In this document: positions 1 through 32,000 of the stretch, one piece after another
Position numbering within the stretch: the first letter of the stretch is position 1
How the letters are laid out: each line of letters begins with the position of its first letter
Source of the DNA: an uncultured Acidobacteriota bacterium
Lineage (GTDB): Bacteria > Acidobacteriota > Terriglobia > Acidiferrales > UBA7541
Assembly (NCBI GenBank): GCA_963744235.1
Contig: CAVUSU010000008.1
Coordinates: forward strand, 96,277 to 128,276
Direction of reading: 5' to 3'
Length of the DNA stretch: 32,000 nucleotides
The notes under the pieces: generated by a model
What the model was told of the DNA's origin: nothing
Database searches by the model: none
Seen by the model: the letters and a program-made list of their open reading frames with translations, nothing else
Program-made: the position numbers and the translations under genes

Positions 1-63
1 TCCCCGTTTCCGCGAACGCTCTCTCCTGAACCACGGCAACCAGATCAATAGACTATTGCAAGA

Positions 64-843
64 TTATTGCAGCGGAGCGCTATCTGCCGTCGCGGCGCCA
101 CTCAGGTCGAACCGAATGATGCCGGTTTGGTCGGTGTAGAAACTGCGTTGGCCGGTGGTTCCCCTGGCAATGGGATCGGCCGAAGCCGCGTAGCCGGTTC
201 CACCTGCCAGGTTGCATCCGGCTTGGATTGCCTCCGGCGAGACTCGAGGCGCGAGTCTGCTTTGCGAAACCAGGCCATAACTGAAAACATAGCCAGCCTT
301 CTGACCCGACGCGAGCGTAGCGTCGATGAGCTCGGCGTGATCGCACGTTGCAGTCCCTGAACCGCCAAGAGAATCAAGGCTCGGAGGGAATCCGTTGGGA
401 TAGGTGGCGGAGTACGAGGCGGCAGCGATACTGATCGTTCGGAGTGAGCCGACCGCGGACGCTTCGTTGGCCGCCATTCGCGCGCGGAGCAAATTGGGGA
501 TGGCGATGGCAGCAATGATCAGGAGAAACGGAATCGCTGCGAGCCCGATGTAACCCAGGACGAGGCCGGCGGTAGCCATGCCGTTGCCCAGGAGCCTGCC
601 GCCGGATTTGCGAATGTCTGAAAGAGAAAGGTGACCGAGAACCACGGCCGCGAGCGCAGCGGGAAAAAAGAAAAAGAGGATTCCGCAGACAAGGCTGCCT
701 ATCGCCTTGCCGCTCGTCTGGGTCGGCAAAGGGGTCGCGCCACCCAAGGTGTTAGGTGCGCCCGTCGATTCCAGCGAGGCTCCGCAGCGTACGCAGGTGG
801 GTTTGTTGTCCGCGTTGCTAGCTCCGCAAAGAGTGCAGAACAT
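64..843 (-). CDS. Zinc-ribbon / DUF4190-like membrane protein with C-terminal type IV pilin-like (pseudopilin) domain
   Basis: 259-aa ORF, ATG at 843. N-terminal CTLCG-x12-CVRCG zinc ribbon and two hydrophobic helices. Then [25 protein letters not shown], the conserved N-terminal helix signature of type IV pilins/pseudopilins, but no G|FTLIE prepilin-peptidase site. Family names from memory. Confidence 0.7.
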
Positions 844-973
844 TCTTGCGCCTCCGATTCGCGGCGTTTGACCCCAGGAATTGCTCGTTGGTTATCACTT
901 CAACAGCAAAATATCAACGGATTCTCGCGTTTCGATTGCCAAAGCTTCGCGGCGCGGAGACAATAGTTGCGAT

Positions 974-2500
974 ATGGCTGCTGCGAGCGACACGGTCGTC
1001 GTCATTCTGGCTGCGGGCAAGGGAACGCGGATGCGTTCCGAGCTGGCGAAAGTGTTGCATCGGGCCGGCGGACGGACGCTGCTGGAACATGTGATCCGGG
1101 CCTGCCAGCCGCTCAAGCCGACGCAGATATTGGTAGTTGTGGGGCACCAGGCGAAGGAGGTTGGCGCCGTTGCGACGGAACTTGGCGGGCAACCCGTCCT
1201 CCAACAGCCGCAGCGCGGGACCGGCCACGCGTTGCAGGTTGCGCGGCGAGCCATCCGGAAGAGCGCGAAGCTCGCACTGGTGATTCCGGGCGACGCGCCC
1301 CTGCTTCGGCCGGAAACTCTGGCGGCGCTGCTCGATACGCACCGTCGGGGAGAGGCTGCGGCGACGCTGCTTAGCGCCGAACTGGATGACCCGACCGACT
1401 ACGGACGCGTGCTTCGCGATACCGAGGGCCGCGTGCAAGCCGTCGTCGAGGAGAAAGCCGCCACGCCCGAGCAGCGCGCCATCCGCGAAGTGAACTCCAG
1501 CATTTATTGCTTCACGCTCGAAAACCTTTGGCCCGCACTGACCGCCCTTCGCCCTGATAATTTTCATCGCGAACTGTACCTGACCGACGCGGTCGGCCTG
1601 CTTCGGCAACGCAACGAGCGCGTCCTGGCGCAGATCGCGCCTGACGCGAACGAAATCCTGGGTTGCAACACGCGGGCGAATCTTGCCGACGTCGACCGTG
1701 TCTTTCGCGCGCGCAGAGCCGCGGAGCTGATGACGTCCGGCGTGACGATTTATTTGCCGGAAACGGTGGTGATCGATCCGGAGGTCACCGCCGGAACTGA
1801 CACGGTGATCGAGCCCGGCGTCCAGTTGCTGGGCAAAACTCGGATCGGCGCGCGCTGCAAAATTGGTACCGGAAGCATTCTGAAGGACGTTCGCGTCGAC
1901 GACGACGCGTCCGTGGGCGCGCATTCGATTCTAGATTCGAGCCGCGTTGGCGCGACGGCGCAGGTGGGCCCGTTTTCGCGGCTGCGACCGGGTGCGGACA
2001 TTCGTCCCGGCGCGCACATCGGCAACTTCGTGGAAGTGAAGAATAGCGTCGTCCACGAAGGCGCGAAGGCGATGCACCTCACGTATCTGGGCGACGCGTC
2101 GGTGGGCCGCGACGCGAACATCGGCGCGGGCACGATCACGTGCAATTACGACGGCGTCGCAAAGCACGAAACGAAGATCGGCAATCGCGTCTTCATCGGC
2201 AGCGATACGGCGCTGGTGGCGCCAGTGCGCGTTGGTGACGGCGCGTACGTCGCCGCTGGCTCTATCATCACGGAGAATGTTCCCGCCGATGCCCTGGCGA
2301 TAGCGCGTGGCCGGCAGGCGAACAAGCCCGGCTGGGCCGCCAAGCGCCGCGCCGAGATGAAGCGCGCCGCGAACGCCAAGCCGTCAAAGCCGCAGCGCCG
2401 CAAAGCAAAACCTCGCACGCGCTCGAAGCCACGCGGCACCGTTCGCCGCGCTGCCCGCCGCCTGGTGCGCCGCTCCAGGGCTAAGTCCCGCCGACGCTGA
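974..2500 (+). CDS. glmU: Bifunctional UDP-N-acetylglucosamine pyrophosphorylase / glucosamine-1-phosphate N-acetyltransferase GlmU, with K/R-rich C-terminal tail
   Basis: ORF 881-2500. Homology starts at ATG 974 (MAAASDTVVVILAAGKGTRM, the LxxGxGTRM nucleotidyltransferase motif). The C-terminal half is hexapeptide-repeat left-handed beta-helix (..IGNFVEVKNSVVHEGAKAMHLTYLGDASVGRDANIGAGTITCNYDG..). The last ~50 aa are a basic tail. Confidence 0.9.
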   Translation: MAAASDTVVVILAAGKGTRMRSELAKVLHRAGGRTLLEHVIRACQPLKPTQILVVVGHQAKEVGAVATELGGQPVLQQPQRGTGHALQVARRAIRKSAKLALVIPGDAPLLRPETLAALLDTHRRGEAAATLLSAELDDPTDYGRVLRDTEGRVQAVVEEKAATPEQRAIREVNSSIYCFTLENLWPALTALRPDNFHRELYLTDAVGLLRQRNERVLAQIAPDANEILGCNTRANLADVDRVFRARRAAELMTSGVTIYLPETVVIDPEVTAGTDTVIEPGVQLLGKTRIGARCKIGTGSILKDVRVDDDASVGAHSILDSSRVGATAQVGPFSRLRPGADIRPGAHIGNFVEVKNSVVHEGAKAMHLTYLGDASVGRDANIGAGTITCNYDGVAKHETKIGNRVFIGSDTALVAPVRVGDGAYVAAGSIITENVPADALAIARGRQANKPGWAAKRRAEMKRAANAKPSKPQRRKAKPRTRSKPRGTVRRAARRLVRRSRAKSRRR

Positions 2501-2528
2501 AGTCTCCCTCGAATAGCCGTGTCGCGTC

Positions 2529-2557
2529 TTGACCCGCTTTGCTGCGGCCAGTAAGCT
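2529..2557 (+). promoter_or_regulatory. Putative sigma70-type promoter of thrS (TTGACC-N17-TAAGCT)
   Basis: TTGACC at 2529-2534, 17-nt spacer, TAAGCT at 2552-2557. GAAGGA Shine-Dalgarno at 2573-2578 precedes ATG 2588. Sequence pattern only. Confidence 0.4.
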
Positions 2558-2587
2558 AGCTGTTTCCACTACGAAGGATTTCGCAGC

Positions 2588-4525
2588 ATGGACACCATTC
2601 AAATCACGTTGCCGGACGGCGCGACTCGCGAAGTGCCGCGCGGCACCACCGCGGCAGAAATCGCGCGTCAAATTTCGCCGCGGCTCGCGAAGGAAGCGCT
2701 GGTCGCGCGCACCAATGGCGAGCTTATCGATCTGTCGCGGCCGCTCGAGCACAGCACCAAGCTCTCGATTCTGACTGCCAAGGATCCCGACGCGGTGCAG
2801 GTGTTCCGCCACTCGGCGGCGCATCTGCTGGCAGCCGCTGTGATGGAGCTTTATCCGAACGTGAAGCTTGGCATCGGCCCGCCCATCGAAAATGGTTTCT
2901 TTTACGAGTTCGTGCGCGAGGAGCCGTTTACACCCGAAGACCTGGAAAAAATCGAAGCAAAGATGCGCGAGCTTGCGGGCAAGGACATCCCGAACGAGCG
3001 CAAGATGATCCCCAAGCCGGAAGCGCTCGAGCTCTATCGCAAGTCGAACCAGGAATTCAAATGCGAGCTGGTGGAGGAAAAGGCCACGGAGCCGATGGTG
3101 TCGTTCTACACCACCGGGAAATTCATCGATTTCTGCCGCGGTCCGCACATCCCTTCCACCGGCCGCATCAAGGCGTTCAAGCTGATGAACGTCGCGGGCG
3201 CGTACTGGAAAGGCCAGGAGGGCAATCCGCAGATGCAGCGGATTTACGGCGCCTGCTTCGTCGACCAGAAGGAGCTCGACGAGTATCTGCACAAGCTGGA
3301 AGAGGCGAAGCGCCGCGACCATCGCAAGCTGGGTGCGGAACTCGATCTTTTCAGCATCGAGGAAGACGCCGGCCCAGGGCTGATTTTCTGGCATCCGAAG
3401 GGGGGCGTCATACGCAAACAGATGGAAGACTGGCTGCGCGACGAATTGATTCGGCGCGGCTACGACCTCGTTTTCACGCCGCACATCATGCGCCTGCACT
3501 TGTGGGAAATCAGCGGGCACACCGGATTTTACAAAGACAACATGTTCGGCCCGATGGAAGTGGAGAAGGACGACTACCAGCTCAAGCCGATGAATTGCCC
3601 GGGCCACATCCTGATTTACAGATCGCGGCTGCGCAGCTATCGGGAATTACCGATTCGTTTGGCCGAGCTTGGCACCGTGTATCGCTACGAACGCTCGGGC
3701 GTGTTGCATGGATTGCTTCGCGTGCGCGGGTTCACGCAGGACGACGCGCACATTTTCTGTATGCCCGACCAGATTGAGAGGGAAATTCAGGATTGCGTCG
3801 AGTTTGCGTGGGAAGTGCTGCGCGTTTTCGGCTTCGACCGCTACGAAGTGGAGCTTTCCGCCCGCGACCCGGAAAAGCCCGGGGACTATGCCGGCACAGT
3901 GGAAGATTGGGAGCGCGCCGAGGGCGCGTTGATCAATACGCTGAAGCGCATGAACGTCCCGTACAAATATATGCCGGGCGAGGCGGTGTTCTACGGGCCG
4001 AAGATTGACGTGAAGCTCGTGGATGCCATCGGACGGCCGTGGCAACTCACCACCGTGCAATTCGACTTCAATCTCCCGCGCCGCTTCAAACTGGAGTACG
4101 TGGGCGAAGATGGCTCGCGTCACCAGCCGCTGATGGTGCACCGCGCGCTGTTCGGTTCGGTCGAGCGCTTTTTCGGCGTGCTGATCGAGCACTACGCGGG
4201 CGCCTTCCCGGTGTGGCTCGCGCCGGTGCAGGCTTCGGTGCTGCCGCTCAGCGAGAAAACCATCGATTATGCGCAGAAGGTGACGCAGCGATTGAAGGAT
4301 GCGGGCTTTCGCGTTCACCTCGACGACCGCAACGAGAAGCTGCAGGCGAAGATTCGCGACGCGCAACTTCAGAAAATTCCGTACATGCTGATCCTTGGCG
4401 GCAAAGAGGCGGAGGCAGGCACCGTCGCTGTTCGTCATCGTGCGAAGGGCGATCTCGGCCCGCGACCGATGGAACAATTCATCAGCGACCTGCGCGCCGA
4501 AATTGAATCGAAATCCACGAGCTAA
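2588..4525 (+). CDS. thrS: Threonine--tRNA ligase
   Basis: 645-aa intact ORF. N-terminal TGS domain (MDTIQITLPDGATREVPRGTTAAEIA), second-additional-domain motif (HSAAHLLAAAV), class II core (..FRHSAAH.., ..YRYERSGVLHGLLRVRGFTQDDAHIF..) and C-terminal anticodon-binding domain. Confidence 0.97.
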   Translation: MDTIQITLPDGATREVPRGTTAAEIARQISPRLAKEALVARTNGELIDLSRPLEHSTKLSILTAKDPDAVQVFRHSAAHLLAAAVMELYPNVKLGIGPPIENGFFYEFVREEPFTPEDLEKIEAKMRELAGKDIPNERKMIPKPEALELYRKSNQEFKCELVEEKATEPMVSFYTTGKFIDFCRGPHIPSTGRIKAFKLMNVAGAYWKGQEGNPQMQRIYGACFVDQKELDEYLHKLEEAKRRDHRKLGAELDLFSIEEDAGPGLIFWHPKGGVIRKQMEDWLRDELIRRGYDLVFTPHIMRLHLWEISGHTGFYKDNMFGPMEVEKDDYQLKPMNCPGHILIYRSRLRSYRELPIRLAELGTVYRYERSGVLHGLLRVRGFTQDDAHIFCMPDQIEREIQDCVEFAWEVLRVFGFDRYEVELSARDPEKPGDYAGTVEDWERAEGALINTLKRMNVPYKYMPGEAVFYGPKIDVKLVDAIGRPWQLTTVQFDFNLPRRFKLEYVGEDGSRHQPLMVHRALFGSVERFFGVLIEHYAGAFPVWLAPVQASVLPLSEKTIDYAQKVTQRLKDAGFRVHLDDRNEKLQAKIRDAQLQKIPYMLILGGKEAEAGTVAVRHRAKGDLGPRPMEQFISDLRAEIESKSTS

Positions 4526-4528
4526 GCC

Positions 4529-5239
4529 ATGCCTACACCTGTGTCGCGGCGGTCATTTCTTTCGGCTACCGGGGCCGCACTCGTGGCGCTCCGGGTTTTG
4601 CGCGCGGCCGAGGACGTCCCTCCCATGCTCGACCACATTCTCCTGGGAATCGATGACCTTGACCGGGGCATCGCCTTCATGGAGGAACGCACGGGAGTCC
4701 GCGCCGCGTTTGGCGGCGTGCATCCGGGGCGCGGCACTCAGAACGCGCTTCTCCGGCTGGGCACGCGACGCTATCTGGAAATCATCGCGCCCGACCCGAA
4801 GCAGAGTTCGCTCGTCGCCTATCCCGAGCTGCGCGAAATGCATGAGCCGCGCCTGCTGACGTGGGCGGTCCACACGAATGACATTGCCGCGGTGGCGAAG
4901 AAAGTGACGGATGCGGGCTTCGCGATTGACGGCCCAGAGGACGGATCGCGCGCGCGACCCGACGGCAAGATTCTTCACTGGAAGGCGCTTCGACTGAAGG
5001 ACGACCGCGGCGGCTTGCTGCCTTTCTTCATCGAATGGAGCAGTGATTCCGTGCATCCCTCGGTGGATGCCCCTGAAGGTTGCCGACTCACGCACTTCGG
5101 GGCAACGAGCAGCAATCCCGAAGAATTTCGGGGTGTCGTTGCGCGCGTCGGAGTGGAATTGGATGTCGAGCGAGCCGCCAAATCACAATTGCGGGCGCGA
5201 ATAGCGGGAGCGAAAGGGACCGTAGAGCTTTCGTCCTGA
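4529..5239 (+). CDS. Tat-signal VOC / glyoxalase-like domain protein
   Basis: 236-aa ORF starting 4 nt after the thrS stop. Twin-arginine signal SRRSFLSATGAALVA, then a glyoxalase-like fold string (LDHILLGIDDLDRGIAFMEERTGV..GGVHPGRGTQNALLRLG..YLEIIAPDP; ..LPFFIEW..). Confidence 0.7.
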   Translation: MPTPVSRRSFLSATGAALVALRVLRAAEDVPPMLDHILLGIDDLDRGIAFMEERTGVRAAFGGVHPGRGTQNALLRLGTRRYLEIIAPDPKQSSLVAYPELREMHEPRLLTWAVHTNDIAAVAKKVTDAGFAIDGPEDGSRARPDGKILHWKALRLKDDRGGLLPFFIEWSSDSVHPSVDAPEGCRLTHFGATSSNPEEFRGVVARVGVELDVERAAKSQLRARIAGAKGTVELSS

Positions 5240-5309
5240 ATCGGCGTCCCTCCCGGTTTGGTAAATGCTCTATTGCAGGCGGGCCCGAGAGGCGTGCTAT
5301 ACTTTCTGT

Positions 5310-5336
5310 CCCGTCCTTCCTGGCGGGTTTTTGTTT
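5310..5336 (+). terminator. Imperfect hairpin + T-run (terminator of thrS/VOC unit or leader attenuator of infC)
   Basis: CCCGTCC (5310-5316) / GGCGGG (5322-5327) stem with one bulge, followed by TTTTTGTTT (5328-5336). It lies between a possible promoter (TTGCAG 5273-5278 ... TATACT 5298-5303, 19-nt spacer) and the infC start. Confidence 0.35.
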
Positions 5337-5393
5337 CTAGGGGCGGAAGCGGGCAGCGATCGGACGAGTTCGCCGGGCCCTGGAGGTGGGTTT

Positions 5394-5978
5394 ATCGCAG
5401 AGCGTAGTGGTGGTGGGGGTGGTGGCCTTCGAGTAAACGAGCGCATTCGCGCTCGTGAAGTCCGCGTGATTGCCGAAGACGGGGAGCAGCTCGGCGTGAT
5501 GTCTCTGTTCGACGCCATGAAGAAAGCCCGTGACTCCGGGCTGGACGTGGTGGAGATCTCGCCCAACGCTGTGCCACCTGTTTGCAAGCTCGTGGATTAT
5601 GGGAAATTCCTGTACGAGCAAAACAAGAAGGCCCACGAGCAAAAAAAGCACCAGAAGAGTTCGCATATCAAGGAAGTTAAATTCCGGCCTTCCACCGCGG
5701 AGCACGATTACCAGGTGCGGAAGAACCAGATTATCCGGTTCCTTGGCGAAGGCTACAAAGTGAAGGCGATGATTTTCCATCGCGGCCGCGAAATGGCTCA
5801 CCAGAGCGTGGGCCGCACGAAGATGGATCGTCTCTTGAAGGACATTATGGACCATGCGCAGGTGGAATTCGGGCCGCGCATGGAAGCAAATATCCTGCTG
5901 GCGCTTCTGGCTCCCAAGAAGGGCGCCGTTGCGACGCCGGCACGCCCTGCGCAATCCGCGGCCGGCGGCCAGGCTTAA
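5394..5978 (+). CDS. infC: Translation initiation factor IF-3, probable non-AUG (ATC) start
   Basis: IF-3 signature NERIRAREVRVIAEDGEQLGVMS...VCKLVDYGKFLYEQ...KEVKFRPSTAEHDYQVRKNQIIRFLGEGYKVKAMIFHRGREMAH. The only in-frame ATG (5265) lies upstream of the putative promoter -10 and the hairpin and adds ~43 non-homologous aa. Strong SD GGAGGTGGG (5382-5390) sits just before in-frame ATC 5394. Confidence 0.85.
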   Translation: MAERSGGGGGGLRVNERIRAREVRVIAEDGEQLGVMSLFDAMKKARDSGLDVVEISPNAVPPVCKLVDYGKFLYEQNKKAHEQKKHQKSSHIKEVKFRPSTAEHDYQVRKNQIIRFLGEGYKVKAMIFHRGREMAHQSVGRTKMDRLLKDIMDHAQVEFGPRMEANILLALLAPKKGAVATPARPAQSAAGGQA

Positions 5979-6004
5979 ACAAGATTCAGAATGACGAGGG
6001 CATT

Positions 6005-6220
6005 GTGAAGAAGAACAAGAAAATGAAGTTGAAGACGCACCGGGGCGCTGCGAAGCGTTTCAAGATCACCGCCACCGGCAAGATTATGCGCTGGCACTCC
6101 GGCAAGCGCCATTTGCTGGGAACAAAAAAGCCGCGCCGCATGCGGAAGCTCCTCAAGGACGTCGAGGTGAATCCCGCCGACGTGCCGAACGTGCGCCGGG
6201 CGTTGCCGTACGGAATTTAG
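6005..6220 (+). CDS. rpmI: 50S ribosomal protein L35
   Basis: KTHRGAAKRFKITATGKIMRWHSGKRHLL is the L35 signature. GTG 6005 is preceded by GAGGG (5996-6000). Alternative start ATG 6023 (MKLKTHRGAAKRF). Confidence 0.9.
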   Translation: MKKNKKMKLKTHRGAAKRFKITATGKIMRWHSGKRHLLGTKKPRRMRKLLKDVEVNPADVPNVRRALPYGI

Positions 6221-6467
6221 TTTCGGGTTTCACCGTGTTAGGCAGAGCGTAATCCGCCGCGGCGGGCCTGCCAGCCGGACGAGCTGAAATTTTCAGCTTG
6301 CTTTGCTCCCGCACCGATTTACGCGGGAGCTCAACGAACACGCCGCGGAGAATTGCGCAGCAGCGATTGCTCCGTTCCCGCCCGTTTCGGGGAGCGGTGC
6401 CTTGCCTCCGCACCCTCTCCGCGTAACGATCACCGATTTCGACGTCCAATCATAGGAGAACAAGGCA

Positions 6468-6902
6468 ATGCCTCGCGTAAAACGTGGAACCAAGCGCCGC
6501 GCCCGGCGCAAAAAACTGCTTAAGCACGCCAAAGGATTTTTCCTCACGAAGGGAAAGCTCTACCGGTCGGCAAAAGAGGCGGTGAACCGCTCGCTGCGCT
6601 ACAGTTATCGCGACCGGCGAAATCGCAAGCGCGATTTCCGTACGCTGTGGATTCAGCGCATCGGGGCGGCGGCGCGCAATAACGGCACCACCTACAGCAA
6701 GTTGATTCACGCCTTCAAGCTCGGCGGCATCGAGATCGACCGCAAGATTCTGGCGGACATGGCGGTGCATGACGCCGAAGGATTCACCGCGCTGGTCGGC
6801 TCCGCGAAGCAGCACCTCGCGAAAGCGCCGTACCCGCGAAGTCGTCGCAGCCCGCGGCGTAGCATCCGCGCGAATCTGGACGGCAAATGTAGCGTTGCTT
6901 GA
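6468..6902 (+). CDS. rplT: 50S ribosomal protein L20 (with ~25-aa atypical C-terminal extension as sequenced)
   Basis: [24 protein letters not shown]...[22 protein letters not shown] is the L20 signature. AGGAG SD at 6454-6458. Homology seems to end near ..[11 protein letters not shown]; the remaining R/S/P-rich tail is suspicious. Confidence 0.9.
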
Positions 6903-6992
6903 TGACGGCGCTGGCATTGCAGGCCCGCCCGGGCTGAAACCGCGGAGCATGCTATGTCGCTGCGGCACGGCCTCGAGTGCTGACCACTCGCC

Positions 6993-7336
6993 ATGACGAC
7001 CGATTCGACGAAACAGACCCTCGCGCAACTCGGTGTGTGATTCGCCGGAAAAAATTGTGGCCGAGTTCGAAGAGGACTCGCGGGCGATTCGAACGCACAA
7101 GTCGCGTCGGCGTCGGTGTCGGATAATGGGAGATTCCGTGCGCCAGCATGGACTCGGTCGCAAGTCAGGTTTCCTCTCGCTCATCACGGACAATTGGCTC
7201 AAGCCCGCTCCGCCGGAACTGAAGCGCGTCGTTGGCCAGGAATTGAACAAGCTAAAGGCGCACATCGAATCACGTTCTCGAAGAAGCGAGACGCGATCAA
7301 ACCACTGAGGAACAGTCTACCGCCGCGCGCGACAAG
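6993..7336 (+). other. pheS: Frame-disrupted remnant of the pheS N-terminal (coiled-coil) region
   Basis: PheS-like N-terminal text is spread over three frames. These are MTTDSTKQTLAQLGV* (ATG 6993); ..EKIVAEFEEDSRAI.. and ..LGRKSGFLSLITDNWLKPAPPELKRVVGQELNKLKAHIE.. (frame of 7033, stop 7306-7308); and ..HVLEEARRDQTTEEQSTAARDK (frame of 7337, open from 7256). Confidence 0.55.
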
Positions 7337-8092
7337 ATGGATCTCTCACTTCCCGGTATTGAGCGCGCCATCGGCACTCGCCACCTGATCCGCCAGACGT
7401 TCGACGAACTTCAGCGGATTTTCCTCTCGATCGGCTTCAGCGTGGTGGAAGGGCCGGAAATCGAGACGCCTTACTACAATTTCGAGGCGCTCAATATTCC
7501 CGAACATCATCCCGCCCGCGACAACATGGACACGTTCTACATCGAAGGCACGCGCGCGCCCTATCTGCTGCGAACGCACACTTCGCCGATGCAGATTCGC
7601 ACGATGGAAAAGCAGCAGCCGCCCGTGCGCATCATCGTTCCGGGAAAGGTGTATCGCCGCGACAACCCCGATTCCACGCACGGCTACATGTTCCACCAGA
7701 TCGAAGGCCTGGCCGTCGACACCGACATCACCTTCTGCGATTTCAAGGGGACGGTGGAATATTTCGTTCGCGAATTTCTGGGACCGAAAGTGAAGACACG
7801 GCTGCGCCCCAGCTTTTTCCCGTTTACGGAGCCGTCCGCGGAAGTGGACGCGACGTGCCACGTTTGCGGCGGGACTGGCTGCCGCGTCTGCAAGCAATCC
7901 GGCTGGATCGAGTTGTTCGGCGCGGGCATGGTGAACCCGGCCGTGTACGGCTTCGTGAATTACGACCCCGAGCGGCTCTCCGGATTCGCCTTCGGAATGG
8001 GAGTCGACCGTTTAGCCATGATGAAGTACGGCGTGCCCGAAGTTCCGCTGCTATTCCAGAATGACGTCCGCTTCCTCCGCCAGTTTCCCTGA
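7337..8092 (+). CDS. pheS: Phenylalanine--tRNA ligase alpha subunit, catalytic core (intact ORF lacks the N-terminal domain)
   Basis: 251-aa ORF with PYYNFEALNIPEHHPARDNMDTFYI, class II motif 2 (RLRPSFFPFTEPSAEVD), a CHVCGGTGCRVCKQSGWIE zinc knuckle and motif 3 (SGFAFGMGVDRLAMM). Confidence 0.9.
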   Translation: MDLSLPGIERAIGTRHLIRQTFDELQRIFLSIGFSVVEGPEIETPYYNFEALNIPEHHPARDNMDTFYIEGTRAPYLLRTHTSPMQIRTMEKQQPPVRIIVPGKVYRRDNPDSTHGYMFHQIEGLAVDTDITFCDFKGTVEYFVREFLGPKVKTRLRPSFFPFTEPSAEVDATCHVCGGTGCRVCKQSGWIELFGAGMVNPAVYGFVNYDPERLSGFAFGMGVDRLAMMKYGVPEVPLLFQNDVRFLRQFP

Positions 8093-8126
8093 CGAAAAGC
8101 GCAGCCGTCAAAACGAAACTTGGCAT

Positions 8127-8140
8127 GCTATCCAGATAGC
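8127..8140. promoter_or_regulatory. Inverted repeat GCTATC-CA-GATAGC, candidate antitoxin operator upstream of the TA pair
   Basis: Perfect 6-bp arms at 8127-8132 and 8135-8140, ending 4 nt before ATG 8145. TTGGCA (8120-8125) is adjacent. Type II antitoxins commonly autoregulate through such palindromes (established knowledge); binding here is inference. Confidence 0.4.
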
Positions 8141-8144
8141 TTAG

Positions 8145-8474
8145 ATGAAACCGATCAGAGTAAGCGTTGCCGAAGCGAAGAACAAACTCCCAGAGCTAAT
8201 CAGGGCAGTCGAGAATGGTGAATCCGTGACGATTTGCCGCCGCGGTGTGCCCGTTGCGGATTTGGTCCGCACCAGCAAGAGCGCCGGGGAAAGGCCGAAG
8301 TTCGGGACGCTGCGAGGAAAGGTCGTATTCAACGATCCTAACTGGTGGAAACCAATGACCGAGGATGAAGTAGAGGCCTTCCTGAAGGACGCTAGGAAAT
8401 GCGCCTTCTCCTCGACACCGTCACTTTCGTATGGGCGACAACTTCGCCCGAACTCCTTTCAAAAAGAGCGCTAG
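8145..8474 (+). CDS. Type II antitoxin, Phd/YefM-like (VapB-position partner of the PIN toxin)
   Basis: N-terminus IRVSVAEAKNKLPELIRAVENGESVTICRRGVPVADLV is typical Phd/YefM antitoxin text. The ORF as sequenced runs 76 nt into the toxin gene. Confidence 0.75.
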   Translation: MKPIRVSVAEAKNKLPELIRAVENGESVTICRRGVPVADLVRTSKSAGERPKFGTLRGKVVFNDPNWWKPMTEDEVEAFLKDARKCAFSSTPSLSYGRQLRPNSFQKER

Positions 8475-8779
8475 CCGCACTGCAAGACGAAAATGCGATA
8501 CGTGAGATGAGCGCTATTTCCCTCTCCGAGCTGGCTATCAAGCAAGCAAAGGGAAAGTTCAGTTTCGGGAGAGAGGATGCTCTTGCCAGCATCGCGGACC
8601 TCCGAGTGCGCATTCTTCCCTACACTGCGAATCACGCCTACGAGCTATTTAGCCTGCCTTATCATCACGGGGATCCATTTGACCGCCAGATCATCGCCCA
8701 GGCGTTGGTCGAGAAGATTCCGGTCGTGACCTCTGACGAGAAATTCGGTCTCTACAAAAATCTCAAGGTCATTTGGTAA
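8399..8779 (+). CDS. vapC: Type II toxin VapC (PIN-domain ribonuclease)
   Basis: 126 aa with MRLLLDTVTFVW (first acidic PIN residue), ..SAISLSELAIK.., ..GDPFDRQIIAQALVEKIPVVTSDEKF (C-terminal acidic residues). Classic PIN layout directly downstream of the antitoxin. Confidence 0.85.
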   Translation: MRLLLDTVTFVWATTSPELLSKRALAALQDENAIREMSAISLSELAIKQAKGKFSFGREDALASIADLRVRILPYTANHAYELFSLPYHHGDPFDRQIIAQALVEKIPVVTSDEKFGLYKNLKVIW

Positions 8780-8801
8780 TTTGCATCTTCTCCCATCGGT
8801 C

Positions 8802-11163
8802 CTACATTTCCGGACCGCGTCCGGACGCCGGCGGATGCATCTGGTACTCGTGCGGCGGTTCGGCGCCCAGCAAGTAACGCACGAAGTAGTCCCAGCGGCG
8901 GCGCATCATGTAGTTGCTCTCGGCGCCGTAACCGTGATGCTGGTTCGGCAGCAGCAAAAGATCGAAATCCTTGTTCGCTTTGATCAAGGCATCCACCACG
9001 AGCAATGTATTGTACGGCGGAACGTTGTCGTCCATGGTGCCGTGGGTTAGCAGGAGGCGTCCCTTCAGGTTCTTCGCGAGATTTTGATTCGCCTGATCGT
9101 CGTAGTTCGTAGTTCCGTCCGCATTCTTCGCCAGCAAACCCTGATAGCGTTCGCCCCAGTCGTCCTCGTATTCGCGATTGTCGTGATTCCCCGATTCGGA
9201 GATACCTACTTTGAAGAAGTCGGGGTAGCGAAACATCGCGTCGGCCGTCGCATAACCGCCACCCGAGTGTCCCCAGACGCCGGCTCGCTCGATATCGATC
9301 CAGGGATATTTCGCGGCCAACTGTTTCATCCCGGACACCTGGTCGGGCAGAGTGTTGTCGCCCATGTTGCCGTAGTAGAAGTCGTGAAATTTCTTTGACC
9401 TCAGCGGGTTGCCCATCCCCTCGATTTGCACAACCACGAATCCAAGTTCCGCGAGCGCCTGGCAATCACCGCGCGAGTCGGCGAACGACCAATTGCCCAC
9501 ACTTCCGCCCTGCGGCCCGGGATAGATGTTGTTGACGATCGGATATTTTTTGCTGTGGTCGAGGTTCGTTGGCTCGAACATCAGCCCGTACAAATCGGTG
9601 ACGCCGTCGCGCGCCTTCACTGTGATAGGAATCGGCGGCTTCCATCCGGCAGCCACCAAGCGCGAGACGTCCTCCTTCTCGACCGTGGACACCACTTTCC
9701 CAGTTTCGTCGCGGACCACTGTGACCCGCGGCACGTCAGGCTTGGAATAGCTGTCTACAAAGAAGCGGCCTGAAGGCGACATCGCTATGTCGTGATTGCC
9801 GTCTTCGGGAGTGAGCAGCGCCAGGTTCTTGCCGTCGAATCCGACGCGGTACAAATGGCTCAAGTACGGGTTGCCTTTTTCGCGGCCGTCGGCGAGAAAG
9901 TAGACCTTGCGGTTCTTCTCATCCACCCTCAGCACCTGCGTCACAGCCCACTCGCCCGACGTAATCTGATTCTTCAACCGGCCGGTGACCAAATCGTAGA
10001 GATAGAGGTGAGACCAGCCATCGCGCTCGGAACACCAGATCACTTCGTTCGACGCCGTCAGGTAACGCCAGTTCACGCGGCCCTGGCCCGATTCGAACTG
10101 AGTGGCCGCGGTTTCTTCCAGGACGTCGCGCACCGCGCCGCTGGCGTCATCGGCGACGCGCAACTGTTCACGCTTGTGGTCGCGCGAGGTGGAGACGAAC
10201 GCCAGATGCGTCCCATCCGGACTCCATTCGACGTCGGCCCACTCGCCGCCCCGGCATGCAACGTCGTCGCACAGCGTGGAGCGGTGCTGATCGGGCGGAA
10301 GCTGCAGGCGAATCACCTTCGGGCCGTCCAGGTGGATGATCACGCGCTGGATCGTGGTCACCGCGTTGTCGCCCGGAAGCGGATACTTCCACGCCTCAAG
10401 CCTTGGGATGGCCGACCTTGGTTTCCACGAGATACATTTCTCCCGCGCCTCGCTGGTCCTGCTGGAACGTCGCAATTTTCTTCGAGTCCGGCGACCACAT
10501 CAGAATGGGGCGGTCACTGTGGATCCAGCCGGCATTGTCAGTCGCGTACCCGAAGTCCTTCACTCCATCCGTGGTGAGTTGCGTCTCCTTGCCGCTCGCA
10601 ACGTCGCGGACCCAAAGATTCCAGTCACGAATGAAGGCGGCGCTCTTGCCGTCGGGCGACTTCACGTCGTCGCGAGGCCCGGCAGCGGGTCCACTTGCTT
10701 TGCCCGTGGATGCGCAGTGATTCGCCTGTAAGTCGCAGTTCCACTCTTGTCCCCGAAGGCTGAAAGAGATCGACTGCTGATCCGCGGAGAACTCAAACGT
10801 CATGAACGGCAGGTGCGCCGCGTCATAAGTCTTGCCCGCCGCCGAGGACAGCGCCGCAGCCACCTTGGCGTGATCGAATGCAGGCTGGCGCGTGCCACGA
10901 GCCGCATCGAACATCACGAACTCGATTCCGTCGGGTCCGGTGTTGCGATACCAGAAACGGTCATCCGGCAACCACGTGGCGCGCACCCTGTGAAATACAA
11001 GCGGTGATGTGTTGTAAGTCAGGAACTTTTCGGCGCGCTGGTAATCGGCCGCCGTGACGACTGCGGCGCTCGGCTGTTGAGCGGCAACCTGCGTAGCGGT
11101 AACGGCAACGCCCGCAGAGGCAACAGATAAGATTAAGATAAGTGCACGCACGCGAAATCGCAT
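8802..11163 (-). pseudogene. S9 family (DPP-IV-like) serine peptidase, split by one apparent 1-nt indel near 10401-10407
   Basis: Upstream ORF (to stop 10396-10398): signal peptide MRFRVRALILILSVASAGVAVTATQVAAQ (ATG 11163, SD GGAGG 11174-11170) plus a beta-propeller-like region ending ..GEMYLVETKVGHPKA*. Downstream ORF 8802-10475 continues in another frame with ..PRLEAWKYPLPGDN.., catalytic GHSGGG (GxSxG) and C-terminal His (NQHHGYG). Confidence 0.8.
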
Positions 11164-11367
11164 CCGCATCCTCCAAAAGTTATGGATCTTGGGCGGGCGG
11201 TAGCATCTCCCTTGCTCGCTTCCCAAGTCAAGCCGCGGGCCGCGAGCGGGCGATTCCGCGAGTTTCAATTTGCGTCCGCGCCCCGGTTTACGCTAGCGTG
11301 GTTTGATTCGGATGCGTATCGCAGGCTCGGCAGGCGAGCGCTACGATTTCGATTCGGCGGCACGTCC

Positions 11368-13472
11368 ATGAAAATTCTCTACAACTGGTTGAAGGAATTC
11401 GTCGAGGTAACGGCACCCGCGAAGGAGCTGGGTTCGCGGCTCTCGCTCGCCGGCGTCGCCATCGATTCGATTGAAGAGACGTCCGCCGGCCCCGTGCTCG
11501 ATGCGGAAATTACGTCAAACCGCCCCGATTGCCTCGGCCACTATGGGATGGCGCGCGAAGTGGCGGCCATTTACCGGCTGCCGGTGAAGCCGGTTCAGCC
11601 GAAGCTGAAGGAGTCCGCGGAAAAGGCCGCGGATGCCGTGCGGGTGGGAATCGAAGCGCCCGATTTGTGCGGCCGCTTCACGGCGCGCGTTGTGCGCGGC
11701 GTCAAAGTTCAGCCATCGCCGGATTGGCTTCGCCAGCGCCTTGCTGCAATCGGCCAGAACTCGATCAACAACGTGGTGGATGTCTCCAACTACGTGATGT
11801 TCGAGCTTGGCCACGCCTCGCATGCATTCGATTTCGATAAATTGAACGAGCACCGAATCACCGTGCGCCGCGCGAAGCCCGGCGAAAAAATTCGCACGCT
11901 GGACGGCATCGAGCGCACGCTCACGAAAGATATGTGCGTGGTCAGCGACGCAACCCATGCGGTGGGGATCGGCGGGCGTAATGGGCGGCGCGGAAAGCGA
12001 AATCGGCTTCAGCACGCGGAACATTCTGATCGAGTGCGCCTGGTTCGATCCCATCGCGATTCGCCGCGCGTCGAAGGCGCTCGGTTTACGCACCGAAGCG
12101 TCGTACCGTTTCGAGCGCGGCGCCGATCCGGAGATGGCGGAACTCGTCTCGCGGCGCGCCGCCGAATTGATTCAGCAATTGGCCGGGGGCGAGATTCTGG
12201 CCGGGGTTGTGGACGTCTATCCCGGGCGGAAACAGCCGCTCAAGATCGAATTCGCGCGGAAAGAACTTCTGCGAGTGATGGGCGCGGACGTGCCCGACCG
12301 CGACATCGAAGAAATTCTCGGCGCACTGGGGTTCCACCCGGTTCGCATCGATGCGAATCGTGGCAGCGCGGGTTCGCTTGCGGCGCGGTGGGAGTGCACG
12401 CAGCCATCCTGGCGTCACGACGTCGCGCGCGGTGTCGATTTAGTGGAGGAAGTGGCCCGGCATTACGGGTACGACAAATTCCCGCCGCGACTTCCGCCCG
12501 CCAAGCAGCCGGCGCATCGCCTGCCTCATGCGGAGGCGATGGACCGCCTGCGCGAACGCCTTGTGGCTCTCGGCTATCAGGAAATCGTCGAAATTCCCCT
12601 CGTCGATCCAAAACGCGATGAGCTGTTCCGTCCTGAAAATGTGACGCCGGCTGTGATCGGCAATCCGCTCGCGGAAGACGCATCCGTGATGCGCTCGACG
12701 GGGATTGTCAGCATGGTGGGCGCGATCGAATGGAACCTGAACCACGGGCAGCGAAATCTGCGGCTCTTCGAAATCGGCAAAGCATACGAAGTGCGCAACG
12801 GCGAACCCATCGAAACGCCGGTCCTCACGCTCGGGGCGACCGGCCTCGCGCGGCAGAAAACGATTTACGAAGACGCGCGCGAGTTTTCGTTTGCGGATCT
12901 GAAAGGCGACCTCGACGACACTGGAGCGCTCGCGGGTGGATTGTCATGGCAAGCGAACGGTCCCGGCTGGCTCGCTTCGGCGCGATCCGCACAGATTTCG
13001 CTCGCCCATCGAAATGGAGGCTCAAGCGGTGACAAGCCGGTCGGCGTCGTGGGCCAGCTGGCTCGGCGGATCGCCGACGAATTCAAGCTGCGCCAGGATG
13101 TTTTCGTCGCGGAACTGCAGCTCGAGCCTCTGCTCGCAGGAATCGAGTCTGCGCGCGCCGCCTTGCGTTTCACGCCCCTGCCCCGCTTTCCCGGGGTCGA
13201 ACGCGATTTCTCGCTGGTGCTCGACGACGGAGTTTCGTTCGCAAGCGTCGCGGAAACGATTCGTTCTCTCGGAATCCCGGAGCTTCAAAGCATCGAGCCT
13301 GCGGACCTTGTTCCGCGGAGGCCAAGTGCCGCCGGGAAAAGTCTCGCTGATGATTCGCGTGACGTTCCAGAGCGCGCAGGCGACCCTCACGGACGCGCAG
13401 CTTGCCGATTTTTCCTCGCGCATCGTTGAGGCGCTGCAAAAAAACCTCGGCGCCACCTTGCGCGCATCCTGA
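11368..13472 (+). pseudogene. pheT: Phenylalanine--tRNA ligase beta subunit, frame-disrupted at two sites as sequenced (~11971 and 13310)
   Basis: Frame 1 from ATG 11368: MKILYNWLKEFVEV...DATHAVGI. Frame 2 from ~11972: AGVMGGAESEI...(B3_4/B5/core)...LQSIEPADL. Frame 3 from 13311: FRGGQVPPGKVSLMIRVTFQSAQATLTDAQLADFSSRIVEALQKNLGATLRAS* (FDX-ACB domain). Each junction is restored by removing one G. Confidence 0.9.
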
Positions 13473-13541
13473 GAAAGTTCACCGTTCCCCAACAAATCAA
13501 AGCAATGCAAGTACTTGCGCCCGCCCCAGGGATGAAAGAAA

Positions 13542-13850
13542 ATGGTTGCGCCCCGGCGGGAGCGTGAGAACGTGAAAATTGAAATTTACGACCAGATATA
13601 CAGCGTCAATTCAGGCCAGAGTGACGAATATCTCCAGGAACTCGCGTCGTACGTAGACGCGAAAATGCGCGAAGTAGCCGAAGCCACCCACATCGTGGAT
13701 TCGGTCAAAGTCGCGGTGCTTGCGAGTCTCAACATCGCGGACGAACTTTTCACGCTTCGCGAACGTCAGCAACAGCTCGAAGGGCCTCTGCGTAAACGCG
13801 TCGAGAAGTGCGTCGACCTGGTCGAGAAGGCGATCGAGCGCTCGAACTGA
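13542..13850 (+). CDS. zapA: Cell division protein ZapA
   Basis: VKIEIYDQIYSV..SDEYLQELASYVDAKMREVAE....DSVKVAVLASLNIADELF matches the ZapA family pattern. The position after pheT is a common synteny. Alternative start GTG 13572. Confidence 0.8.
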   Translation: MVAPRRERENVKIEIYDQIYSVNSGQSDEYLQELASYVDAKMREVAEATHIVDSVKVAVLASLNIADELFTLRERQQQLEGPLRKRVEKCVDLVEKAIERSN

Positions 13851-13948
13851 CTCCAGTTCGCCGTTTCGGCAACTTCCCTGAGTAACCGATTCTCGCTCCC
13901 GTACATCTGATGTAGTATTGAGCTCAGCTTTCCGCGACGCCGCTTGAA

Positions 13949-14191
13949 ATGCCCCGTTGCAAGCCATTTCGGTTTGTTGTCGTTTCTCTGGCGCTCCTGA
14001 CGCTAATGGCGGCGGTGACGCTTGGCGGCGTCTGGCACCACCATCCAAGTTCTTCAGAAGCAAACTGTTCGATTTGCCATTTGAACCACCAGCCCATGGG
14101 TCAGCCCCTCGCGGTTGACCGCTCTCCTGTTTCGCCCCAATCGGAACGAAGCCTGAACCTCCGGAGCCATTTTTCGCGCCCACTCCGCTAG
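13949..14191 (+). CDS. Small membrane-anchored His-cluster/CxxCH protein (copy 1), upstream of czcC
   Basis: 80-aa ORF with a basic N-terminus, one hydrophobic helix (FRFVVVSLALLTLMAAVTLGGV), then WHHHPSSSEANCSICHLNHQ. It is paralogous in architecture to ORF 22291-22572, co-directional with czcCBA, and ends 118 nt before ATG 14310. Confidence 0.6.
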   Translation: MPRCKPFRFVVVSLALLTLMAAVTLGGVWHHHPSSSEANCSICHLNHQPMGQPLAVDRSPVSPQSERSLNLRSHFSRPLR

Positions 14192-14309
14192 TCCGCCACG
14201 TTCCCGCTCGCGCCCCACCGTCCGCTTAATCTGTTTCTCGGCGATCCCGTGGCTGCCTCGCGGCCGATCAATTCACGTGTAAGTCCCAGAGGTGAAGGTA
14301 AAAGCGCCT

Positions 14310-15596
14310 ATGCGTATACAACGTGTACGTCTTGTATGTTCCGCTGTTGCTGTGTGTTTTGCTGGATTGACGTTTGGCCTGTCGCTTTCGGCACAAACGC
14401 AAGGGCCGGTGCGAATTACGCTCGACCAGGCGATTCAAATGGCTCTCGAGCACAACCACACCCTGCTGGCCGCCCGCACCACGATCCAAGAGAGCGAAGC
14501 GCAGGAAACGACGGCAAATTTGCGGCCAAACCCGACTCTTTCGGGCGACGCGCAGTTCTTGCCGTTCTTCGAGCCGGGAAATTTCAATTCCACCTACATT
14601 GAGAACAACGCGCAGTTCGACATCGGCATAGGTTACTTGTTTGAGCGCGGCAGGAAGCGCCAGCATCGCTTGCAAGCGGCAAAGGATCAGACGGCGGTAA
14701 CCACCTCAACGGTCTCCGACAACGAGCGCACTTTGATGTTCCAGGTGGCCTCGCAGTTCATCAGCGTGCAGCTTGCCGAATCGACGCTCGATCTGGCCGA
14801 GCAGGATATGAAGAGCTTCCAAAATACGGTGGACATTAGCCAGGCGCGCTACAAAGCAGGCGACATCAGCGAGGATGATTTCCTGAAGATCAAGCTTCAA
14901 TTGCTGCAATTCCAGACCGACGTCTCGCAGGCCACGCTCGCGAAGATGCAGGCGCTCGCCGGTCTGCGGCAATTGGTGGGGTATCAATCGGTGTCAGCCG
15001 ATTTCGATGTGGCTGGTGACTTCGATTATCAGGTGTTGAAGCTCGATCTCGAGGATCTGCAAGCGGCAGCACTACGCGACCGCCCGGACCTGCGCGCGGC
15101 GGTGCAGGGTGTGGCAGCGGCGAAAAGCCAGTACGAGTTGGCCAAGGCAAACGGAAAGCAGGATGTGACCGCGTCAATCGACTACACGCACACTGGAGAC
15201 GTCAACAGCGCCTCGCTTTTCGGCAACATCGCCCTGCCGATTTTCAACCGCAACCAGGGAGAAATCGCCCGGACGAGATATGCCATCACGCAGGCGCAAG
15301 AGCAGCAGTTGGCGGCCAGCGACCAGGTGATGACCGACGTGCTGGACGCCTATGAAGGGGTTCGCGACAACGACAAGGTGATTGCGCTCTATCGCTCGGG
15401 CTACCTGGATGAAGCGAAAGAAGACCGTGACATCAGCGACTACGCGTACAAGCGCGGCGCCGCAAGCCTGCTCGATTTTCTCGACGCCGAGCGCAGCTAT
15501 CGCGCGACGCAGCTCGCCTACCGCCAGTCGCTAGCGGCATACCTCACGGCGGTAGAACAGCTTCGCGAAGCTGTGGGAACGAGGTCTTTGCCATGA
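14310..15596 (+). CDS. czcC: TolC-like outer membrane factor of heavy-metal RND efflux system (CzcC family)
   Basis: Signal peptide MRIQRVRLVCSAVAVCFAGLTFGLSLSAQ, then the typical OMF start (ITLDQAIQMALEHNHTLLAAR) and two OEP-type repeats. The stop overlaps the next gene's start (ATGA 15593-15596). The ORF could also start at GTG 14292. Confidence 0.85.
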   Translation: MRIQRVRLVCSAVAVCFAGLTFGLSLSAQTQGPVRITLDQAIQMALEHNHTLLAARTTIQESEAQETTANLRPNPTLSGDAQFLPFFEPGNFNSTYIENNAQFDIGIGYLFERGRKRQHRLQAAKDQTAVTTSTVSDNERTLMFQVASQFISVQLAESTLDLAEQDMKSFQNTVDISQARYKAGDISEDDFLKIKLQLLQFQTDVSQATLAKMQALAGLRQLVGYQSVSADFDVAGDFDYQVLKLDLEDLQAAALRDRPDLRAAVQGVAAAKSQYELAKANGKQDVTASIDYTHTGDVNSASLFGNIALPIFNRNQGEIARTRYAITQAQEQQLAASDQVMTDVLDAYEGVRDNDKVIALYRSGYLDEAKEDRDISDYAYKRGAASLLDFLDAERSYRATQLAYRQSLAAYLTAVEQLREAVGTRSLP

Positions 15597-16768
15597 AAAC
15601 GGCGCGAACAATCAACCGGCGAGATTGGGGAATCGCTGTGTCGCTTGCAGTCGCATGCGTGCTGGCCGGCTGCAGTTCAGGCGAGCGCGCGAGCGAAATG
15701 ACCTCGTATTCAGCCAAGGAAACGAAATCGGAGACACCTGAGCTTTTTACGATTCCGCAAGACCAGATGTCGCACGTGCAAGTGGTGAGTGTAGCGCCGC
15801 AGACGCTGACGCGCTCGCTGCGCTTGACCGGGGCGGTAGCCTACAACGCGTTTCACACGACGCCGGTAATTACGCAGGTGGGCGGCCCCGTGAGCCGCAT
15901 CCTGGTGGTACCGGGCCAGCGAGTGCGCGCGGGCCAGCCGCTGCTCATGATCAGCAGTCCCGACTATTCGCAGATGCGCGCGGCCTATTTGAAGGCGCGG
16001 GACGTCTATCGCGTGGCGGACAAGAACTATGCGCGAGCTCAGGACCTCTACGCACACAATGCCATCGCAGAACGCGACCTTTTGCAGGCCGAGTCCGACC
16101 GCATTCAGGCACAGGCCGATCTCGATGCGTCCGAGCAAGGCCTGAAGATTCTGGGCCTCACGAAGCCGGAGGATCTGGAGAAGATGCCGTCAACGCCGGA
16201 GATTCCTCTGCTGGCGCCGATCGCGGGCCAAGTGGTCGAGCGTGACGTCTCGCCCGGGCAATTGCTGACGCCGGGAACGACGCAGGCGTTCGTAATCTCG
16301 GACATGAGCACGGTGTGGATTCTGGCGAACGTGTATCAGGGGGATCTCTCTTACGTGAAGGTGGGCGACACTGTCTCCGTGACCACCGATTCCTATCCCG
16401 ACACCTTCCGAGGGAGGATTTCGTTCATCTCCCCGGCGCTTGATCCGAACACGCGAACGCTGCAAGCCCGGATCGTGGTCGACAACGCGGGCGAGAAACT
16501 GAAGAACAACATGTACTGCGTCGCGACAGTGACGGCCGGCATGGTGCAGAACGCGATCGCCGTGCCCGACGCGGCGGTGTTGCGCAACGATGAGAATCAA
16601 CCGTTCGTATACGTCGAGAGTGGGCCGAATCAGTTCGGCCGCAGGGCAGTTGAGATCGGGCCGAGCCAAGGCGGGGAAACACAAGTTCTGAAAGGGCTTT
16701 CGGCGGGAGACAAAGTAGTGGGAGACGGCAGCCTGTTTCTGCAGTTCGCCAATTCGTTCCAACACTGA
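15593..16768 (+). CDS. czcB: RND efflux periplasmic adaptor (membrane fusion protein, CzcB/CusB family)
   Basis: 391 aa with a lipobox-like LAGC, MFP strings (VVPGQRVRAGQPLLMISSPD; LLAPIAGQVVERDVSPGQ; ..RISFISPALDPNTRTLQARI..). Translationally coupled to czcC. Confidence 0.85.
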   Translation: MKTARTINRRDWGIAVSLAVACVLAGCSSGERASEMTSYSAKETKSETPELFTIPQDQMSHVQVVSVAPQTLTRSLRLTGAVAYNAFHTTPVITQVGGPVSRILVVPGQRVRAGQPLLMISSPDYSQMRAAYLKARDVYRVADKNYARAQDLYAHNAIAERDLLQAESDRIQAQADLDASEQGLKILGLTKPEDLEKMPSTPEIPLLAPIAGQVVERDVSPGQLLTPGTTQAFVISDMSTVWILANVYQGDLSYVKVGDTVSVTTDSYPDTFRGRISFISPALDPNTRTLQARIVVDNAGEKLKNNMYCVATVTAGMVQNAIAVPDAAVLRNDENQPFVYVESGPNQFGRRAVEIGPSQGGETQVLKGLSAGDKVVGDGSLFLQFANSFQH

Positions 16769-16782
16769 GGCCGCGAGCTTTC

Positions 16783-19700
16783 ATGATTCATCGGATCGTC
16801 CAGTTTTCACTCAACCAGCGGTTTTTGATCATGATGCTCACCGTGTTCATCGCGGTGGCGGGAGTCGTCTCGTTTCAGCGCATGCCGGTGGACGCTTATC
16901 CCGACCTTTCGCCGCCACGCGTGGAAATCATCACGCAGTGGCCGGGGCATGCGGCGGAGGAAGTGGAGCGGTTGGTGACCCTGCCGACCGAAGTGGAAAT
17001 GAACGGCGTGCCGAAGATGGAGATCCAGCGATCGATTTCGCTCTACGGCCTTTCGGACGTCATCCTGACCTTCGATGAGGACACCGATGATTATTTCGGG
17101 CGACAGGTGGTATTTCAACGGCTGAGCGAAGTGACGTATCCAACCGGCGTTACTCCAGGGCTGGCCCCACTATCGAGTCCTTCGGGGCTGGTCTACCGGT
17201 ACGTGCTGCAGAGCCCGGACCGCACGCCGCAGGAGTTGAAGACCTATGAAGATTGGGTGATCGAGCGCCAGTACAAGCAGGTACGCGGCGTGGCGGATGA
17301 CTCAGGGTTCGGCGGCACCGTAATGCAATACCAGGTGCTGCTCGATCCGGCGAAGTTGTACGGCTATCACATCACCGTGCCGCAGGTGCTGAACCAGCTC
17401 TCCGTGAACAACGCGAACACAGGCGGAGGATTCTACTCTCAAGGGGGGCAGTTTTATTACGTGAGAGGGCTCGGTCTCATCCGAGACGAGGCTGACGTAG
17501 GGAACATCATCGTGGGCACGCAGAACGGCGTGCCGGTGCGCGTGCGCGACATTGGTGAAGTGGCGATTGGCCACGCGCCCCGCCTGGGGGAATTCGGATT
17601 CAACAAAACGGATGACGCAGTGGAAGGCGTCATCATGATGCTGCGCGGCGAGCAAACGCAGAACGTGCTGCAGGGCGTCGAGGCGAAAACGAAGGATCTG
17701 AACGAGCATGTCCTTCCGCCCGACGTGAAAGTGGTGCCTTTCTACGACCGCAGCGACCTGGTGCGGCTGACGACGGACACGGTCGAGGCAAACCTGCTGC
17801 GCGGCATGGCGCTCGTACTGATTGTGCTGATCTTTTTTCTCGTGAGCTTCCGAGCGGCGGTGATCGTGGCGTTGACGATTCCGCTGGCCCTGCTCTTTTC
17901 GTTCATCTTCCTGCACGCGCGCGGCGTAGCCGCGAACCTGCTTTCGATCGGAGCCATCGATTTCGGGATCATCATCGACGGTACGTTGGTGATGGTGGAA
18001 AACATTTACCGTGAGCTCGGGCTGCGCGAGGGAAAGGAATACAACCTCCACGAAGTGATCCTGCAGGCGGCAAAGGATGTCGATCGGCCGATTTTCTATT
18101 CCGTGGCCGTCATCATCGCCGGTTACATCCCGATTTATGCGCTCAGCGGTCCGGCGGGCAAACTGTTTCATCCGATGGCGGACACGATGTCGATCGCGCT
18201 CGTCGGAGCTTTAATCCTGACCCTGACATTCGTGCCGGTGATGTGCTCAGCCTGGTTCCGGAAGGGCGTGCACGAGGCCAGGAACAAACCTTTCGAATGG
18301 CTGAAGAAAACGTATGGGGGGCAGTTGACCTGGTGCCTCGACCGCCCGAAAACGACGCTGATTGTAGCGACGCTGATTTTTGTCCTTACGCTGTTGCTCA
18401 TCCCGTTCATCGGCGGGGAATTCATGCCGCACCTCGACGAAGGCGCCATCTGGGTCCGCGCCACGATGCCCTATACGATTTCTTACGAGGAGGCCGCGAA
18501 GTTCAGCCCTCAGGTGCGCAACATCCTGATGAAATATCCGATGGTCACCGACGTCGGCTCGGAGCTGGGCCGCCCGGACGACGGCACCGACCCGACCGGG
18601 TTCTTCAACGACGAGTTTTACGTCGGCCTGAAACCGTACGGCGATTCTTCCTGGACGCAGAGCTCGATTCACAACAAAGCCGAGCTGACTGCGGACCTCC
18701 AGAAAAAGCTCGAGACGTTTCCTGGAGTGATCTTCAACTACACGCAACCGGCGGAAGACGCTGTGGACGAAGCGCTCACCGGGCTCAAAAGCGCGCTGGC
18801 CGTGAAAGTTTACGGCCAAGATCTGAATGTTCTTCAGCAGACGGCGCTCGAGATCAAGCGGCGTCTCTCCCAGGTACCCGGATTCACCGAACTGACCGTG
18901 GTCCGTGAGCTGGGCCAGCCGAGCCTGTTGGTTGACGTCGACCGAGACAAGATCGCGCGCTACGGCATCAACGTGGCCGACGTCGAAGCCATCGTGCAGG
19001 CAGCCGTAGGAGGGCAGGCAGCGACGCAGGTGATTCAGGGCGAGAAACTGTTCGATCTCGTTGTGCGGATGAAGCCGGAATTCCGCGAAGGCGCCCAGCA
19101 GATTGGAAGCCTGCTTGTCGGCACGCCCTCGGGCCAACAGATTCCTTTGAGTGAGCTTGCGAATATCCGCGAGGCGAGCGGCGCTTCGTTCATCTACCGC
19201 GAGAACAATTCGCGCTACATCGGCGTGCAATACAGCATCGAGGGGCGCGACCTTTCCAGCGCCGTCCAGGACGGCCAGCGCGCCATCGCGGACGTGGCAA
19301 AATCTCTGCCCGCTGGTTACTCGCTGGCCTGGGGCGGCGAATATAGCGAATTCCTGGAAGCCGAACACCAGATGGCAATCATCGGGCCGCTCGCGATGCT
19401 GCTGATCTTTATGATTCTCTTCGCGCTCTACGGAAACTTCAAATTCCCGGTTACGATCGCGCTCGGCGTCGTGATGACGGAGCCGGTCGGCGCGCTGATC
19501 GCGCTCAAGTTGACGCATACTCCCTTCAGCGTTTCTTCCGTGCTGGGACTGCTGGCCTTGCTCGGTGTCTCTGTGGAAACGGCCGTCATTCTGGTTTCGT
19601 TCATCAATAAGCTGCGGCTGGAGGGAAAGGATATCCGCACCGCCACGCGCGATGCTTCCTTGCTGCGGCTGCGTCCCATCATGATGACGGCGCTGGTGGC

Positions 19701-19872
19701 ATGCCTCGGCTTGCTGCCGGCCGCGCTTTCCACCGGCATCGGGTCCGATACGCAGAAGCCGTTTGCGATCGTGATCGTGGCGGGACTCCTTTCGCGGCTT
19801 CTCCTGGGCTTCTTCGTCAACCCGGTGCTGTATGAGATGGTCGCTCGCGAAGGAGACGTATTGCAGGTGTGA
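16783..19872 (+). CDS. czcA: Heavy-metal efflux RND transporter (CzcA/CusA family)
   Basis: 1029-aa intact ORF with RND architecture. TM4 reads AIDFGIIIDGTLVMVEN (DFG-DGx-VEN, the pattern I associate with divalent-cation HME-RND pumps). Confidence 0.92.
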   Translation: MIHRIVQFSLNQRFLIMMLTVFIAVAGVVSFQRMPVDAYPDLSPPRVEIITQWPGHAAEEVERLVTLPTEVEMNGVPKMEIQRSISLYGLSDVILTFDEDTDDYFGRQVVFQRLSEVTYPTGVTPGLAPLSSPSGLVYRYVLQSPDRTPQELKTYEDWVIERQYKQVRGVADDSGFGGTVMQYQVLLDPAKLYGYHITVPQVLNQLSVNNANTGGGFYSQGGQFYYVRGLGLIRDEADVGNIIVGTQNGVPVRVRDIGEVAIGHAPRLGEFGFNKTDDAVEGVIMMLRGEQTQNVLQGVEAKTKDLNEHVLPPDVKVVPFYDRSDLVRLTTDTVEANLLRGMALVLIVLIFFLVSFRAAVIVALTIPLALLFSFIFLHARGVAANLLSIGAIDFGIIIDGTLVMVENIYRELGLREGKEYNLHEVILQAAKDVDRPIFYSVAVIIAGYIPIYALSGPAGKLFHPMADTMSIALVGALILTLTFVPVMCSAWFRKGVHEARNKPFEWLKKTYGGQLTWCLDRPKTTLIVATLIFVLTLLLIPFIGGEFMPHLDEGAIWVRATMPYTISYEEAAKFSPQVRNILMKYPMVTDVGSELGRPDDGTDPTGFFNDEFYVGLKPYGDSSWTQSSIHNKAELTADLQKKLETFPGVIFNYTQPAEDAVDEALTGLKSALAVKVYGQDLNVLQQTALEIKRRLSQVPGFTELTVVRELGQPSLLVDVDRDKIARYGINVADVEAIVQAAVGGQAATQVIQGEKLFDLVVRMKPEFREGAQQIGSLLVGTPSGQQIPLSELANIREASGASFIYRENNSRYIGVQYSIEGRDLSSAVQDGQRAIADVAKSLPAGYSLAWGGEYSEFLEAEHQMAIIGPLAMLLIFMILFALYGNFKFPVTIALGVVMTEPVGALIALKLTHTPFSVSSVLGLLALLGVSVETAVILVSFINKLRLEGKDIRTATRDASLLRLRPIMMTALVACLGLLPAALSTGIGSDTQKPFAIVIVAGLLSRLLLGFFVNPVLYEMVAREGDVLQV

Positions 19873-19897
19873 CGACGAGAGCTTGAGTCCCCTCCGG

Positions 19898-21826
19898 CTA
19901 GAACTTTGCAGTCGCAGACGCCGAGGGAAGAAGCCGCGCAGAATTGAGGATAAACGCAAGCTCCGAGCTCACGTGAATGGAAGCTGCAAGCAGAGGATTC
20001 AGGAATCCGGCTGCCGCGAGACAAATCCCGATCGCATCGACAACCAGCGTGCCGCTGAAATTCTGATATATGATTCCGCGGCAGCGCCGCGCGATTTTTA
20101 GAGCCTCGACAAACTTCGTTAGGTCATTGCCAATCAGGACGATGTCGGCGCTCTCGCGAGCCACATCAGTCCCTGACCCCATTGCGACTCCGACGCTCGC
20201 CTGCAACAACGCCGGTGCGTCGTTGACGCCGTCGCCAATCATTGCGACGATGTGCCCTTCGGCGATAAGGCCTTTCACGCGTTCCAACTTCTGAGCCGGC
20301 AGCAGGTCAGCCGCCACCTCATCCACTCCCAATCCCTGGCCGACCGGCTCGGCAACCGCACGAGAGTCGCCCGTCACTAAGATCGTTCGAAGCCCCATCG
20401 ATTTTAGCGCCGTGATCGCGTCTCGGGATTCAGGTCTAAGCGTGTCTCCGATGCGAATCGTGCCGAGGAAATGCCCTGCCTTCGAAATGCCCACCTCGCC
20501 GCTGGACCCGTTCGAGTTCCATGCCGAGATTGTGATCCCCTGCTCTTCGAACAGCAGGTGATTGCCGATTACGATCATTTCGCCGCCGTCTTTGGCTACG
20601 ATGCCCTTCCCGGGCCTGTAGTCGAAGGTTTCCGGCGTTCGGCTGGCAATGCCAAGCTCGCGCGAACGATCGCGAATCGCCTTCGCAACCGGATGCTCGG
20701 AGCAGGACTCGGCAATGGCGGCTGTGTCGAGCAATATCTCAGAGCTAACACCGGGCACGGGGAGAATCTCGACGATCTCCGGCGTTCCGAAGCTCAAGGT
20801 TCCCGTCTTGTCGAGAAGAACCGTGTCTACGCGAGCTAGCGATTCGAGATGCCGGCCGCCTTTGATGATCACCCCTTGCCGCGCGGCTCGGCCGATTCCG
20901 CCCAAAATAGCTAGCGGAGTTCCCGCAGCAATTCCGCACGCGCCAGCGACGATGACCACCGAAATCGTCGAGCGCACATTGCGCGTGATCAAGAACGTCA
21001 TGGCCGCCGACGACAACGCGAAATATACGAGGTAGCCTGCCAGACGGTCGGCCAGCTTCTGAATGGGCGCGCGCGAGCGTTCGGCGCGTTCTACTTCCTC
21101 GATGATTTTTCCGTAGGTCGTGTCGCGCCCGAGTCGTTCGACGCGAATCTCGAGTGCTCCCATCTGATTCATCGTGCCGGCATACACAGTGGCGCCCGCA
21201 AGTTTTTCAGCGGGCAAAGATTCGCCGGTAATCGCGGCTTGATCGACAAAGGAATTGCCCGCAACTACCCTGCCATCCACAGGAATTCTGCTTCCCGGCC
21301 GCACGAGAACGACATTGCCGGCGCGAACCTGATCGATGGGCACATCCTGCCAGCCGTTGGGCTTTTGAACTGTAGCCGTATTCGGAAGCAGATGCAGGAG
21401 CCCTTGAATCGCCCGGCGCCCGCGTCCAACGGTGAGGTGTTCGAGAATCTCCGCGACGAGGACAAACAAAGTGATCACGAGCGCTGTGAAGATTTCCCGA
21501 ATGGCAAGAGCGGCGACGACGGCAATGGCCATCGACAGCTCCATTGTCATTCGGCGCTGGACGATGTTTTCGTACGCTTCGGCAAAGATCGGAAACGCAC
21601 CGATAGCAGTGCAAACCACGCCGAGCGCAATGATGTAAGGATTCGGGGTGCCTCGCAGAAACCAAATAGCGCCAGCAGCAGCCGCTACGAAAAGAACCCG
21701 GTTAAGGTCACGCCAGTTGAGCGGATTCGAGTGCTCGTGTACGTGGTCTTCCAAACCCTCGGGCTCGCTTTCCCGCTTGCGCTCGATTGGCGATTGCGAG
21801 TGAGGCCTTCCTACGGTATTGGACAC
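19898..21826 (-). CDS. P1B-type heavy-metal translocating ATPase, no N-terminal HMA domain, atypical TM4 motif
   Basis: 642 aa, GTG start at 21826. ITGES (actuator), DKTGT (aa 339-343) and GDGVNDAP hinge are present. The N-terminus has only a short His-rich patch (DHVHEH). VAGACGIAAGTP sits where CPC/SPC is expected. Confidence 0.88.
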   Translation of the reverse strand: MSNTVGRPHSQSPIERKRESEPEGLEDHVHEHSNPLNWRDLNRVLFVAAAAGAIWFLRGTPNPYIIALGVVCTAIGAFPIFAEAYENIVQRRMTMELSMAIAVVAALAIREIFTALVITLFVLVAEILEHLTVGRGRRAIQGLLHLLPNTATVQKPNGWQDVPIDQVRAGNVVLVRPGSRIPVDGRVVAGNSFVDQAAITGESLPAEKLAGATVYAGTMNQMGALEIRVERLGRDTTYGKIIEEVERAERSRAPIQKLADRLAGYLVYFALSSAAMTFLITRNVRSTISVVIVAGACGIAAGTPLAILGGIGRAARQGVIIKGGRHLESLARVDTVLLDKTGTLSFGTPEIVEILPVPGVSSEILLDTAAIAESCSEHPVAKAIRDRSRELGIASRTPETFDYRPGKGIVAKDGGEMIVIGNHLLFEEQGITISAWNSNGSSGEVGISKAGHFLGTIRIGDTLRPESRDAITALKSMGLRTILVTGDSRAVAEPVGQGLGVDEVAADLLPAQKLERVKGLIAEGHIVAMIGDGVNDAPALLQASVGVAMGSGTDVARESADIVLIGNDLTKFVEALKIARRCRGIIYQNFSGTLVVDAIGICLAAAGFLNPLLAASIHVSSELAFILNSARLLPSASATAKF

Positions 21827-21868
21827 GGCAGAGTCACCATCGCCAACCGAGCGCGATGGCCCGGCAGG

Positions 21869-22147
21869 CTATTTCAGATAGGTCCTCACAACGTCGATCA
21901 GTTCTTCCGCGGCTTCGGCTTCCGGCGAGCTCGCTTTGGTTTCCGGAGACAGGACGTGGAAACGAACGTGGCCCTCGATCACTTCCGCCATCAAGCCATT
22001 CAGTGCGCCGCGACAAGCAGCCATCAGTTGGAGAACCGAGGCGCATTCAGCTTCGTCGGTCAGCGCTCGCTCCAGGGCGTCGATCTGGCCGCGAATCTTC
22101 CGAACTCGAAGCAACAGTTTTTCCTGGTCGCGCTTTGTGTGTGCCAT
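21869..22147 (-). CDS. CsoR/RcnR-family metal-responsive transcriptional repressor (RcnR-type fingerprint)
   Basis: 92 aa, MAHTKRDQEKLLLRVRKIRGQIDALERAL... His3, Cys35, His60 and His64 were counted directly in the translation. SD GGAGG at 22158-22154. The stop lies 42 nt upstream of the ATPase start on the same strand. Confidence 0.85.
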   Translation of the reverse strand: MAHTKRDQEKLLLRVRKIRGQIDALERALTDEAECASVLQLMAACRGALNGLMAEVIEGHVRFHVLSPETKASSPEAEAAEELIDVVRTYLK

Positions 22148-22161
22148 CCTCGACCTCCATT

Positions 22162-22180
22162 TATACTATAGGGTAGTATA
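22162..22180. promoter_or_regulatory. Candidate RcnR-type operator: TATACTA-TAGGG-TAGTATA (contains TACT-N7-AGTA)
   Basis: Perfect 7-bp inverted arms at 22162-22168 and 22174-22180 with a G-tract spacer, 4 nt upstream of the regulator's SD. Geometry equals the E. coli RcnR site TACT-G6-N-AGTA (from memory). Confidence 0.55.
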
Positions 22181-22290
22181 GTAGTTCAAATCTCTTGTGG
22201 CCATTTCTAGACCGGCCAACAAGTCAACGGAAACGATTGCCCCCGTAGCCGCGTCTAAGTACCATACCTAGGGGGGTGTCCGTAACACCC

Positions 22291-22572
22291 ATGTCGCACC
22301 GCAGAACACATCGAGTGTTGGCCGCGCTTCTGGCGGGCTTCCTGCTCCTGTTTGCGTTTCAGGTTGCGACGCACACTCACGGCAATTCCGTCGGCGACGA
22401 TCATTGCCGGCTTTGCCATTTTTCGCACTCGGTGTCGCTCGACACTTCTGCTGCACCGGTTCTGGCCGCGCCGGCTGCCGTTGCCCGGTTGACGCTACCG
22501 GTTTCAACCGACCCCGCGATTGAGCTTCAATTTCACCAGCTCTCTTCCCGCGCACCTCCTGCATCGCTTTAA
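22291..22572 (+). CDS. Small membrane-anchored His-cluster/CxxCH protein (copy 2), upstream of the TonB-dependent receptor
   Basis: 93 aa from ATG 22291 (the ORF is also open from GTG 22276): MSHRRTHRVLAALLAGFLLLFAFQVATHTHGNSVGDDHCRLCHFSHS...SSRAPPASL. Same architecture as ORF 13949-14191. Ends 121 nt before ATG 22694. Confidence 0.6.
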   Translation: MSHRRTHRVLAALLAGFLLLFAFQVATHTHGNSVGDDHCRLCHFSHSVSLDTSAAPVLAAPAAVARLTLPVSTDPAIELQFHQLSSRAPPASL

Positions 22573-22693
22573 TCTTCGACTCGCGCTGTCTCCCAACTCC
22601 CGCCTCACAAAGTGAGGGCGGAGCCCAATCCATTTTCTAACCGGCACCGGCGCCGAAAACGCCCGGAGCACACTTAAATTGGGAGAGTGATTC

Positions 22694-25493
22694 ATGAAAC
22701 GCTTCGGCTTAATTATTCAGGGCTTTCTATTGGTGGTTTGCCTGCTGGTTGCCGGATCGCCCGCCAAGGCACAGACGGGAAACGCCGGCACAATTTCCGG
22801 AACGGTCACCGACCCGTCGGGCGGCGTGGTCGCGAACGCCACAGTCACCATTCACAACCCAGTCAGCCAGTATGAGCGCTCGGTAGCAACGGACAGCGCG
22901 GGAAATTTCAGTTTCCCGAATATTCCGTTCAATCCTTACCACCTGTCGGTATCCGTTACCGGATTTGCTCCTCATGCCGAGGATGTGGACGTTCGATCCG
23001 GCGTCCCGATCACTCTTAAGGTTGTGTTGAAACTGGCCGGTTCAGCCAGCACGGTTACGGTGGAAAGCGGAGGCGATCTGATCGAGAACGACTCAACCGC
23101 GCACACCGACATCGACAAAGCCATCGTCGACCGGCTGCCGCTTGAAAGCCCTTCGTCTTCCCTGAGCTCGCTCGTGACGCTCTCTAGTCCCGGCATTGCC
23201 GCAGACTCGAACGGACTCTTCCACGGACTCGGCGATCACGCCGAAAATTCATTCTCGGTTGACGGCCAGCCCATCACCGACCAACAGAGCAAAGTCTTCT
23301 CGAACCAGATTCCTGTCGATTCGGTTCAGTCCCTGGAGGTCATCGACGGCGCGCCGCCCGCGGAGTTTGGCGGCAAAACCAGCGTGGTCATCGTGGCGAC
23401 GACGCGGTCCGGTCTAGGAGAGACCGCGCCGCATGGCACCGTGACCGCCGACTATGGCACCTTCGGCACGTCGAACGTGGGTTTCGATCTAGCTTATGGC
23501 GGCCAGAAGTGGGGGAACTTCATCTCCTTAAGCGGATTGAACACCGGCCGGTTCCTCGATCCTCCCGAGTTCGTCGTGCTGCATGACCGGGGCAACGAAG
23601 AGAACTTCTTCGACCGCTTTGACCTCAAGCTTTCAGATATGGACACAATCCAGTGGAACTTGGAATCCACACGTTCTTGGTTCCAAACTCCCAATAGCTT
23701 CGACCAGCAACTCCAAACCTGCACGGTTTTGTCCGCAGAGTGCTTGAATGGCGACGCACCATATACCCCGGGTGCCGTTGTGGTTGTCCCGAACACCAAC
23801 ACTCCCCTGGGCCCCACCGATCAGCGCTCGCAAATCAGAACTTTCAACGTTGCGCCCACGTGGACCCGGCTCGTGAACTCGGATAGCGTGCTCACACTCG
23901 GCGCCTTCGTGCGGCACGACCAATATAACTATTACCCGAGCAACAATTTCTTCGACGACCTGGGCGCACTTCAGGATGAAACCGTTTCCCAGCTTCGCTT
24001 CCTGACGAACGCAGGTGTTCGCGGAGCCTGGTCGTACGTCAAGGGGATTCACAACATCAAGGTGGGAACTACCTACGAACAGACGTTCCTTACCGAGAGC
24101 GACCGGTTTGGAATCGTGAATCCCGCACTGCTCTCAGGAGCCGTCTGCCCGGATCCGACTAACCCCAAATGCACTCTCATACCATACGATTTGACCACTG
24201 GCGGGCAGCTCTACCACTACCGCCAGCACACCGACGTCAAAGAGCTTGCTCTCTATATACAGGACACCATCACCAAGGGATCTTGGACCTTCAATATCGG
24301 GATTCGCGGAGACCTCTATAACGGCCTTGATGCCATCTCCCGGCAGCCGGAGCCCCGCCTCGGCGTCGCCTACAACATCAAGCCAACAAACACCGTGCTC
24401 CGCGTTTCTTACGGTCGCACGATGGAAAGCCCGTTCAACGAGAACTTGATCCTTTCCGGCACCGGATGCGCCGACCCCGTAGTCAACGCGATCATGACCA
24501 TCGCCCAGGGCTTTGCCTGCAATTTCGGTACGGCGATCTCGGCGTTAGCTCCCGGCTTTCGCAATGAATTTCACGCCGGCCTCGAGCAAGCCTTCGGCAA
24601 ACACTTCGTCCTCAGCGGCGATTACATCTGGAAGTACACGCATAATGGCTACGACTTCAACGTTTTCGGTACCAGCCCCATTTTCCTTCCGATCGAATGG
24701 CACAACTCCAAGATTCCGGGCTTTGCCGTTCGCGGCAGCGTTCCGGATTTTCACGGCTTCACGGCGTTTATCGTGCTGTCGCACGTCGCCGCACGCTTCT
24801 TCCCGCCGGCAGTCGGCGGAATCACGCCTCCTCCGCCACCGGCTGTATTCCGCATCGACCACGACGAGGTGTTCAACCAGACCACCCACCTGCAATACCA
24901 GCCGTTCAAGCGCGCGCCGTGGATCGGGTTCAATTGGCGGTACGACAGCGGACTCGTAAGCGGCTTTGTGCCCTGCGAGGCCCAAACCGCAACCTGCTCG
25001 TTCTCGACGTCGAGTAATGATCCCGGGGTAGGGGGTGCGCCGCCGGTCGGACTAGCCAACATCCCAGCGGGTGACATAGCCTTGGTGAATAACCTCAACG
25101 GATTGCCTCTTACTGCCGATCAGGAGTTCGAGTCAGGTCTCACCTGTAACGGGGTCGGCGCGACGCCGACGACACCCATACCCACCGGGCCAGCTGTAAA
25201 CGGGTTTTTCGTATGCCCCGCGTCCCAGCTCCATTCCAACTTGGTGAAAATACCCGCGCCAAACTCCGAGAACGACGACCACAATCCGCAGCGCATCCAG
25301 CCGCGGAATTTGTTCGACGTATCCGTCGGTCACGACAATCTTGTTCAACGGCGACCGCTACAAGTGGAGCGTTCGCTTCACCGCCATCAACATCACCAAC
25401 AAAACCGCTCTGTACAACTTCCTCTCGACGTTCAGCGGCACGCACTACGTCACTCCCCGCGCCTTGACCGCCGAGCTCGGCTTCCACTTCTAA
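22694..25493 (+). pseudogene. TonB-dependent receptor-like outer membrane protein with CarboxypepD_reg N-terminal domain; one apparent 1-nt insertion at 25343
   Basis: Signal peptide MKRFGLIIQGFLLVVCLLVAGSPAKAQ, then a CarboxypepD_reg-like domain (GTISGTVTDPSGGVVANATVTIHN..DSAGNFSFPNIPFNPYHLSVSVTGF), plug and barrel. After ..VGHDNL the annotated frame becomes R/H/Q junk to 25609. The +1 frame reads FNGDRYKWSVRFTAINITNKTALYNFLSTFSGTHYVTPRALTAELGFHF* (terminal aromatic strand) and stops at 25491-25493. Confidence 0.85.
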
Positions 25494-25513
25494 CACCTTA
25501 TTCAAGCACAGCA

Positions 25514-25555
25514 CACCGAGACTCCTTCCGACATGGAGTCTCGGTGCGATTTTTC
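25514..25555 (+). terminator. Rho-independent terminator after the TonB receptor gene
   Basis: Perfect 12-bp stem CACCGAGACTCC (25514-25525) / GGAGTCTCGGTG (25535-25546), 9-nt loop, then CGATTTTTCC. It starts 21 nt after the corrected stop. Confidence 0.75.
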
Positions 25556-25702
25556 CTCACCGTGCGAACTCATCTCTTCACGGCCCGAAACGGCGCCGTT
25601 TCTTGTTAGCACTCGGGAACCCGCAATCGCCAATTTGGACGTAGACGCGAACACCCATTGGCTCTATACGAAGAAGGTACTTTTGCAGGGCGGGAGGCGG
25701 CC

Positions 25703-27082
25703 GTGAACCAATTGCTGACTGAAACTGCCGTTCGAGCGGCGCGATACGCGGCGGGCATCCGGGGACGGCGAGTCGCACCGTCACCTGACGCCATAGCGCG
25801 CCTGGAAGCGCTCGGTGGCCCCTTGCCGTCGGCCCCTTGCGACCCTGCCGAGGTTTTGGCTCTGCTCGACGACGTGGGATCGCCTGCCACAGTTGCCACC
25901 ACTGGTGGGCGCTATTTCGGATTTGTTATCGGCGGCACCGTGCCCGCGGCCCTGGCGGCAAACTGGCTTGCCGGAATTTGGGACCAGAACGCTGCTTTCT
26001 CCGTTATGTCGCCGGTTGCGGCGAAGATCGAGGAAATTGTACTCGCTTGGATTGTTGATCTCTTGGCCCTGCCGGCGAACTGTGGCGTTGGCTTCGTTAC
26101 GGGCACCACGATGGCCAACTTCACAGCCCTCGCTGCCGCCAGAACAGCGCTGCTCAAGCGGGCGGGATGGGACGTTGAGGCAGATGGGTTGTTTGCCGCT
26201 CCGCCGATTAAGGTCGTCGTGGGTGACGAAGCTCACGTCTCTTTGCTGAAGGCGCTCGCCCTATTGGGATTGGGTCGTTCGCGCGTAACCTCGGTGCCGA
26301 CCGACGGCCAAGGCCGCATGATCGCCGATGCGCTGCCCCAGCTTGATGAACGCACTTTGGTGTGCATCCAGGCCGGGAATGTGAACACAGGAGCGTTCGA
26401 TCCCGCCAGGAACATTTGTGCGCGCGCTCACGAGGCCGGAGCTTGGGTCCACGTTGACGCTGCGTTCGGCTTGTGGGCAGCGGCTTCGCCGCGCTACGCC
26501 CACCTCTTGGACGGCGTGGGCGCCGCTGATTCTTGGGCGATTGATTGCCACAAGTGGCTCAATGTGCCCTACGACTCGGGGCTCGCCGTTGTTCGCGAAC
26601 CTGAGCATCTCCGAAGTTCAATGGCCGTGGCTGCCGCTTATCTACAGACTGGCGGCATGCGTGAACCCTGCCATTACACCCCCGAATCCTCGCGGCGCGC
26701 GCGCGGAATCGAACTCTGGGCGGCAATTCGGTCCCTCGGACGCGACGGCCTCAAGGAATTGATCGAGCGCAATTGTTCGTTGGCGAAGGTTTTTGCCGAG
26801 CGCCTCCACCAGGCCGGGTTCGAAATACTGAATGACGTGGTCTTGAATCAGGTTCTCGTGTCATTTGGCAGCGCGGATGAAACCAGACGCGTCATTGCCG
26901 AAGTGCAGAATGAGGGAACGTGCTGGTGTGGTGGAACCCAGTGGCATGGACGCACTGCAATGCGAATCAGCGTTTCAAGCTGGGTATCGGACCACGAAGA
27001 CGTCGAGCGAAGCCTTGCTGCAATTCTCAGAATTGCAAAATCGGTTCTGCCATCAAAACCCCACGCTGACGATTCCTGCTAA
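25703..27082 (+). CDS. Pyridoxal phosphate-dependent decarboxylase family protein (group II, fold type I)
   Basis: The ORF is open from TTG 25658. GTG 25703 is preceded by GGGAGG (25692-25697). It has strings typical of PLP decarboxylases (GFVTGTTMANFTALAAAR; HVDAAFGLWA; the PLP-lysine context DCHKWLNVPYDSG). Substrate unknown. Confidence 0.75.
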   Translation: MNQLLTETAVRAARYAAGIRGRRVAPSPDAIARLEALGGPLPSAPCDPAEVLALLDDVGSPATVATTGGRYFGFVIGGTVPAALAANWLAGIWDQNAAFSVMSPVAAKIEEIVLAWIVDLLALPANCGVGFVTGTTMANFTALAAARTALLKRAGWDVEADGLFAAPPIKVVVGDEAHVSLLKALALLGLGRSRVTSVPTDGQGRMIADALPQLDERTLVCIQAGNVNTGAFDPARNICARAHEAGAWVHVDAAFGLWAAASPRYAHLLDGVGAADSWAIDCHKWLNVPYDSGLAVVREPEHLRSSMAVAAAYLQTGGMREPCHYTPESSRRARGIELWAAIRSLGRDGLKELIERNCSLAKVFAERLHQAGFEILNDVVLNQVLVSFGSADETRRVIAEVQNEGTCWCGGTQWHGRTAMRISVSSWVSDHEDVERSLAAILRIAKSVLPSKPHADDSC

Positions 27083-27364
27083 AATGAACTGCGGAGATGG
27101 TCTGCAACGCAGGTGACGTTGCGAAAGCCTTTTGAACCAACACTGGATCCCAGGGAGCTCACGTCGTCCTGCCGTTGCGCACGCCCCGGCTTCGGTTGGG
27201 GAAGCCTGAAAGCAGGCGCAGGGCACCCACTTATTCGTGGGGTTCAGGGCCTAGCACCGCACGGCGAAGTGGACCCCTCCGCATTTCCGATTATCTTTTC
27301 CCGGTGAACTCCGCCGTTCTCTGTGTACTCTGTGTTCGGCGTTTCGGCTCCAGGAAAGGTCAGC

Positions 27365-28147
27365 GTGAAAATCCTCTTTATCGGAGACATTGTAGGTTCG
27401 CCGGGGCGCAAGATCGTCCACGACCGGCTTGCCGACATCCTTTCGCAGCGGTCGATCGATCTCTGCATCGCCAACGGTGAGAACTCCGCGTCCGGCTTTG
27501 GCATAACGCCGCGCCTAGCCGAGGAGCTTTTCGGATCGGGAGTGGAAGTGATCACCGGCGGCAATCACATTTGGGACCGCAAGGAGATTTTCGATTTCTT
27601 CCCCCACGAGCCGCGCCTGCTGCGCCCCGCGAATTTTCCGAACGGCTCGCCCGGGAAAGGACTCTTCGTCGGAGTGGCGAAGAACGGCGCCGGCTACGCC
27701 GTTCTCAATTTGCAGGGCCGCACATTCATGACGCCCATCGACGACCCATTTCGCGCCGCCGCGCACGAGTTGGCGCAGGTTCCCGCCGGCGTAAAAATCA
27801 TTGTCGTCGACATGCACGCCGAAGCAACTTCAGAAAAACAGGCCATGGGCTGGTATCTCGATGGCAAGGTGACGGTGGTTCTCGGCACGCACACGCACGT
27901 TCAGACCGCCGACAATCACGTCCTTCCCGCCGGCACTGCTTACATCACGGATGTCGGCATGACCGGCCCTCACGATTCCGTAATCGGCATGGAAAAACAG
28001 GGAATCGTCCAGCGCTTCCTCGATGCCATGCCGGCGCGATTCGCCGTCGCCGAAGGCGACATTCAAATGAACGCGGTGCTGATCGATGCGGACGAGACCA
28101 CCGGCCGCGCCCGCTCCATTGACCGCCTGAACTTCCGCCTCGACTGA
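27365..28147 (+). CDS. ymdB: YmdB-family metallophosphoesterase (TIGR00282-like)
   Basis: VKILFIGDIVGSPGR..., CIANGENSASGFGIT, ITGGNHIWD, VDMHAEATSEK and GTHTHVQTAD are the conserved metal-binding blocks of YmdB-type phosphoesterases. GTG 27365 follows GGAAAGG; the ORF is open from ATG 27323. Confidence 0.85.
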   Translation: MKILFIGDIVGSPGRKIVHDRLADILSQRSIDLCIANGENSASGFGITPRLAEELFGSGVEVITGGNHIWDRKEIFDFFPHEPRLLRPANFPNGSPGKGLFVGVAKNGAGYAVLNLQGRTFMTPIDDPFRAAAHELAQVPAGVKIIVVDMHAEATSEKQAMGWYLDGKVTVVLGTHTHVQTADNHVLPAGTAYITDVGMTGPHDSVIGMEKQGIVQRFLDAMPARFAVAEGDIQMNAVLIDADETTGRARSIDRLNFRLD

Positions 28148-28272
28148 AATTTGTAGTCGTGAATCCAGAGGCGCCCCTGTTACGTCCCAAGAACGCGGAA
28201 CTCTGCGCGGGCATCGCGGGAATGAATAGACGCATCTGGATAATTATCAAAAGGCCGCTCAAGGGGTGGGTT

Positions 28273-30111
28273 GTGTCTCGTTGCAGGTGGTTCCTGTTGA
28301 GTAACTTGGCAGTAATCGGGCTATCGCTGGCCGCTTTGGCGTTTCCCGCCGCTGGACAGGGTCTCAGGACCGTTGTCGAATCGCGTGACAAGGTGTTCCC
28401 GGGAGTCGGGGCCGGAGTTACTGCCCTCAAACGCGATTCTTCCGGGCGGTACTACATTCTCGCGAAGCCCGAGACTATCGTCTCCGTGTTTGGCCCTGAC
28501 GGCAACCTCATCGGCCAGATTCCCAATGCCAAATCGAACGGCGCAACAATCCGGTATGCCGTCGATATCGACCTGAGCCCCGACGGCCTCCTCGTCGTTG
28601 CGGACCGCGGTGCCAACGCCATTGACGTTTTTTCGCCCGACGGTTCGCTGGTCTCCCGCACTCCCGTCGTCGCTCCCACCTCCGTCGTCGCGCTCTCCGA
28701 CGGCCAGTTTGCCGTCACCAGCCTGACCTCCAAGCGCCTGGTGGAGGTCATCGATCAACGCGGAAAAGTCGTGCGAAATTTCGGAGACCCCATCGAAGTC
28801 GACGACCAGCCCGATAAACAAGCTGGAGATAAACCGCCAGACAAAGAGCCGCTCATCAGTCGTGGAAAGGTGTCCGGAGACTCCGTGGGGGGAATTTATT
28901 TTGCGTTCACCTCGGTTCCGGACCCGACCGTGCGAAAGTACGACCGGTACGGATATGTAGGCTACGAGGCTTCGATTCCGGAGCATGTGTTTGGAGAAAC
29001 GCCCACGCGGCCCAACGACCGGGTCGAGTTCACCTTCGGCCTTTCCGACGAGTCTTTCTCGCAGCAAACCCGTGGATCCATAACCCTGGGTTCGTCAGGC
29101 GATCTCAAGTTCAACGGCGGAGTAGGAACGGGTTTCGGTGAAGCGCTGAGGCGCGGCGAGGGGTTCAATCAAGCAGTGGAGCAGCAAACGATGGGTGGCG
29201 GAGGCGGTCCCTTTGGAGCGATGTTCTCAGGCCAGGTATCGAGCCAGGGAACAAACATCCAATTGGGCATGGGGCGTATGTCAGGTTTCGGCGGTCGCGG
29301 GCGAGGCCGCATGGGCTTCGGGAGTGTCAGCGACCAAACAACCTCGCAGGGCGCGGCTCTGCAGTTCAATTCTTCGAATAGCGACTTCGGGACGAGCTCT
29401 TCAGACCTTAGCCAATCGTCATCCAGTGTCGACGCTTCCAGCATGACGGCGGAACTTCAGAGTGGGTTCGGTTCGAACGGCACGGGAGCGACGGATCAGT
29501 CCGGCGCCGTTGGCGACACGACCGGAGGGGCATTCAATCAGGGCGGTTTGACCGGAGCCTTCGTGCTTGGCTCTTTCGATCCGTTTGGCTTCGGGCCAGG
29601 TCCTCGCGGCGGACCCGGCGACCTGGGCGGGCACGCGGGTGGGCCGAGGAGTGGCACCACCGGCTTAGGCTCCCTGCCTTCGGCGGGAGCAGGAACGGGA
29701 GCGCGCGGTCCCGGCGGCTTTTCGCATTATGGATATCGCGGACGTTTCGGTTCTAACTCACTCGCTTTCACGGGCGGCATGCGCGTGAACCTTGGCGATC
29801 TCGGCCGCGTTTCGTCCTTTGACAAGCCCATCATCACGGCCATGGCAGCCGACCCGGAAACCCACGAGATTTGGGCCGGGATCGGCGACACTCTGGTTCA
29901 CTTCAGCAGGGACGGCGATCCCGTCGGAATCTATTACCTGACTCTGACCGGCGGGACTGCGCTTAAACCTGTCGCCGTGCTCGTTGAATCCGATCGCCTT
30001 CTCATCGCCGCGGACCCGTGGGGAATATTCGAATTCGCTCGCCCCGACAAGCTCTCCGCGCCGAAGCAACAGCTCAATATTGTCCCGCAAGTCGTGCCCC
30101 AGCCGCGCTGA
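28273..30111 (+). CDS. Secreted NHL/beta-propeller-like repeat protein with a large Gly/Ser/Phe/Arg low-complexity insert
   Basis: ORF 28159-30111. GTG 28273 (after AAGGGG) gives the signal peptide MSRCRWFLLSNLAVIGLSLAALAFPAAGQG; ATG 28222 is an alternative. NHL-like blades (..YAVDIDLSPDGLLVVADRGANAIDVFSPDGSLV..) occur at the N-terminus and again at the C-terminus (..IWAGIGDTLVHFSRDGDPVGIYYL..), separated by ~220 aa of FG/GRG/S-rich sequence. Confidence 0.65.
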   Translation: MSRCRWFLLSNLAVIGLSLAALAFPAAGQGLRTVVESRDKVFPGVGAGVTALKRDSSGRYYILAKPETIVSVFGPDGNLIGQIPNAKSNGATIRYAVDIDLSPDGLLVVADRGANAIDVFSPDGSLVSRTPVVAPTSVVALSDGQFAVTSLTSKRLVEVIDQRGKVVRNFGDPIEVDDQPDKQAGDKPPDKEPLISRGKVSGDSVGGIYFAFTSVPDPTVRKYDRYGYVGYEASIPEHVFGETPTRPNDRVEFTFGLSDESFSQQTRGSITLGSSGDLKFNGGVGTGFGEALRRGEGFNQAVEQQTMGGGGGPFGAMFSGQVSSQGTNIQLGMGRMSGFGGRGRGRMGFGSVSDQTTSQGAALQFNSSNSDFGTSSSDLSQSSSSVDASSMTAELQSGFGSNGTGATDQSGAVGDTTGGAFNQGGLTGAFVLGSFDPFGFGPGPRGGPGDLGGHAGGPRSGTTGLGSLPSAGAGTGARGPGGFSHYGYRGRFGSNSLAFTGGMRVNLGDLGRVSSFDKPIITAMAADPETHEIWAGIGDTLVHFSRDGDPVGIYYLTLTGGTALKPVAVLVESDRLLIAADPWGIFEFARPDKLSAPKQQLNIVPQVVPQPR

Positions 30112-30143
30112 CACGGAATCGAACTGCTCGAAGTTAATTCCCG

Positions 30144-31196
30144 TCACGGCCAATTCGCGTAGAGGGTGTCGATCGGCCCGCCAAACCAATACTTGTAGAA
30201 TCCGTCGTCGCACGTATTCGTGAAGCCGTACTTCCCGCGAGAATGATTTCCCCAGTGTGGACGGCTGCCGTCCGCGTCGGTGAATCCGTATTCATCCGAA
30301 AGCCCCCACGAACTGAATACCCGCCCCGATTTCTTCATGATGTTTGGATCGGCGGCGAGCGACGCAACGGCGCGGCCCGCATACAGCGGCGTCTCCGAAA
30401 TAGCGTAGTCCGGATCCTTTTTCAGCGCGTCCTTCCAGTTCGCCTCAGTCACGCCGAAATGCTCGAGCATGATTTCCGACCGCAGGAATCCGGGCGTCAG
30501 CGCCACTGCTGCCACGTTTTTGCCCCTCAACTCGCGCGCCATGGCAAACGCCAGCCGGATTACGGTTGTCTTCACCATGTCGTAGAACAGGTTCCCGCGA
30601 TACACGTAGGAATCTCCGTCGCCAATCTCGATAATCAGACCGCTGCTCTCATTCTTCTTGGCGCTCTCGATCAGGAGCGGGGCCGCGAAATGGCTGGTGA
30701 GAACGTGGGTATGCACGGCGTTCCGGAACATCGCGAAACCCTTCTCGATATCGAGCTGCCAGAACGCCTTGCCGAACTCTTGTTCAGCGCTCTCCGAGAT
30801 GTCATTTACCAGAATGTCCAGGCGCCCCTGTTCTTTGCGAATCCGGGCAATCAGTTCTTCCACTTGGCCAGGCTCGAGGTGGTCAACCACCACCGGAATT
30901 CCTTTTCCGCCTCGCGCGGACGCCATTTCAGCCGTGTCCTCGATCTTCTCGGGACGGTGTGCGTAGTAATGCTGCGGCCAGCCTTTCTTTTTAGCCTCGG
31001 CGCCACTCTGTGAGTCCGCCGCGGAGGGCGCGGCTGGTTTTGTCCGCGTGCTACGCCCCGTGCAGTACACCGTCGCACCGCCCTCAGCAAGCGCCAGCGC
31101 GATTCCGCGGCCCACTCCGCGCGTGGCGCCTGCCACCAGTGCCACTTTCCCCTTTAATTTTCCAGCGGCGGGGTTTCCAGACGTCAAGGGCTCCAT
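30144..31196 (-). CDS. Short-chain dehydrogenase/reductase (SDR) family oxidoreductase
   Basis: GKVALVAGATRGVGRGIA (TGxxxGxG Rossmann motif) and YDMVK (YxxxK). ATG 31196 lies 8 nt after GGAGG (31209-31205); the ORF track start at 31211 is a GTG inside that SD. Confidence 0.8.
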   Translation of the reverse strand: MEPLTSGNPAAGKLKGKVALVAGATRGVGRGIALALAEGGATVYCTGRSTRTKPAAPSAADSQSGAEAKKKGWPQHYYAHRPEKIEDTAEMASARGGKGIPVVVDHLEPGQVEELIARIRKEQGRLDILVNDISESAEQEFGKAFWQLDIEKGFAMFRNAVHTHVLTSHFAAPLLIESAKKNESSGLIIEIGDGDSYVYRGNLFYDMVKTTVIRLAFAMARELRGKNVAAVALTPGFLRSEIMLEHFGVTEANWKDALKKDPDYAISETPLYAGRAVASLAADPNIMKKSGRVFSSWGLSDEYGFTDADGSRPHWGNHSRGKYGFTNTCDDGFYKYWFGGPIDTLYANWP

Positions 31197-31304
31197 GGAG
31201 TGGACCTCCACAGCAAGTGTTGGAAGACTCTCGCGAATATAAATGACCGTTCATCTACTGTCAAAGCTCGCGCGAGCTGCTTCCTCTTTTCAGTGCCTGC
31301 AAGA

Positions 31305-31771
31305 ATTTCCACAGCCTCTGTTTGCTCGCAAACTGTGGAAAACTTGCGCAGACCTCGCGCCAGACTCTGGCACTTGGCGGGATTGCACGTCTCGCTGCTC
31401 AGGGTGAACGCCCAAGCTATTCGCTTGTTTTTCTGGCTCGAACGCGTTCGACCGCGCACGAAACTTTTGGCACTGATGCAAAGGCGAGACGCCGTCCCGT
31501 GGTTTCGCGGCTGAATTCGCCTTGTGGAAAAACTGTGAATCCTGTGTGAGTGTGCGCCTCTCGTTCGCTCAGTTTTCTCTTGCTCATTACATCGCGTTTA
31601 GGCAGAATCCCGGCTCGCGTTTCTAAGCGTTGCCGTAATTTGTAGCCGAGCACTCATGAAAGCCGCGGAGCGGGGCAAACCTTTGCGGCATCGAGCCTGA
31701 ACGGTCCAAGCGAAAAAGGCCGCACCCAAGCCATTGTGGGATTTCCACAACATTTCCACACCGGTGGAAAT
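31305..31771. other. Putative oriC / dnaA control region: cluster of at least seven DnaA-box-like 9-mers
   Basis: ATTTCCACA 31305-31313; TGTGGAAAA 31334-31342; TGTGGAAAA 31523-31531; TGTGGGATT 31735-31743; ATTTCCACA 31741-31749; ATTTCCACA 31752-31760; GGTGGAAAT 31763-31771. All are one or two mismatches from TTATCCACA and lie directly upstream of dnaA. Confidence 0.7.
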
Positions 31772-31796
31772 CGCAGTAGGGGCTGATTTTCTCAAA

Positions 31797-32000
31797 ATGA
31801 ATACTCTCTGGGACAAAATCCTCCAGCAGGTAGAACGTCGCGTCAACCCACATAGTTTCGCTACCTGGTTTCGACCCACCCGGCAGGAACGCGCCGAAGA
31901 CAACCGGATCGTGGTTCGGGTTCCGACGAAGCTTTTCTCAAAGCGGCTGAAGGAAACCTACGGGGACATCCTGAAAGCTGTCCTTACCGAGATCGGGCGC
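31797..32000 (+). CDS. dnaA: Chromosomal replication initiator DnaA, N-terminal 68 codons (runs off the window)
   Basis: ATG 31797 opens a frame with no stop to the window end: MNTLWDKILQQVERRVNPHSFATWFRPTRQERAEDNRIVVRVPTKLFSKRLKETYGDILKAVLTEIG. This is the typical DnaA domain I text (W..vl..l....v....f.tW..p). It is absent from the supplied ORF track because it is truncated. Confidence 0.85.
   Translation, partial: MNTLWDKILQQVERRVNPHSFATWFRPTRQERAEDNRIVVRVPTKLFSKRLKETYGDILKAVLTEIGR

Follow-up and report, generated by a model that had tools for sequence, protein, structure and literature searches.

CruR (Bp2923) of Bordetella pertussis, a DUF2946 (PF11162) protein described by Roy et al. 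(mBio 2022, PMC9426467), has 45 residues between its CxxC and RAPP motifs, and this spacing is kept within 1-2 residues in DUF2946 (PMC9426467). An earlier note on the DNA studied here had named CruR as a reported copper-responsive upstream open reading frame (uORF), and the paper bears this out. CutF of Rhodobacter capsulatus and the CutF-like proteins are described by Ozturk et al. 2023 (10.1101/2022.11.11.516240) and in a 2025 preprint (10.1101/2025.02.05.636593). CutF acts only in cis on the detoxification gene (Ozturk et al.). The commonest downstream neighbours of CutF-like genes are RND outer-membrane (OEP) genes of the CusC/CzcC/SilC type, with TonB-like genes next (10.1101/2022.11.11.516240). 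The survey notes mixed Cys/His motifs and that not all members are copper-specific; its data set comes mostly from Pseudomonadota and Bacteroidota, with other phyla minor (Ozturk et al.).

RAPP is a proven ribosome-arrest motif, supported by both biochemistry and structure (PMC10951233, PMC12992588). It is strongly avoided in ordinary proteins (PMC12992588) and is refractory to EF-P (Fujiwara et al.). Force acting on the nascent chain releases the arrest of ApdA, ApdP and SecM (PMC10951233, PMC12992588). CzcI is a periplasmic protein that quenches CzcCBA activity in trans (PMC10127602), and it is grouped with the CutF-like proteins in a sequence network (Ozturk et al., 10.1101/2022.11.11.516240).

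We analysed a stretch of 32,000 nucleotides from an uncultured Acidobacteriota bacterium, referred to here as the window. A small gene, ORF1, precedes the czcCBA efflux operon in this window. ORF1 is probably the leader gene of czcCBA, encoding a nascent-chain metal sensor of roughly 93 amino acids, and it probably belongs to the described CruR/CutF (DUF2946-like) class of metal-sensing, ribosome-stalling leader peptides. Arrest, metal binding and cis-regulation by ORF1 are all inferred, from sequence comparison and from analogy with these systems.

In the window letters as given, the ATG-started frame of ORF1 (13949-14191, + strand) encodes 80 amino acids. Its translation has a basic N-terminus followed by a single hydrophobic helix, WHHH and CSICHLNH, as the earlier note described; the length of 80 residues does not stand. 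Where the contig L004, which is 98.6% identical, and all other relatives have CCC, the window has lost one C, at about 14125. This one-base deletion (TCTCC at 14123-14127, + strand, where L004 has TCTCCC) shifts the frame, and by comparison with the relatives the 80-residue length and the stop at 14191 are artefacts of the missing base. Once the base is restored ORF1 occupies 13949-14229 (+) and encodes 93 amino acids. The R-A-P-P codons lie at 14209-14220 (+), in the -1 frame relative to the ATG in the window, and the conserved C-terminus ...CFAPIGTKPEPPEPFFAPTPLVRHVPARAPPSA* is read in this frame to its stop codon at 14227-14229. RAPP is then two residues before the stop, and it is in frame in all 63 related loci. 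The C-terminal R-(A)-P-P claimed previously is thus found in ORF2, the second small gene of this type in the window, and in the -1 frame of ORF1, and is absent from the 80-residue frame.

Most probably, the loss of RAPP by frameshift in the window reflects a sequence error. At least six frame-breaking single-base indels occur in about 21 kb of the window, and besides ORF1 they hit the essential pheT (twice), an S9 peptidase and a TonB receptor. The L004 contig carries none of them. If the frameshift were genuine, ORF1 would be a decayed leader without an arrest motif and the control of czcCBA would be altered or lost. The letters as given do encode an 80-residue product and nothing longer, and truncated or frameshifted relatives are present in the databases (for example P0018, P0034 and P0051). 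Against this stand the density of indels, two of them in pheT, and their absence from L004. Changes in the length of C runs are typical of read errors, the ORF1 indel is a change of this kind, and the -1 frame beyond the deletion is still perfectly conserved; we consider a genuine frameshift quite improbable. A programmed frameshift at 14125 was ruled out, since the other 63 loci need none. Single-base indels therefore explain both the apparent 80-residue ORF and several split genes in the window, which is a lesson for annotation.

The restored ORF1 product consists of a basic N-terminus, a transmembrane helix, W-H-H-H-x7-C-x-x-C-H-x-x-H, 44 residues, R-A-P-P and two final residues. The hydrophobic helix at residues 9-28 (13973-14032, +), placed from the sequence and from an AlphaFold2 model of a homologue, appears to be either a signal anchor or a signal peptide; inspection of the sequence found no clear AxA cleavage site in the helix region. 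In the AlphaFold2 model, made for the 82% identical homologue P0001, residues 2-28 form a helix (pLDDT 82-96) and the remainder is without confident structure (pLDDT about 50-58). The predicted metal-binding motif, W-H-H-H-x7-C-S-I-C-H-L-N-H, spans residues 29-47 (14033-14089, +) and was delimited by conservation and dN/dS. The gap from HHH to the first cysteine is seven residues in ORF1 and eight in ORF2, so the x8 given earlier for ORF1 was wrong. Neither the 80-residue nor the restored 93-residue product matched a family in Pfam or NCBIfam. Antisense ORFs at 13611-14183 (-) and 22268-22633 (-) were considered spurious, and match no family.

The ORF1-type frame is intact in all 63 related loci, with products of 93-101 amino acids ending in ...ARAPPSA, and the gap from CxxC to RAPP is exactly 44 residues in every one. 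Together with an overall dN/dS of 0.16, this argues that the frame is more than chance. By part, dN/dS is 0.06 in the metal motif and 0.12 in the arrest region, and between the metal motif and RAPP it is 0.26-0.32 with the length invariant. His30, His32, Cys40, Cys43, His44 and His47 are invariant across the ORF1 subfamily. In a broad family of 59 members HxH is present in 57 and CxxCxxxH in 57, 55 members carry RAPP or RGPP at a distance of 1-7 residues from the C-terminus, and the CxxC-RAPP gap is 44 in 49 members, 43 in seven and 45 in three. An ORF1-type gene is found directly 5' of czcC-czcB-czcA in 58/58 Acidobacteriota species-representative genomes, and the same order occurs in metagenome loci. 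The spacer between ORF1 and czcC measures 58-86 nt in 57/63 loci (about 74 nt). ORF1 is, on this comparative evidence, a conserved, translated gene under purifying selection. The synteny survey and the dN/dS check proposed in the earlier note both came out in favour of the gene, and neutral evolution is not borne out.

CxxCH is the haem c attachment motif. CSICH fits this motif, and sub-threshold Pfam and NCBIfam matches to NapC/NirT and SoxA (E 0.02-0.2) could be taken to suggest a small c-type cytochrome, anchored in the membrane and carrying haem at CSICH. The residue after CxxC is His in 43 of the 59 family members, though in the other 16 it is replaced, by Gln in 13, so the histidine is not obligatory and the haem c reading was ruled out on this ground. 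No cytochrome family is significant and the tail has no predicted fold. A cytochrome would leave both the RAPP ruler and the strict czcCBA linkage unexplained, and we hold it to be extremely unlikely.

ORF1 might instead act in trans, as a membrane-anchored periplasmic metal-binder, either a CzcI-like modulator ('quencher') of the pump or a metal chaperone or sensor passing metal on to CzcB/CzcA; in that case the order of the genes would reflect co-expression only. ORF1 occupies the position of czcI in Cupriavidus metallidurans (PMC10127602), Ozturk et al. place CzcI in the CutF-like network, an N-terminal helix with a His/Cys motif would suit a periplasm-facing metal site, and the metal motif is under strong purifying selection. 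A search of NCBIfam with ORF1 matched no model. RAPP or RGPP, which ordinary proteins avoid (PMC12992588), is near-universal in the family, whereas CzcI is reported to lack a C-terminal proline motif. The gap of 44 residues, invariant in length and weakly constrained in sequence (dN/dS 0.26-0.32), is easier to reconcile with a ruler than with a folded domain, and the tail is predicted to be unstructured. A role in trans is unlikely in our view. The periplasmic chaperone of the earlier note is less well supported than its uORF, because RAPP and an exact ruler of 44 residues characterise arrest peptides and not chaperones. A trans role and an arrest-leader role are not mutually exclusive.

ORF2 (22291-22572, +) encodes a paralogous leader peptide of 93 amino acids with the layout THTH-x8-CRLCHFSH, 44 residues and RAPP-ASL, ending in ...SRAPPASL. 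It lies 121 nt upstream of a CarboxypepD_reg/Plug TonB-type receptor gene (22694 onward). The coordinates, the His/Cys motif and the 121-nt distance had been given correctly. The argument from near-equal spacing in front of the two transport genes fails, because the ORF1 spacer is 80 nt after frame restoration and not 118 nt; czcC is co-directional and starts at 14310 as was claimed. A scan of metagenomes for ORF2 gave five loci. ORF2 matches PF11162 with 24.0 bits (E 7e-5), just at the gathering score of 23.7 bits. ORF1 does not reach this threshold and has no match to PF11162 in either its 80-residue or its restored form, so the suggested Pfam check was positive for ORF2 only. The closest homologue of ORF1, P0001, scores 12.3 bits (E 0.3), 11 of 18 members of the ORF1 subfamily give weak matches (best E 0.0047) and 18 of 36 members of the broad family match at E <= 0.01 (best 6.7e-8). 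BLASTP between ORF1 and ORF2 is not significant (E 9.2), and the proposed pairwise comparison succeeds at the profile level: hhalign aligns the two families over 59 columns, from HxH to RAPP, with a probability of 88% and E 2.9e-6. The hallmarks common to ORF1 and ORF2 are the N-terminal helix, CxxC, the C-terminal RAPP, the fixed spacing and the first place in a metal-transport operon. The ORF2 score, the profile match and these shared hallmarks agree with the original suggestion of a real, metal-binding DUF2946-type small product that may be a regulatory uORF.

The operon downstream of ORF1 comprises czcC (14310-15596, +; Pfam OEP), czcB (15593-16768, +; HlyD_D23) and czcA (16783-19872, +; ACR_tran, TIGR00914 of the CusA/CzcA family). 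The score of CzcA is 767 bits in comparison with ZneA and 491 with CusA, and the protein carries the DFGIIIDG...VEN motif. By sequence, CzcCBA is a heavy-metal RND efflux pump of the divalent-cation type. The statement that no regulator is adjacent was incomplete. A gene for a CsoR/RcnR-family metal-sensing repressor (PF02583, 74 bits) lies at 21869-22147 (-), divergent from ORF2 and upstream of a P1B-type ATPase gene (19898-21826, -). The repressor scores 102 and 80 bits against the FrmR and RcnR models, both under their cut-offs, and its residues His3, Cys35, His60 and His64 were read from an alignment. A candidate operator, TATACTATAGGGTAGTATA, of the form TACT-N7-AGTA, lies at 22162-22180; this pattern occurs once in 32 kb where 0.17 occurrences are expected, and a near-identical site precedes the repressor homologue in L071. 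Given the ZneA/CzcA-like pump and the adjoining RcnR-type repressor, a divalent metal (Zn/Co/Ni/Cd) seems likelier than copper.

Upstream of ORF1 conservation reveals a bipartite promoter-like box, AAC-N17-CATCT (13884-13908, +; AAC at 13884-13886, CATCT at 13904-13908), followed by TAGTAT. The box is present in 47/61 ORF1-type loci, always about 185-191 nt 5' of the CxxC codons, and occurs only once on the + strand of the window. It resembles the promoter of an ECF sigma factor (TGnAAC-N16/17-CGTC), from which the assignment to such a factor is inferred; an alternative is a sigma-70 promoter with TAGTAT as its -10 element. A similar box, GAAAC-N17-CGTCT, precedes ORF2. The palindrome GTACATCtGATGTAC 5' of ORF1 was rejected as an operator, being perfect in the closest relatives only; the element conserved family-wide that overlaps it is the AAC-N17-C(A/G)TCT box. 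The inverted repeat GAAATG (13946-51)/CATTTC (13965-70) that had been pointed out at the ORF1 start does exist, and is not a conserved hairpin (mean pairing probability of the start codon 0.48, above 0.7 in just 11/63 loci).

A C-rich, G-poor tract (14120-14260, +) runs through the 3' half of ORF1 into the spacer; base skew marks it as a candidate Rho-utilisation (rut) region. The C-G difference peaks at 0.27 in the 78 nt at 14150-14227, compared with 0.218 for the 99th percentile of the 32-kb window. The bias is kept across loci (mean +0.135) and ranks among the top 2% within its locus in 40/62. At ORF2 the C>G maximum is 0.32, at 22530-22607. C-richness could merely mirror a Pro/Ala-rich coding sequence.

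The ORF1-czcC spacer contains a hairpin, TGGCTGC-ctc-GCGGCCG (14250-14266, +), supported by covariation and conservation, and immediately 3' of it a conserved box, ATCAATTCAC (14267-14276, +), which reads CCGATTCAC in most relatives. In most loci the hairpin starts 14-20 nt past the ORF1 stop and ends 39-43 nt before the czcC ATG. The covariance model R1 detects it in about 48 loci. Its covariation is 0.359, compared with 0.202 +/- 0.02 in shuffles (0/500 reach the observed value) and at most 0.14 in slid controls. Searches of the leader against Rfam found no riboswitch or other RNA, even at E <= 1.

In a switch of the CutF type the stalled ribosome would melt RNA that hides the czcC ribosome-binding site. 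CutF-cutO is a published precedent, and a spacer of about 74 nt falls within the range accepted as compatible by the CutF authors. In the MFE fold of the window the RAPP/stop region pairs loosely with the Shine-Dalgarno (SD) region, and the ORF2 spacer does hold a conserved anti-SD/SD helix. For czcC, however, no SD-sequestering stem-loop was found within reach of the stalled ribosome. Across 57 loci the unpaired probability of the SD-AUG region is 0.42 free and 0.44 with the footprint of a stalled ribosome masked, and masking raises accessibility by more than 0.1 in only 7/57. The sole covarying helix is the spacer hairpin, 39-43 nt 5' of the ATG and out of reach of a ribosome stalled at RAPP, and the whole spacer folds no better than shuffled sequence (z = +0.72). 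A translational switch at czcC is therefore, in our estimate, improbable.

We propose that ORF1 is probably a cis-acting metal-sensing arrest-peptide leader, and that it probably works by transcription attenuation. In a ribosome stalled at RAPP the metal motif would be 43-60 residues from the peptidyl-transferase centre, a position immediately beyond the exit tunnel, where the ribosome meets the translocon. A metal bound at this point could alter the force on the nascent chain or its conformation, and so change the duration of the stall. This duration would be read out on transcription and not on czcC translation initiation, a reading favoured by the C-rich tract, by the hairpin and box, and by SD accessibility that is unchanged by masking. 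The C-rich, G-poor and poorly structured 3' half of ORF1 could serve as a rut site, and RNA polymerase could be held up by the conserved hairpin and box of the spacer. As long as the lead ribosome is stalled, Rho would be kept from the transcript and czcCBA would be transcribed; once the ribosome is released, termination could follow. In the case of an efflux pump one would expect metal to prolong the stall and so turn the pump ON. The two published mechanisms, of CruR and CutF, are opposite in sign.

One architecture precedes an efflux pump at ORF1 and an uptake receptor at ORF2, so at least one of the two must be non-intuitive or differently decoded. A speculative scheme, which we regard as unlikely, is that ORF1 and ORF2 are two copies of one divalent-metal (Ni/Co/Zn) nascent-chain sensor that turns efflux ON and the receptor OFF. 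Similar ECF-type promoters would drive both, an RcnR-type repressor would flank them and the spacer RNA would act as the decoder, with a pause-type hairpin and rut site at ORF1 and the anti-SD/SD helix at ORF2. If true, this would be a modular design of 'same ruler, different decoder' by which metal export and import are controlled reciprocally, and the phylum is one in which regulation of this kind has not been studied.

An unannotated 'hypothetical protein' becomes a testable regulatory element by these comparisons, and most members of its family escape Pfam. The 44-residue ruler in 63/63 loci and the covarying hairpin make the family a natural data set for metal control of a RAPP stall near the tunnel exit, and two paralogues with different spacer architecture in one locus add to its value.

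ApdA/ApdP and SecM (RAGP) resemble ORF1 in their core arrest motif, which likewise lies at the C-terminal end of a small exported or membrane protein whose gene precedes the one under its control. They differ in that they monitor the Sec/YidC machinery, not metal, and are without the His/Cys motif or a fixed ruler. CzcI and CzcI2 of Cupriavidus metallidurans are likewise small exported proteins, encoded directly 5' of czcC in a Co/Zn/Cd RND operon; by description CzcI is without a C-terminal proline motif, whereas ORF1 has RAPP. CutF resembles the proposed ORF1 product in sensing metal as a nascent chain, in being exported during translation and in carrying a proline arrest motif at its C-terminus. 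In CutF the motifs are CxxxC and PPP, the latter EF-P-dependent, whereas ORF1 has CxxC and RAPP, and CutF melts a stem-loop that hides the cutO SD, whereas none is predicted to mask the SD for ORF1.

CruR and ORF1 are each the small first gene of a metal-transport operon, with a fixed CxxC-RAPP gap (45 residues in CruR, 44 in ORF1). In both, a C>G bubble covers the 3' portion of the ORF together with the spacer, the spacer is long, and the product has little structure. The AlphaFold2 model of the ORF1 homologue, a helix with an unstructured tail, is as reported for CruR. ORF2 shares with CruR the type of its downstream gene, a TonB-dependent transporter, whereas ORF1 precedes an efflux pump and CruR an uptake receptor. 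The pump of ORF1 is of the divalent-cation (ZneA/CzcA) type and the CruR system is one for copper. The CruR sign, in which metal relieves the stall and turns the downstream gene OFF, would be counter-productive for an efflux pump. The ORF1 motif is extended by conserved histidines (HxH...CxxCHxxH), its length is 93 amino acids compared with 145 for CruR, and its spacer is 80 nt with a conserved hairpin compared with 162 nt. The host of ORF1 belongs to the phylum Acidobacteriota, and ORF1 falls under the Pfam threshold. ORF1 is a new, unannotated acidobacterial member of an already published leader class; with it, the range of the CruR/CutF class grows to take in Acidobacteriota and a pump of the divalent-cation (ZneA/CzcA) type.

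A small ORF with a transmembrane segment, a histidine cluster and CxxCH (ORF1) lies on the forward strand ahead of czcC (ATG at 14310, + strand), czcB and czcA, as described in the earlier note. As it stands it is an ATG ORF of 80 aa (13949-14191) that begins MPRCKPFRFVVVSLALLTLMAAVTLGGVWHHHPSSSEANCSICHLNHQ..., and three-frame translation places a tail, ...PLSCFAPIGTKPEPPEPFFAPTPLVRHVPARAPPSA*, in the -1 frame beyond its stop, ending at 14229. The three database homologues (82, 64 and 53% identity) are 93-101 aa long and read ...DRVPCFAPIGTKPEPLEPFFAPTPLVRHVPARAPPTA. In a DNA alignment one base is missing from a C-run of the window at ~14125, TCTCC replacing TCTCCC. The biological ORF1 is therefore 13949-14229, 93 aa; the 80-aa length noted earlier is an artefact of the missing base, and the spacer to czcC is 80 nt rather than 118 nt.

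The near-identical contig L004 aligns with the window at 98.6% identity over 19.7 kb with four indels only, in ORF1 (~14125), in pheT, in the TonB receptor gene and at 31277, where a 127-aa gene begins. Protein-level mapping spreads pheT over three frames of the window and the S9 peptidase and the receptor over two each; the L004 receptor terminates in the canonical ...GFHF. The window has at least six single-base frame-breaking indels (~10404, ~11965, 13310, 14125, 25341 and 31277), which hit the S9 peptidase, pheT (twice), ORF1, the TonB receptor and the 127-aa gene; close relatives are intact there. Because an essential gene, pheT, is broken twice, the window carries indel errors. It looks like an error-containing assembly whose ORF lengths are untrustworthy, and the frameshift in ORF1 very probably belongs among these errors. 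That ORF1 is a genuinely decayed gene is unlikely, given that pheT, the S9 peptidase and the receptor are split as well.

A pattern scan of GTDB, taking one genome per species, returned 58 loci, all from Acidobacteriota MAGs (Terriglobia / 'Ca. Acidiferrales') except two records labelled otherwise. The genes czcC, czcB and czcA lie directly 3' of the ORF1-type gene in 58/58, and zapA lies 5' in 49/58; the spacer to czcC has a median of ~74 nt and falls between 58 and 86 nt in 57 of 63 loci. The C-terminal 63 codons align gap-free, which makes dN/dS by segment feasible. The ratio is 0.16 overall, 0.06 in the metal motif, 0.12 in the last ten codons and 0.26-0.32 in the intervening residues. These values argue against neutral evolution and indicate that the ORF1 protein is translated and under selection, so the real gene product proposed in the earlier note stands. 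The middle of the protein is, by these ratios, constrained mainly in length, as would be expected of a ruler.

The restored protein has a basic N-terminus (residues 1-8), a hydrophobic stretch (9-28) and the metal motif W-H-H-H-x7-C-S-I-C-H-L-N-H (29-47); after 44 residues follows R88-A-P-P91, with two residues beyond. AlphaFold2 predicts the closest homologue (P0001, 82% identical) to be helical at residues 2-28 (pLDDT 82-96), the remainder lacking confident structure. The CxxC-RAPP spacing is exactly 44 in 63/63 ORF1-type loci, and RAPP lies 1-2 residues from the stop in all but one of the 63 (L045, 11 residues). A profile search with the ORF2 family, the paralogue described below, gave 54 relatives among 1.8 billion representatives, and a word-indexed search with a broader alignment gave 291; the named relatives are all "hypothetical protein", mostly from Acidobacteriota. 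In the broad family the spacing is 44 in 49/59 proteins, 43 in 7/59 and 45 in 3/59; HxH and CxxC-x3-H are each present in 57/59, and the arrest motif is RAPP in 49/59, RGPP in 6/59 and RPPP, RSPP or HAPP in 4/59. CxxC is followed by His in 43/59 and by Gln in 13/59, so "CxxCH" belongs to a His/Cys metal site and is no obligatory haem site; a c-type cytochrome is accordingly unlikely. Some ORF2 relatives (P0018, P0034 and P0051) have lost the RAPP tail by apparent frameshift or read-through, as has ORF1 in the window, which may be sequencing error or genuine decay.

A ribosome stalled at this tail would hold a nascent chain of 90 residues, whose metal motif, residues 30-47, would lie at a distance of 43-60 residues from the peptidyl-transferase centre. 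The ribosome exit tunnel accommodates ~30-40 residues. By these dimensions the motif would sit just beyond the tunnel exit, at the ribosome-translocon junction; the invariance of the ruler argues that metal binding there would tune the stall. For a pump the expected sign would be that metal lengthens the stall and turns czcCBA on.

Translational unmasking of the czcC Shine-Dalgarno (SD) is unsupported: the spacer folds no better than shuffled sequence (z = +0.72), and predicted SD-AUG accessibility over 57 loci is unchanged with the stalled-ribosome footprint masked (0.42 vs 0.44). The 3' half of ORF1 and the start of the spacer are C-rich and G-poor, C-G reaching 0.27 against a window 99th percentile of 0.218, and this bias is kept across loci (mean +0.135; within the locus's own top 2% in 40/62). 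A GC hairpin is also conserved in the spacer, in many cases capped by a UUCG-type tetraloop; it begins 14-20 nt past the ORF1 stop, ends 39-43 nt ahead of the czcC ATG and is followed 3' by a conserved CCGATTCAC-like box. A covariance model of 24 sequences recovers the hairpin in ~48 loci; its covariation is 0.359, against 0.202 +/- 0.02 when shuffled (0/500 reach 0.359), and slid partners give no more than 0.14. These scores carry the usual caveat that the alignment had been fitted to the model. No Rfam element was found in the ORF1 leader. A ribosome standing at RAPP or on the stop codon would not reach as far as the hairpin, which we speculate to be a polymerase pause or positioning element. 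Since unmasking is unsupported and the C>G tract and hairpin are conserved, we favour a CruR-like Rho/polarity read-out, that is, transcriptional attenuation. A trans-acting periplasmic modulator like CzcI, which acts on C. metallidurans CzcCBA (PMC10127602), is possible, alone or in addition to this attenuation, and it leaves RAPP and the ruler unaccounted for.

The second ORF of the earlier note was found at 22291-22572 (ORF2, + strand, 93 aa), with THTH-x8-CRLCHFSH and the C-terminus ...SRAPPASL, 121 nt ahead of a CarboxypepD_reg/Plug TonB-type receptor gene. Wherever the downstream gene is identifiable, ORF2-type genes precede CarboxypepD_reg TonB-type receptors, sometimes straight after czcA. 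Only one C>G peak in the window exceeds the maximum at ORF2 (0.32). Unlike that of ORF1, its spacer has a CUCUCCC-type anti-SD ~16 nt past the stop that pairs with the receptor GGGAGAG SD (UCUCCCAA, 22589-22596, with UUGGGAGAG, 22679-22687); the helix encloses two hairpins, and the pairing is kept in the five ORF2-type loci folded. ORF1 and ORF2 therefore share sensor and ruler, not spacer. A third leader subtype is found in a related locus, L071, where it forms part of an rcnR-leader-receptor operon; opposite this operon lies a 91-aa ORF, with OEP, MFP and RND genes after it.

CzcA scores 767 bits against ZneA and 491 against CusA, and carries DFGIIIDG...VEN. A CsoR/RcnR-family repressor gene (21869-22147, - strand) lies upstream of a P-type ATPase gene; in an alignment the repressor has His3, Cys35, His60 and His64, which we take to be the RcnR-type Ni/Co fingerprint. 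A candidate operator, the TACT-N7-AGTA palindrome TATACTATAGGGTAGTATA (22162-22180), lies 17 nt from the repressor start codon, occurs once in 32 kb (0.17 expected) and has a near-identical counterpart ahead of the L071 repressor homologue. The CzcA similarity and the repressor type make a divalent metal (Zn/Co/Ni/Cd) more likely than copper as the sensed metal. The ATPase (19898-21826, - strand, TIGR01525) is a heavy-metal P1B type without an N-terminal metal-binding domain and without canonical CPC/SPC before DKTGT, where it reads VAGACGIAAGTP.

An AAC-N17-C(A/G)TCT box precedes both leaders (13884-13908 and 22232-22256), with a plausible transcription start ~30 nt further downstream. It resembles ECF-sigma promoters and is kept in 47/61 ORF1-type loci; no ECF sigma gene is present in the window. 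ORF1, like most of its relatives, has no recognisable SD ahead of its ATG (gccgcttgaaATG, 13930-13951); czcC and the receptor have purine-rich SDs. A scan flagged a terminator-like hairpin right after the czcC ATG, GCGTATAC-AAC-GTGTACGT (14312-14330), with a T-rich run 3'; ACG...CGT palindromes in relatives may reflect conserved M-R-x-Q-R-V-R codons only. A 6S RNA gene (27096-27279, + strand; RF00013, 76.8 bits) lies between a PLP-dependent decarboxylase gene and ymdB. Housekeeping genes flank the metal island (glmU-like, thrS, infC, pheS, pheT and zapA upstream, 881-13850), and L004 has dnaA downstream of it (19481-20258); the island is therefore chromosomal, near the replication origin and outside any obvious mobile element.

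The likeness to DUF2946 proposed earlier holds for ORF2, which scores 24.0 bits against PF11162 (threshold 23.7). ORF1 itself has no match, its subfamily matching weakly (best E 0.0047); the two family profiles nevertheless align from HxH through RAPP (hhalign 88%, E 2.9e-6), and 18 of 36 broad-family members match PF11162 at E <= 0.01. The parallel drawn in the earlier note, a copper-responsive uORF (cruR) upstream of Bordetella bfrG, agrees with the literature: in B. pertussis a stall at the CruR RAPP keeps Rho from terminating transcription within a C>G region ahead of bfrG (PMC9426467). CruR arrest has been demonstrated in vitro, and RAPP-type arrest motifs are over-represented at the C-terminal ends of small exported proteins whose genes lie ahead of those for TonB receptors or of copper genes (PMC10951233, PMC12992588). 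R. capsulatus CutF is a co-translationally exported copper sensor whose stall opens a stem-loop concealing the cutO SD; in the survey of CutF-like genes published with it, RND outer-membrane genes (CusC/CzcC/SilC) were the commonest downstream neighbours, then TonB-like genes, and His-containing non-copper members and CzcI were also remarked on (10.1101/2022.11.11.516240).

The earlier interpretation is thus essentially right and the finding real. The class, with its RND-efflux-operon association, was already described in 2022-2025, and ORF1 with its relatives forms an acidobacterial branch of that class. What is new is this branch itself, an unannotated and strictly syntenic subfamily, its divalent-metal context, the covarying spacer hairpin and a single locus pairing two leaders with different spacers. 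The anti-SD/SD of ORF2 resembles the CutF arrangement and has no counterpart at ORF1, and whereas the CutF stem-loop covers the cutO SD, no unmasking of the czcC SD is predicted for ORF1. CruR precedes a TonB-dependent transporter gene, whereas ORF1 precedes an RND efflux operon and ORF2 a TonB-type receptor gene.

Follow-up and report, generated by a model that had tools for sequence, protein, structure and literature searches.

A putative CruR/CutF-type arrest-peptide leader ahead of a TonB-dependent receptor gene in an uncultured Acidobacteriota bacterium

CruR (Bp2923), a member of the DUF2946 family encoded upstream of bfrG in Bordetella pertussis, has been shown experimentally to exert translation-coupled control of a TonB-dependent transporter (Roy et al., mBio 2022; PMC9426467). 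Another leader of this kind, CutF, belongs to the cutFOG operon of Rhodobacter capsulatus (Ozturk et al., mBio 2023; PMC9973294; bioRxiv 10.1101/2025.02.05.636593), and a survey of CutF-like ORFs found them upstream of OEP/RND and TonB-like genes, some of which are not copper-specific (PMC9973294; bioRxiv 10.1101/2025.02.05.636593). [quoted passage not shown] DUF2946 genes have also been proposed to function in copper uptake or homeostasis, on the basis of fitness data from Pseudomonas (bioRxiv 10.1101/072470), and small DUF2946-like ORFs head efflux operons of the CzcCBA type, with CC2720 (DUF2946) of Caulobacter crescentus listed directly before czrCBA and CzcI described from Cupriavidus metallidurans (PMC4176598; PMC9973294). 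Acidobacteriota are named in neither of the two published surveys of the family, one of which lists Proteobacteria, Planctomycetes, Firmicutes and Deinococcus, while the other treats the phyla outside three major ones as minor.

The acidobacterial leader ORF analysed in this work (22291..22572, plus strand; all coordinates refer to the window, i.e. the whole 32 kb stretch of DNA under analysis) starts with ATG at 22291, ends with TAA at 22570-22572 and encodes a peptide of 93 aa, MSHRRTHR...CRLCH...SSRAPPASL, which confirms the ORF described at this place in an earlier sequence-only reading of the same DNA. Among nine orthologs, 31, 22 and 71 variable columns fall on codon positions 1, 2 and 3, respectively, and the third positions of the SSRAPP codons vary while the encoded amino acids remain unchanged. 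Because the variation is concentrated at third codon positions and the changes in SSRAPP are synonymous, we conclude from the pattern of substitutions that the ORF is real and translated and that the peptide is what selection acts on. The comparison with Pfam assigned the leader to PF11162 (DUF2946) with a marginal score (24.0 bits, cut-off 23.7); six of seven orthologs scored 24.2-27.9 and the remaining one, a truncated gene call (P0001), 22.1. NCBIfam was uninformative for both the leader and the receptor. A search with the family alignment reported 250 matches, many of them with PF11162 or with DUF2946 as the name given in the source, and the profile search provided 53 family representatives with the same motifs. 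With every sequence hallmark present, the leader ORF is, as judged by these matches and motifs, an acidobacterial member of the CruR/CutF (DUF2946) leader peptides, a family that senses a metal and stalls the ribosome so as to turn the downstream transporter gene on or off; the kind of mechanism is already described, and the acidobacterial ORF adds to a known family.

The N-terminus of the leader reveals a hydrophobic stretch (codons 9-27, 22315..22371; mean Kyte-Doolittle value 2.32 for residues 9-27), preceded by the basic stretch MSHRRTHR and predicted to form a helix that could be either an export signal or a membrane anchor, and for which we infer an N-in/C-out orientation from the positive-inside rule. 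AlphaFold2 placed this helix at residues 3-26, with mean pLDDT of 91-98 in the first three 10-residue blocks. The helix is followed by the predicted metal site H28-x-H30...C39-x-x-C42-H43-x-x-H46 (codons 28-47, 22372..22431), with the codons of the CxxC motif (C39-R-L-C42) at 22405-22416. In an alignment of 36 diverse relatives (24-45% identity) C39, C42, R87, P89 and P90, and no other columns, are invariant; H28, H30 and H46 are conserved in at least 90%. R87, P89 and P90 belong to a putative ribosome-arrest motif, RAPP (codons 87-90, 22549..22560), followed by only three codons (ASL) and the stop; in the family this motif occurs almost exclusively as RAPP or RGPP. The distance from CxxC to RAPP is 44 residues in the leader, as in 46 of the 55 relatives with both CxxC and R[AG]PP (43 in six and 45 in three), and the motif is followed by 1-7 residues in 54 of the 55 (12 in the remaining one). 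Apart from the metal site and RAPP, the peptide varies in sequence but keeps its length. Two determinants went unrecognised in the sequence-only reading, which did quote the C-terminal SSRAPPASL, namely RAPP as a putative arrest motif at a fixed 44-residue distance from CxxC and the rut-like C-rich tract discussed below.

The gene downstream (22694..25493, plus strand) encodes a putative TonB-dependent outer-membrane receptor with a signal peptide and matches to the CarboxypepD_reg (5.8e-19) and Plug (23.8 bits versus the cut-off of 23.9, E = 6.6e-5) domains. The start at 22694 proposed earlier is confirmed, and the TonB-type assignment is backed by the CarboxypepD_reg match and the near-cut-off Plug score; sequence searches with the receptor detected no barrel domain and no solved structure. 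Its Shine-Dalgarno sequence GGGAGAG (22681..22687) is near-invariant among 12 aligned orthologs (locus L007 alone has GGGGGAG). The receptor ORF as read extends to 25609, owing to a 1-nt insertion near 25341, and the conserved C-terminal sequence ...ELGFHF is encoded in a different frame of the window, up to 25493.

The sequence-only reading had listed absence of the ORF from orthologous loci among the findings that would refute it; the leader is found directly before a CarboxypepD_reg/Plug receptor, on the same strand, in all 20 loci fetched (14 close and six distant). Scans with back-translated patterns, which are specific to the close subfamily, found four loci in genome contigs and five in metagenome contigs. 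The leader-receptor spacer is 121 nt long in the window and 117-137 nt in the six distant loci. The neighbours in the window are a CzcA-type RND pump, an RcnR-type repressor and a P-type ATPase, in which neither CPC nor SPC was found as the transmembrane metal motif, so that it gives no clue to the metal; one relative has znuAB as a neighbour. Nine of the loci have no divergent repressor: in seven of them (L002, L006, L008, L009, L011, L012/L013 and L014) the leader comes directly after the RND gene, and L017 and L020 have another upstream gene.

As in the case of CruR, a small exported ORF comes first, before a TonB-dependent transporter, and carries a CxxC motif and an RAPP motif exactly three residues from the C-terminus, with a CxxC-to-RAPP spacing of 44 residues versus 45 in CruR and with a long structured spacer thereafter (121 nt versus 162 nt). 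Both also exhibit low predicted fold content and a C-over-G tract that starts within the final third of the ORF and continues into the spacer, and which is the Rho-loading site in Bordetella cruR; in bp2923 the unstructured region comprises codons 117-123, ahead of RAPP at 139, and the acidobacterial tract starts about 17-21 codons before RAPP. The acidobacterial leader differs from CruR in its length (93 aa versus 145 aa), in its origin (Acidobacteriota versus Betaproteobacteria), in its extra near-invariant histidines (an HxH ahead of CxxC, plus H46 three residues past it), in the N-terminal CarboxypepD_reg domain of the receptor, in the lack of a following PepSY_TM gene and in its neighbours, which are a CzcA-type RND pump, an RcnR-type repressor and a P-type ATPase instead of copper genes. 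Like CutF, it is a predicted exported leader of the DUF2946 type with a Cys motif and, at the C-terminus, a putative proline-based arrest motif; CutF acts solely in cis, and its spacer RNA structure engages the downstream Shine-Dalgarno sequence, as the folds predict for the window. However, the motifs of CutF are CxxxC and PPP, it is EF-P-dependent and its target is a multicopper oxidase, whereas the acidobacterial leader has CxxC and RAPP, and Shine-Dalgarno shielding of the CutF type does not go beyond what composition predicts in most acidobacterial loci. ApdA/ApdP and SecM (PMC7897499, PMC10951233) are likewise small exported leaders encoded ahead of the gene that they regulate, with a C-terminal arrest motif R-A-P-P (or R-G-P-P); these monitor protein export and regulate Sec/YidC components, whereas the acidobacterial family has a metal site and precedes metal transporters.

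The window contains a paralogous leader ORF ahead of a CzcCBA-type efflux operon (13949..14229, plus strand), which corresponds to the first CxxCH small ORF of the sequence-only reading. It has CSIC at codons 40-43 and RAPP-SA-stop at 14209-14229, the latter in another frame, with 1 nt missing between 14127 and 14128. A further frameshift concerns pheT, and assembly errors may account for this one, the one at 14127 and the one near 25341. BLASTP of the two small ORFs of the window against each other gave no significant match, and the paralogy was seen only once the frameshift was recognised and the intact copy from L002 was compared with the family profile (hhalign: probability 97.4%, E = 1.6e-11). 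In its position the paralog resembles CC2720 and CzcI; CzcI is without a C-terminal proline motif (PMC9973294), whereas the paralogs that are intact, in L002 and L006, have RAPP at the spacing of 44 residues.

The rut-like tract (22474..22671, plus strand) straddles the 3' end of the leader ORF. At its peak (22533-22610; 46% C, 13% G) the C-G excess amounts to +33.3, the maximum of the 32 kb window (mean 0.4, sd 8.6), and the maximum of the respective locus is found at the same position in L001-L004 and in four of the six distant loci. For most loci, the last 90 nt of the leader ORF fold much like shuffled sequences (z between -2.2 and +1.3; -2.1 in the window), and the z-score for folding of the spacer is negative in all 13 loci tested (-0.4 to -3.7). 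In the spacer, the minimum-free-energy and consensus folds agree on two hairpins, CUCC-CG-CCUCAC-AAA-GUGAGG-GC-GGAG (22597..22623) and GC-CCGG-CG ... CGCCCG-GA-GC (22644..22669), both on the plus strand. The former contains CCGCC...GGCGG at 22600-22621, and 15 of the 20 loci, four of the six distant ones included, have a CCGCC-N5-14-GGCGG stem in their spacer; the same pattern has four matches in the whole 32 kb window on both strands. In the latter the loop is variable (CCGAAAA, TTTGAAGA, TTTTGAAAA) and the stem is retained, with one-sided G-U changes. The spacer hairpin at 22597-22623, predicted in the sequence-only reading, is present and conserved, but no covariation can be shown: RNAalifold and a count of pairs for sets of 9 and 12 orthologs reported one compensatory pair in the spacer, equalled by 177-221 of 500 shuffles, in a set of 87-88% column identity that is too similar for a test either way. 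The alignment of five distant spacers is suggestive, although five sequences are too few for a firm statement: it has four compensatory pairs in a first hairpin, and its second one is an invariant CCGCC/GGCGG. The two spacer hairpins are probably structures that mark a pause or stop point of the polymerase or that stabilise the RNA, rather than an intrinsic terminator.

For the leader-receptor unit we infer a promoter at 22237..22265 (plus strand), with the putative -35 box TTGCCC (22237-22242), a 17-nt spacer and the -10 box TACCAT (22260-22265). It matches the consensus in 8 of 12 positions, which is under the threshold of the promoter scan, and it sits in a block conserved among orthologs irrespective of the upstream gene. 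The divergent gene (21869..22147, minus strand) encodes a CsoR/RcnR-family repressor (PF02583, 1.1e-20), for which the best NCBIfam matches are FrmR and RcnR, both scoring under their cut-offs. The repressor carries H3, C35, H60 and H64, i.e. all four residues of the ligand set His3-Cys35-His60-His64 that we take to be the RcnR signature. An operator-like palindrome, TATACTA-TAGGG-TAGTATA (22162..22180), overlaps the predicted minus-strand promoter, and akin sites (ATACTAT-N6-GTAxAGTA) are found in L001, L007, L015, L016 and L018.

We propose, with a probability of about 0.6 and by analogy to the described systems, that a CruR/CutF-type leader heads an operon with the receptor and that metal-tuned arrest at RAPP gates Rho termination. 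During translation of the leader the N-terminal helix would exit the ribosome, which would pause at R87-A-P-P90, three codons ahead of the stop; at this pause the H28/H30/C39/C42/H46 site would have emerged just beyond the exit tunnel, some 47-60 residues away from the peptidyl-transferase centre, and metal occupancy of the His/Cys site would set the duration of the arrest. A ribosome arrested amid the C-rich, G-poor tract 22474-22671 would exclude Rho, and RNA polymerase would traverse the structured spacer (121 nt) and reach the receptor gene. Metal would release the arrest, upon which the ribosome would terminate and leave and Rho would load and stop transcription in the spacer; plentiful metal would thereby lower the synthesis of the receptor. 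In favour of this proposal, no alternative element was found: Rfam 15 gave no covariance-model match at E <= 1 in 22100-22800, and the scan of 21800-22800 for intrinsic terminators reported no site (1.1 expected in shuffles). Translation-coupled control of the receptor by a small metal-binding ORF, as claimed in the sequence-only reading, stands in kind, by homology to CruR (PMC9426467), but not by means of the hairpins that had been proposed for it.

Several observations argue against the arrest-gated Rho termination in its literal form. The mechanism is proposed by homology with one Bordetella system, with a marginal Pfam score; the G+C-rich spacer hairpins lie within the 3' half of the C-rich tract and would hinder the loading of Rho; and the divergent RcnR-type repressor could alone supply metal control. 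The paralog, alike in RAPP and in its spacing, stands before an efflux pump, for which the opposite response is expected, and consequently at least one of the two leaders cannot obey the CruR scheme to the letter. In CutF, metal induces the stalling and turns the downstream gene on, with a translational output (PMC9973294), i.e. the opposite of relief, so that polarity and output are unreadable from family membership. A translational output as in CutF or SecM is in our estimate rather unlikely for the acidobacterial locus. It would require that the receptor Shine-Dalgarno sequence is paired with a CU-rich segment after the leader stop and that the helix is opened by a ribosome that arrests at RAPP or terminates beyond it, which may be combined with Rho control. 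The corresponding pairing of UCUCCCAA (22589..22596, plus strand) with UUGGGAGA (22679-22686; it includes the Shine-Dalgarno sequence), extended by outer pairs from 22578, is predicted in the minimum-free-energy and consensus folds, the probability of the Shine-Dalgarno sequence being unpaired in the window is 0.05, below 96.5% of shuffles (fraction 0.035), the best folds of five out of seven independent loci have the Shine-Dalgarno region paired to a segment 1-20 nt past the leader stop, and CutF acts in this way (PMC9973294). Nonetheless, sequestration does not significantly exceed the expectation for the C/U-rich composition in 16 of 17 loci (shuffle fraction 0.07-0.87), and on account of this lack of significance against composition-matched shuffles we did not promote the CutF-type reading; one compensatory pair only was found. 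The core anti-Shine-Dalgarno segment occupies the region 17-24 nt beyond the stop, some 30 nt 3' of the P-site in the arrested ribosome; judging from this geometry, a ribosome stalled at RAPP could not reach it.

The scheme of the sequence-only reading, in which a 5' hairpin masks the Shine-Dalgarno sequence of the leader and the spacer hairpin together with ATTTTCT forms a translation-dependent, Rho-independent attenuator, is largely refuted by the sequence and appears highly improbable. Both hairpins exist: the arms GGGTGT (22274-22279) and ACACCC (22285-22290) of the 5' hairpin (GGGUGU/ACACCC, 22274..22290, plus strand) are present and overlap the G-run Shine-Dalgarno sequence of the leader (22271-22276), and the conserved spacer hairpin is part of the minimum-free-energy fold. 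However, the 5' region folds no better than its shuffles (z = +0.82), and its hairpin, absent or degraded in L002, L004, L005 and L007, is probably not a distinct element. The T-run (22632-22638) starts 9 nt past the stem and varies among orthologs (TTTT, TTCC, TCTC, TCCC), the terminator scan was empty, and no alternative anti-terminator pairing was found; the attenuator claim is thus not upheld. Equally hard to credit is purely transcriptional control by the RcnR/CsoR-type repressor at the palindrome 22162-22180, with the leader as an incidental passenger. The divergent repressor and the palindrome are kept beside the leader and receptor in the distant loci L015, L016 and L018, but nine of the 20 loci retain leader, spacer and receptor without a divergent repressor. 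The palindrome, about 55 nt upstream of the putative -35 box, coincides in part with the promoter predicted for the repressor gene itself. In CsoR/RcnR-family repressors metal binding leads to derepression, whereas control of an uptake receptor would call for the reverse. Finally, we regard it as improbable that the leader is a stable accessory protein that binds metal, anchored in the membrane or located in the periplasm, for instance a chaperone that passes metal to or from the receptor, with no role in cis. The signal or anchor helix, the conserved Cys/His site and the cofitness of DUF2946 genes with a copper receptor in Pseudomonas (bioRxiv 10.1101/072470) agree with such a function; however, free sequence at fixed length outside the motifs is the signature of a spacer and not of a fold, AlphaFold2 was confident for the N-terminal helix alone (pTM 0.42; pLDDT ~50 at residues 51-70), a chaperone would offer no reason for RAPP to stand 1-7 residues from the stop, as it does in 54 of 55 relatives, and CruR and CutF are undetectable in vivo and inactive in trans (PMC9426467, PMC9973294).

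As for the metal, the family prototype senses copper, but the extra conserved histidines together with the CzcA-type pump, the RcnR-type repressor and the znuAB neighbours of one relative suggest that it may be a divalent one, such as Zn, Ni or Co, rather than copper. A bolder reading, which we put forward tentatively and regard as somewhat doubtful, is that the acidobacterial branch senses Zn, Ni or Co via a Cys2-His3 site and is used twice in one locus with opposite outputs. One paralog may turn the CzcCBA-type efflux on and the other may turn the import receptor off, with the same RAPP module at the same 44-residue spacing, and the opposite logic may be set by the downstream RNA.

The identification of the leader extends the CruR/CutF class of metal-sensing arrest-peptide leaders, as predicted from sequence, to Acidobacteriota, where they form a coherent subfamily with 250 profile matches, a position before a CarboxypepD_reg-type receptor in 20 of 20 loci, a His-rich site of its own and a conserved spacer hairpin. 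The genomic contexts, with a CzcA-type pump, an RcnR-type repressor and znuAB, hint that copper is not the only metal of the family, and if the divalent-metal reading is true, this would be the first arrest-peptide sensor of a metal other than copper. Two paralogous leaders in one locus, one with an exporter and one with an importer, provide a convenient natural system for asking how one arrest module could give opposite polarity and, if this reading is true, a natural pair for the origin of the CruR type (metal relieves arrest) versus the CutF type (metal induces arrest). With regard to annotation, the "hypothetical proteins" of 90-100 aa encoded before acidobacterial TonB receptors would become regulatory leaders.

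The small ORF at 22291-22572 (+), whose ATG (22291) and TAA (22570-22572) had been placed exactly in the sequence-only reading, encodes a peptide of 93 aa (MSHRRTHRVLAALLAGFLLLFAFQVATHTHGNSVGDDHCRLCHFSHSVSLDTSAAPVLAAPAAVARLTLPVSTDPAIELQFHQLSSRAPPASL). Pfam assigns it to DUF2946 with 24.0 bits against a cut-off of 23.7, and six of seven orthologs score 24.2-27.9. Close homologs (n=7) are 75-96% identical. Among nine orthologs of equal length, the variable columns at codon positions 1/2/3 number 31/22/71, and five of the six codons of SSRAPP show third-position changes with the amino acids unchanged; on such sequence grounds the ORF is a real translated gene with its peptide under selection.

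Two experimentally studied members of DUF2946 are CruR and CutF (PMC9426467; PMC9973294). In Bordetella pertussis, CruR (Bp2923) is encoded by an upstream ORF preceding the TonB-dependent transporter gene bfrG; copper sensed via its CxxC motif lifts the ribosome arrest at a C-terminal RAPP and permits Rho-dependent termination within a 162-nt spacer (PMC9426467). For CutF of Rhodobacter capsulatus, copper-induced stalling melts a stem-loop masking the cutO Shine-Dalgarno sequence (PMC9973294; bioRxiv 10.1101/2025.02.05.636593), and the published CutF survey notes that copper specificity is not common to all family members. The leader is a new acidobacterial member of this family and of a mechanism already described in 2022-2025. 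The earlier proposal of a small metal-binding ORF controlling a TonB-dependent receptor was thus right in kind, as the ORF matches DUF2946 leaders that control downstream transporter genes.

In the leader, CxxC (C39-C42) and RAPP (R87-P90) are separated by 44 residues, and three residues follow RAPP. An exhaustive profile search found 53 representatives of the family at 50% clustering. In the 55 sequences with both motifs the spacing is 44 in 46, 43 in 6 and 45 in 3; the arrest motif reads RAPP or RGPP with three exceptions, and is followed by 1 to 7 residues in 54 of them and by 12 in the remaining one. When 36 diverse members (24-45% identical to the query) are aligned, C39, C42, R87, P89 and P90 are the sole invariant columns, and H28, H30 and H46 are conserved at no less than 90%. 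Since the stretch between the conserved positions is variable in sequence and fixed in length, we regard the leader as a sensor-spacer-arrest module and not a folded protein. AlphaFold2 with the same alignment was confident for the N-terminal helix alone (residues 3-26, block means 91-98; pTM 0.42; pLDDT ~50 at residues 51-70); residues 9-27 have a mean hydropathy of 2.32 and are preceded by a basic N-terminus. A search with the family alignment returned 250 matches, many already annotated as PF11162 and one from Candidatus Acidoferrum.

As had been noted, 22694 is the start of the following gene. Its product, a putative TonB-dependent receptor of the form common in Acidobacteriota, has a signal peptide and matches CarboxypepD_reg (5.8e-19) and, at 23.8 bits with the cut-off at 23.9, Plug. 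Six distant family members (24-33% identity) were looked up, and all six lie directly upstream of a CarboxypepD_reg/Plug receptor, with spacers of 117-137 nt. Contigs related to the window come from uncultured Acidobacteriota, and 13 close loci were fetched in total. The leader is immediately preceded by an RND gene in seven distinct close loci (L002, L006, L008, L009, L011, L012/L013 and L014) and separated from it by an ATPase-repressor pair in five (the window, the near-twins L003 and L010, L001 and L007); in L004 the upstream neighbour is an unrelated ORF of 195 residues, and in L005 the contig stops too near the leader for its upstream gene to be read. Because the upstream genes differ among loci, the constant unit consists of leader, spacer and receptor. 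A block of ~45 nt (...TTGCCCC.GT.G.CGCGTCTAAGTA.CAT; window 22225-22266) is conserved upstream of the leader after either the RND pump or the repressor (window, L006, L008, L009, L011-L014) and reads as a weak putative sigma-70-type promoter (TTGCCC, 17 nt, TACCAT/TAACAT). L002 lacks this block, and its leader starts 40 nt past the RND stop. Downstream of the receptor lies a PLP-dependent decarboxylase gene (25658-27082, +), found there in close loci only (L001, L002, L003 and the window); its best NCBIfam matches, aspartate 1-decarboxylase PanP and diaminobutyrate decarboxylase, are both below cut-off, and in L002 it is separated from the receptor by a 312-aa ORF and a c-type cytochrome.

C minus G, scanned with a 78-nt window as in the Bordetella study, peaks at +33.3% at 22533-22610 (46% C, 13% G); nowhere else on the two strands of the 32 kb window is it higher (mean 0.4, sd 8.6). 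The C excess begins ~17-21 codons upstream of RAPP and fades two-thirds into the spacer, and the locus-wide maximum occupies the equivalent position in L001-L004 and in four of the six distant loci. The last 90 nt of the leader ORF fold about as well as shuffles in most loci (z -2.2 to +1.3; window -2.1). For the spacer, structure exceeds that of shuffles in each of the 13 loci tested (z -0.4 to -3.7).

Overall, the spacer comes close to the coding sequence in conservation: its mean pairwise identity is 78.5%, compared with 82% in the leader ORF and 36% over the 150 nt upstream. The hairpin proposed at 22597-22623 exists in the minimum-free-energy fold of 22573-22700 (-40.8 kcal/mol, z = -2.5), and the consensus fold combines it with a second hairpin (22644-22669) and an enclosing helix, in which UCUCCCAA (22589-22596) pairs with UUGGGAGA (22679-22686). 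It is a conserved family feature, because a CCGCC-N5-14-GGCGG stem recurs in the spacers of 15 of the 20 loci, including four of the six distant ones; the whole window has four such matches on both strands. U-to-G and G-to-C differences among orthologs shift the register of the first hairpin and leave the stem unbroken. The suggested covariation check did not show covariation: there was one compensatory pair, and 177-221 of 500 shuffles reached the measured values. ATTTTCT is indeed present at 22632-22638, but the attenuator details are not supported. The hairpin is not an intrinsic terminator: the U-run starts 9 nt past the stem and is unconserved, and the terminator scan was empty. The other proposed hairpin, at the 5' side of the leader, has its complementary hexamers (GGGTGT, 22274-22279; ACACCC, 22285-22290), but its region has no folding advantage over shuffles (z = +0.82); in L002, L004, L005 and L007 the pairing is weaker or missing, and this element is not supported. 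The leader region had no Rfam match.

The other CxxCH ORF of the sequence-only reading begins at 13949 (+), has CSIC at codons 40-43 and stops at 14191. RAPP-SA-stop is found at 14209-14229 in a different frame, displaced by the lack of 1 nt between 14127 and 14128. Intact 93-aa copies with the 44-residue spacing are present in L002 (34-315) and L006, and the intact protein matches the leader-family profile (hhalign 97.4%, E = 1.6e-11). A CzcCBA-type efflux operon follows this ORF (13949-14229), which is a paralog within the leader family; the locus therefore carries two paralogous leaders, before an exporter and an importer. The sixth-strongest C-over-G peak of the window (14152-14229) lies at its 3' end; structure in its 81-nt spacer is unremarkable (z = +0.89).

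The receptor gene likewise has a 1-nt insertion near 25341 relative to L003 (caatcTtg versus caatc-tg; within 25335-25493, +), because of which the ORF as read continues into a junk tail as far as 25609; the conserved C-terminus ...YVTPRALTAELGFHF-stop (...ELGFHF) is in another frame, ending at 25493. The phenylalanyl-tRNA synthetase beta chain gene pheT (11182-13429, +) is divided over two overlapping frames. Single-base indels in three conserved genes (first leader, receptor, pheT) make assembly errors likelier than pseudogenes, and suggest that the frameshifts arose in assembly, e.g. from long reads, rather than by gene decay. Frameshifts also occur in the metagenome-assembled L009 leader (6001-6222), where RAPP is again recoverable in another frame, and in the L006 RND gene (2812-5900).

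As to the metal, the efflux operon encodes an outer-membrane efflux protein (14292-15596, +), a membrane-fusion protein (15593-16768, +) and a CusA/CzcA-family RND pump (16783-19872, +) with the motif DFGIIIDGTLVMVEN, which we take to indicate CzcA of the divalent-cation type. The heavy-metal P-type ATPase (TIGR01525; 19898-21826, -) has neither an N-terminal metal-binding domain nor a CPC or SPC motif, the corresponding stretch reading VAGACGIAAGTP. The divergent CsoR/RcnR-family repressor (21869-22147, -) carries H3/C35/H60/H64, an RcnR-type ligand set, and the palindrome TATACTA-TAGGG-TAGTATA (22162-22180) overlaps its predicted promoter. A divergent RcnR-type repressor and a P-type ATPase also accompany three of the six distant leaders (L015, L016, L018); there, the repressor and a palindrome-related site (GATACTATCCCGGAGTACAGTA) divergently adjoin the leader-receptor pair, and the similar ATPases are of 533-659 aa. 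In L019 (776-5776, from Candidatus Acidoferrum), another of the six distant loci, znuA (PF01297) and znuB (ABC-3) precede the pair on its own strand, which hints at zinc or another divalent metal as cargo or signal. No copper-specific genes were found near the leader. A divalent metal is suggested by four features: the pump of CzcA type, the repressor's RcnR-type ligand set, the extra conserved histidines of the leader and, in L019, znuAB.

Family membership by sequence features, conserved gene order, a rut-like tract and a structured spacer are established here. By analogy with the Bordetella work, a ribosome arrested at RAPP would protect the C-rich tract against Rho; binding of metal to the nascent Cys/His site would release the arrest and let Rho terminate within the spacer, whose hairpins may serve as pause or stop-point structures. 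A CutF-type translational output may apply as an alternative or an added layer. For the window, folding predicts that the receptor Shine-Dalgarno sequence is sequestered (P unpaired 0.05; 3.5% of shuffles equally low), and in the other 16 loci sequestration did not differ significantly from composition-matched shuffles. A simple CruR scheme with one polarity cannot apply to both leaders. What makes the locus interesting is its phylum, its His-rich site, its non-copper context and the pairing of an exporter leader with an importer leader.
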